Source: Octopus sinensis (taxonomy: Eukaryota). From it: a stretch of DNA of 64,000 bases. The position numbers were made by a program, and so were the translations under genes. Below are positions 1 to 64,000 of the stretch, piece by piece (the stretch's first letter is position 1; every line of letters starts with the position of its first letter). The DNA is taken from assembly GCF_006345805.1 (NCBI RefSeq), contig NW_021836306.1, positions 1 through 64,000 on the forward strand. Direction: 5' to 3'. The notes under the pieces are model-generated. The model did not search any database and was not told where the DNA came from. It was given only the letters and a program-made list of their open reading frames with translations.

Positions 1-131
1 CTGATATGAAGTAATTACTTTTATTATCAAGTAATTAATGAGCAAATTACTCTGTTTGCTTTGAAGAACATCCTGTTTGTTTCCCCATAACTCAAATGGG
101 TGGTTCACACGCATTTAAGAAGTGACAACTA

Positions 132-660
132 CCTTAAATCCTAGAGTATAGTCCACCCTTGAGTATAATAATACACAGGGCATTTTTAGGGGCCTGTACA
201 TCTGAAAAACCTAAACCTCGTGAATAATACGCACCCCCTTCTCTAACTTGAGTCAAGGAGGTCTATATAACGCCCTTGGTTTGAAAAATGTATACAGTAA
301 CGACCTTTATTATTATTATTGTATATATAACATAATGCAAACATGTAGCTTTTTTGTGCCTTTTGTTTGCAGAAAATAAAGAAATAACAAGATTAACGTC
401 AGTGAAAAATAAATATTAAGTAAATTGCTTTTACATATTTATCACTAAAAGTTACAAAAGCAAAAGCAAAAACATTTATTCAAATCCTCCAAATTCATCG
501 TCACTTTCAGCATCAAATAACTGTTCCTTTTGTTCCTCCGTAAACTTGTCAGCATCATCGCAGTGTAAATCTCCGTCATCGTCAGATTCATAGTCAACAT
601 CAGAAGATTCACTTTCGTTTATTTCATCTTTCCATACATCGTCATCCTGACTACCATCCA
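132..660 (-). mobile_element. Tc2/pogo-like DNA transposon 3' remnant
   Basis: TA at 130-131 is followed by CCTTAAATCCTAGAGTATAGTCCACCC, resembling Tc2/pogo TIRs. The minus strand encodes an acidic pogo-type C-terminal tail (LDGSQDDDVW...AESDDEFGGFE*). Confidence 0.6.
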
Positions 661-930
661 GGCCATGTTTCACTGCCATGTAACACGGCTGTCCACACAC
701 AGGCATCAAACAATCTGCCTTTCACTCTGAGATAGGCCCTCTGTTGCCAGCAGGGGGAGGCGATCTCTGAACTCTGCCCAGTCTAATCTTATTCTCACAG
801 TCATACTCTCGGAGCAACCACCTCCACTACAAACTTGGTCACCTAGATACCAGAAGCTATCTACTACCTCTAACTTGCCCCCCACCCCCCACCCCACCCA
901 GGCAGTTGATGGAGTCTACTTTCTGAACGT
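661..930 (-). mobile_element. RTE-clade LINE RT C-terminal fragment
   Basis: VDSFWYLGDQVCSGGGCSES...LPLLATEGLS, then RVKGRLFDACVWTAVLHGSETW in a shifted frame. It matches the RTE copy at 25174-25772. Confidence 0.85.
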
Positions 931-947
931 TTTCAGCGTTTATTGTT

Positions 948-1350
948 TACCTCTTTTACTCTTTTACTTGTTTCAGTCAGTTGACTGCGGCCATGCTGGA
1001 GCACCACCTTTAGTCGAGCAAATCGACCCCGGCACTTATTCTTTGTAAGCCTAGTACTTATTCTATCGGTCTCTTTTGCCAAACCGCTAAGTGACGGGGA
1101 CGTAAACACACCAGCATCGTTTGTCAAGCAATGCTAGGGGGACAAACACAGACACACAAACACACATATATATATATATATATACACGACGGGCTTCTTT
1201 CAGTTTCCGTCTACCAAATCCACTCACAAGGCTTTGGTCGGCCAGATGCTATAGTAGAAGACACTTGACCAACGTGCCACGCAGTAGGACTGAACCCGGA
1301 ACCATGTGGTTGGTAAGCAAGCTACTTACCACACAACCACTCCTGCGCCT
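948..1350 (-). mobile_element. tRNA-derived SINE family A (internal TA/CA microsatellite)
   Basis: tRNA-like head (GGCGCAGGAGTGG...GGGTTCAGTCC), central microsatellite and AAAAGAGT-repeat tail. About 10 related copies occur in the window. Confidence 0.9.
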
Positions 1351-1574
1351 GTGCATCTTCCACATACAAAAGTTAGTTTCCTCGTTAAAGTACCTGTATT
1401 TTTGCTGTACCTTCTACGTGTCCAAAGCTTACACTGGTTGCATTGTATGAAGTTTCTACCTTCCCCCTTTCCTACAGTTTGAGCAGAGCCATCTACGTGA
1501 AGGGATTTGTGATTTGGAGCCATCTACCTGAAAGGATCTTTTACTTGTTTCAGCCAATCCCAGGACTTATTTTC

Positions 1575-2045
1575 TTAACCCTTTTGTTACCAACCTGGCT
1601 GAAACCACTTCTGGCTTTGAGTACAAATGTCTTGTTTTCATAAGTTCCAGAAATATGGTAACAAAAGGGTTAAAATATATAATAGAGAAACAATTCTTAA
1701 CCCTTTTCTTAACCCGGCTGAAACTGCCTCTGGCTCTGAGTTCAAATGTCTTGTTTTCATAAGTTCCAGAAATATGGTAACAAAAGGGTTAAAATATATA
1801 ATAGAGAAACAATTCTTAACCCTTTTGATACCAACCCGGCTGAAACTGCCTCTGGCTCTGAGTTCAAATGTCTTGTTTTCATAAGTTCTGAATTAAAATC
1901 ATCCACCAAACCTTAGTCACAATTTATGTTCCTAGCACTAGCTTAATGATAACGAAGTTATTTTACTAAATTCTTTGCTTATATTTAAGATTAATTGAAA
2001 GAAAATCAGAGCATCTCAGCAGAAATATGGTAACAAAAGGGTTAA
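1575..2045. mobile_element. piggyBac-like TTAA MITE: two internally deleted copies plus one full copy in tandem
   Basis: TTAA|CCCTTTTGTTACCA...TGGTAACAAAAGGG|TTAA units at 1575-1673, 1697-1792 and 1816-2045. Same family as 11369-11588. Confidence 0.8.
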
Positions 2046-2069
2046 AATATATAATAGAGAAATAATTCT

Positions 2070-2190
2070 TAAGTACTTATTCTATCGGTCTCATTTTGCT
2101 GAGCTACAAAGTTATGGGGTTGTAAACACACCAACATCGGTTATCAAGTGGTGGTGGTGGTGGTGGTGGTTTGGCAAACAGACACAAAGA
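2070..2190 (-). mobile_element. SINE family A 3' fragment
   Basis: AGTACTTATTCTATCGGTCTC...GTAAACACACCAACATCGG matches the family A 3' half. Confidence 0.7.
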
Positions 2191-2396
2191 CATGGACATA
2201 TGGACGCTACGGACCCTCCTGGGCCCTAGAGAGGGTGTTTCAGAATATTCACATTCATATCCCCTGTCCCCGGACAGAGGACTGCTATGCATTCTTATGG
2301 ATACACATACATAACAGTTACTTTGTACAAATCTACACACACACGTTCTCGTACACACAAGCACATGCGTACATGGACACACACTCACAAAAGTAT

Positions 2397-2447
<51 letters not shown>

Positions 2448-2466
2448 CATACATATATATTTATAT

Positions 2467-2638
2467 AGGTGCAGGAGTGGCTGTGGGGTAAGTAGCTTGT
2501 TTACCAACCACATGATTCCGGGTTCTGTCCCACTGCGTGACACCTTGGGCATGTGTCTTCTACTATAGCCTCAGGCCGACCAAAGCCTTGTGAGCGGATT
2601 TGGTAGACGGAAACTGAAAGAAGCCCGTCGTATATATG

Positions 2639-2669
<31 letters not shown>

Positions 2670-2855
2670 TTGTGTTTGTCCCCCTATGCTGGTGTGTTTA
2701 TGTCCCTGTAACTTAGCGGTTCGGCAAAAGAGACCAATAGAATAAGTACTGGGCTTACAAAAGAATAAGTCCCGGGGTCGAGTTGCTCGACTAAAGGCGG
2801 TGCTCCAGCATGGGCGCAGTCAAATGACTGAAACAAGTAAAAGAGTAAAAGAGTA
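2467..2855 (+). mobile_element. SINE family A, full length
   Basis: AGGTGCAGGAGTGG head through the AAAAGAGT tail. Reverse complement of 948-1350. Confidence 0.9.
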
Positions 2856-3810
2856 TATATGTGTATTTAGAAGTGTACATATATTTGATTGTATATATAT
2901 GTATATATAAAGATGCACATCTAATATGTACACATATATTTTTATATACCTATATATTTATATGTTACTTTATACTTTATATTTTTACGCATTTATTATT
3001 CTAGGTGTTGTAATGTTTTTTTTTTAAAATATATATTTCTTAATCGCTAAAGTATTAACTTTTAACCGTGATGAACTGTATTCACACATTTTTCTCGCAC
3101 TTTCTTATATGCTTGTACAGATGAGTTATGTTTCATCTTCCGTGATGTTATAAATGTATATTCTATGATTAAATATTCGAGATATGAAATGTTACGTGGG
3201 TGACCCTGTATTTGTTTGTTCTGCGACTATAGTTTGATATATTTGTCTCATTCAATTGAGCACTTCTATAGCAGTCCTATTAAACATTTTGTTCCTGATA
3301 AGAAACAATCACTGTATTATTGACACATATATATATGCATACATATATACACACACACGCACACAGATATATATATACATATATACATATATATAGTTAA
3401 TCCAAACAAGAAAACACAAAAAAACACAGCAACGCGAGGACGTGGAACAAATAAAGTATTATTGGACGCTCAGGAAAGAAGGGAATATATATATATATAT
3501 ATACACATACACACATACATGTATATATACACACATACACATATATATATGTGTGTGTGTAAGTGACACACTCACCAGTAAAATTTCCACTTATTTCTTA
3601 TTTTTATTTTCTAAAATTTTCGTTGCGTCTTGAAACCTTTTCAATAGTTTTGACTCTGTCCGTTATTTACACTGCGACCCCTTTTGTTTGTTTGTGCGCA
3701 TGTGTGAGGGTCAGTGGGTCAGTATGTGTGTGTGCCTATACATGCATGCATGTACGTATGTATGTGTGTATGTGTTTGCATGTTTATGTATGTATGTATA
3801 TATGTGTGTG

Positions 3811-4147
3811 AAGGCACGTGGCTCAGTGGTTAGAGCGTCGAGCTTACGATCGTGAGGTTGTGAGCTCGAATCCCGGACCGGGTTGCATGTTGTGTTCTTG
3901 AGCAAGATACTCTATTTCCCGTTGCTCCAGTTAACTCACCTGTAGAAATGAGTTGCGACGCCACAGGTGCCAACCTGTATCGGCCCCTTTGCCTTTCCCT
4001 TGGATAACACTGGTGGCGTGGAGAGGGGAGGCTGGTATGCATGGGCGACTGCTGGTCTTCCATAAACCACCTTGCCCGGACTTGTCCCTGGGAGGGTAAC
4101 TTTCTAGGTGCAATCCCATGGTCAGTGTCATGACCGAAGGGGGTCCT
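3811..4147 (+). mobile_element. tRNA-derived SINE family C
   Basis: A-box TGGCTCAGTGG and B-box-like GCTCGAATCC, followed by a GTGTTCTTGAGCAAGATACT core. A head fragment of the same type lies at about 13236-13290. Confidence 0.8.
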
Positions 4148-4789
4148 GATCCCGATATATGTGTGTGTATGCATATGTGTATATGTATGTGTGTGCATCT
4201 GTATGTACGTATCCTGCACATTTATGTGCTTGCCTGTCCGTGTTTGTGTATATATGCACCTCTGTCCCCTTGTGCGTGCATGTCTGTGTGTGTGTGTGTG
4301 TTATGTAACTATGTACCATGTTTGTATGTATGGATGTGCATCTTTATATGTGTGGATCCGTGTCTCCATATGTGTCTGTTCATATAGTCTACATACCTAT
4401 CCGTCTGTATATTGATCTGTATATTGATAACAACTTGTTATCACACACACATATCTTTTTTTTACTATGTGAATAAATTTATGTTTACAAGTTATTTTCT
4501 GAACGGAATGGAGTTTAAAAAGCAACCTGTGTCCAGGTAAACTATGTGAATGCCAGGTAAGAATCTACTAAAGTGGCTGAAGTGGTTGGCATAAGGAAGG
4601 GCATCTGGCTGTAAAATAATATCTCAAAAGGGTAACCACGATGTGTATGGTTACTGTCAGGGGTTAAATGATTATTGTTAAGAGCACAAAGGTTAAGCCA
4701 TGATTTGACAGGGGAAACAGATTTAAATATTGGGTCTTCCAATGGATTTTGACAATGATACAATCATATTTTCCCATGGATAGCTGCAT

Positions 4790-5402
4790 GTGTAGTTAAG
4801 TTCCTTCTTCGAAAAAATGATTTACCGCAGATATCACAGTGAAACTGTCTCTCGCCTGTATGAGTACGTTTGTGACTAGTCAAGGTCCAGTTGTCAGAGA
4901 ATGATTTACCACAGGTAATACAGTGAAATGGCTTTTCTCCTGTATGAATATATGTGTGTGTAGTTAATTCACTGTTTTGAGAGAATGATTTGCCACAGGT
5001 AACACAGTGATACAGTTTCTCTCCTGTATGAAAACGTTTGTGTCGATTTAAGTGACTGTTTTGAGAGAATGACTTACCACAGGTATCACAGTGAAATGGC
5101 TTTTCACCTGTATGAACACGTTTGTGATTAGTTAAGGCACTGTTTTGAGAAAATGATTTACCACAGGTAACATAGTGAAATGGCTTTTATCCTGTATGGA
5201 TACGTATGTGTGTAGTTAATTCACTGTTTTGAGAGAATGATTTACCGCAGGTAACACAATGAAGTGGCTTCTCACCTGTATGAACACGAATGTGATTAAT
5301 TAAGTTACTGCTTGTAGAGAATGATTTACCACAGATTTCACAACTATGTTGTGATTTTCCTAATTCTTTTGACATTTCCCTAAGGGATACAAACAGACCC
5401 AA
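4790..5402 (-). pseudogene. C2H2 zinc-finger gene ZF1, 7 fingers, in-frame TAA after finger 2
   Basis: The ORF encodes 2 fingers, then HTG*KP (TAA where GAA is expected, at 5187-5189). The same frame continues through 5 more fingers to about 4800. Confidence 0.85.
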
Positions 5403-5800
5403 CCATTGAAGTTTCTCACAGTATTAAATTTTCCCCTTATCTTTCGTCTCTCACCACAGAATGTAATTTTCTTATTCTCGTTCTTGTAATTTATTCCCCA
5501 GAAATATTTCAAATCCTATCAACCTTGATTTTATTGATATCCAAAATTCTGCAAACTTCTTTGTAAATATATTCAAGAATAATTAGAATGCAAAAGTACC
5601 AGATAAGGAGATGGAGAAATGTTGCTATGAATTGTTGCTCAGAGCAAATATTTCACAGTAATTCAATCCCAGATTTATAGCAGTTGGGTTATTATATCTG
5701 TTCTCTAAAACGTTTTCATTTCGTCTTCAAAAAAACATGGTAAATATTCCAGATGTATCCAATGAACAAAAGATGTTTGGTGCCAATGTCATCTGTGAAT

Positions 5801-5822
5801 CTGAAATAATAAAGAAACAGTT
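5801..5822 (-). promoter_or_regulatory. Splice acceptor of the ZF1 coding exon
   Basis: CTGTTTCTTTATTATTTCAG|ATTC. Paralogous acceptors precede all five ZF loci. Confidence 0.65.
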
Positions 5823-6044
5823 TTAGATAGAGAGGAGAGATCAAAATGGAAGTGTTACAACATTTCTATATTGATTAACAAATGATATCAAATAACATTG
5901 GGTGGAATCTAAAAATATGTAAACTACAACTACACTTTCACACAGTGTAACATTACACACACATATATGTATATATATGTATATATATATCAATCAGGTC
6001 ATCCCATAAGTTCTGTCTGAAATTTGAATAAAGAAAACAAGTGA

Positions 6045-7200
6045 TCAAACTGCATCTAACCAGACTCTCTCCCTAATTAGTTGGGCTATGACCCTCTCCG
6101 TGACCATCACCTGATCCAACACTTTGATACCCCTGTAGTTATTTCTATCTAAAGCATCACCTTTACCCTTGTAGCAGTTGACTAAGGGGCTGCTATGCCA
6201 GTCATTGGGTATGACTCCATCATGAACTACCTGGTTTACAAAACAGGTGACTTGGCCATAGCTCAGACCACCAGATATTTTAAGCATCTCAGCAATGATT
6301 CCTGATGGACCGGGGGCTTTTTCTGGCTTCATACTCTTAATTGCTTTATCTACCAGGGTGCAATCTATTCGGGTAGCTGGTCCTTTTACTGGGTCAACAT
6401 TTGGCAGGCTTTCCTCCTCCCATTCATTCTCCATGTTCAGCAGTCTTTCATAATGGCTTCTCCAAGCCTCTTTCTTTTCAGAATCATTAAAAGCAAGGGC
6501 ACCATCATCCATGCAGACACATTTCTCTCCTGTAACATCACAATTTTCTCCCACACACTGTCTTGCAATCTGAAATACTTCAGTTCTTTGGTCCCCACGT
6601 CACAGGACATTGGCAACTTCCTTCTTTTCTACTTCACCCTTGGCTATGTATACAGGTCGCCCAGCCCCTCTTCTGGCTATCTGGTACACTCCCCCCCTAC
6701 CCTCACCCTTCCAGGTTTGTTTCTTTGCTTTGATGGCTTTGCCTATCATATTATTCCACCCCCACATTACTCTAGGTCTGGAAGGGACTTTGCACAGACT
6801 TGCTCTGTGGCACTCAGTAAACTTGCTCCATAAGGATATCCAGCAGCCTTCTATTTCTTGATGAGGAGGTCCCTAAATCTCTGACCATGTGAAGGGTTCA
6901 TTAGCTTCCAAATCCTTCTTTTCTGGATTGGTCTGCTTCTGGACATCCTTCTGGCCTCAAGTCTAAAGTCACCAATGATAATGATTAGTCTATGCTGGGG
7001 GTTATATTCTTCACTCGGGAGGGTCTTTGTATTTAAGAGCAACCCTGCATCCTGCTGTCTGTTGAGGATGAAATCAATCTGGCTAGCAGAGTCCCCTGAT
7101 TGGTAGGTTATAAGGTAGCTGTCTGCTTTCCTGAAGTTAGTGTTGCAGATTAAAAGGTTGCATGCATCACAGAACTCCAGAAGCCCGGTTCCCTCACTGT
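6045..7200 (-). mobile_element. RTE LINE fragment (endonuclease C-terminus to RT N-terminus), decayed
   Basis: EGTGLLEFCDACNLLICNTNFRKADS, QHRLII, KAPGPSG and CYKGKGDALDRNNYRGIKVL motifs, with stops and frameshifts. Confidence 0.9.
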
Positions 7201-7282
7201 ATCAAGTATTGGTGGTGGGGGGCAGGAGAGGACGAGCACACCGCGAACAAAGTTTAATTTGGGAGATGGTACGAGGAACGAA

Positions 7283-7319
<37 letters not shown>
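7283..7319. repeat. (TAA)n microsatellite
   Basis: Direct inspection. Confidence 0.9.
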
Positions 7320-7620
7320 TACATTCAAAGTGTTCATGGGGGATGAGAAATTAAACAAACCAGGGAACAAGTAATTATCTTAACGAAATTACATGAGATG
7401 AAGAGGGTATATATTGAGGTATATATCAGTTGAAATGGTTAGCTTCTGAAAACTAGCTGTTAGTAAGTAATACATTTAAAGAGTTAATAGTGTTAATTAA
7501 TGTATTAATTAATGTGTTAATGGCGAATGAATGCATGAAAGATTGAAAAAAATGAGAGAATCTTAACTTAGCAATGCATCATCATTTGGCGACTATTTAA
7601 GTTAATTATTATATAATTTT

Positions 7621-7991
7621 GTAGCTTGCTTACCAACCACATGGTTCCGGGTTCAGTCCCACTGTGTGGCACCTTGGGCAAGTGTTTCAACTATAGCCTC
7701 GGGCCGACCAAAGCCTTGTAAGTGGATTTGGTAGACGGAAACTGAAAGAAGCCCATTGTATATGTGTATATATATGTGTGTCTGTGTTTGTCCCCCTAGC
7801 ATTGCTTGACAACCAATGCTGGTGTGTTCATGTCCCCCTTACTTAGCGGTTCGGCAAAAGTGACCGATAGAATAAGTACTAGGCTTACAAAGAATAAGTC
7901 CTGGGGTCGATTTCCTCGACTAAAGGCGGTGCTCCAACATGGCCACAGTCACATGACTGAAACAAGTAAAAGATTAAAGAGCAAAAGAGTA
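7621..7991 (+). mobile_element. SINE family A, 5' truncated
   Basis: Matches 2467-2855 from GTAGCTTGCTTACCAACCACATG onward. Confidence 0.85.
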
Positions 7992-8487
7992 AGTCAGTTA
8001 TTTCTTTGTGGCCCGATAGCAAACCATTCATGAACCAGTACCAGCTGTGGCCTGGGGGTTATGGACCTCTCATATACAAGATTACATTGTCTGTCCTGTG
8101 TCCATTCATGGTTCTAGAAGATATTTTATATTTATGGTTACATAAGATACATATTTTGAGAAGCAATTTCGACATAGTATTTGTACCCAGTTTAGAACAG
8201 AAGTGGAAACAGATAGAATCCCATCTCCCTGTCTGTTGCCAGGGGCTACAAACAGAGAAACAGGTAAAAGAAGAAAAGAATATATTCAGCTGAATTTTAT
8301 TTGTTTATCAATATTTTCTTTTTGTTTGATCAATATATGGTCACTTCACCTGCTAGAAACAACAGCTAAATTCTATGCAATTTAAACCTTCTGGTCCTGA
8401 AAACTAGAGATTACTTGCTGATTTAACGCTGGATAAAGAACGTTAGAAAAAAAACAAAAAACAGGAGAGTCATGGATGGAATATATA

Positions 8488-8718
8488 TTTCTTTATTGCC
8501 CACAGGGGGTTAAACATAGAGGGGACAAACAAAGACAGACAAACGGATTAAGTCGATTACATCGACCCCAGTGCGTAACTGGTACTTTATTTATCGACCC
8601 CGAAAGGATGAAAGGCAAAGTCGACCTCTGCGGAATTTGAACTCACAACGTAACGACAGACAAAATAGAGCTACGCATTTCGCCCGGCGTGCTAATGTTT
8701 CTGCCAGCTCGCCGCCTT
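8488..8718 (-). mobile_element. tRNA-derived SINE family B
   Basis: Reverse strand reads AAGGCGGCGAGCTGGCAGAAAC...GAGTTCAAATTCC (B-box)...AATAAAGAA. Fragments occur at 13830-13935, 14480-14560 and 40529-40642. Confidence 0.85.
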
Positions 8719-8915
8719 AATATAGCAACCATACCAGCATGAATGTCCATGGGACCCAAACCCTTTCTCTGCAAGTACTTGATGCCAAATTTTATCCATT
8801 TTCAAGAGATGTTGCTACTAGTTGCTTCCAGAGTCTTCTTTGAACAGTCTTTGTTCTTTGGAAAGAAATGATGCAGTTTTTAATAAGAAGTGTTGAAATT
8901 ATTACATGCAAGAAA

Positions 8916-9080
8916 TGGCACAGGAGTGGCTGTGTGGTAAGAAGCTTGCTTACCAACCACATGGTTCCGGTTCAGTCCCACTGCGTGGCACCTTGGGCAA
9001 GTGCTTTCTACTATAGCCTCGGGCCGACCAATGCCTTGTGAGTGGATTTGGTAGACGGAAACTGAAAGAAGCCTGTCGTA

Positions 9081-9130
<50 letters not shown>

Positions 9131-9348
9131 TGTGTGTGTGTTTGTGTGTCTGTGTTTGTCCCCCTATCATTGCTTGACAACCGATGCTGGTGTGTTTACG
9201 TCCCCGTCACTTAGCGGTTCGGCAAAAGAGACCGATAGAATAAGTACTGGGCTTACAAAGAATAAGTCCCAGGGTCGATTTGCTCGACTGAAGGCGGTAC
9301 TCCAGCATGGCCGCATTCAAATGACTGAAACAAGTAAAAGAGTAAAGA
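8916..9348 (+). mobile_element. SINE family A, full length
   Basis: Head, (TA)n centre and tail match the other copies. Confidence 0.9.
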
Positions 9349-9528
9349 GAGCAAGATTTCAAAGTTCTAGCATCCCTCCTTCATAGTAAGCCTATAAACC
9401 TTTTAGACCAGCCTCATAGCCATTTCCCTGAATGATTTATCATATACATCCAGCATATTTTTGAGCTTAGCTGAGGTTCATCTTTCAGCAAATGACTCAC
9501 CACAGACATCACAATGAAATGGCTTCTT

Positions 9529-10710
9529 TCAAGTGTGAATACGTTTGTGTCTAGTTAACTTCCTTCCTACAGAGAAAGACTGACCGCAGATATCACAGTG
9601 ATAAGGTCTCTCTCCAGTGTGAATGTGCCTGTGTGTAATTAAGTGGTCATTTCGAGAGAATGATTGACCACAGATATCACACTGATAAGGTTTCTCTCCC
9701 GTATGAATGCGTTGGTGTTTTGTTAAGATATGACTTTGAGAGAATGATTGACCACAGATATCACACTGATAAGGTTTCTCCCCTGTGTGAATACGTTTGT
9801 GCTTAGTTAGGGAACGTCCCTCAGCATATGACTGACCACAGACGTCACAATGAAAAGGCTTCTCTCCAGTATGAACACGTTTGTGTCTGGTCAATGTACT
9901 CCCTTCAGAGAACGACTGACCACAGATAACGCACTGATATGGTTTCTCTCCTGTATGAATGCGTCTGTGATTAGTTAAGACAAAATTCTGAGAGAAGGAT
10001 TTACCACAGATGTCACAGTCATATGGTTTTTCACCTGTATGAACGTGTTTGTGTTTACTTAAGTAATTAGGCCGAGAGAATGATTTGCCACAGGTATCAC
10101 AGTGAAATGGCTTCTCACCTGTATGAATACGTTTGTGCTTAGTTAAGTGATCGGACTGGGAGAAGGATTTACTACAGGTATCACACTGATAAGGTTTCTC
10201 ACCTGTATGGATACGTTTGTGCTTAGTTAAGGTCCCTCCATCACAGAATGACTGGCCACAGAAAACACACTGATATGGTCTCTCTCCTGTATGAATGCGT
10301 ATATGTGTAGTCAAGCCATGATTTTGAGAGAATGATTTACCACAGACATCACAGTGATATGGTCTCCCTCCTGTATGAATGCGTTTGTGAGTAGTTAAGT
10401 GGTAATTCTGAGTGAATGATTTACCACAGATATCACAGTGGTAGGGCCTCTCCCCTGTATGAATACGCTTGTGGGCAGTTAAGTGTTTATTTTGAGATAA
10501 TGATTTTCCACAGATATCACAGCGATATGGTTTCTCTCCTGTATGACTACGTTTGTGAACCGTGAGGCTTTCTTTCCGAGTAAATGACTTTTTACAGATA
10601 TCACAGTTGTGAGATGTTTTTCCTCTATCTTTTGGCACCTCCTCAATAAAGTCAAGACTTTCCGTCAGCATTTTACATTTCACATTGTCCTCACGCAATT
10701 CACTTTCCAT
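9529..10710 (-). CDS. C2H2 zinc-finger protein ZF2, 393 aa, 13 tandem fingers, no KRAB/SET domain in the ORF
   Basis: Intact ORF with 13 CxxC-x12-HxxxH fingers and TGE(K/R)PY linkers. A vestigial 14th finger follows the TGA. Acceptor at about 10992. Confidence 0.95.
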
Positions 10711-11368
10711 AATTTATATTTTCTCACCACAATATGCAGATGTTTACACACTTCATTCCTATAAAATTTCTTATCTTGGTCAATATCTGCAGAAGCTGCC
10801 AGCTCTTTTGTAATCCAAGGTTAATAGGAATGCAAAATCCTCATTGAAGAAGAAATATTGCTGCAGTCGCAAGAAATATTTCACACAAAATTTACCTTCT
10901 TTCTATAAACAGGGATCTCTTTGTTCTGTGTCACAGCTTTATTTAATCTTTCAAAAATGATAAATCCATTAATCCAATGTTATCCCGTAATCTGAAATAA
11001 GAGAGAAACAACAGAAATTACAGAGGATACTTGATAAAACAACAGAGACTACACAGTGGAAGATTTTACCTGTTATATTCATGACTATGGGAAGATATTT
11101 TTTTCATCTTTCACTTGTTTGACTGTGGCCATGCTGGGGCACAGCATTGAAGGGCTTAGATACACAAACCAACACTAATACTTAGTTTTTTAAGAGACTC
11201 TATTAGTCTCTGGCAAAACTGCTAGGTCAGAAGGATGTAAACAAACCTACTCCAGTTGTGATGCAGTCATGGGGGACAAATGCAACAGAAATACTCACAC
11301 ACACACATATGTAATGAAAGGGACTTCCTAAATCACAAAAGCAACAGAAATACATACATCAACATCAT

Positions 11369-11588
11369 TTAACCCTTTCGTTACAGTATTTATTTTGAGA
11401 TGCTCTGTGTTCAATTTTAAATATAACAAAGAATTTAGTAAAATAACTTCGTTATCATTAAGCTAGTGTTAGGAATATAAATTGTGACTAAGGTTTGGTG
11501 GAAGATTTTAATTCAGAACTTATGTAAACAAGACATTTGTACTCAGAACCAGAGCCAGTTTCAGCCGGGTTGGTAACGAAAGGGTTAA
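11369..11588. mobile_element. piggyBac-like MITE with TTAA TSD
   Basis: TTAA|CCCTTTCGTTAC...GTAACGAAAGGG|TTAA, a perfect 12-bp TIR. The interior is the reverse complement of 1816-2045. Confidence 0.85.
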
Positions 11589-11589
11589 T

Positions 11590-12140
11590 GTCTGCTTTCC
11601 ATACTGGCATGGGTCACACAGTTTGACCGGAGCCGATGAGCCGGAGAGCTACACCAGGTTCCAGTGTGATTTGGCATGGTTTCTATGGCTGGATGCCCTT
11701 CCTAACACCAACCACCCCAGGGGTGTAGTGGGTGCTTTTATACACTACCGGCAAGGGTGCCGTTTACATGACACCGGCAACAACCAGGACTACGATTCAA
11801 GGCAATGACTATGATGCAAGGGTGTCGTTTACACGGCACTAGCGGCACCCACGATGACTCATGAGTCCTATTTCCATGACTCTGGTGACCACTATGACTC
11901 ACAGGTGCAATTTACATGGCATTTGCACTGACCACGATTCCCAGGTGCCAATGTACATGGCACCATCAATGACCATGGCTATGATGCACAGCACTAGCAT
12001 TCATCATCATCATCGTCATCATCGTTTAACGTCCGTTCTCCATGCTAGCACGGGTTGGACAGTTCGACCGGGGTCTGGGAAGCCAGGAGGCTGCACCAGG
12101 CTCCAGTCTGATCTGGCAGTGTTTCTACAGCTGGATGCCA
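11590..12140 (-). mobile_element. Two RTE-LINE 3' end fragments, the first with a degenerate internal minisatellite
   Basis: CTGGATGCCCTTCCTAAC motif and (CAT)n tail, as in the RTE 3' UTR at 24168-24330. Confidence 0.7.
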
Positions 12141-12879
12141 AGAGGGGCATAAAACCTGCTTCCAGGAGATACCCCTCTTTAATGAGAGGCCCACCTCCGC
12201 CATTTACAAAGTCATCCCTCAACATCCTACTGGGGTAAAAAGAATTGAAGGCACAATGAGTTTTTGGGACCCTACACACTTAAAAAGTATACAAGAAGCC
12301 TTTTTGGTAAAAAAAAAATACACATTTTCTGACAAAAAGATTTAAGGGAGATATGGCTGTTGTTTCTAGCATATCCTGTGACTGGTAAGGTTTCGGGTTG
12401 ATAAAAAATAATTTCTTAATAGCATAAATGGGTTTATGATACTGATGGGGAGAATATATTGAAAATCATCAGAGTGAGAAAGACACGAGGAAGGTCATGA
12501 GATATGCTAGACACAGCAGCCAAATCGCCATTCAATACGAGATCTACCGCGCACTATCTGTAGTCTATGCTGTGAAATAACCTCATCTGTTTTTCTCAAT
12601 TTTCATCCTATGAATGTATTACTGGGATTAGGATTAGGGTTGGATTGAGCTTTTCCCCAGTCACACCTTCATCGTATTTGCTAGAAAGTAGTGAGAAAAG
12701 ATGCTGCCGATTCGTTTGTGGGTTTCCTAAAAGAAATACGAAGCATCATCGTTAAAGGATTCAAGTGTAAATTCTGTCAGCAGTTCCGTCTGTCATTAAG
12801 AATAAATAATTATTCAATATTATTCAACTTGATTTTATAATCGTGCAGTATAAATGGTTGTGGTGGAAGTAGACGGCAC

Positions 12880-13230
12880 ACAAAAGTGACATAGAATTAA
12901 TTGGCGGCCGGAAATGAGTGTAGAGCGAAATATTTCGATATTTTGGTCTTACCTCGGTCTTAATCAGTCGTTTTTCCTCTGCCAGGTCGTGTCAGGACGT
13001 CGACGAAGAACAAGAGAAACGACAGAACCTAATTTACAACTCAAATAAACAGACATTCGCTTTCCGTTTACCATAAGAGATGGAGGAGGAAGAAACAAGG
13101 TTCGAACACGCTTCGTTTCTCTCTAAATTACAAAAAAAAAAAAAAACCCACGCCTTCTTCTGCTCCAGCCACATCTTTAGGGGCCGCCTGGTGACGTCAC
13201 GTCCGCTTTCCCTATCAGACAATCAATGTC
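12880..13230 (-). promoter_or_regulatory. Candidate CpG-rich promoter and first exon
   Basis: Local CpG enrichment, CCGGAAAT (about 12908), palindromic TGACGTCA (about 13192) and a minus-strand donor GAG|GTAAG near 12950, upstream of the ZF2 acceptor. Confidence 0.4.
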
Positions 13231-13487
13231 CCCCGATGCGGTTTCGATTCCCGGACCGGGCGATGCGTTGTGTTTATTAAGCAAAACACTTCGGATCTTT
13301 TTAGCCCCTTGCATAGGAGAATGGAAGAAGCACCCGCGTACAAGGCGAAAGACTACGCCCGTGTAGCCAGCAGCCTGGGAGAAGCAACTTCTGCTCAATG
13401 TTCTTGCTATTTGTGAGTAAATCTAAGAAGAAAAAAAAACAGAACCAAAGCCTTAAAATTGTGATACCTGTGCAGGTGGCACGTAAA

Positions 13488-14993
13488 AAGTATTCCCGGA
13501 TTACTGTAAGCCAGGTAAGAGATCCGGCACGTACGATAGATCGATAGATAGGTGTGGATATCTTACCCGTTATGCTTTACAAATCAATATTTAGCGTGAA
13601 AATATATTTACTCACATCAAAATCTCCGTGAAGACATACAAAAACACGTTATGGTTCTTCTGCCGATTCCAGAGACAGCAGAGAAAGGTTCCCGCTGGAT
13701 GCGATCGAAGAGGGACAAAAATCGACTTCGAAACTCTTTGAAGACAAAATTTTTGCGTCTTTAGCGCGAAGGGAAGTAACTCTGGGCATGTCTTTCTGGT
13801 GGCATTGACCTTTCACTGCCACAAGAACCTATTTCTTTTACTACCCCCAAGGGGCCAAACGCAGAGAGGACAAACAAGGATAGACGAACGGATTAAGTCG
13901 ATTATATCGACCCAGTGCCGTAACTGGTACTTATTTCTTTATTTCTACTTCTATATAAATAAGTTTAACAGGGTGCCAGGGAGTCTTTCCGGATCTTTTC
14001 CGTTTGACCGGCAGTTTTTTAAAATAATTTCCACGAAACTAAAAACTTTTAAACTTCGTATTCTGGTAGAATGTGTTTATAAAACATCATTTTCTCTTGG
14101 CTTTATTGAGAAAATTCTATATTTTGTAAGATATTTATTGCTGTTTTTTCTTTAATTTCTGCAATTTCAACCAATCAATGACCTCTATTGAGGTGAAAAC
14201 ATCCTGTGCCGTATGAATATGTCCCTCGTTTAAGAAACAGATTGGGTTTATTTACATTTGTGAAGAAAAAAAGATACCCTTCCCCCGGGTCGTCTAAAAC
14301 CTTGTCACTAGACTCGCATGATGGAATCTTTGTAGAAGCCTTTTTGTGTATGGTGCAGCCTTCCAGCTCGCCATTCCTCTTCAAACCGTCGAACCCATGC
14401 CAGCAGTAGGGTTAGGGTTAAATTATGATATTTATATATTGGAAATATTTCAGTGGTATTTACTTCATTGACCACCAAAAACGAATTTGAACTCAACGTA
14501 AAACGGTCAAAATACCGCCAAGGATTTCGTCCAACGAGCAAACGGTTCTGCCAGCTCGCCAACTGAAGTAACCTTAATCACCATGAAGTATAAACTATGT
14601 CTTTTTCAACATTACCAGCAAGGCCGCTGCTGACAATAATGAAGATTCGTTTATCATAGCGAGATGCTAACCACAGTAACCATGGTGATTGGCATCAAAC
14701 TATTGCAAGTTCCCGCTTTATGATAACATTCTTGGTTTTATTCATTAGAGAGCGTTGGGTTTATTGTTGTCACATGACACACCGTACTTCCGTTTCTTCT
14801 GCAACCTGCTTCAATGGACAGAAGAACAGAAAAGGGTTTTTCGTTGTCTTCACGGAGATTTTGATGTGAGTAAATATATTTTCACTCTAAATATTGATTT
14901 GTGTAGCATAACAAGTAAGATATACACACCTATCTATCGATCGATCGTACGTGCCGGATCTCTTACCTGGCTTCCAGAAATCCGGCAATACTT
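13488..14993. repeat. Inverted repeat pair of about 200 bp (13488-13690 and 14790-14993)
   Basis: AAGCCAGGTAAGAGATCCGGCACGTACGAT...TTTACTCACATCAAAATCTCCGTGAAGAC is the reverse complement of 14845-14975. Confidence 0.85.
13984..14290. mobile_element. MITE family with CGGATCTTTTCCGTTTGA-type terminus
   Basis: Reverse-complement match to 22969-23326. A further terminus lies at about 38505-38591. Confidence 0.7.
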
Positions 14994-15079
14994 ATACCGT
15001 GTATTGAGTATTCGGTTCCGCCCTTCCCGTCTCGGAATTTCTCCGTCGTGGCAGGGAGTTTTCCGATATTTTTTTCTTT

Positions 15080-15117
<38 letters not shown>

Positions 15118-15855
15118 TTTTTCGTTTCTTACACACAGTCCTATTCCACCAGTTTTCCCCTTTTCCTAACCAATTTCGGTCCATTTTCTGGGCATGATGC
15201 ACTTGGAAAAAAGTAGGAGAAACCTTTTTGGTAAAAAAAGAATTAAAAGTAGATATTTTCAGAAGTAAAGGTGTGTGATTTAATGGTGATTTGGCTGTTA
15301 TGTCTAGCATATCCCATAACCACATTCCCCGATTCTTTCTCACTCAGGCAAGTTTACAGATTTTTAGATTCCACCCAATGTTATTTGATGTCATTTGTTA
15401 ATCAATGTAGAAATGTTGTAACACTTCCAATTTGATCTCTCCTCTCTATCTAAATACTGTTTCTTTATTATTTCAGATTCACAGATGACATTGGCACAAA
15501 ACGACTTTTGTACATTGGATACATCTGGAATATTTACCATGTTTTCTTGAAGACGAAATGAAAACGTTTTAGAGAACAGATATAATAACCCAACTGCTAT
15601 AAATCCAAGATTGAATTACTGTGAAATATTTGCCCTGAGCAACAATTCATAGCAACATTTCTCCATCTCCTTACCTGGTGCTTTTGCATTCTAATTAAAC
15701 TTGAATATATTTACAAAGGAGTTTGCAGCCTCTTTAGATATCAATAAAAGAGCAGTGGAAATACTTCTAAGAAATAAACTATAACAAGAAGAAGAAGAAG
15801 GAAATTACATGCTGAGGTGAGAGAAGAAAGATAAGGGGAAAATTTAATACTGTGA

Positions 15856-16676
<821 letters not shown>

Positions 16677-16922
16677 CACTGTGATATCCGTTGGAAATCA
16701 TTCTCTGTGTGGAAGGGCTTAACTAGTGACAAACATATTCAAAAGACAAGGAAATCTTGTTCCTTACACTATCAACAAGAAGCACAAGTTTGCGGATAAA
16801 CCATTTCTCGAATCTAGGAAGTGTTTCATGAAAAAGTATCAACCTAGGGGCCTTACCCAGGAAGAGAAGCTGGATATTCTGTGTGTAGAAGTGAAATTTT
16901 ATCATAGACATGTGGTGCTGCA

Positions 16923-17745
16923 CAGTAATAAGAGACCCGGGTGAATGAAGAAGAATGCAAATGCCATGAATGTATTATGAATGCCCTCGATTGATGCAAG
17001 AAGCTCTGCAATGACATCTGGACCCAATGTTGAGACTGGAGAAGTTTCAGAGCAGAAGTTGACTGGAAAGGAAATCCAAAATTCAGTAATAAGAGACCGG
17101 GTGAATGAAGAAGAATGCAAATGCATGAATTGTATATGAATGCCCTCGATTGATGCAAGAAGCTTGCAATGACATCTGGACCCAATTTGTTGAGACTGGA
17201 GAAGTTTCAGAGCAGAAGTTGACTGGAAATGGAAATCCAAAATCTTCAGTAATAAGAGACCCGGGTGAATGAAGAAGAATGCAAATGCCATGAATTGTAT
17301 TATGAATGCCCTCGATTGATGCAAGAAGCTCTGCAATGACACTGGACCCAATTTGTTGAGACTGGAGAAGTTTCAGAGCAGAAGTTGACTGGAAATGAAA
17401 TCCAAAATCTTCAGTAATAAGAGACCCGGTGAATGAAGAAGAATGCAAATGCCATGAATTGTATTATGAATGCCCTCGATTGATGCAAGAAGCTCTGCAA
17501 TGACATCTGGACCCAATTTGTTGAGACTGGAGAAGTCAGAGCAGAAGTTGACTGGAAATGGAAATCCAAAATCTTCAGTAATAAGAGACCCGGGTGAATG
17601 AAGAAGAATGCAAATGCCATGAATTGTATTATGAATGCCCTCGATTGATGCAAGAAGCTCTGCAATGACATCTGGACCCAATTTGTTGAGACTGGAGAAG
17701 TTTCAGAGCAGAAGTTGACTGGAAATGGAAATCCAAAATCTTCAG
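16923..17745. repeat. Tandem repeat, 5 units of 161-167 bp
   Basis: CAGTAATAAGAGACCCGGGTGAATGAAG starts at 16923, 17084, 17247, 17412 and 17576, with a partial unit at 17743. Confidence 0.95.
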
Positions 17746-18287
17746 TAAATCCTGATCTTCATCTAAATCTTAATTTGGTGATTCAATACTGTTGATCTTT
17801 TAATATTTACTGAGATTATTTTTCTCTGGAGGATATATATATATATATTCTTTTTTCCCCACGATCTTAGACCCCTCCTTGGAGTCAGCATCCTGTCCAG
17901 CAGACCCCAAAAATTCTTTTCTTCTTCTTCCCTCTCCCTTCCCCTCTTTTTCTTTAGCACTCATCCCAAAATACAAAAACACACACACACATGCTCTCTC
18001 TCTCACTTTCTCCTCATCCTTCTCACCCTCTTGTACTGTCTTATATTCCTCCCGACCACTACAAACTCAATACCACTATAAAATGGTCCAAACTCTTCAG
18101 CCAGGAACTTAGTTTGATTTGGAAAACCCACTGGAATGGGAGAAAGTGCTAATACATGATCTAAGTTATATGATGTATAAAAACATGTAATATACAAATA
18201 AATATCTGTAAATATAAACCATCCGATTTTCTGAGTACCTCATTTCTTCTAATATAAAATACCTGTACATCATCTCCAAACCTCCCA

Positions 18288-18322
<35 letters not shown>

Positions 18323-18544
18323 ATATTATATATATATATATGTGTATGTATATATATACCACTGATAGTGTTTAGAAGACCTTGTATCTTCTGTGATGGT
18401 GTTAATACATGGGACCAATGCCAAGACAGACATTCATCTCAGTGGAATCTCCTCCTTTCCCCTGGACTGTCCCTTATTAGGGTGTGTACTATGTCTTCTC
18501 CCCCCACCCCCACTACACCTCATCATCCACTACAATCCCTACAA

Positions 18545-21500
18545 GTCCATGTTTGGCGGACAGTTTAACATTTATTTTTCTCTCTGTCTGCCGAGGATGG
18601 GTGGTAGTGGCACCGCGGTACTTTTTCACAAGAGCCTGGATCTCGAAGTCAAGACAATATTCGTAGACCCGGAGGGCAGACTGGTCGTTCTGGATGTTGA
18701 CGGCAGCAATGGGTGCGCTTTTCGACTCGTATCAGACTACGCACCGCCTTTAACAGGTTGGCTGGATTTCTTTCGACGCTTAGAAGTATTCCTGGGAACG
18801 TCTCGTCCTTTACTTTTAGGGGGGGATTGGAATGCTACCTTAGACATGCATCTAGACTATGTGGGGAGAGACAAAAACAGAAGGGGATGCAAATGCCTCA
18901 GAGACCTGCTCAGACGATTCCAACTGTCTGACAGGTACCGACTCGACCACCCAAATGCACCAACGTGGACATGGAGCAACCGCAGTGGGTCGTCGAGATC
19001 GTATCTAGATAGGATACTGTGTAGGACAGTAGACAGGGATAGCTTAGGATGTCCACAATTCCACACAGTCAGCTACACGGATCACAAATTCATGACGTGT
19101 ACGCTAGACTTAGATAAGGCACATAGACAAGGCCCTGGTTACTGGAAACTGAACGCATCATTCCCGTCCGGACAAGTTTACAGAGACAGAATCAACACGT
19201 TAGTAAAAAGGGCTTTAACGGGAGCCATTGTCAACAACAAATGGTGGTTCGCCCTCAAGAGATCAGTAAAAGTGGAAGCAATTAGATATAGCAAGGCACT
19301 AGCCGTAGATAGGAATGGAGTAGAGGGTGAGTTAGTTAAGAAGTTAGAAGAGGCAATAAGAAGCGGCATCGCATCCAACGTTTTTGCGGCAAGGTTGGCC
19401 CTTGACCAACACTTCAACGCCAAACACGAAGGGTGTGCTGTCAGGGCTAGGATGCGTGCTCTAAGGATGGAAGGTGTTGGAGCTGCGAGGGAGGCCCGGG
19501 TGGTGGAGGCGCTGCAGGGCAACAAACCCACCATTCGGTCTCTGGTAGATGAACAAGGGTGCGAATTGCTCGAGCCCAGCAATATGTGCGAGACATTTCA
19601 GCGGCACTTTGCTCGACTGTACGGGACGAGTGGTGAGCGTGAATGCAGGGTGGACTTCAGTGCCTACCTGCACAGTCTACCACGACTCTCGGCAACAGAG
19701 GCAGAGTGCTGCGAAGGTGCCATCACGGCGGCGGAAGTGCGGGACGCAATAGCAGAATGCTCGAGGGACAAATCGCCGGGTTTTGATGGTCTGCCCTACG
19801 AGTTTTACAATTGAATGCCAGACTTGTTTGGAGACGTCTTGGCAGCGGTATACTGCAACTGGCAGCAAAACGGGAGCATACCCGGTTTTGTGAGTCGAGA
19901 GCCGTAACGCTGCTGAAGAAAGATCCAAACAAGGGGAACATTATAGATAACTTTAGACCAATCACTCTGCTCAATGCAGACCTGAAAATTTTGACAAAGA
20001 TGTTAGCCAAGAGGTTGGCGCTTGTCATCGAGAAACTGGTCGACAACGCACAAACGTGCGCCATGCCGGGCCGGAGCATCCATGACAACCTCCATCTGAT
20101 GCGCTACATCATAGACAGGGTAGTTAACGAACCTGGCATGGGTGGGGCCCTGATCAACTTGGAAGCCTTCGATAGGGTAGACCATCGATACTTGGAGGCA
20201 GTCCTGAGAGCAGCTGGTTTCGGTCCCATCTACCGCGGCTGGATAGCTGCCTTGTACAGAGGCATCCGTTCGGTAATTCGCGTAAATGGACATCTATCGA
20301 GACCTTTCGACATTGCACGTTCGGTCCGTCAGGGATGCCCCCTCTCGGCGCTTCTATACGTATTGACTCTTGAGCCACTACTGCAGAAGCTGGCGACTCT
20401 GAGGGGCATCCCGCGAGAATTGGGATGCGGGACTAGCGTGTCTGCATACGCGGACGACGTCACCGTCATAGTGTCAAGACACGAACACTGGTCGGCGAAA
20501 CACTAAAAGACTACGAAGCGGTGACAGGAGCAAAAATCAACCGGGAAAAGTCAGTGGGCTTGCGGCTCGGCACCTGGAGAAGCAAGCCCATGCCATCCAC
20601 CAGTACCTCCGTCGTGGGATGCTGGACAGACGGCCTGGTTGAGTTGCTCGGGGTCTGGTTCGGTCCGGACCTCCAAATGGAGAAAAACTGGAACGAGATA
20701 ACGAGTAGGGTGGTCACTCTCGCCCAGCAATGGGCCGAGAGGAAACTGTCCCTAAAAGGTCGGGCGGAGGTGGCGAACACGTACATCGCGTCCGTAATCT
20801 ACTACCGCCTGACCGTCGTACCTTGTCCCGACCCTACCATCACCAAACTAGAACGCATTCTCTTCCGCTTCTTGTGGAAAGGATGCATCTCGATGGTCAG
20901 GCAATCCATTTTCTGTCAACACCCGTTAAAAGGAGGGCTGGGTATGCCATGGTTGATGATGCGCAGACACGCGCTGAGACTGCGACATCTCCGGCTCTAT
21001 GTAGACGACGGTGAACAGGTGTGGTCGCGTTTTGTGAGGCACGCGTTCCCGTAGCTCGTCTCCATGACCGAACTGCAGTCGTGGATCAAAAAGAGGCCGA
21101 GGAAGGGCGTATGGCACCGCGGGTCGACCTTGAGTGACTTCAACACGACCAAAGCATTCTATAGGGGATTCGTGGAGGGGAGGTACGACGACGATCTTGG
21201 GGCAAACCTGGGCGTCGACGAGGAATACCTGACCCACCTGTTTGAAAAAACTTTCGGGCCAGGACCTATGGACAACTTCCAGAGATCCCTAGCCTGGCGG
21301 TGCTACCGTTCGGGATAAACTCTATAGGCATGGCTTGAGAAACACGGGGCCGACCTGCCCGAGATGCGGGCAGAGCGACGAAACCGCTCTGCACACAATC
21401 GTGCAGTGTCCAACAATCTCCGACCTGTGGGCTTATGTCGAACGACTGCTGTCACGTGTGGGACGTGTCGGTTTATCAGCCGAGTCTATCGTTAATATCG

Positions 21501-22140
21501 TCACGCCTCCTTCCTTCAAACGGGAAGGAAGAGCTATTTTTATCATACTTGTGGCTATGGCGAAAGAATGTATCTGGTGGACGCCTCTGAAAGGATTAGA
21601 GACAAACACTTTCCTCTCTGGTCAATCTCTCATCAACTTCTTCAAGTATAACTTGAAGAGGAAAGTGAGAGTAGAGAGGCAAATTTTGTCTAGTGAATGT
21701 TTTAAAAAAAGATGGGTGAATGTAGCAAGGATGGCACGTATGAATGACGAAGCCACCTTGACTATGATTCTATGAACCGTAAAAATTAATACAGAGAGTT
21801 GCTTATTTGCAAAAAAAAAAAAGAAATATAACATGTGACTTCATTGACCGAGGTTACCGTGGTCTTTTCCGTAGGCTTTTCTTTCCACAGGTAAACCTCA
21901 CCTTTCCTCCCCTTTACACTTCATATTGACATTTCTGTGATAATGATCCCTATTGATCAAATTTTTTTTCCTTCCCCCCACATTTTTTTTTATTTTATCC
22001 CCCCCTTTTTTGTCCTCTTTCTTTCCATTTACGATCCCTTTTGATCGAAAACCAAACCCCCTTCTTTTACCCTCAAAAGAAAAGCTCTACCTTGTAATAT
22101 TGTCCTGTCTGTGTGCAGCCCTGTGTGGCTAATAAAGAAA
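18545..22140 (+). mobile_element. Tx1/L1-clade non-LTR retrotransposon ORF2 (APE-RT-CCHC), 5' truncated and disrupted
   Basis: APE motifs (GGDWN, SYLDRI, YTDH), RT motifs (KSPGFDG, FRPITLLN, RQGCPLS, YADD) and CPRC...H...C knuckle. The 3' UTR ends AATAAAGAAA. Stops at 19812 and 21052 plus frameshifts. Confidence 0.95.
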
Positions 22141-22145
22141 CATCT

Positions 22146-22177
22146 CTATCTATCTACCTATCTATCTACCTATCTAC

Positions 22178-22208
<31 letters not shown>
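22146..22208. repeat. (CTAT)n microsatellite
   Basis: Immediately 3' of the Tx1 element. Confidence 0.9.
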
Positions 22209-22423
22209 GAAAACGCATGTTATAATTGGAAGAGTTGGTTTCTTCTGGATTCGCGTTCAAATCTATGATGAGGCAGAGATGGAGAAGGAAAAATATTTAC
22301 TTATATATATTTCTATATTGGGTAGAAGGGGTTGTCACACATCTACCCATCGGCACAAATAGGACGGATGTCTCTTTCCACAACTGAATTAAGTGTGTGT
22401 GTGTGTGTGTTAGATTATTTGCA

Positions 22424-22740
22424 TGTGTCTTCTGCTATAGCCCTGGGCCGACTAATGCCTTGTGAGTGGATTTTGCAGACGGAAACTGAAAGAAGCCTGT
22501 CGTATATATGTGTGCGTGTGTGTGTTTTTGTCTGTGTTTGTTCCCTTAGCATTGCTTGACAACCGATGCTGGTGTGTTTACGTCTCGTCACCTAGCGGTT
22601 CGGCAAAAAAAGACCGATAGAATAAGTACTGGGCTTACAAAAAGAATAAGTCCCGGGGTTCGAGTTGCTCGACTAAAGGCGGTGCCCCAGCATGGCCGCG
22701 GTCAAATGACTGAAACAAACAAAAAGGGTAAAAGAGTATG
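22424..22740 (+). mobile_element. SINE family A, 5' truncated
   Basis: Matches family A from GTGTCTTCTGCTATAGCC. Confidence 0.85.
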
Positions 22741-22968
22741 TGTGTTTGTGAGTGTGTGTCTTGAGGGTTCAGTGGTAGAATGGGAGGCTTAAACACTCCA
22801 AGGATTCTGCCCTGTTACACATAGCACTTCCATAAAGAACAAAACCCCAGACACTAGTACAGAATAGGGGTTCTTGCTGCTGTAGTGGTTGTTGTAGATT
22901 AATACAGAGAAAGAGAGAAGGAGTAAAAGACACACACACACACACACACATATATATGTGTGTGTGTG

Positions 22969-23326
22969 TCGGTTTGAACGGCAGTTTTTTCTAGCGGTGT
23001 CATATGAAATTGTCACCCATAATTATGACCCTAGAATCGATCTATTGCATTTCAATCTCTTTTAGGGTTAGGGGTGGGGGGAAGGGTATCTTTTTTTTCT
23101 TCACAAATATAAATAAACCCAATCTGTTTCTTAAACGAGGGACATATTCATACGGCACAGAATGTTTTTTTTTACCTCAATAGACGTCATTGATTCGTTG
23201 AAATTGCAGAAATTTAAGAAAAAATAACAACAAATATCTTACAAACTATAGAATTTTCTCAATAAAGCCAAGAGAAAAAGATGTTTTATAAACACATTCT
23301 ACCAGTATGCGACGTTTAAAAGTGTT
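22969..23326. mobile_element. MITE, same family as 13984-14290
   Basis: GGTTTGAACGGCAGTTTTTT terminus. The interior matches the other copy and is truncated by a SINE. Confidence 0.7.
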
Positions 23327-23541
23327 TAGTTACTCTTTACTCTTTTACTTGTTTCAGTCATTTGACTGCGGCCATGCTGGAGCACCGCCTTTAGTTGAGC
23401 AAATCGACCCTGGGACTTATTCTTTGTAAGCCTAGTACTTATTCTCTCGGTCTCCTCCGCCGAACCGCTAAGTGACGGGGACGTAAACACACCAGCATTG
23501 GTTGTCAAGCGATGTTGGGGGCACAAACACAGACACGCAAG

Positions 23542-23560
<19 letters not shown>
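23327..23560 (-). mobile_element. SINE family A, 3' half
   Basis: TACTCTTTTACTTGTTTCAGTC...GTAAACACACCAGC followed by (CA)n. Confidence 0.85.
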
Positions 23561-23583
<23 letters not shown>

Positions 23584-23973
23584 AATATTGTTATTGTTTT
23601 TGTTGAATAAAATTTGTTGAAAAATAGCCGCAATAATTATACACCGACTCAATATCTCATAGATATACACATAATATGGCCACAAGCAGAGAGACGTACA
23701 CACATGTTTTGTATATGACTGTGTACTTGTGGCTGCATGTGTTTATATTGGTGAATGTATGTATAAAACGCGTGTTATAATTCTGCGAGTTGGTTTCCTG
23801 TGGATTCGCGTTCAAATCCATGACAAGGCAGAGGTAGAGAAGGAAATCTATTTCCTTATTTCTCTTTCTATATTGAGTAAAAGGATTGCCTCACACCTAC
23901 ACATCTGCACAAATAGGACGGACGTCCCTTTCCATCACTGAACGACGTGGGTGTGTACGTGTTGGATTGTTTG

Positions 23974-24025
<52 letters not shown>

Positions 24026-24167
24026 TTGAGGACTCAGTAGTAGAATGGGAGGCTGAAACACTCCTTGTTAAACATACCACTTCCATAAACAACCAAACCC
24101 CAGACACTGGTACAGAGTGGAGGTAGTTGTAAATAAAGACAGAATGAGAGAGTCAAATCATCATCAT

Positions 24168-25772
24168 CATCATCATTGTTTAGCGTCTGCTTTCCATGCT
24201 AGCATGGGTTGGACGGGTCAACTGGGGTCTGTGAAGCTGGAAGGCTTCGTCAGGCCCAGTCAGATCTGGCAGTGTTTCTATGGCTGGATGCCCTTCCTAA
24301 CGCCAACCACTCCGCGAGTGTAGTGGGTGTTTTTTACGTGCCACTTGCACAGGTGCCAGACAGAGCTGGCGAACGGCCACGAACGGACGGTGATTTTATG
24401 TGTCACCGGCACGGGGGCCAGCCGAGGCTGGAAACGGACGCGAACGGATGGTGCTTTTACGTGCCACCGACACGGTTGCCAGACAGAGCTGGCAAACGGC
24501 CACGAGCGGACGGTGCTTTTACGTGTCACCGGCACGGGGGCCAGCCGAGGCTGGCAACGGACACGGACGCATGGTGCTTTTACGTGCCACCGACACGGGG
24601 CCAGACAGAGCTGGCAAACGGCCACGAACGGATGGTGCTTTTACGTGTCACCGGCACGGGGGCCAGCCGAGGCTGGCAACGGACGCGAACGGATGGTGCT
24701 TTTACGTGCCACCAACACGGTTGCCAGACAGAGCTGGCAAACGGCCACGAGCGGATGGTGCTTTTACGTGTCACCGGCACGGGGGCCAGCCGAGGCTGGC
24801 AACGGACACGGACGCATGGTGCTTTTACGTGCCACCGACACGGGGCCAGACAGAGCTGGCAAACGGCCACGAACGGATGGTGCTTTTACATGCCACCGAC
24901 ACGGGGCCAGACAGAGCTGGCAAACGGCCACGAACGGACGGTGCTTTTACGTGTCACCGGCACGGGGCCAGGCGAGGCTTGCAACGAACACGAACAGATG
25001 GTGCTTTTACGTGCCACCGACACGGGGCCAGGCAGAGCTGGCAAACGGCCATGAGCGAATGGTGCTTTTACGTATCACTGGCACGGGTGCCAGACGAGGC
25101 TGACAGCGGACACGAACGGATGGGTCACTTAACCCCTGCTTTCTGATATATGATTTGATTTTGATTGTTCTCACTAGTCTTGCCGGGTCTTCTCACGCAC
25201 AGCATACTTCCATAGGTCTCGGTCTCTGGTCATTTCCTTGGTGAGACCTAGAGTTCGAAGGTCGTGCTTCACCACCTCGACCCAGGTTTTCCTGGGTCTA
25301 CCTCTTCCACAGGTCCCCTCAACTGCCAGGGTGTGGCACTTTTTCACACACCTATCTTCATCCATTCTCACCACATGACCATACCAACGCAATTGTCTCT
25401 CTTGCACACAACATCTGATTCCTCTTAGGTCCAACTTTTCTCTCAAGGTACTTACACTCTGTCGACTATGAACACTGACATTACACATCCAACGGAGCAT
25501 ACTAGCTTCATTTCTCGCAAGCTTACGCATGTCCTCAGCAGTCACGGCCCATGTTTCACTGCCATGTAGCATGGCTGTTCATACACATGCATCATACAGT
25601 CTGCCTTTTACTCTGAGCGAGAGGCCTTTAGTCACCAACAGAGGTAAGAGCTCCCTAAACTTTGCCCAGGCTATTCTTAAGCCGTTACACTTTCAGCACA
25701 CCCACCCCCACTACTGACTTGGTCACCAAGATAACGGAAGCTATCAACTACTTCTAGTTTTTCCCCCTGGAA
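24168..25772 (-). mobile_element. 5'-truncated RTE LINE: RT C-terminus, 3' UTR minisatellite and (ATG)n tail
   Basis: ORF 25174-25572 (LHGSETW, RQLRWYGHV, GRGRPRKTW), followed on the minus strand by the minisatellite, GGTTGGCGTTAGGAAGGGCATCCAG and a TGATGA tail. Confidence 0.9.
24333..25125. repeat. GC-rich minisatellite, 13 units of about 60 bp in alternating A/B types
   Basis: A = TTTACGTGCCACCGACACGG..CCAGACAGAGCTGGCAAACGG; B = TTTACGTGTCACCGGCACGGGGGCCAGCCGAGGCTGGCAACGG. Order is ABABABABAABAB. Confidence 0.9.
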
Positions 25773-26923
25773 AGTGACGGAATACAGACACATATATATA
25801 TATATATATGCCGGAGTAAACACATAAATGTAAAACAAGGTGGAAAAAAGAGTACTTGGCGATGTTTCGCATGTCGTAGCACAAGTTTCCGTCGATTTTC
25901 GTAAAAAACTTCTATTTTTTTACATAAGTAATGAGAGCGAAAGAGACTAAGAGGAAGCGATTTTATGACGAGGAAGTTTCTCTTTGAAGTGCGCGTGTGT
26001 GTGTTTGATGGGGTGTGGGAGACAGACAGTATGTTGTGTAAGTGAAGTGCTTCTGTTAGTGTGTGTGAAGAGACAGAGAGAGTAATGTGTGAAAGAGAGA
26101 GATAACTGATTTTTTACTCGGTGTATGTGTATATGTATGTATGCATGTATGTGTGTGTGTATGTATCTATGTATGTGTGTGTGTGTAAGTATGTGTGTAT
26201 GTATGTATGTATGGCCGATTCATCGTAATTACGATGAATCAGCCATACATACATACACACATACTTTTTCCTTTCTTTTTCACGTCCAAATTAATTATAA
26301 TTCCTAATTAATGACTTAATTGTGACACATTTTATGTCATTTAACATTATTTAATTCATAAAAATACTGACAATGTCTCTTTGATTTTAAATAAATAATT
26401 TAGACAAAGTTTTTGTCTAAATTTCCCGCCTTTTTCTCCACGTTTTTTGTCATTCAAATTAGCGTTGCTAGGAAACAAATAGAAACAATTGAACGGGAAG
26501 CAGCTGAAGTTATAGAGAGACTCCAGACTGGGCGGTTTGTGTGATACCAGACCCGAAATATCACCAGATACCCTTAAGCATGGGTTGTCACAGATGGATT
26601 TATGTGTGTGCAAGAAGGCTACGTATAATAATGTATAATTATATCTATATATATCTGTAGGTGTATATATATCTGAGTTTGTATATGAATATGCATGTAT
26701 ATATAATATTCTGCTTTGCTGTGCGTATAATTATGATGTATATTTATATTCCTATATAAATGTATCGGCAATCCTATACAATAGAGTCAGAAATTATCCA
26801 ATACCTCAAATATTCCAACATCTTTTGATATTTCTGTTTTAAACTTGTACATATACATGAATAAATGTATACACAAACACACATACATATAATATATATA
26901 TATACACACCTACATTTCTACAG

Positions 26924-26972
<49 letters not shown>

Positions 26973-28494
26973 CCTGTGGATAAATCCCAGCAAGAATCTT
27001 CTCAGGCTCTCCAATATTTTACAATTATATAAAGAGAAAGAATCGGGGGCCAGGAAGTGGGGCTAAAAATAATCAGAGATTTTAAAAATGTTCTTTTTAT
27101 TTTTTATAACATAAATGTGTTTCAGAGGGAAAAAATGAGAAAAAAAAGAAGACAAGGAGGGTGGTGTGCTAGAAACAACAGCCAAATCTACCTTAAATCA
27201 CACACTTTTTCCCTCGACCCCTTACAAAAAATTTTGCCAACAAATTTCTTTTTAATCGTAATCTACATCGTTTGAAAGTTATTTCTATAAAATTTCATTC
27301 AAAAATACCCATTTTTCTGAAATTTATGAGAAGGGAAAATGTCTGGTCGTGTGAATTTTGCGAAACTCCTTTCCGCAAACCCTTCAGAAAATGTTTTTCC
27401 AACAAATCCTTACAAAAACTCAGTCTACAGGATCTAAGCGATTATTTGTTGAAAGTTTCCTTCAAAAAATATCCATTTTTCTGCAAGTTATGAGGAAACA
27501 AAGTCGGTGGGGTATATATCTGTAGTTATGCCGAATTTGCTTCCTCACAACTTTCGCAAAATTAAATATTTTTTAATGAAATTTTCAACAAATATTCTTC
27601 AGATGGTTTAGATTCCGATTAAATCGGAATTCATTGTGAAAACCGTTTGTCCCTGGGTGGGAAAAGCAGTTTTAGAAAATTAACAAGATTCGCCTTTGTT
27701 ATGAAAGAAAAAAAGTTTTTCCAATAAATCCCCATAGAATCGGAATCTACACCATCTGAAGCATATGTGTAGGAAATTCCATGAAAAATATCCATTTCTC
27801 TGCAAGTTATTAGGGAAGAAGCATATACATCATCAAGGAATATTTATACACATGTATATTTATATATACTTACATATACACACATGTCTTTGCTATGTTT
27901 TTTAAACACATAAAACTCATAGATGCATACTTTTATATTTTACACTTAAACCGCCACAGGACAATATTTTCAGAGTTGCTTCTTAAAGAGTCCTTCACTT
28001 TTTTGATGACAAACGATACAAATTTCAGAGTATTTGGCTGTTATTTCTAGCATGATATTAGGCCATCTATAGGACAATATTTGACATGGATGGTTTGTAA
28101 ATTGTCCTTGGATTTTTATTTGTGATGAAACAAAAATGTGAAGGTTTAGGTGGCTCTTTCTAGCATTAAATGAGACCATATACAGGTCAATTTTATTTAT
28201 GAATGCTTCTTATCTGTCCTTCAAATTTTATATGAAAAATAAAGTGGTTTCTATTTCTAGCATGAAAAATGACCAGCTATGGGAAAGCTTTTACTGAATG
28301 CTTCTTAAAGTGTCCTTCTCTTTTTTTATGAACCCCCAACAACAACAACAACAACAACCCTACGAGGACGAAAGGCAATGTTTGTGCGTGTGTGCAGTTG
28401 GAATGTCACTGCAACAACAACAACAACAATCTATTCTTATTAAACGTTAAAAACTGCCAGATGCAGACTGCACACACGCCCACACAACGCTGAT

Positions 28495-28565
28495 GACGAC
28501 GACGATGATGACGATGATTATGATGATGATGATGATGACGATGATGATGATGATTATGACGATGG
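28495..28565. repeat. (GAT/GAC)n microsatellite
   Basis: Direct inspection. Confidence 0.85.
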
Positions 28566-29521
28566 AGGCAGTGGCAGTGGTCGTCTGCTGCTGTTGTTGT
28601 TGTTGGTCGATTTAATGGAGAATCAATGATTTTGAAACTCTCTGGTTTCGGACCAGACATTCCTATACATACATGCTTGCATATATATATATATATATAT
28701 ATATTCAGCCACTTGTCTTCCTCTATCTCTCTCTCTCTCACTCCTCCTCATCTTTGTCACTGCTAGCCTAAACTACTTCCTTTTACACGCAGCCTTCAAA
28801 CTGTAAAGACACATTTGTGTTCCCATGCGCTGCCAGAATCTCCTTCGTCTCAGCCAGAAAAGGCCTTTTCGTTTGTTTCTCTTGTTTGTTTTCTTCTTTA
28901 TTTCATTTCTCGTATTGTATTTTCTTGTACATGTATTTTTATCTTTTATTTTTTTTTAAAGTTTTATTCGTATCGTTTTTACATCCTGTTTGTGTTACAT
29001 TTTTTTGTTTGTTTTTACCCCTCTGTGAGGTAATTTTATTTTAATTCTCTCGCAGGAAGGACTAGTTTGGCGAGTCGTGTTCTGTCATGCCTTCGAAACA
29101 TGCTAGAGTCTAACTAGTGACAACTGATGATAAGGGATTTTTCCTTGTGTAGTATGTCCTGTACTCTGTTTTTCTGTTGTAAAAAAATGATTTTTCCAGT
29201 TTCGTTTCTCGTTGAGTTCTACGTCTAGTTGTGGTGTCCTGTACTCACGTATATATATTTATATATGCATAAACATACATACTTATAGCCTTATTTCTAT
29301 ACATACATTCCTAAATATGTGTGTATATATATAAACACATGTATATATACTGTATATAAATATACACACACACACAAAGAGAGAGTGGTGAGGAATGTTA
29401 CAACGATAAGTGTTAGTGTGTAGAATGCAATGTATGCGATGCAGGTTCGATTCCCAGCGAAGCCATTTACAACAACAACAACAACAAGAAGAAAATTGAA
29501 GTTTAATATTTCTGGAAATAT

Positions 29522-32500
29522 TTATTTGTCAAAATAAAAGAAAGCAAAAGATTGACGTCCAGGAATAATTCCAAAAACCATCAAAGAATTGTCTGAAACA
29601 TCCAAACCAAGAACTTCATAGACTTCATTATCATCCTCTCTGAGGAGTAAATATTTTGGATTATCTTTTAATCCCAGGATTTCATCATCCTCAGATGTTT
29701 CCTCTTCAATATGTTGAGGTATTTCGTACATATTGCTTCTTATATCTGTTATATAAACACATTCACCAATTATGGTTAGAAGAGGTCTTGGAATATAATA
29801 TCCCGGATCAAAAAATATTCCTTCTTCTATTCTTATCCTCCTCACCAAAGACTTTTCCCTGAACCATTCCACAAAACAATAAACTTCCCAAATTCCAGAC
29901 TCCTTCATCTCCCTCCTCAAAACAAGAACATCACCAAAAGATGTGACTCCCACACCATCCACCCCTTCATCTCCCTCCAACCTTCCCCGTCTCCACATAT
30001 TCCCACGACACACTTCATCTTTAAATTTCCCATCTTTGATATCAACCACATCCACATAATAAGGGTCAAAGATGTCAAGGTCCATGCAATAATAGTAATA
30101 CTTGTTGTTTCTCCATATTCTTTCGTATTTCTTTTGTCTCTCTTCTTGAGTTATGTCTCTAATATAATGACCACCGCACACGAGTTGATTGTCATTGTAT
30201 TTATAAATCCTGCTGTAGTATTTCTCAGTTCTGATGGTTTTTAAACGACGGAGATCCCTGTTGAAGACCCTCATTTCTCTCCCAAAGGTGACAACAAAAC
30301 ATTCCTCTGTCCACCGACATATGTCCAGTGCTGGTCGTTGTTGTTGTTCATGTTGAAGTATGTCCACTGTTGTTGTTGTTGTTCTGATTAATGTGACACT
30401 TTCTCGAAATATCAACACACTCACATTCTCATCTAACTTAATTAGTTTACTGTTCTGGTCCCTAATGTCCCTATAATCATAATTAACAGGTTCCTCAAAT
30501 GCAGGAATGGAAAAAGGGACCATTGCTGTCCTATATGGAAGTCTCCTCACTGATATTTCATCAATTCCTGAATTATTAATCTCCGCTATGTAATTACCAC
30601 ATCTCACCTTTAATCTACCTTTACCAATTATTTCACCTGATTTACCTCTTCTTCTTCCTCCTCCATCTCCTCCTCTGTATTCCAATTTGTTAATTAATTC
30701 ATTACTGAATATTTCCTTGTTCGTTTCAGATGTAATGGAAGGGAAACGAAGACCAGAATCAAGATTTAATAACGACACAGATTCCAGAATGTTCACTTGG
30801 TTCCCATCAAACTTTATGCAATGACATTCAATCAATTCATTATGTACACACCAGTAAATACACGCCACTTTTCTCCATATTACACCATAAGGGATGAGAC
30901 TCGACCAAACTTGATATGTCTGCAAATCTTCTCCATTCAGTTGTAATATTTCTTTCCTTTTAGGAACCGTGGCCATTATGTGTGATTCTTGTGCAAAACA
31001 CACACCACCAACTAAACTTGCAACATTTCTGTGACATAGCAACTGGCCGTCTTCATCGAATATTTTAACATTTCCATTATTGACTTTTTCACACACAACT
31101 GTCTTTCCTTCCTCAGAGACATCAAAATCTTTTACTTGAACAGGACATTCGTCTGTTTGTAAACGAGCAACCGGGAAGCTGTCTCGATTCACCATAAACA
31201 ACCCTTCAACATACATTTCATTCTCTCTTCTCAATTTGGGGCTTCCAACAAACCTTGGCCCTTTACAGTCTATACTGGAGAAATCTACTTCATCTTTATA
31301 AATTCTTTTATTTAAAAATATTCTCTTGTATTCCCCATTCTGGGTCAAACACAAAATGTTTCGATATTCAGATAAACCAAAACATTTCTCCCACTCACCA
31401 TAAATGTACAAAAAACTGTCATCAATTGTCATCCTGTCATCACCAAAATAATCCTCCATGTAGTGTCTGACTGAATGTAAATATTGACCACCACTGTTGA
31501 AGAAGATGATGAATCTTTCGTTGAAGACAATGATGACATCTTCATCAGTAACTTTAATATCATGGATTCTATCAGAATAATCTCCATCTTCGTTTCTCCA
31601 TATTAATGGTTCAGGTATGTCTATTTTATTTATTTCCTTCACACTCGAATGTATTTCATCAATATCAACAAAATGCAAATGTCTTCTATCTCCCGATTCA
31701 CTCAAAACCAGTTGATTATTTGATAAAGAACCCACACATTTATAATTATTTCTCGTTTGGTAAATTACCAACGACAATGGAAATTCCCCTTTTAATGTCA
31801 ACAGTTGGTATTTATTATGATAACGATCCCAATTCGTAATGACCAGTGTGTTTGACTGCCATCGACACATTTTAATATAATAATAAACATTCACTTTGAT
31901 TGAATCCATAAGGTGACCATCCAATGTGAATATCTTAATGTTTCCATTCTCCCCGTCCCATCCTGCAATCAGATTATTTTCAGTAAGAACCAAAGAATCA
32001 ATCCTCGCTGGTCCTTTGTCTCCCAAATGTTCAGGGAGAGGAATATGTCTGGCTTTATCAGAAACTGTGAGGTCCTGTAGATATAAAGTGGAAGACAACA
32101 TTTCACTGAGAGAAATGTGTCTGGAAAATACATCCACCAGGTCGATATAATAATTAAGTTGATTATTAGTAACGAGATCATTAACCAACAAATTCTGATC
32201 GTTTATGGCAAACATACGGCTTCTGTCTATCAGATAAACAGATGTTTGGTCAATAGATCCACCTTGGAGACTGAGGGGACGTTTCACTTGGGACATTAAA
32301 ACACTGGGGACCATCTGACGACCTCCATGACCACCACCACCTATTCTAGTGTTGTACTGAAAAGCTTTTTCCTTAGTAACAAGTAATAGCTTTTCTGTTT
32401 TCTTGTCTATTGATAAGGATTTCACAAACACAGGGATATTAATTGTCTTAATTACTTCGACTTGATTATAATAATTGATGGCTAAAATGTCAAAATGTGA

Positions 32501-34904
32501 TGGTTTATCACAATAACAAACAATTTCACATTCACCCATCTTACACACCCGTACATAAGGCTGCCTTAATGATACACTTCTCACTGTCTTTGATAGGTTT
32601 CCGATGACCCTTAATTGTTTCTGTAGGGGTAATGTGACCCCTATATGATTAGAATCCCATCGACATATATCTGTGGCTGTAGACGGCAGAGATAATCTGG
32701 ACACAATGTCTCCTTCCTCAGAAACGTACAACAAGCAATCATGCTTGATGTCGGACACCACCAACTGTCCATTGGACAGATTACATATTTCGCCAATGAC
32801 AAGTTTTTGGTCATTCTCCTTTTCTTTGAGTCGTAGATTTAGATTTCTGATATAAGGATTTTTAATGGGTAAAAGACAGCCAGATGACCGGTCTTGATAC
32901 TTGTAAAGAAGAACCCTGTTGAGTTGAGTGTCCGGGACATAAAGAGTTCCTTGGAAAACAGCAATGTGAGGGTGAACAGGGAAAGGCAGTTCCCACTGCC
33001 TTCATTTGTCCATATAGATCGTAACATCTGAGAATAGAGTGTCTCCTGAAGAGGACATAGAAATAAACATTATCAGAGTAGATGTGATGAGGGTGGCCAT
33101 AGAATGGAAGGTATTTTTGAAAAAGTTCTTCACCACATGTGGAATAAAATACCATTTTATTTTCGTTTCCATCTACGACTACAAAATTAATTGGAGTTGC
33201 AGCAATGCTGACATTATGATGTCCCAGAGAAATTCTTTCTGCAATGTCAACTTTATCTTCGTTGATCAAGAAGATATGGACCTCGCTTTTGTTTCCACTT
33301 GTGGTTAGAGCTAAACACTTATTTGATACAACATGACATAGTTCAATGTAATCAGTATGGACTTTCATTAAAGGGCCTTTCATTAGCCCAGGGCATGTGA
33401 TACACTGAAATTCTTTGTTTTCACGGTAAAACACCAGAAATCCTTTAGAATTCATTCTACAAAAGCAAGAAGGAATCTCAGGGAAAGTTGAATTATTTTG
33501 GTTAATTATTTCTCCAGTCTCAGTGATTAATATAGCTTTATTATTCCTGTAGAATATTAATATAGAAGATGTAGACATAGGTAGAATATTAGTAACGTTG
33601 TAGCAATCCTCAATATAAATATAGCTGTTCAATGTTGGGGTCCATAGCTGGAGGTTATATGACTGCCTGAGCCAAAAGTCTTCATTTGTTCCAATGATAT
33701 GAAGGACATCAAAATAATCGGTTACAAAAATGTTTTCTTTGCCAACAGAAATATGGCGGCATTTCATGCCAATTTCTCTTGTTGTCACAGCACCTGTACC
33801 TGATATCCGATAAATAATATGTCCCTGAAGGACATAAAAATGGTTTTGGTACACAGAGATGTGGCTTGGAATGTCCAGGGAATTGGTATCCACCTCAAAT
33901 AACTGCTGGCCATCCACATTGTAACAGGTAACCCTGTTAATATTGGAAAAGGATACTAAGAGTTTATTTTGTGCTCCTACAGCAATATCTGAAGGTGTTT
34001 CTTTCGTTATGAATTCGTATTTTATTCTATTCTCTTCCCAGTCAATGACGTATATGGTCTGACCAAACATTTCTACACCTATAAGCATAGAATGTTCCAA
34101 ATAAGAAACCAAGATTAATCCTAGCTGAATTCTTTTGATTTCAAAACTTAAAGGGTTGATAATAAGAATCATCTTTCGAAAGGGGAGGGTGGCCAGGACT
34201 GTGTCTTGACTGATTCTTGTAAAATCAGTGACAGAAGATGAGCAATGAACTTCATTTCTGTTGCCGTCTCTTGTTATACAACATATTGTCATACAGTGGT
34301 GGGAATATGTTACAATACCCCCTTGTATGACAACAATATTGGATATTGGGTTGCTTAAGTCTTCACCAGATTCTTCAATCACTACTTCTCTGGTCACAAC
34401 TGGCCGAAGAGGCCGAAATTTTGTGGTTACTTTTGGTGGTTCAATGGTCTTGTGGTTGTATGGGTTACAGGTGACATAAATGTCAAAGAGTCTTTGTTGA
34501 AACCAATCAAGATTTTGGTGAACAAAATCATTATTTTGTTCTGCAAATTCCAGAAATCTTGGCATTTTACATTTGATATTACGTAAAATTCAAGATCCAT
34601 TTAAACCCAGAGAGTCCATGTGATTGCATTTATCCTTTACATAATCTATAAACGTATTGATGTGGTCTGTTTTGATTAGTGTTTGGTAACATGTCACAAT
34701 ATGAAGGAAACTTGGTAACATGGACTTTTCCTGTTCTTTAGATTTCTTTGTGTCTTTTCTTTCCTGTTCTTCTGTTTTCTTTGTGTTTTGTGTATGTAAT
34801 ATTTGGGTAAGAATTGGTGTAGTTTCCTTATAAATTGCTGTTGTATCACAGACTGTGGCAGGAATGAGAGCCAACATTTTGTTTCCTTCATTAATCTTCT
34901 CCAT
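29522..34904 (-). CDS. Intronless gene or pseudogene of about 1,790 aa with about 6 tandem NHL-like beta-propeller domains
   Basis: ORF 34590-34904 and ORF 32862-34565 share a frame, separated by one TGA. One extra base at about 32999 links them to ORF 29522-32764. Blade-like motifs recur, e.g. ICNLSNGQLVVSD..DIC.W...IGVTLP..KQL. Acceptor at 35022. Confidence 0.75.
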
Positions 34905-35324
34905 TTTATGAATATAGAATTATTATCTTTTTCTGTTAAATATATTCTTTTCTGTGGATTTTGTTTTCTTCCTTTGGAATACAATTTATCTCTTCAAAAT
35001 TCACTAATTTTTACATGAAAGCTGAAATAAAATGAAAACTTTATTAGTTTTGTGAAAAGCTTTTGGTAAAATAATATTTACTTGATTCATTCAAAGAATT
35101 TCAAGGAAAACACACATTTCATTAAATATATTAAACAAATTGTTTATTTGACAGTGAAGTTAAACATTTAAACTGTTTACAATGGAATAATCATTAGAAA
35201 TAAAACTTGAAGATATAAATACACCATTATCTTTATTGACTGAATATAAGTGATGGTGAAAAGTTTTGTAGTAAGAAGGAATATAAATATTTTGTTGAGG
35301 TTATTTTTACAGATATTATCGGTT

Positions 35325-35509
35325 GAAATTATAGCCAGGACTGATTTCCTGCTACAACATTTCATATCGAAATGTCAGACGGAAACAAACAATGAGATCA
35401 AAGAGAAAAACATCTGTTGTTTGTTCTCATTGTTTATCTCATTGTTTGTTTACATCTGACATCTCGATAGGAAAGGTTTTAGCAAAAAATCAGAGCCAAC
35501 TATAATTTC
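35325..35509. mobile_element. Hairpin MITE, arms of about 75 bp
   Basis: GAAATTATAG...AAACAAACAATGAGAT pairs with ATCTCATTGTTTGTTT...CTATAATTTC. Confidence 0.65.
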
Positions 35510-37448
35510 TATGGAATATCAATAGAATAATGTGAAAAACACTGCTAACAAAGTAGAATGTGGTGTTGACTTCTAAAACGATTTAATATATTTTACAGGA
35601 ATTTATGGTTGCATAATGAAATACCACGTCCCTACAAATCAGGAATATAAGTATTATTAATAATTATATGCACTGGAAATGATGGACAGTCATGGTTGGC
35701 TTGGTTTCCATCATATTTACCTGGATTCACAGATACCAATAAAGCTGGAGATGAAACTGTTCTTAACCTGACAAATGCTGTAAATCTCTCGACATTTCAA
35801 TATAATCCACACAATTATCATACACAACATTGATTAACTCGGAAAGCTTATCCAAAGATGGGCTTTCATATAATCACACTGATAGACAGCATGTTGAGAG
35901 GATCGTTATTATTTGTTGCTGATTGAGATCATAAAGATTGGTTAATGAATTAGCCCAATTAATGAAAGGTAGGTTCATCTTAATTATCTTTAATATAAGG
36001 GACAATGTTTGGGTAGCAATGAGAAAGGTGTGTTTGTATGAAAAAGGGGTTTGGCAGGTGAAGTGTGTTTTGTTTTGTGTTAGGTGAGGAGTTATAACTT
36101 GGTGTAGTTTATTATGAAGTATTGGGGGTTTAATGAGGTGGATTAGGAAATATTGGTGGGGTGTTTAATGACATTGTGGTTACCCATCATCATCAGAATG
36201 ATCCTCCACCGCCTCCTTGACCCCAGGAGGAATGAAAAGTAAAAGAGACCTTCTTCAGGATGTCAGCTCTTTGAATATACATGGACTAAACAACAACATA
36301 TTTTTTGGGAAAAGCTGGATAAGGCTATGTTGTTGTTATTGCTGTTGTTGTTGACAACAAAGTTTATACAGAGAAAAGCAGATAATTGCAAATATTTCTA
36401 TTGTAAAATTAAATTGGAATGAATGTTTATGTTTCACTTGGTTTATTTTGGGGAAGAAAAACCTACAAAACCCCTCATAATAATTAGTCTTTAATCTAAT
36501 TGTAGATGTATGTATATACACATGCATACATATATATGAATGAATGTGTATAATATATACACAAGGATGCACATTTGTATATTTATACATCCATACGTCT
36601 GTATGTATGTATGATCATCATTTTACCCCCACTCTTCATGCTGGAATGGGTTGGATGGTTCAAAGAATATCTTGCCTGAAGTTACATTTTCTGGTTTTCT
36701 TTCTGCAGCTGGATGCTCTTCCTGACACCAACCACTGCACAATGTGCACTGGGTGCATCTTATGGCACCATCGCTAGAGACAATCGCCATGACCTTGACA
36801 AAACTAAAGGTTCCCCTCAATCTCTGGGTGTGACATATACCTTGGGATGGGTGAGAGATCTAGGGTAATAAATATATGAAAAGGAGTGGTTTGGGTTTTA
36901 GGGAGAGACCCAGGTAGGTCCAGTAACATCCCTAGTTTCATTGGAAGAATGGTGAAGAGAAGAGATTTACTGCCAATCTTTGTCACAGCAATAAGATAGA
37001 GTAAAAAGAAGAAGAGAGAGTGATTGAGAGATGAAAGATAGAAAGATACTTCTGCTAATTATTAATAAGTATATGTATATATACACACACATACATACAT
37101 ACACATATATAGACAGACACATTTTGAATGACTTCTGACTCCATCAAAAGAGGATAGGTCTCTTTATTTTTCACATTTAATCACAGATATCTTTATTCTG
37201 ATGTATAATTTTATATTTTATATTTGACATTCTATACTTGACTTTCTAAGTTTGATAAATGTATGCTAATTTATACTTATAATTTATAATCTATCATTTT
37301 TAATTCTTAATTTTGTAAAGTTTAATTTTTTAATTTTATATTTTTAATGTTTAATTTAATGCTTAGTTTTAAGGTGATGTAAAATTAGGTTAACAATATT
37401 TTGAAAAAGAACCTGAAGATGGTAGAATTGTAAATCTTATGATTACAC

Positions 37449-37483
<35 letters not shown>

Positions 37484-37511
37484 CACACTCACACACACAC
37501 ACACATATAGC

Positions 37512-38138
37512 ATTACATGGAAAAATGTGAGCATGAAAAGTAATATTATTAAGATTATAAACCTGGAAAAGTACAGGACAAGTTATTACACCTGTAAAAG
37601 TACAGGACAAGTTATTACACCTGTAAAAGTACAGGACAAGTTATTACACCTGTAAAAGTATAGGACAAGTTATTACACCTGTAAAAGTATAGGACAAGTT
37701 ATTACTTCAAGTAAAGAATAAGAAAGTCTTTACTTAAAATATTGCAGCCAAGAATTCCAGTTCTTCTAATTTACCACTCTTTACAGTTCTCATCTTTTAA
37801 ATTTATTGTACAAAACTGTTCAGCTAATTTGTAAGTTTGTCTAATTAGTCACTTTTTTCTGTATTTAAGGTAGTAAATTAGCTAAATTCTACTTAAATAA
37901 GTATAGTGTTATTTGTAAACTATAATAAGTTTTAATATTCAAATTTTTATTTTAGCTGCAATATTTTAAGTAAAAAGTTTCTTAATCTTTACTTTACTTG
38001 AAGTAATAGCTTGTCCTAAACTTTTACAGGTGAAATCGCTTGTCCTAAACTTTTACAGGTGTAATAACTTGTCCTGTACTTTTCCAGGTTTATAATCTTA
38101 AGAATATTACTTTTCATGCTCACATTTTTCCATGTAAT
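37512..38138. mobile_element. Fold-back element whose long TIRs carry 29-bp subrepeats
   Basis: Arms 37512-37748 and 37955-38138. The ACCTGTAAAAGTACAGGACAAGTTATTAC unit occurs 5 times on the left and 3 times (inverted) on the right. Confidence 0.85.
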
Positions 38139-38591
38139 CCATGATTCTTCCAGGCATTGCTGTTATAACATAATTAATGATGTGTCAATTAATAATTTAG
38201 GATTTTACCTTATAAAATACTGGGTAGGGGGATACATTGACTGCTATTTTTAGCATGTTGAGCGACCAGATAGAGGCTCTTTCATTGGTTTGATTGTGGG
38301 ATGAGATTTTTTTTACAATCTATGTATAATATTCATATATATATCATCGGCAGAAGTTAGAGAGTAAGTCAAAAGCTGAGAGTTTCATGTATTGGCGCTT
38401 ATCAAACACAAATTTGTCCATTGTCACTCAGTAACTTGTGACGAAATAACTTCTAAAATACAAAATTTTGTCAAAAACGTTAAGAGTAAACCCTGTTGTA
38501 TGTGACACATTCTACCAGTATTGGAAGTTTGAAAGTGTTTAGTTAAAAAAAAGTTAATTAAATAATCTGGACGTCAAATTGAATAGATCCG

Positions 38592-40520
38592 GGTTAATAT
38601 AGGGCGTAACAAATATCAGAAAATCAAAAAAAAAATGTGTGTAATAGGTGTAAAACAACTTCCTATGAACGAATATGAAAAAAAAAATTCGCGCACGCGA
38701 AAGGGGGGTGGGGGAGAGGCCTCGGAAAATTCACATCGGGAAGTTCCGAAAGCGTCTGAGGAGCTGACCCGGGCACCAAAACAAAAAAAAAATAGTGTAA
38801 TATGTGTAAAACAACTTGCTCTAAACGAATATGAAAAATAAAATGCGCTCTCGCGAAAGAGGGGTGGGGGAGAGGCCTCGGAATATTTATATCGGGAATT
38901 TCCGAAAGCGTCTGAACCGGGCACAAAAACAAAAACAAAAACAGCGTAATAGGTGTAAAACAACTTGCTCTAAACGACTATCATGAAAAAAATGCGCGCT
39001 CGCGAAAGGGGGGGGGGGGAGAGGCTTCGGAAATTTCACATCTTCAGTCCACGGCCTTTAAACTAAGAAAAAATAGTGTAATTGGTGTAAAACTACTTGT
39101 TCTAAACGAGTATCAAGAACACACACTCACACATGAATCATAAACTCCGTATTTCGCCAAAAAAAAAAAAATAAAGAGAAGAAATTCTGGAAAAAGTGAA
39201 GAAATGTTGGATCTCATTCCTTGGTTAAAGCTATTTTAAACATTAAATTTATGCTTTTCTTTGAAATAGTTCAGATATATGCAATTCTTTTCACTTATTA
39301 AGATGCATTTATCAGAAAAAAAGAGACAGAAAAAATTATTATTTTGTGTCAATCCTTCCCTAATTATCCTTTATTAATTAGTTTTGGCGTGTATTTTTTT
39401 CCCAAATTTATTCTTTCACCTTTACAACACTGTTTAGTAAAGCAATTAATTATCTTTATAATTTGCATATTTGACTTATTAATCAAAATTCTCTAGATGT
39501 AATATATACTAAGTAATGCATCCTTCATTTATGTGTTCCGTTCTGTATTATGCATGCGTGACTGTTTGTATGTAAGTGTGTTTAACTGTGCACATGAATG
39601 TGAATATTAAAGAACATATTTATTTACTATGATTGTTATTTTCAGAACAAATAAATCTTTTGGCTGTTATGTTATTGATGTTATTATTATTGCTAGTTAA
39701 AGGGTGGTGACTTGGCTGAATATTTTGAGTCTTGTAGTATGTAGTTGTGTTAGTCAATATTCTGAGTTCAAATCCAACTCATTTCTTTATCATCATTATC
39801 GATGGACCACTCAAAGAGGTATGTATACATTATCATTTTCGTAACATAATTTCTGTAGTATTTCAAGATGTTTCTGACACGTATTTTGATTCACATGGCG
39901 GAGATCCAACATTTCTTCACTTTTTCCAGAATTTCTTCTCTTTATTTTTTTTTTTTGCGAAATACGGAGTTTATGATTCATGTGTGAGTGTGTTCTTGAT
40001 ACTCGTTTAGAACAAGTAGTTTTACACCAATTACACTATTTTTTCTTAGTTTAAAGGCCGTGGACTGAAGATGTGAAATTTCCGAAGCCTCTCCCCCACC
40101 CCCCTTTCGCGAGCGCGCATTTTTTTCATGATAGTCGTTTAGAGCAAGTTGTTTTACACCTATTACGCTGTTTTTGTTTTTGTTTTTGTGCCCGGTTCAG
40201 ACGCTTTCGGAAATTCCCGATATAAATATTCCGAGGCCTCTCCCCCACCCCTCTTTCGCGAGAGCGCATTTTATTTTTCATATTCGTTTAGAGCAAGTTG
40301 TTTTACACATATTACACTATTTTTTTTTTGTTTTGGTGCCCGGGTCAGCCCCTCAGACGCTTTCGGAACTTCCCGATGTGAATTTTCCGAGGCCTCTCCC
40401 CCACCCCCCTTTCGCGTGCGCGAATTTTTTTTTTCATATTCGTTCATAGGAAGTTGTTTTACACCTATTACACACATTTTTTTTTTGATTTTCTGATATT
40501 TGTTACGCCCTATATTAACC
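38592..40520. mobile_element. Young non-autonomous fold-back DNA transposon, TIRs of about 620 bp, 8-bp TSD
   Basis: Arms 38592-39215 and 39901-40520 are near-identical reverse complements. TAGATCCG flanks both ends (38584-38591 and 40521-40528). Confidence 0.95.
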
Positions 40521-42355
40521 TAGATCCGAAATGGATAAAAAGCAAATTTGACCTCAGTGGAATTTGAACTCAAAATGTAAACAAAGGCGAAATACCCGTA
40601 AGCATTTCGCCCTGTGCTAATGTTTCTGCCAGCTCACTCCCTTGGAACAGAAACATTCATTTTAGCAATATATTCTTTAATATTCTTATAGCTGAAGCAT
40701 TACTTCCTTCTCTCTTACTGACACGAAATTTCCTGGCATTTCACCCCATGACTTTTCTTCTACGAATTTTTGTTCAGTGCAACTAACGACTCTGAATTCC
40801 TCATACATTTTTCTCTCATTTAAGCCTAAGAAAAGTATACTTTTATTTTAAAATTAAAAAGTTTATGTTAATTGAAGGTGAATAGGTGCCTTACTGCCCC
40901 CACCCCTCTATAGGTCCCAGATATTTTGATGTAACTTTTTTTCCACTGAACCAAATCTAAAACTATTTATGCCAAAGTGTAGCCGAGGAGGTGTCCTCTT
41001 TAAGACTGTTAACAGTTGGCAATTTAGTTGAGAACTGAATTAGTGGTGAAGCTTGGATTGACGGAATGGTGAACTTAAGAATATATTCAACCACTACCAT
41101 GGTTGAATGATAACCTTCCAATACTGAAACACGTGTAGTTCATTCCTAATGACAATTTTAACTTCAGTAGGAGGTAATTAAGGAAGTATATTGTATACCC
41201 TGCTGGTGTACTACTGGTTTCATCCTTAAAGTATTAATTCTTGATGTGCATACAATCTGACCCTACTATACTGTGTAGTCGACAAAATCAAAAACAACCA
41301 ACCATTATGTGTGTACGAAATTAGAAATATAAAAGAGCGACAATTTACCCATCGCAGCCTGTATGTGACGAGTGTGTGCATATATGATAATACAAATAAG
41401 TTATAAAACATATGGAAGCAGCTATTTTCCACATGAGATGTGTTAAGACAGAGCTCAATAAATATGCAATGAATTCCTGTTGGGATCGATAATATAATGA
41501 AAGATAATGATGTCCAAAACTGATGGACATGAGAAATTAAAACCATGAGAAACATTTTAAGGTGAAAACAAACCTTACCGTCCCGTACCAAATCCTTGCT
41601 CCACGTCACACCTCCTTGCTACTCCACCACCACCATACTTCTCCACATTGGTCCTCCCCATCCCGTTACACAACCCTCTTCTCACGCCACTATGTTGGAT
41701 GTTTGTGGGTGGGTGTGAGAAAGAGAGAGAGAGAGAGAGAGTACCTGTTTATACACACAACTATTTGAATGTATATGCGTATGAATAATACGTGTGTGTG
41801 TGTGTGTTGGCTGTATATGAGTAAGTATGTAGTTGTGTTGCGTTGTGTCTGGTGCTTGGTAACAAAGCATACAGTTTGGCTGTCTGCAGTTTGTTAGGCC
41901 AGAGAAGATATTAGCTTGCTTGGAAATAGAGCATCTATCCATAGAAAAAACTGCCTCAATGAAGTCTCAGTTGACCGGGGGAAGCAGAGAAAAAGTGACC
42001 CTTAAAAACGATCGTGCGCATGTATATATTTAATACCCTTTCTTGGGGCCCTGAACAACTAATGGAGTTGAAAGAGTATCCATGGGACATACAGTGTGTT
42101 TAGGGTGTTTTAAATCTGGAAGATCCCTTCTCTCTACATGCGTAACCCCTGTCAATGTCTTCCACGGAGAAAGAAAGAAGTAGTTGAGGAGGAAGTGGAA
42201 GAACAACGATGACAAATCTTTTGTCTCCTGTGAAAATATACAGAGTGTATCAAATACATATTTGAGAGTCTGCATAATGATGGGAGGAAATAAATACAAA
42301 CGTGAATGTGACTGTGTGTGCATGAATATAAGCATTCTTTTATTCTTTTCTATGT

Positions 42356-42480
42356 ATGATGGGCTTCTTTCAGTTTCCGTCTACCAAATCCATCCATAAG
42401 GCTTTGGTTGGCCCGAGGCTATAGTAGGAGACACTTCCCCAAGGTGCCACACAGTGGGACTGAACCCAGAACAACGTGGT
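42356..42480 (-). mobile_element. SINE family A, 5' half
   Basis: GGGCTTCTTTCAGTTTCCGTCTACCAAATCC...GGGACTGAACCC. Confidence 0.8.
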
Positions 42481-42709
42481 TGCATAATGCAGGGAAACGG
42501 TCGTATAATCAAGTTCCTGCATACCTGGAGAACTACATTGCGCAGAAACAATTGTAGTGAATGAAAAGAAATGTCCAACCATGTTTCTTCTTGTTGATCC
42601 CAATTTTTTTTTCAATTATATATTCACGCACGACAGATGCCCAAACGCAAACCTGGAAGTACGTTCAATATTACTACTGGATAATGAGTTGCTAACAGAA
42701 TATACCATA

Positions 42710-42755
<46 letters not shown>

Positions 42756-42824
42756 GGAGTAAACACATAAATGTGAAACAAGGTGGAAAAAAGAGTACTC
42801 AAATACCAGTGGTAGAATAATATG

Positions 42825-42883
42825 CTTTATTTTAAGCAGCAGAAAATTCAATTGAATTGAATTTTCTGCTGCTTAAAATAAAG
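42825..42883. repeat. Perfect 59-bp palindrome (29-bp arms, 1-nt loop)
   Basis: CTTTATTTTAAGCAGCAGAAAATTCAATT-G-AATTGAATTTTCTGCTGCTTAAAATAAAG. Confidence 0.95.
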
Positions 42884-43919
42884 TATATATATATATATAT
42901 ATATAGACAGACAGACAGACAGACAGATAGATAGATAGATAGATAGATAGATATATAGTTCCCGTCATTCAAACATACTGTAAATGTGTTAGTACTCTCA
43001 ATTCAATTAAAATATCTGGTATATTTCCTAACCTAGCAGTTCGACAATTAGATACAGTTAAAATATTTACCAGACTGAAAAAGTAATACTGCAGTTATCC
43101 TAAGGTATTTATTCTGGGTTCAAATCCTGGCAAGGTTTAATAGCTTCTCGTGTATAATATACTGCTTGAAAATAAAATAATTTTCTGTAGAAGAGTATAT
43201 TTATGTTTGAAATAGGTCTAATGAATATTTAACAAAGTAAATGTGTTACTAAATTGTTAATTAAAATAATTATCACAAGATGACTTACCAAAGTCAATAA
43301 TTGCGTTTGAATCTCAGCCTGAAGTCTTGGCCTCTGTGTTCAGTTCGTTCAAAGTGTAGCAAAAATGTAAAAAGAAAAGTCACGAGACAGGAAAAAGTGG
43401 GCGTTAACGGTTCGAGTGTGTGTTTAGTGTGTGTGCGTGCGTAGTGTGTGTGTGTGTGTGTGTGTGTTTAGTGTGTGTAGTGTGTGTGTGTAGTGTGAAA
43501 CTAGCACACAATCTGTTATGTATTTGATCATGTAGACAAATGGCAAGTCCTTGACACCAATTATTCTGACAGTGAATGCCAGGAATGTGTGTGTGTGTAT
43601 GCCCATATATATGCGTGTGTGTGTGTGTGTTTGTGAGTGTGCTAGGTTTCCGCTAGAGGTACAAAAAGAAACATACTTAAAAGCACACATACGGACACAT
43701 ATATAAACGTACATACATTTATCTATCTGTGCGTAGATAGATGCATAATATATATGTATATACTTAATACACACACACACTATATATATCATTATATATA
43801 TATATATAATATATTTAATGTGTGTGTGTGTGTCTGCCAGGGTGTATGTATGCCATTTGTGTATGTGTGTATACGCACACACACACACAAATATACACAC
43901 ATATATATAAATAATAGAC

Positions 43920-44067
43920 ACAGCGTGGCTCTGTGTTAAGAAGCTTGGTTCCCACCCGCATGGCTCTGGGTTCAATCCCATTGAAAACAGAGTGTCTTCT
44001 ACTATCGCTTTAGGTTGACCAAAGCCTTGTCAGTGGATTTGGTAGATGGAAACTGAAATGAAGCCCG

Positions 44068-44110
<43 letters not shown>

Positions 44111-44277
44111 TCTGTTGATGTGTTTACATTCCTGTAACTTAGCGGTTTGACAAAATATACCAATAGAAAAACTACCAGGCTTACAAAGAATAAGTCCTGG
44201 AATTGCTTTGTTCGATTAAAGGCAGTACTCCAGTCTGGCCACAGTCAAATGACTGAAACAAGTAAAAGAATAAAGGG
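43920..44277 (+). mobile_element. SINE family A, diverged
   Basis: Head, (TA)n centre and GACTGAAACAAGTAAAAG tail. Confidence 0.8.
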
Positions 44278-44422
44278 GTATAAATATATGGGTGTGTGTG
44301 TGTGTGTGTGTATTTAAACAAAATTATTAATTTTGATAAAAATTAACTATAAGGTTTTTATTCCCATACTGGCCACTTGATGTGATCGGTATTTTAAATA
44401 ACGATCTGAACCTGATATATAA

Positions 44423-44455
<33 letters not shown>

Positions 44456-44457
<2 letters not shown>

Positions 44458-45230
44458 GAGATTTTACATGTTTTGGTTCTTGATAAAACGAACCTTATCA
44501 AAAATACTTTTAAAAGTTAAGTGTAATAAAAAAGTTCATAATTGTTTCTTACAAGTCTCAACAGAGTCCACGTTGTGGTGTTTCGTGGGTGGTGGGAGCA
44601 TAATGGCTGTCTTGTGCGTTGCCTAGATTCGTTGGCTGTAATTCGGCCACTGGTTATTTTCACAATTACAGCCAACGAATCTAGTCAACACACAAGTCAG
44701 CCACTATGCTCCCCCCACCTACAAATCACCACAACGTGGACTCTGTTGAGACTAGTAAGAAACAATTACTCTCTTACTTGTTTCAGTCATTTCACTGTGG
44801 CCATGCTGGAGCACCGCCTTTAGTCGAGTAAATCGACCGCAGGACTTATTCTTTGTAAGCCCAGTACTTATTCTATCGATCTCTTTTGCCGAACCTCTAG
44901 GTGACGGGGACGTAAACACACCAGCATCGGTTGTCAAGCAATGCTAGGGGGACAAACACAGACACACAAACACACACACGCACATACATATATACATATA
45001 TACGACAGGCTTCTTTCAGTTTCTACCAAATCCACTCACAAGGCATTGGTCGGCCTGGGGCTATAGCAGAAGACACTTGCCCAAGATGCCACGCAGTGGG
45101 ACTGAACCCAGAACCATGTGGTTGGTTAGCAAGCTACTTACCAATGAACTTTTTTATTACACTTAACTTTTAAAAATATTTTTGATAAGGTTCGCTTTAT
45201 CAAGAAGAACCGAAACATGTAAAATCTCTA
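44456..45230. mobile_element. Hairpin MITE (arms of about 190 bp, 20-nt loop) interrupted by a SINE A copy at 44769-45143 (-)
   Basis: Left arm 44456-44643 pairs with 44664-44768 plus 45144-45230. Confidence 0.85.
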
Positions 45231-45407
45231 AGAAAATTAAAATCTATCTTATATAGGTGCGTTTTCAAACTTCTTTTTTATAAATATATACCCACTCGTA
45301 TACCACCTACACTTTATATAAATATATATGTATATATTTGTATGTATGTATATATATATATATGTATATATATGTATATGTATATATACATATATATATA
45401 TACATAC

Positions 45408-45444
<37 letters not shown>

Positions 45445-45445
<1 letters not shown>

Positions 45446-46472
45446 GAGGGGCGTTCAATAAGTAATGCCCCTGATCCACTTCCCATAGCAGTAGAGCAAC
45501 GAAACTTGGAACAGTTATTAGTCTTTTTCTACATAGGAACAACCCAGAGTTACGCATTTCTCCCATCGTTTGATGCAGCTCTGAAGACCGTTTTTGTAGA
45601 AGACACTAGCTTGGTCCTCCAACCACGACGTGACTTCAGAAATCAAGGCTGCATCATCTGGGAAACGCTTTCCTTTCAAAAACAACTTCATGGCTGGGAA
45701 GAGGTGAAAATCAGAGGGTGCAAGGTCTGGAGGGTAGGGGGATGGGGGAAGAGTTCATAGCCGCACGCCTGTGCTTCTGATCTGGCGACACGCGAGTTGT
45801 GGACCGGAGCGTTGTCCTGCAAGAGGAGGATGCCTTTGCTGATCTTGCCCCGCCTTTTGGTTTTGATAGCTTCTCTTAATTTCCTCAAAAGTGAAGCATG
45901 ATAGGCTCCTGTAATTGTGGTACCCTTTGCCAGGAAATCGGTCATCACTACTCCGTCCTGGTCCCAGAAGACTGTGAGCATGACCTTGCTAGCGGAGGGC
46001 TGCACCCTTGCCTTCTTTGGAGGAGGTGAGTCATGGTGCTTCCACTGCATTGACTGGGCTTTGGTCTCTGGATCATAGTGATGGACCCAGGTCTCATCCT
46101 GTGTAATCAGTCTTTTGAAAAATTTTGACTCATCTTCTTGGCACATCCCTAAATTCATCCTCGAGCACTCGACGCGTTCTTGCTTCTGGAAAAGTGTGAG
46201 CAACCTGGGAATCCATCTGGCAGACACCTTTTGCGTATGCAAATGGTCATGAATGATAGTTTCCACAGACCCGGTACTAATCTTGACCTCATGGGCTATT
46301 TGGCGAATAGTTATGCGTCGATCTTTCAAAATGGCAGCCTCAACTTGACAGACAGATGCCTCATCAATGGCAGAAAGGGTGCGACCAGATCTGGGAGCTG
46401 TTTCCACAGAGTTCCGACCATGTTTGAATTCACGATGCCAGCATTTTACAAGGTCATATGATGCTCTGGTTG
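45445..46472 (-). mobile_element. Mariner (DD34D) element lacking its 5' end
   Basis: WIPRLL, ITQDETWVH, QDNAPVH, then frameshifted [12 protein letters not shown]...GSYVEKD* (45518). TA|CGAGGGGCGTTCAATAAG TIR at 45443. Confidence 0.95.
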
Positions 46473-46519
46473 TGGTTGATTTTGTTGTTGCTGCTGTTGC
46501 TGTTCCGCCTCCTCCACGG

Positions 46520-46840
46520 GAGTGGCATGGGGGAGACACAATCGTCGGTTGTGGAGGCATGCAGGCCTGACACTGAAAAGTCCAAGATTTAAGCTGGACC
46601 ATCTTCCAGAGTCCATCCATCATAGCATTATGATGGCTCTTTTTTTTGGCCTGGGATCTTCTGAAAGTCCGTGGCACATTGGAGTCAGACAGAGACGAGA
46701 CATGTCCCACATTCGACCCAGCGATTACGGAACGTATTTTCGGGTTCCGTACAGATGTGGCAGGTGTGATTTTCTGGGCAGTGTTCTATTTTGGAGCAGC
46801 GACCAGTCTTATCGCACGCCGCTATGGATTCCACCATGGC
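46520..46840 (-). pseudogene. Disrupted PHD-finger-like coding fragment (possibly LINE ORF1)
   Basis: CHICTEPENTFRNRWVECGTCLVSV*LQCA, then after a frameshift SWTFQCQAC. The spacing is C4HC3-like with a stop at the His position. Confidence 0.55.
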
Positions 46841-47104
46841 GATTTTGTTGCTTCTGCTCATCCGTGGAGACAGAAAATGTAAACAACAATACGATAAAAG
46901 TAAAATGTTTGTTTTTGATTCGTTCTTTTTTTGTGTATATTCCTTTTTTTCTTAAATATTGCGTGTGTATATATAAAGGGATTTGTGCGTATCTTTAGTG
47001 TAGACACGGAGAGAGTTTGTAAACAGAAATGAAATCAGTGATTTTTTATTTTTTGCAGTGTAGTCCGTCACATTAAATAGTGTGATTTATTTTCACTCTG
47101 CACG

Positions 47105-47144
<40 letters not shown>

Positions 47145-47480
47145 CTACAAGTATCTATGTATGTATGTATGTTGCTGCTTTATAAATTTTGGATGTACTT
47201 AATGTCGTTCAACGTTTTCTTTTACCCTCAACTACACGTGGTGAATTCTTCCATTGTAGATCTGTGGTGGTTATCTTCGTAATATTTTCTCTTTAGTTTC
47301 TTTGCCAAATTGATTATACCCTAATCAAACCATTTGTTTGTCTACTTGTGAATGTGTCTTTGTTTTTATAACATTGTATTTTCCTCCTTTTCCTTTTTCA
47401 TTCCCATATTATATGGAACTTCGGTGGACAGCTACTCTAAGACTCCAGTTGCCAGCTCGCCATCTAGAGGAAACTGATGA

Positions 47481-47552
<72 letters not shown>

Positions 47553-47935
47553 TAACAAAGCAAAACAGATTTCAACAAAAGACAAAATTTCCTGTAAAAC
47601 TCAAATCTGACAAGTTCCAATGAATGAGATGAAAACACTAATAACGAATTATCCAAAATTCTCACAAACTCCCATTTTTAAAGCATAAAATCTGTACATC
47701 ACTACAAACAGTCTATCTATTTATCTATCGATGTATCTATCTGTCTATCTACCTATCGATATATCTATCTGTCTCTCTCTCTATCCATCCATCTGTCTGT
47801 CTGTGTGTGTGTATATATGCTGTCTTGACCGAGCTAATTTTCTGTTAATGGTATATGAATGGTTATCTCCCTTTAGTTGAATGTCTCTGCGTTACTCCAT
47901 CCGTGTGCGTAGTTAGGTGGGTAGGTATGTGTATA

Positions 47936-48154
47936 CAGGGGTTGATGAAAAGTACCCGGCATGACCACTGCTGCAGAGGACTGGCTGGAGACCGAACCAG
48001 CTGTGTTCTTTTTCCCAGGGCTAAGAAAAACTGAAGGGCCACTGCAACAAGTGTGTGAATGTGAGAGGGGAGAATATGTTGAATAGAATGCTAATGAAGT
48101 GATTCGTCTCTATTTTGTTTTACCTGAAGCCAGAAACATTTCAATACTCCCTCG
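47936..48154 (+). mobile_element. Internally deleted mariner remnant
   Basis: TA|CAGGGGTTGATGAAAAG left end, transposase C-terminal EDWLE...GEYVE*, and TTTCAATACTCCCTCG right end. Confidence 0.7.
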
Positions 48155-48224
48155 TCTGTAGACACACATACACACACACACGCATGTACACATACACAAA
48201 CGCATACATATACACGCACATGAC

Positions 48225-49730
48225 AGGTGGACCCTTTCAGGCTGACCCGAACAGTGTTGGGACATGGGAGGACCAAATCAGGGAAATGGACCAGCTCCAG
48301 AGAAGAGGTAGAAGCTTTTCTGGGTGGAGGGGGAGAGATCTACAACCATAACCTCAGAAATCAAGCTCCTAATGTTAACCCAAAAGTCTGTAGAACTGAA
48401 ATACCAGGAAATGAGTTCAACGTCAGTTGTCCATTCTGGAAAGAAGTGGGACGAGTGGTTGTGAAAGGGGCCAGATCAGGATCAGCTCCTGTCCAAGTGG
48501 TGTACCTTATAAAGTATACAAGAAATGCCCATGGCTCCTTCAGAGGCTGTGGACACTATTCTGAATGATCTGGACAAATGGTATCATTCCACCGAAAGGA
48601 AGTTTTGTGCTGCCAAAGGAAGAAAACTCATCAGCCATTAACAAATTCAGGACCATTCTCCTTCCTGAGTGTTGAGGGAAAAACCTTCTGTACTGACCAA
48701 AAAAGGGTGACCTCATACAATGAGTATATAAACACCTCTATCCAGAAAGGTAGGGGTCTCAGGTTTCTCGGGCTGTCTGGAACACAACCAGCTGATTCGG
48801 GAGGCCAAAAGAAGTAAAGGTGACATGAAAGTGGTTTGGCTGGGTCTGGAAAATGCATTTGGATCAATTCCTCACAGCCTCATATATGCAGCCCTTGACT
48901 GTTACCATATTCCTCACCTGTTGAGGGAATAATCAGCAATCACTTTGGAGGCATCGAGTTATGTTTCAGAACAGCCCACTTCACAAGTCAGTGGCAAGAC
49001 CTTGAGAAAGGATTCATAACTGGTTGCACAATCTCCCTCATTCTTTTCATCATGGCTATGAATCTCCTCGTGTCAGCTGCTGAAAATGAAGGCCAAGGAC
49101 CAACAATGGAATCAGGCAGCTGTCAGCAGCCAATAAGGGGTTTCATGGATGATATCACGGTAACAACTACAACCCATGTGGAGGCAGAAATGGTGCTGAC
49201 CTCATTTGAACACATGGTAATATTCGTTAGAAAGAAGTTTAGGCCTCCCAAATATAGGGGTATGGTAACCAGAGGAGGTAAAGTAACAAACAAAATTAAG
49301 CTACAAGTGCAAGGAGAAGCCATACCATCAACAGAGGAAAATCTGATTAAATGTCTTGGAAAGATGTTTGAGAAGTCGCTCTGTCAGAAGCAATGTCGCC
49401 AATTCTGTGAAGCAAGCAGAAGAGTGGCTGAGGAGGACTGAAAGATAAGGGTTTCCAGAAAAATACAGGGCATGGCTCTACCGACATGGTCTAGGGTGGA
49501 AAGGAAGGTAAATACCTCCAAAGATGGCAAGATGTTCCCTCAAGCTTCACTTCAATAGGTCTGTATATAAGATCTGAACAATCACAACTTCCCCTGTCAT
49601 CTGTCGTGGAGGAATTCAAAGTAGTAAAATGTCATGTTGTAATGATGTTCAGGGAGTTGAAGAATGAGCTTGTCAGACATGCAAATATTACGACAAGATC
49701 TGGGTGAAAGTGGGTAGCTAGCACTATGAA
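48225..49730 (+). mobile_element. Decayed RT region of a HERO-like (restriction-endonuclease type) non-LTR retrotransposon
   Basis: RSGSAP..SGVPYKVYKKCP, SIQKG, VVWLGLENAFGSIPH, WQDLEKGFITGCTIS and QPIRGFMDD motifs across frames. Confidence 0.75.
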
Positions 49731-50017
49731 ATCTGGCAGTATGTATAATACTACTGCTGGGTGGCACTGGGTAAAATCTGAAAGTGGATGAGCTTCATAC
49801 TGTTCTCTACTACGTCCCTAACAGAATATACCATAACTAAAGATACATATATATATATATACACACACATTATTTACAATGCCCGATAGAGCTCCTACAG
49901 AAAATTTGTCTCTTAGGGAGAGCAAGGATTATCAGGAGGGTCCTAAACTCTTGAAAGACTGCTGAAAACTTGAGGATACCTAAGGTCACAGGTAGTAACC
50001 ATAGTAACCATAGCATA

Positions 50018-51062
50018 TCATAAAAACCCATGTAATTTATGCACTTTTTTCTCGCAAAAATGAAAATAAATTTTAGGGGCTGCATGAATTACATGAGTAG
50101 ATTGTTTCCAGAATTCATTTTGAAATTTCTTTTATTGGAAAAAGATGTACGAAACGTAAACATTTGTTCCGGAAGTTGACTCATTTAATGTCAGAATAGT
50201 TTTTTACAGAGAAAATAATGGCTTAAATACGCATAATGAAGTTGACTTCTGTTTATGCTGGACGGTATAATGCTTACTTTTTCTGTATAAATTTACTAAA
50301 ACCATTAAATGGTTAACTAGTTTTTGAAGTCTGACGTTCATGCTGGTAAACACGGTCCGGGCCATATTTTACATTGCTTGGAGCTTCTATCTATCGCAAT
50401 GGAGCACATATTTAATTTCTCCTTTGCAGCAAACGATTCATAAGTTCTGCCCATACTGACAATAAAAGTAATGACAAATGTTTAAGTTTGCTTGACATTT
50501 TATAAGTGTGAAAGGGATTAAAATTTCGATCCTCCATATCAAAGGTTCTGACTAGACTCTGCAGAAAAGAATTCTGTTTCCATCATCAGTTTGATTGGTC
50601 ACCTTCCTTTGTCGGTTGAGTAAAGTGTCATCCAAGCTGATGTTTATTGCTAATTAAACTTAATTTGCAACACTTTATCCGCTTTGTTTTTGTTGATAAT
50701 TCTTATCAAAAACTTTTCCTGTGATCCTGATTTGAGAAGACATACAAAAGTATGCTAAAGATCGGACATAATCTCTCGTGGCCAAGAAATGTAAAATAAA
50801 GTTTATTATAAACAACACAAATACTTTGTAATTTAACAGATTTCAATGTGATACCTGTTAATTAGAAATTATTCTTATTTAAAGAAAATTTAATATAATC
50901 TAATCATAAGTGAAATTATGCTAAATACAACTAAATTGAAAACCTTTTACCCCTGGCCATATTGGTAATTCTGAAAACTTTGGGTGCTTTTTTTAACAAT
51001 TTTTATCCTGGAAATCACCTGCATAAATTACACAGGTGCGCAAATTACATGGGTTTTTACAG
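50018..51062. mobile_element. Tc2/pogo-like non-autonomous element with TA TSD
   Basis: TA|TCATAAAAACCCATGTAATTT...AAATTACATGGGTTTTTACAG|TA inverted termini. Confidence 0.7.
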
Positions 51063-51069
51063 TAATAAT

Positions 51070-51635
51070 TTTACCTTGTCCTTACCCTTAGTGCAAGTTT
51101 TGAAGAGTGCAGTTCATTTTTAACAGCTATTTTTTCAAAGTTATAATGGAAGTGACAAAGGAGCATATTCGGCATATTTTGTTTTATGAGTTCAATCAAG
51201 GCAACAACACAACGGAAAATGCGAGGAATATTAATGCAGTGTATGGGGATTGGACAATAAGTGTAAGCCAGTGTCAACGGTGGTTCCAGAAATTCCGAGT
51301 CAGAAACTATAGCCTAGAAGACGAGTTTTGTCCTGGAAGATCTGTAGAGCTTGATGAGGACATCCTGCAAACCCTAGTGGAACAAAATCCCATTGTAACT
51401 GTTGAGGAGCTAGCAGAAACTTGGATTTAGTTACTCAACCATTCATCAACACCTGCGTGCCATTGAAAAAGTCAACAAATAGAGTCAATGGGTTCCTCAC
51501 AAATTTTCCAAGTCTAATTGCACGCAGTGAGTGAATGTGTGCTCTTCTTTGCTGTCACATCTCACGAACGAACCATTTTTGGACTGAATAGTGACTGGAG
51601 ATGAGAAATGGGTTCTCTATAAAAATGTATATAAA
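51070..51635 (+). mobile_element. Mariner transposase 5' half, decayed
   Basis: MEVTKEHIRHILFYEF...QCQRWFQKF...PGR...WVPH...IVTGDEKWVLY, with frameshift and stops. Confidence 0.85.
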
Positions 51636-51779
51636 ATAATGCCAAATCTGCGAAATCCATAGTTTACTGATTGGATCAACATATGATTTGATCCGATGTT
51701 CTACATGTAAAAAGGACACAAAAATAATTTAAGAATAAACCAGCTTTATTTAGATTTCATAATGTCTTCAGAGAGAAAT

Positions 51780-52580
51780 GATGTAAAAAGTAAAGATTAT
51801 AGGCCACACAGTCAAGAAGATAAGTGATTGAGAAGACAGAGGGACAGATTCAGAGATAGAAAGACAGACAGGCTCTGACATACAGACAGATGGCTACAGT
51901 AGGCAGGAGAGGGACAACACAAGCAACATGATGTTGGAAAATTTGCAGGAACAGGTGGGGAAGAGTGGGGCAGGCATGATGGAATACATACAAGCGTAGT
52001 GAATTTTATTAGAAACTAGAATGACCTGACATTTATTGATGTAAATTATAGGCCACGCAGTCAAGACGATATATAATTGAGAAGGCAGAAAGACAGACAG
52101 ACACTGACAAATAGATTCTCAGATCGGACTGAGACAAACAGACTGAGGGAGAGATAGAGAAACTGAGAGAAGAGTAGTAAAGCTGTGACAGCTGAATTGA
52201 GAAGAGGAGGGAAGGATCATGAGGAATCTCATGGAAAGAGATAAACATAGGGGTGATGAGGTGTTAGAGTTGACCTTCAAAGTACAAGAATGAGTGGAGC
52301 AGAGGGAAGAAAAGTGTGGGACAGTTGGTGGAGGGGTGGGCGATTGTGGAAGGGTGAAGATATGGCAAGTAGACAACCTGCAATGATGCAAGACACATAG
52401 GGGAGTAGGAAGTGACTGAGAATTCAAAGCAGCAGAAGAGTAATGATGACACAGTAGACAAGAGAGGGATGACAGAAGCGACATGATGTTGGATAATTTA
52501 CAGGAACAGGTGGGGAAGAGTGGGGCAGGCATGATGGAATACATACAAGCGTAGTGAATAAAGGATTTTTATTAGAAATA
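51780..52580 (-). mobile_element. Rearranged, partly duplicated L2/CR1-like LINE 3' remnants
   Basis: 51905-52010 duplicates 52460-52560. Weak RT C-terminal similarity on the minus strand. Confidence 0.4.
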
Positions 52581-52859
52581 CTACAGCAGTAAGTTACCAC
52601 AATTATGTCGACACAGTAGTAGTTATATGTAAAATAATAGCATTATATTTTGTTTCCTTTGAGAATGCATTGATGATTATATAAGTTATCATAGAATGAA
52701 CTGTGACAAACACTGCATCTTGGTTTTACAGCACATGTATGGCATGCCCTGCCTATGGAATGTAAAAGGTGATTAAACGGCTGGCATCAGGAAAAGCATT
52801 TAGCTTTAAAAGATTATTTCAAAATGGGGAAACAAAATGAGATGAGTGATTAGGAAGAG

Positions 52860-53848
52860 TCGAGGGTAGATATTGCTTCAGCGAATAAAAAAATTGTCTT
52901 GAGAGGTTTATCATTGTGTGAGGTAACGAATTTGGACCAATAATACAGTTGTACTTCCTAAGTGAATAGCTAAATGGGGAGATAATTCCATTTTGTCAGG
53001 GAATGATTTCTCAGAGACATCACAATGCTGTGACTTTCCTCCTGTCTGAACACATTTGTGAGAATGTAAAACGTTTGCTTGAGAAAAGGATACAGCACAG
53101 ATGTCACAGTGATATGGTTTATCTCCCATATGAATGCATATATGAGTAGTTAAATGAAACCTTCACGTGAATGATTTACCACGGATATCACAGCTATATT
53201 GATTTCTTGTATGAATATGTTTGTAACTAAGGTATTTAAATTACAGAATGATATACCACAGATATCACAATGGTATGGCCTCCTTTGTGTATGAATATGT
53301 TTGTGTCTATTCAAAGCACCAGTTATATAGAATGATTTACTACCGATATCACAATGGTATGGCCTCCTTTGTGTATGAATATGTTTGTGTCTATTCAAGG
53401 CACCAGTTATATAGAATGATTTACTACCGATATCACAATGGTATGGCCTCCTTTGTGTATGAATATGTTTGTGTCTATTCAAGGCACCAGTTATATAGAA
53501 TGATTTACTACCGATATCACAATGGTATGGCCTCCTTTGTGTATGAATATGTTTGTGTCTATTCAAAGCACCAGTTATATAGAATGATTTACTACCGATA
53601 TCACAATGGTATGGCCTCCTTTGTGTATGAATATGTTTGTGTCTATTCAAAGCACCAGTTATATAGAATGATTTACAATGGATATCACAGTGATATGACT
53701 TTCTCATGTATGAACACATTTGTGTTTAGTAAAGTCAGTTGAGAGAAGGATTCACTACAGATATCAGTCATAAAAGCTTCTCTGTATGAATGTGCTTAGA
53801 TTTAGTTAAATGAGTATTTTCAGAAAAATATCCAACACACTGATATAG
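52860..53848 (-). pseudogene. Decayed zinc-finger tail downstream of the ZF4 stop, including an 84-bp tandem block
   Basis: ORF 53150-53719 has 5 copies of SFYITGALNRHKHIHTQRRPYHCDI, mostly lacking Cys2. ORF 52911-53129 has broken fingers. Confidence 0.85.
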
Positions 53849-54796
53849 TTAATCCCCTGTATGGGTCCGTTTGTGTTTAGTTAAGTTACCAGACTGTGAG
53901 AATGATTTACCACAGACATCACAGTGATATGGCTTCAGACCCATATGAATACGTTTATGATTAGTGAGACCATCATTCCTAGAGAATGATTTACTGCAGA
54001 TGTCACAGTGATATGGTTTCTCTCCTGTATGAGTACGTTTATGTTTAGTCAAGTGACCAGATTCAGAAAAATATTTACCACAGATATCACAGTGATATGG
54101 TCTTTCTCCTGTATGAGTACGTTTGTGGTAAGTCAAGTGAACAGATTCAGAGAATGATTTACCACAGATATCACAATGATGTGGTTTCTCTCCTGTGTGA
54201 ACACGTTTCTGACTAGTGACACCATCATTCCTAGAGAATGATTCACCACAGATGTCACACTGATATGGTTTCTCACCTGTATGAATACAGATGTGCCTGG
54301 TTAAGTTGTGAGTATCAGTGAATGATTTACCACAGATATCACAGTGATAAGGATTCTCACGTGCATGAATACATTTATGCGTAGTCAAGAGACTACTTCT
54401 AGAGAATGATTTACCACAAATATCACAGTGATATGGTTTCTCTCCTGTATGAGTACGTTTATGGTTACTTAAGTGACCAAATTCTGAGAATGATTTACCA
54501 CAGATATCACAATGATATGGCTTCTCTCCTGTATGAGTACGTTTATGTCTAGTGAGACCATCATTTTTAGAGAATGATTTACCACAGATGTCACACTGAT
54601 ATGCTTTTTCTCCTGTGTGAATACGTATGTGGACAGTTAAACTAAACCTTTTAGAGAATGATTCCCCACAAATATCACAGGGATATGGTTTCTCACCTCT
54701 ATTAATACATTTGTGTTTAATAAGGTTACTTTCCAGAGAAAATGGTTTCTTACACACACCACAATGGTATGACGATTTTTCAGTCACTTTCTGCAT
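53849..54796 (-). CDS. C2H2 zinc-finger protein ZF4, 315 aa, 11 fingers (2 imperfect)
   Basis: Intact ORF with TGEKPY-type linkers, ending TGD*. Acceptor at about 55177. Confidence 0.92.
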
Positions 54797-55829
54797 CTCT
54801 TCAACAAAATAATAAATGAATCCTTTAAGTCTGTAACATTATCCATTGTTTCAATAGTTTTCTCTTCTCCCAGAACAATATAAATTTATTTCCTTCTTTC
54901 ACTTTTTATTGTTCATTTATTTCAAATGTTTTACAGCTATTTTCTCATCAACTCTGATTTTCATCCAAATTTAATTACAAGTAAGCAAATTCATCTTGTA
55001 CATACTGCAGACTGTAGAGTAGGGAAACGCTGCCATTAATCTCCGTTCAGAAGAAATATTTCACAGAGTTTATATATTTGTCGCATGTAACGTTTTTCTT
55101 TGGTCTTTAAAAGATAACAGATGTTGATGATGAATCTTATGAAAGCAATTCTTTGATGTCACAGTTGTCTGATATTCTGAAATAAGAGAGAAACAACAGC
55201 ATAAGATACAAGAGGATATTTTAATAGCAGACATGCAACAGTGCAACTCTTACTACATGTCTACAGAGAGAAATTCTAGAAGTAAACAACTGAACTTTTC
55301 TTTTCAATTTCTTATTAAACTGTCCTTACTTTCGAAGTGTGGAGTAATGAAGAAGGGACAACTGAAGAAGGGGAATATTCCATGCGTTGTATGTCTCGTT
55401 TCTCTGGGGGTTTTTTCTGTTGTTTACAAAAAAAGATCGTTTCTATATTTTTGTTTTTATGTTTTTGTTTCTCATTGTGTTCAACATTTTTTTGATATCC
55501 TGTATCCATATATGCATGTATATAAACATATAGATGTAGGTATGTACATATATGTATGTATATATGCATATATATGTAGGTATGCACATATATGTATGTA
55601 TATATGTATGTATATATGCATGTATGTATGTATATATACACCCCTCTGTTCCTTAGTCTCTCATCCCATCTATGCTTTGATCCCTGCTCCTTGCATGTAT
55701 ACCCTGGTCCTTCGTTGCCTTCTCTCTCCTACTCTCTTGTTGTCCCCTAATCTCCCTCTTTTGCTCTTTCCTTGACTGGCTATGTACCTCTTCTACAGTT
55801 TCTGCCCTCATTCTTAATCTCTCTCTCCA

Positions 55830-55960
55830 TTCTTCTCTTGCTCTTATCTCTGGAGATAAGGAGAAGAGGCTTGAATCCCCTACTCCAATATGGGTCTCAC
55901 CAGCGTGACATAGAGCGGTAGGAATATGGCCAGGTAACCATGTATCTATCTTCTTTACAA
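55830..55960 (-). mobile_element. CR1-like RT C-terminal fragment
   Basis: LAIFLPLYVTLVRPILE*GIQASSPYL resembles the CR1 LY..LVRPHLEY...WSPY motif. Confidence 0.65.
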
Positions 55961-56464
55961 TTGCTCCTGGCGTCTTTCATGTTAACTCTCTCTCTCTCCC
56001 TCAGGATAACCGCACCTCGTCTTCAGCAACGTACCTGTTCCTGCCCTCTTTCTTGAGCAGCCTCTCTCTTTCTCTTGATCTTCTTTCCGGCTAGATAACC
56101 AGGCATCCCCTCTTTCTTGTTAAACTCTCTCTTCCTGTCTGGCTCACAAGTCCAGAAAAAGGGACCGATAGATGGGGAGGGTATTGGGAATGAAGTCGAA
56201 ACAAATAACATGTTGAGAACGAATGTATGCGTGCACAGACACACATATAGAGACAGGGAAAACGAACTGTGGGATGCGGTGGCAGAGATGGGCTTCATTG
56301 CAAACTAAACCGGAAGTTCTCTTACAGGGACATGACAAAAATAATTATACTGATTTTACAATAAAAATTAAGGAAGCCACTTTACTCTTGTAGTGGATGT
56401 GTGGATGTATTAATAAATACATAAGTTGTTTTGTAATAAATTAAAGATTTATTTTCACTACATC

Positions 56465-56653
56465 AATTTGTAAGCAATGCTGTCTTTGAGATGTCTGCAG
56501 GTTCGACTGGGATTTGGTTGTATGCTCGCACCAGGTCGATTTTTGAAAAGATGCGAGATCCATGCAGCGAGCTCGAAAAGTCCTGAAGAAAAGGCACCGG
56601 ATAGGCATCACTGATAGTGCTTTTATTCAGTGATCGATAATCGCCGCAAACCC
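56465..56653 (-). mobile_element. Ty3/Gypsy RT fragment
   Basis: RVCGDYRSLNKSTISDAYPVP...IFSKIDLVRAYNQIPV. Confidence 0.9.
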
Positions 56654-57629
56654 GCGACTTGCGTATGCAAATGAGCTGATTGGCAAAACAATTAGAAGCT
56701 TTGAAAAAAAAGCAAAACAACCTTAAGGACAGTCAAACCCTTTTTTTTTTCAAAGTAGACCACTACAGGCGACAATTCACTTGGGTTTCCTTTGAATAGC
56801 TACAGCAAACTGCAGCATGAAAATTGAAAAAAAAGGTTTTAAAAAATTGGCTTAACCCCTCCCCAACCAGGTAATTTTACTGTAGGCTTCAACAGGGAAA
56901 TCGGTTCCTGGTGACAAGCCAACAACAAGGTGGGGTCAGAATTTAGTTGCCTCGTATGAAATGGTTCCCTGCGTTAACTTATGAGGCTCCTGTCAACGAC
57001 CAACTCTCTTCAATGTAAACTTATAGTAACCAAAGGGTTACTTTACGTCTGGTTAAAAGTAAACTCCTTTGATCAGGTCTGCACGACCAGGGCAGTCTTG
57101 GGACTGGGAACTGTTCAGCTGAAGTTAAAGACGAGAGTTCAGTTGGGTCTTTGGAGAAACTGAAAACAAGGAGCAAACACAGACCTTGTACAACTTCGGT
57201 CAAGAGATATCTTCCACTCAGCTGTTAGAAATAGCAGCCGAGTTTTGTTTTAAAGTCAAACTGAACAATGCAGTATTGGATTTACAACAAAGCGGGATGG
57301 CCACGACCAGAATGTCTAATAATTTAGGGTTGGTCAGGGGTTAAATTCCAGTTGAAAGAGAACGAGCATAGCTGAATGGTTAACGAAGTTTGCCGTAGCT
57401 ATTCAAAGGAAACACAAGTGAATTGTCGCCTGTAGGGGTCTACTTTGAAAAAAGAAATGTTTTTCAATGCTTCTAATTGTTTTGTAACGAAAAAAAAAAA
57501 CGCAATTGTCTTTAAAATAATATACACCGTATATCGTTGGAAAATATTTCCTAAGCTCCAGTAGGGGCTCGCTATTAACTTAGTTTTTGCAGTGTTGCGC
57601 CAATCAGCTCATTTGCATACGCAGGTCGC
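56654..57629. mobile_element. Fold-back element with octamer and CCAAT motifs in both arms
   Basis: Arms 56654-56811 and 57387-57629 (the right arm has an insertion of about 110 bp). ATGCAAATGAGCTGATTGGC pairs with GCCAATCAGCTCATTTGCAT. Confidence 0.75.
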
Positions 57630-57823
57630 TGTAGGACCGACTACCTACGACGGGCTAGCGCGGATGCGCATCTGCGCGCACCGTGTCCAGTCTACGCGAC
57701 TAGTACCAAGAAACATTCGGTAAATAATAATAAAGTATTGGTTTCTCAACATTTCAGCGGTTGGGGTGTATTTGAGAATATTTCTCAAAACACAACAAAC
57801 ACGGCAACGATGGAGGATGTGGC

Positions 57824-58135
57824 TTCCATAGCTAGAAATAGCAGCCAAATCTCGCATAAATAATAGACATCTCTCATCCATAGCTAGAAATAGCAGCCAG
57901 ATATCGCACTAATCATAGACATTTCTCTTCCATAGCTAGAAATAGCAGCCAAATCTCGCACAAATTATGGACATCTCATCCATTGCTAGAAATAGCAGCC
58001 AAATCTGGCACGGAACATAGTGATTTCTCTTCCATAACTAGAAACAGCAACCAGATCTCGCTTAAATCATAGATAACTCTCTTCCATAGCTAGAAATAGC
58101 AGCCAAATCTTGTACAATTCATAGACATCTCTGAT
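57824..58135. repeat. 52-bp minisatellite, 6 units
   Basis: CATAGCTAGAAATAGCAGCCAAATCTCGC at 57827, 57879, 57931, 57981, 58033 and 58085. Confidence 0.9.
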
Positions 58136-58558
58136 ACATAAAAAATTGGAGAAACACAACCAATCGAAAAGTCAAATACTGAACGTCTACTGATGAAATA
58201 CTCACGGAAAAGTTTCATAAAGGATAACGTTGTTATAAGTGCATTTGTAATAGATGAGAAATGTATTAAAAGTTAAGGAATAGAAATTCATTCAACCAAC
58301 AATTCAATTAATGTCAAGATGGAAATGGAAATATATCTCGTGCGTGGGTTTTACAGAAACCACGGTAGCTGACTCTTGTTACCATCTTTCTGTTCCTGGG
58401 GACCTCAACTTTGGCCGATAATTTGTTGGAAGGCATGCGAAAAACGTCAGACGTCTAAAATATTCTAAAAACTTCTTGGTATTATTTGAATGAACTGTCT
58501 GTGTCCCTCAGTAGATTGTCCTGTAGGGACTTCCAGTTGTCCAATATGCTATACATCT

Positions 58559-59350
58559 CTATTTTAAATGCTTCAAATAGAATTTTACAAAATTTCTTAC
58601 TGTTTTTGTTGAGTGTTTGAATTTATATATTGTCGTTTTCTGGAATGACCTATTTCTCGGAAACCTTCTAGCTCTAAGTTTCAAATCACAAACCACTAAC
58701 CTATGTTGAGTTGTACATTCATCACCATGGAAAGACTTCACATTCACAAGTATCTCATTTTCAAGTAAGAATGAAGTCAATCCAGTAAGAATCAAGTCAT
58801 ATCAATCAAGGCCATCTCCTTGAAGAAATTAGTGACTTGTCTGCTTTCCTACATGCTAGGTCTATGGGTTTTGCTAAATTAAGTCTAAGGCCCTCCAATT
58901 GCAGACGCTGCATCCACACCTTATATTCATTCTCTAACTCTTGTAGAAATTCCGCTATAAGAACAAGGTTATCATCATAGTGGAGCTCTCAAGGGCATCC
59001 AGTCTTAAATTCCTCTGCTATGGCTAGAAGGTCTATGATAAATAAGAGGGGAGTGAGAATTGATCCTTCGGGAACTCCTACTTGCTTACTAAATCCATTG
59101 CTACACACATTACCAACTTTCATCTTACTGACAGCATCCCTGTACACAGTTTGTATGGCTCACACCAACAACTCTATCCCTAGCTTCTGCATTAACCACT
59201 GAATAAGGAAGTGGGGGAACCTGTCAAAGGCTTTCTCAATGTCAAGTATAGAGGTTTAATTTTTACTAAATCCTTCTCAGTACTCGTCTTACAAAGAAGA
59301 AAACATCAGTAGTGCTTCTACATAACACAAAGCCAAACTGCATCTGTTTC
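58559..59350 (-). mobile_element. Decayed RTE LINE fragments (RT and EN pieces)
   Basis: MQFGF..RSTTD, LHYDDNLVLIAE (RT) and ECTTQHRLVVCDL (EN). Confidence 0.75.
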
Positions 59351-59977
59351 TCTCTCTTCCTAATTAGCTGAGCTATGAGCCTCACAAAAAGAGGGGGGCG
59401 TCAAGAACGGTCAGAATCTCATACAAAAAATTTCATTCCTCAATTTTAGTAAGGTAATTGTAGTCTAGACCCTCAAACACTTATCTCTGCAAAATTTAAT
59501 TTAAACAACGATAAGTAGGTTATGAGTAGACAGTCTGTTGTGGGGCACTAAACTATTGTTATGAGGAATATTCTTCTCTTGTGGTTTCTTCCATTTTGTA
59601 CAGGAGGTCATTGTTTATGTATATATTTGACAACTTTACTGCATCCGTGTGTTTGAAAAAGCCATGACTTGTGCTACCATTAACATATTTGAGAAGCATC
59701 TAAAAGCTAATAAAAAACAAATAAATATATATAGTAAATTGGGGAAGTGGTATTCAACAAAGAACAATGTGTAGGGTTGAAGGAGGAGAAGTTTCAGTAT
59801 AGGGGTCCCTACATCATGGGAAATGAAAAGAGCATGGAAGTGAGGCTTGTGTGAAAAGGTATGAAAGACAAAATTAAAAAACTGGAATTTTGGGAAATTC
59901 TTTATTTTCAGAATTGTAATTTCCATTACATGAAAAACAGGAATATTAAGAAAAAGAACCGAAGAAACAATTAGAAA

Positions 59978-62735
59978 TTAGTCTTTTCCTTTCTCTTCTC
60001 TCTGAATACATTTGTGTGCAGTTAAATTACTACATTTAGTGAATGATTTACCACAGACATTACAATAATATGGCTTCTCTCCTGTATGAGTACGTTTGTG
60101 TGAAGTTACGCTATAACTTTGAGAGAATGATTTACCACAGATATCACAGTGATATGGTCTCTCTCCTGAATGAAGACGTCTGTGTTTAGTTAAGCCACTA
60201 TTTTGTGAGAATGATTTACCACAGATATCACAGTGATATGGTCTCTCTCCTGAATGAAGACGTCTGTGTTTAGTTAAGTCACTATTTTGTGAGAATGATT
60301 TACCACAGATATCACAGTGATATGGTCTCTCTCCTGAATGAAGACGTCTGTGTTTAGTTAAGCCACTATTTTGTGAGAATGATTTACCACAGATATCACA
60401 GTGATATGGTCTCTCTCCTGAATGAAGACGTCTGTGTTTAGTTAAGCCACTATTTTGTGAGAATGATTTACACAGATATCACAGTGATATGGTCTCTCTC
60501 CTGAATGAAGACGTCTGTGTTTAGTTAAGCCACTATTTTGTGAGAATGATTTACCACAGATATCACAGTGATATGGTCTCTCTCCTGAATGAAGACGTCT
60601 GTGTTTAGTTAAGCCACTATTTTGTGAGAATGATTTACCACAGATATCACAGTGATATGGTCTCTCTCCTGAATGAAGACGTCTGTGTTTAGTTAAGTTA
60701 CTATTTTGTGAGAATGATTACCACAGATATCACAGTGATATGGTCTCTCTACTGAATGAAGACGTCTGTGTTTAGTTAAGTCACTATTTTGTGAGAATGA
60801 TTTACCACAGATATCACAGTGATATGGTCTCTCTCCTGAATGAAGACGTCTGTGTTTAGTTAAGCCACTATTTTGTGAGAATGATTTACCACAGATATCA
60901 CAGTGATATGGTCTCTCTCCTGAATGAAGACGTCTGTGTTTAGTTAAGCCACTATTTTGTGAGAATGATTTACCACAGATATCACAGTGATATGGTCTCT
61001 CTCCTGAATGAAGACGTCTGTGTTTAGTTAAGCCACTATTTTGTGAGAATGATTTACCACAGATATCACAGTGATATGGTCTCTCTACTGAATGAAGACG
61101 TCTGTGTTTAGTTAAGTCACTATTTTGTGAGAATGATTTACAACAGATATCACAGTGATACGGTCTTTCGCCTGAGTGAAAACGTTTGTGTTTAGTTAAG
61201 CCACTATTATCAGGGAATGATATACCACAGATATCACAATGATAAGGTTTCTCTCCTGTATGAATACGTTTATGTCTAGTTACGTCATTATTGCGGATGA
61301 AAGATTTACCACAGATATCACAATGATATGGCTTCTCTCCTGTATGAATACGTTTGTGTTTAGTTAATTTACCATTTTCAAAGAAAGATTTACCACAGAT
61401 ATCACAATGATATGGCTTCTCTCCTGTATGAATATGCCTGTGTGCAGTTAATTTACCATTTTCAAAGAAAGATTTACCACAGATATCACAGTGATATGGC
61501 TTCTCCCCAGTAGGAATACGAATGTGCTTATTTAAGTCAGAATTTTGAGAAAATGATTTGTCACAGACATTACAGTGATATGGCTTCTCTCCTGTATGAA
61601 TACATTTGTGTTTAGTTACGTTATGATTGCGGATGAAAGATTTACCACAGATATCACAGTGATATGGTTTCTCTCCTGTATGAATACGTATGTGTATTGT
61701 TAGGGCAGTACTTCCAGAGAAAGATTTACCACAGATATCACAGTGATATGGCTTTTCCCCTGTATGAATACGTTTATGTCTAGTTACGTCATGCTTGCGG
61801 ATGAAAGATTTACCACAGATATCACAGTGATATGGCTTTTCCCCTGTATGGATACGTATGTGTATTGTTAGGGCAGTACTTCCAGAGAAAGATTTACCAC
61901 AGATATCACAGTGATATGGCTTTCCCCCTGTATGGATACGTTTATGTCTAGTTACGTCATTATTACGGATGAAAGATTTACCACAGATATCACAGTCATA
62001 TGGCTTCTCCCCAGTATGAATACGTAAGTGTATTGTTAGGGCAGAACTTCCAGAGAATGATTTACCACAGATATCACTGTGATATGGCTTCTCCTCAGTA
62101 TGAATACGTAAGTGTATTGTTAGGGCAGTACTTCCAGAGAAAGATTTACCACAGATATCACTGTGATATGGCTTCTCCTCAGTATGAATACGTAAGTGTA
62201 TTGTTAGGGCAGAACTTCCAGAGAATGATTTACCACAGATATCACTGTGATATGGCTTCTCCTCAGTATGAATACGTAAGTGTATTGTTAGGGCAGTACT
62301 TCCAGAGAAAGATTTACCACAGATATCACTGTGATATGGCTTCTCCTCAGTATGAATACGTAAGTGTATTGTTAGGGCAGTACTTCCAGAGAATGATTTA
62401 CCACAGATATCACTGTGATATGGCTTCTCCTCAGTATGAATACGTAAGTGTATTGTTAGGGCAGAACTTCCAGAGAATGATTTACCACAGATATCACAGT
62501 GATATCGCTTTTCCCCTGTATGAATACGTTTATGTCTAGTTACGTCATGCTTGCGGATGAAAGATTTACCACAGATATCACAGTGATATGGCTTTTCCCC
62601 TGTATGGATACGTTTGTGAGTAATTAATTGACTATTTGCAGAGAATGATTGACCACAGACATCACAGTGATACGGTCTTTCTCCTCTATCTATTTCTATA
62701 ATTTTCTCACTCTTTTCCATTATTATTTCTCTCAA
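59978..62735 (-). CDS. C2H2 zinc-finger gene ZF5, about 32 fingers and 919 aa after correcting two 1-bp deletions
   Basis: A 680-aa ORF breaks at a missing base near 60719 and again near 60470. Adding 2 nt gives 2760 nt, ending KGKD* at 59978. The ATG may be at 62720. Acceptor at about 63061. Confidence 0.9.
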
Positions 62736-63314
62736 ATCACAATGTAAATATACTTTTCTTGTTTTTCTTCTTATCGTTTAATCTCACAAATACTTCCACT
62801 CCTGATTTTCTCTCCATTGTTTCCCTGCTCTAATAACATTTATGTAAATGTATCCAAGCACACAAACTCATCTTCTCGGCACTGCAGACAGTGATGTGCA
62901 AAACTTTTGCTAATCACATCAGATTAGAACAAATATTTCACAGAAATTCACAGCATATATATAGAAAGTGTTATAGAATTTGTATAGAATTTTCTTTCAG
63001 TTTCAAAAGATGATAAATACTGAGAATAGATCTTCTGTTATTCCAATGTCATCCGATATTCTGAACTAATAAAGAAACAACAGTGTAAGATAAAGAAGCT
63101 GCTTTCAAAATACAGATTCAACAGTGGAAAATTGACAACATTTCTACAGAGATAAACTTTAGAAATAAGCATTTACCCGAACAACTGAACTTTTTAATGT
63201 ATTAAAATTTACATCCCAGAATCTTGTGTGTAGCTTACATATTTGTAAACCACAGCTACACCTTCACATTGTGTAAGATTATTTGGATTAAACTGCAGAA
63301 GAGCAGGTAATAAC

Positions 63315-63567
63315 ATCCATAGCTAGAAATAGCAGCCGAATCTCGCACAAAACAAAGACATCTCTCTTACATTGCTAGAAATAGCAGCCAAATCTCGCAC
63401 AAAACAAAGACATCTCTCTTACATTGCTAGAAATAGCAGCCAAATCTCGGACAAATCATAAACATCTCTCTTCCATTGCTAGAAATAGCAGCCAAATCTC
63501 GCACAAAACAAAGACATCTCTCTTTACATTTCTAGAAATAGCAGCCAAATCTCGCACAAATCATGGA
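63315..63567. repeat. 52-bp minisatellite, 5 units, same family as 57824-58135
   Basis: Units at 63318, 63370, 63422, 63474 and 63527. Confidence 0.9.
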
Positions 63568-63569
63568 TA

Positions 63570-63768
63570 GGTACTACTTAAGAAGAGTGGTCCCGGTGCA
63601 GGCACTCGCGCTAGCTAGTCGTGACTAGTCGATCCTTACTTTGTGTTTTATTTCCTTTGTTTAAAAAAAAATTATTTATTTACTTTGCTATGTAGTCGTA
63701 GGATCGACTAGTCACGTGTAGCTAGCGTGGATGCGCGCGCACCGGGACCCCTGTTCGCTAGTAGTACC
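63570..63768. mobile_element. GC-rich hairpin MITE
   Basis: GGTACTACT...GGTCCCGGTGC...GTGACTAGTCGATCCT pairs with AGGATCGACTAGTCAC...GCACCGGGACC...AGTAGTACC. A related arm lies at 57650-57708. Confidence 0.75.
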
Positions 63769-64000
63769 GACTATACACTGAATTTTATGGAATTCATAAA
63801 AGACATTTCTGAAGTGGTGAATTAAGCAGTATAATACTGTCTAATGGATTTTCTCTTAAACTGTGATTGCGCCTGCAAGCCGGACGTTTTCACATCATTC
63901 CTTCGGACGTTCCTTTCCTCGGTGTCAGGAACGTCCAGTCGTTGTAGCACTCGGATGAATTTCGTATTCGTCCCACAGACGCAAGGAATTCCATAATCGA

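Follow-up and report, generated by a model that had tools for sequence, protein, structure and literature searches.

A long C2H2 zinc-finger array with two homogenised blocks in a gene cluster of Octopus sinensis

Does a 32-finger array of minisatellite-like units in Octopus sinensis belong with PRDM9, as a preliminary description had proposed, or with the C2H2 zinc-finger genes that have expanded in octopuses? The array lies in a window of 64 kb (the whole stretch of DNA that was analysed) from VCDQ01006070.1 of GCA_006345805.1, an unplaced, 67-kb, long-read contig. We conclude that the gene belongs to the known octopus C2H2 expansion as one of its ordinary members and is not a PRDM9 relative. 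The array, composed of minisatellite-like units, very probably makes up the only coding exon of a polydactyl C2H2 gene that is lineage-specific, has no effector domain and is situated in a tandem O. sinensis cluster.

Organisation and reading frame of the array

TRF reported a single array at 59991-62689, with a period of 84, 32.2 copies, 89% matches and a score of 2983. Parsing of the minus strand (62672-59987) gave 32 C2H2 finger units arranged head-to-tail in an 84-bp register, 30 of them exactly 84 nt long and two of 83 nt, so that the 32-finger repeat first described is real. Apart from the two frame-breaking sites, no stop was found in the 32 units. In the assembled sequence 23 of the 32 fingers are canonical and intact, and a zinc ligand is missing in seven. 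Fingers 4-8 carry a Cys1 to Ser change (TGT to AGT) and a TEEKP linker, whereas His2 is replaced by Pro in finger 14 and by Gln in finger 32.

A pairwise unit matrix revealed a clear block structure and five finger families. Different finger types differ by 14-30 of 84 nt, and homogenisation, which had been attributed to the array as a whole, is confined to blocks A and C. In block A, the S/T variation at helix position +2 is present as claimed; it is one of four variable sites, the others being Cys1/Ser, a synonymous site and a linker E/G change. The 168-bp two-finger repeat said to lie between the blocks was also recovered: fingers 9 and 11 differ by 6 nt and fingers 10 and 12 by 4 nt, all four synonymous. 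Fingers 2 and 11 differ by 1 nt.

Block C was parsed as fingers 19-30. It does consist of 12 near-identical 84-bp fingers, 0-3 nt apart, of which eight are nucleotide-identical. The residues at +3 read D G G G D N G G G G D G from finger 19 to finger 30, exactly as first reported and with correct numbering of the helix positions. The G to V linker change (fingers 19 and 23) and the G-to-C change of the first unit (GGT to TGT in finger 19) were likewise seen. The markers are ordered along the block (C/D/V in finger 19, D/V in finger 23, N in finger 24, D in finger 29), with the D+V haplotype present in both fingers 19 and 23. Besides two 1-nt deletions, block C has substitutions at four sites, four nonsynonymous and none synonymous. 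One affects the conserved linker, and the pattern fits relaxed constraint as well as function. The preliminary description had missed the two deletions, the Cys1 to Ser change in fingers 4-8 and the lost His ligands of fingers 14 and 32.

Table 1. Positions of the array gene, its parts and neighbouring elements in the window (L003, counterpart locus in O. vulgaris)
Feature	Position	Strand	Basis or remark
52-bp satellite upstream of the gene, 4.7 copies	63318..63560	+	counterpart L003 10544-10792
Proximal 5' leader/promoter region, conserved among cluster paralogues	62721..62900	-	O. vulgaris comparison
Start codon ATG and 16-residue leader before finger 1	leader 62673..62720, ATG 62720-62718	-	in-frame stops just upstream
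Fingers 1-2 (unique finger, then I-type IRKHDVTRH)	62505..62672	-	unit parsing and translation
Block A: fingers 3-8, S-type SGS[S/T]ALTIH	62001..62504	-	units 0-3 nt apart
Fingers 9-12: 168-bp two-finger unit (I-type and S-type), twice	61665..62000	-	pairwise comparison
Fingers 13-18: I-type, Q-like (His2 to Pro), two F-type (FENGKLT), I-type, finger 18 PDNSGLTKH	61161..61664	-	
Block C: fingers 19-30, Q-type SQNS[G/D/N]LTKH, linker HSGERP	60155..61160	-	
1-nt deletion, finger 24 (GGTAAATC to GGTAATC; AAA to AA)	~60718-60719	-	homopolymer contraction, frame shift
1-nt deletion, finger 27 (TGTGGT to TGTGT; GG to G)	~60471	-	second frame shift
Fingers 31-32 (finger 32 without last His), tail EEKGKD, TAA stop 59980-59978	59978..60154	-	
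Candidate polyadenylation signal AATAAA, ~72 nt after the stop	59901..59906	-	read from sequence
52-bp satellite downstream of the gene, 6 copies, same orientation	57825..58140	+	counterpart L003 12436-13514

Because of the two deletions, the longest open reading frame covers only 60693-62735 (680 aa); what remains of the array is divided between two other frames. Among the copies of a 165-bp tandem repeat elsewhere in the contig, the differences amount to about 12 singleton deletions and 0-1 substitutions. Moreover, alignment of the 5' flank with O. vulgaris revealed 1-bp deletions in A runs on the O. sinensis side, at a rate of about 3 deletions per 1.1 kb, so that several are expected in a 2.7-kb exon. 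The contig contains deletion-type assembly errors, and the two frameshifts of block C may be artefacts. Since both deletions match this type of error, the gene may or may not be intact; with the two bases restored, its open reading frame would comprise about 913 codons. A pseudogene call from the frameshifts alone was set aside, given the deletion-only pattern of the 165-bp repeat and the A-run deletions. A plus-strand frame at 62000-62539 (179 aa) was rejected as a gene, being an antisense open frame made by the repeat. Rfam and tRNA scans for RNA genes found nothing.

Contact residues and the O. vulgaris counterpart

The variation of block C had been described as lying mainly at +3. Two of its four substituted sites are indeed in the +3 codon (p=0.10), but they represent at most two mutational events, subsequently copied by unit duplication; the +3 changes are therefore not many independent changes of a contact residue. 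In the amplified variant, Gly at +3 removes the contacting side chain. For blocks A and C together, three of eight substituted sites were in contact codons, which is not a significant enrichment (p=0.09). In contrast, within the finger families the nonsynonymous to synonymous ratio was 8:1 in contact codons versus 12:15 elsewhere (p=0.023), a modest nonsynonymous excess. The proposed enrichment at contact sites thus has modest support in the families and is not significant in the two blocks alone. Two ordinary neighbouring arrays had entropy peaks of the same strength at -1, +2, +3 and +6, and another homogenised paralogue array, from O. vulgaris, had two of 11 nonsynonymous sites at contacts, which is no enrichment. 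A constrained scaffold with freer contact residues is a generic signature of DNA-binding zinc-finger arrays.

The counterpart locus in O. vulgaris, L003 (OX597841.1, ~10.46 Mb), contains three ZNF genes. Its 5' flank is 97.4% identical to that of the O. sinensis array, and the locus includes a finger 32-like end. As the array body is about 82% and the 3' flank 74% identical, orthology is positional only, with exchange between paralogues possible. The counterpart array has about 8-9 decayed units, with stops, a Cys2 to Phe change and frameshifts; fingers 15, 17 and 18 have counterparts of 93-96% identity. A single finger of the block C type (Q-type) is present there, 81/84 identical and carrying D at +3, versus 12 in O. 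sinensis; the 12-unit block is thus recent. The suggestion that the array evolves fast agrees well with these differences. Tandem in-frame units, higher-order blocks and a copy-number difference between close relatives (12 versus 1 Q-type units) support the view that the array behaves as a coding minisatellite with fast turnover. A second O. vulgaris candidate (OX597842.1, reached through the best C-terminal match) was rejected as counterpart, its 75-79% identity in any register being generic similarity. Between the two 52-bp satellite sites no longer shared flanks were found; the satellite alone is common to both.

These comparisons suggest how the array may have grown. Either unequal exchange or slippage during replication, keeping to the 84-bp register, would have duplicated single units and two-unit blocks, and probably larger blocks as well, giving rise to the five families and to two very young blocks, A (6 units) and C (12 units). 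The G/D/N variation at +3 of block C may be explained by one or two point mutations, D being presumably ancestral, G derived and then amplified, and N derived from D. In the older duplicates, purifying selection acts on the finger scaffold, and the contact residues are freer to change.

Effector domains, cluster context and known systems

Pfam scans of all gene pieces matched C2H2 families only (zf-C2H2, zf-H2C2_2), with no match to PR/SET, KRAB (PF01352), SSXRD or another non-finger family in any piece, in agreement with the initial remark that no KRAB or SET domain is visible. The 1.26 kb upstream (62736-64000), where all three frames are full of stops, likewise yielded no effector domain. 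In O. vulgaris, a 5.3-kb region upstream of the counterpart terminates at a divergently oriented ZNF gene; pieces of open reading frame from this region had no Pfam match. The search for an effector exon covered these two regions, and an exon could still lie farther away. Nothing in the gene or in the upstream regions searched is specifically PRDM9-like. It had also been proposed that an upstream exon outside the window may supply an effector. However, a leader alignment indicated that the start MEKSEKI and the leader are common to intact single-exon paralogues, one of them an intact 403-aa O. vulgaris protein, which argues against a missing exon. The 16-residue leader is related to an acidic leader of about 35 residues that is common among Octopus ZNFs. 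Over about 370 nt, the 5' region shares 69-73% identity with sequence that precedes and runs into each of two ZNF genes of O. vulgaris (L003 4989-4615 and 20268-20615).

At least six C2H2 arrays are clustered in the window, and the surroundings of the locus are rich in TEs and satellites. Other homogenised arrays of the same family were found at 53150-53719 of the window and at L003 3445-4667 (14.6 units, 94%). Protein database searches with the whole ORF, C-terminal and N-terminal queries returned no near-identical protein. The best matches of the N-terminal 100 aa were ZNFs of O. sinensis, O. vulgaris and O. bimaculoides (up to 70% identity), with no identical fragment and no independent copy or transcript. 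For the 680-aa piece (675 aa from its ATG) only generic long vertebrate ZNFs, at 59% identity or less, were present among the matches listed, and the C-terminal piece had no match above 61% identity. Exact look-ups of the 675-aa product and of a 315-aa neighbour found neither on record.

Lineage-specific C2H2 zinc-finger expansions in the octopus/coleoid lineage were reportedly noted by Albertin et al. in 2015. With the expansion the locus shares a tandem cluster in an octopus genome, canonical C-x2-C...H-x3-H fingers with TGEKP-type linkers, a coding region that consists of one exon, has a short leader and lacks accessory domains, closest relatives among Octopus ZNFs in short matches, and TE-rich surroundings. 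It differs in its unusual length (32 units), in its two very young blocks of homogenised fingers, in the lack of a protein record and in a frame that is broken twice as assembled. The expansion has been described by Holzinger et al. 2025 (PMC12513265) and Wells et al. 2023 (PMC10547256), and nervous-system or embryonic expression has been reported for the family (PMC12513265).

Like PRDM9, the array is an 84-bp coding minisatellite with near-identical units (here within blocks A and C), some of its few differences lie in contact codons (+2 and +3), and its structure differs sharply between close relatives. Unlike PRDM9, which is a single conserved gene, it is one of many cluster paralogues, several of its fingers lack zinc ligands, and its homogenised blocks have no significant contact enrichment. 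The vertebrate KRAB-ZFPs and cyprinid FiNZ-ZNFs, which target TEs and form fast-evolving clusters, resemble it in birth-and-death clusters, in-array finger duplication, purifying selection on the scaffold with variable contact residues, and a possible TE link; they differ from it in their KRAB or FiNZ domain, in place of which the O. sinensis gene has its short leader. We know of no demonstration that such zinc-finger proteins act as repressors in cephalopods.

Alternative explanations and significance

The gene could be a decaying pseudogene, a copy that has died within a ZNF cluster evolving by birth and death, whose minisatellite keeps expanding neutrally and whose variation has no functional meaning. 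This is a serious possibility, if short of an even chance. The two frameshifts, the spread of Cys1 to Ser through five fingers, the His2 losses and the purely nonsynonymous changes of block C would all be explained, and the decayed O. vulgaris counterpart, the broken state of three other arrays in the window and the missing database record point the same way. However, the frameshifts are single-base homopolymer deletions of the kind that the contig itself produces, the 84-nt register is exact, the units contain no stop apart from these two sites, and outside contact codons the older families have 15 synonymous to 12 nonsynonymous changes. Alternatively, an intact protein might be adapting its DNA recognition to TE or satellite surveillance in the manner of KZFPs or FiNZ-ZNFs, with new specificity arising from in-array duplication together with changes at contact residues and a partner recruited by the short N-terminal leader or in trans. 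We regard this as rather unlikely. The contact-codon excess in the families, the very recent amplification, absent from O. vulgaris, the leader conserved among paralogues, the abundance of TEs and satellites and the predicted preference of octopus ZNF ORFs for TE sequences (PMC10547256) argue for it, but the search of gene pieces and upstream regions yielded no effector, enrichment in the young blocks did not reach significance, Gly occupies +3 of the amplified unit, five block A fingers lack a zinc ligand and the homogenised O. vulgaris paralogue has no contact enrichment.

An artefactual expansion of block C, or of the whole array, is very unlikely. The contig is short and unplaced, its tandem repeats have uncorrected indel errors, and database searches found no independent sequence of the array; yet the ordered markers of block C are not those of a featureless loop, a 1-kb block is well inside the span of long reads, and an independent O. 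vulgaris assembly has comparable homogenised arrays. A recombination-targeting module of the PRDM9 type, with its catalytic part outside the window or in trans, is extremely improbable: only the minisatellite-like array with some +2/+3 variation speaks for it, against the effector-domain search at both loci, a start codon conserved with effector-less paralogues and membership of a cluster of similar genes. Functional PRDM9 is defined by its four domains (bioRxiv 10.64898/2026.09.07.749791).

A surveillance or recombination function for the array would be pure inference, and the array raises no new question on recombination control. If the gene is intact, its product is predicted to be a sequence-specific DNA binder like other ZNFs of octopus clusters. 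Under a simple recognition code (-1 Q, +6 K), block C would read a triplet-periodic G-N-A tract; no (GNA)8 tract was found in the window with up to one mismatch. It is doubtful that all of the following hold together: an intact gene encoding a 32-finger effector-less protein, a 12-finger block formed after the O. sinensis/O. vulgaris split (~2.5 My), and a predicted reader of (G-N-A)n satellites or simple repeats.

Homogenised finger blocks recur in the cluster family, including in fingers without a zinc ligand, and this recurrence speaks for largely neutral minisatellite turnover. In practice, frameshifts in such arrays should not be equated with pseudogenisation unless reads are checked, since the consensus of this contig has errors of the deletion type in its tandem repeats. 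The locus adds a concrete, dated in-array amplification of fingers (12 versus 1 units) to the octopus C2H2 expansion already described. If the reading of block C as a recent module of an intact DNA-binding protein were true, octopus ZNF clusters would acquire novel DNA specificities through minisatellite dynamics in the style of PRDM9, though without its catalytic parts.

Organisation and integrity of the finger array

Tandem Repeats Finder reported the target as a single array (period 84, 32.2 copies, 89% matches, score 2983), which was parsed on the minus strand into 32 consecutive finger units, f1 to f32, 30 of exactly 84 nt and two of 83 nt. The frame opens with an ATG and a 16-residue leader, and the tail EEKGKD precedes the TAA stop. 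In block C, 8 of the 12 near-identical units are identical at the nucleotide level. Helix position +3 reads, in order, D G G G D N G G G G D G; f19 and f23 carry a linker G->V change, and f19 also has Gly->Cys. The parse thus agrees with the preliminary description, which had given the same +3 order, the linker G/V change and a G-to-C in unit 1. The other two features it had reported, S/T variation at +2 in block A (f3-8) and a 168-bp two-finger repeat (two copies, f9-12), are also present.

That description had mentioned neither the frame breaks nor the lost zinc ligands. Single-base deletions in f24 (GGTAAATC->GGTAATC) and f27 (TGTGGT->TGTGT) shift the frame twice, so that the longest ORF is 680 aa and the other fingers lie in two further frames. 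Cys1 is replaced by Ser in f4-8, and the last His by Pro in f14 and by Gln in f32. As assembled, 23 of the 32 units are intact canonical fingers.

Both deletions are homopolymer contractions, each confined to one unit. Copies of the 165-bp tandem repeat of the same contig are told apart by some twelve singleton deletions of 1-2 bp, most of which lie within short homopolymers, and by 0-1 substitutions. This pattern is typical of long-read consensus errors left uncorrected rather than of divergence. The 5'-flank alignment with O. vulgaris (1,135 bp) contains 17 mismatches and 8 gaps; in three of the gaps O. sinensis lacks 1 bp of an A run. At this rate several spurious deletions are expected per 2.7-kb exon, and two were observed in the target. 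Given these deletion-type errors, the frameshifts are no basis for calling the gene a pseudogene. The ligand-destroying substitutions are more likely to be real, since the errors of the contig are indels and the substitutions are common to adjacent units, and they indicate relaxed constraint over part of the array.

Features of the window and of the O. vulgaris locus L003 (OX597841.1:10,449,872-10,471,542)
Feature	Position	Strand	Remarks
Window
C2H2 array	4789-5342 (or 4776-5342)	-	small deletions or degenerate fingers; pseudogene or assembly error
C2H2 array	9491-10710		contains 393-aa ZNF, 9529-10710
C2H2 array	15880-16706	+	broken by deletions of 1, 1 and 2 nt; pseudogene or assembly error
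165-bp tandem repeat	16923-17748		5 copies
LINE	18393-21775	+	endonuclease and reverse-transcriptase pieces, several frames
GC-rich 61/122-bp satellite	24332-25123		13 copies; gives long spurious ORFs
ORFs of 1080 and 567 aa	29522-34565	-	open frames overlap near 32650-32980; look like one ~1,650-residue gene split by frameshift or intron; no Pfam or PDB sequence match
Inverted repeat	38586-39215 / 39901-40526		~630 bp, 98.7% identity, arms ~700 bp apart, 156-bp tandem repeat inside each; may be a transposon or foldback element
Mariner-type transposase ORF	45688-46710	-	340 aa
C2H2 array	53096-53719
Homogenised finger block	53150-53719	-	see text
C2H2 array	53849-54796
52-bp satellite	57825-58140; 63318-63560		same orientation
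Stretch downstream of target	59623-58188		~1.4 kb, missing from O. vulgaris counterpart
Possible LINE-endonuclease-like ORF fragment	58559-58795	-	by eye, no Pfam match; within the ~1.4-kb stretch
Target array	59991-62689	-	f1 at 62672, f32 at 59987; ATG at 62720, TAA 59980-59978
Longest target ORF	60693-62735	-
Block C, f19-30	61160-60155	-
L003
403-aa ZNF gene	3445-4799	-	14.6 x 84-bp array, 94% identity
52-bp satellite	9617-9789; 10544-10792; 12436-13514
5' flank of counterpart	10106-11235		aligns with window 64000-62872
Counterpart array	~11225-11990
GC-rich 61/122-bp satellite	19900-20190

Variation at the contact residues

Entropy over the 32 fingers peaks at the DNA-contact positions -1, +2, +3 and +6 (2.2, 1.8, 2.4 and 1.9 bits), with a mean of 2.08 there versus 0.59 elsewhere (Mann-Whitney p=0.0009). 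Two ordinary, non-homogenised neighbour arrays gave an equal or stronger contrast (2.57 versus 0.70 and 2.36 versus 0.63), and such peaks are a generic property of poly-ZNF arrays. Within the homogenised blocks, independent events are very few. The substituted sites number four in block C (two in the +3 codon, the linker G->V and Gly->Cys), which also has its two deletions, and four in block A (Cys1->Ser, one synonymous, +2 S/T and linker E/G). Of these eight sites, three are in one of the four contact codons, where 1/7 would be expected (p=0.09). For block C alone the figure is two of four (p=0.10), and the view that this block varies mainly at +3 rests on those two sites. Since the D+V haplotype is found in f19 and f23 alike, the variants spread via unit duplication, and the four non-G units go back to one or two mutations at +3 instead of four.

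When finger families S, I, F and Q were pooled, the nonsynonymous to synonymous ratio was 8:1 in contact codons and 12:15 elsewhere (Fisher one-sided p=0.023). This shows that in older duplicates the scaffold is constrained and the contact residues are freer, with a modest signal. In the 403-aa gene of O. vulgaris, a homogenised member of the same subfamily with 12 units, 2 of 11 nonsynonymous sites lie in contact codons.

The O. vulgaris counterpart and the age of block C

Locus L003 was reached via P0246, a match from the N-terminal search. Its 5' flank is 97.4% identical to that of the target, and from the collinear order of satellite, ZNF array, 3' flank and satellite it is judged to be the positional counterpart. 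Identity drops to 74% in the 3' flank, so that exchange between paralogues may have occurred and the relationship is positional rather than proven strict orthology. The counterpart array is decayed and has only about 8-9 units: one f15-like (79/81), one I-type with stop codons, one f18-like (81/84, Cys2->Phe), a single Q-type (81/84), one f16-like, two others and an f32-like end.

Whether or not such exchange took place, this locus lacks the 12-unit block C. The units of block C are 99-100% identical among themselves, while their identity to the O. vulgaris unit is about 95%, which makes the amplification very recent. Because both the O. vulgaris Q-type unit and the Q-like f14 have D at +3, D is likely the ancestral residue and Gly the derived variant that was amplified; the amplified Gly takes away the base-contacting side chain.

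The 52-bp satellite occurs at only two sites in the window, bracketing the target, and also brackets the counterpart; it may mark a duplication/exchange cassette of the cluster. The 403-aa gene contains a run of five identical units, and its variable positions are chiefly +1, helix +8 and the linker rather than those that contact DNA.

Cluster setting, effector domains and function

By exact match of its 393-aa ZNF, the window lies, at unchanged coordinates, on VCDQ01006070.1, an unplaced contig of 67,242 bp in the Octopus sinensis assembly GCA_006345805.1 (bioRxiv 10.1101/2023.05.16.540928). At least six C2H2 arrays, target included, are present in the window, with a LINE, a mariner-type transposase and several satellites among them. 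Such a cluster is typical of the octopus C2H2 expansion (PMC12513265, PMC10547256), whose testable features the target shows. A 100-residue N-terminal query gave as best named matches ZNFs of O. sinensis, O. vulgaris and O. bimaculoides, at no more than 70% identity; longer queries retrieved generic vertebrate poly-ZNFs only, and an exact protein look-up found no record of the ORF product. Many Octopus ZNFs have in common a ~35-residue acidic N-terminal leader without Pfam family (ME.EL.E..V...F.D...GK.SY.C), which could be a short partner-binding motif. It is carried by the 393-aa ZNF of the window and by the database proteins P0197, P0222, P0255, P0285, P0294 and P0311; in the target the corresponding leader is only 16 residues long. 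In the homogenised block at 53150-53719, almost the same unit is repeated four times (YHCDIGSKSFYITGALNRHKHIHTQRRP), with Gly in place of the second zinc Cys, so that a ligand-less finger has been amplified; one further unit has His at this cysteine.

Pfam searches of the 680-aa ORF (675 aa from its ATG), the C-terminal piece and the paralogues returned C2H2-type families only, in line with the earlier remark that no KRAB or SET domain was visible. It had also been suggested that an effector might be joined via an upstream exon outside the window. Stops close all frames in the 1.26 kb upstream within the window, and the proximal 180 nt with the start region are 69-73% identical to the matching sequence in two cluster genes of O. 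vulgaris, one of which is the intact 403-aa gene, with the same MEKSEKI start and fingers only. At the counterpart, the 5.3 kb of intergenic DNA further upstream contains ORF pieces without Pfam match and ends at a divergently oriented ZNF gene. Taken together, these comparisons lend no support to an exon with SET or KRAB close to the window, though a remote one would be conceivable. The likeness to PRDM9 extends to the minisatellite-like finger array only; the domains that define PRDM9 (four-domain definition, bioRxiv 10.64898/2026.09.07.749791) were not found. Vertebrate TE-repressing families differ as well, by having KRAB / FiNZ domains, neither of which the target has.

The target is best explained as a young gene of the octopus-specific C2H2 cluster family, with a single exon that encodes a poly-ZNF without effector domain and with finger units that evolve as a coding minisatellite via in-register unequal exchange. 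That it is currently functional is about as probable as that it is not. If functional, it would be a sequence-specific DNA binder, and by the simple recognition code block C (-1 Q, +3 G/D/N, +6 K) is predicted to read a triplet-periodic G-N-A tract; the window contains none. That the gene is an intact satellite or TE reader, created when 12 fingers were amplified within the last 2.5 My or so, is improbable.
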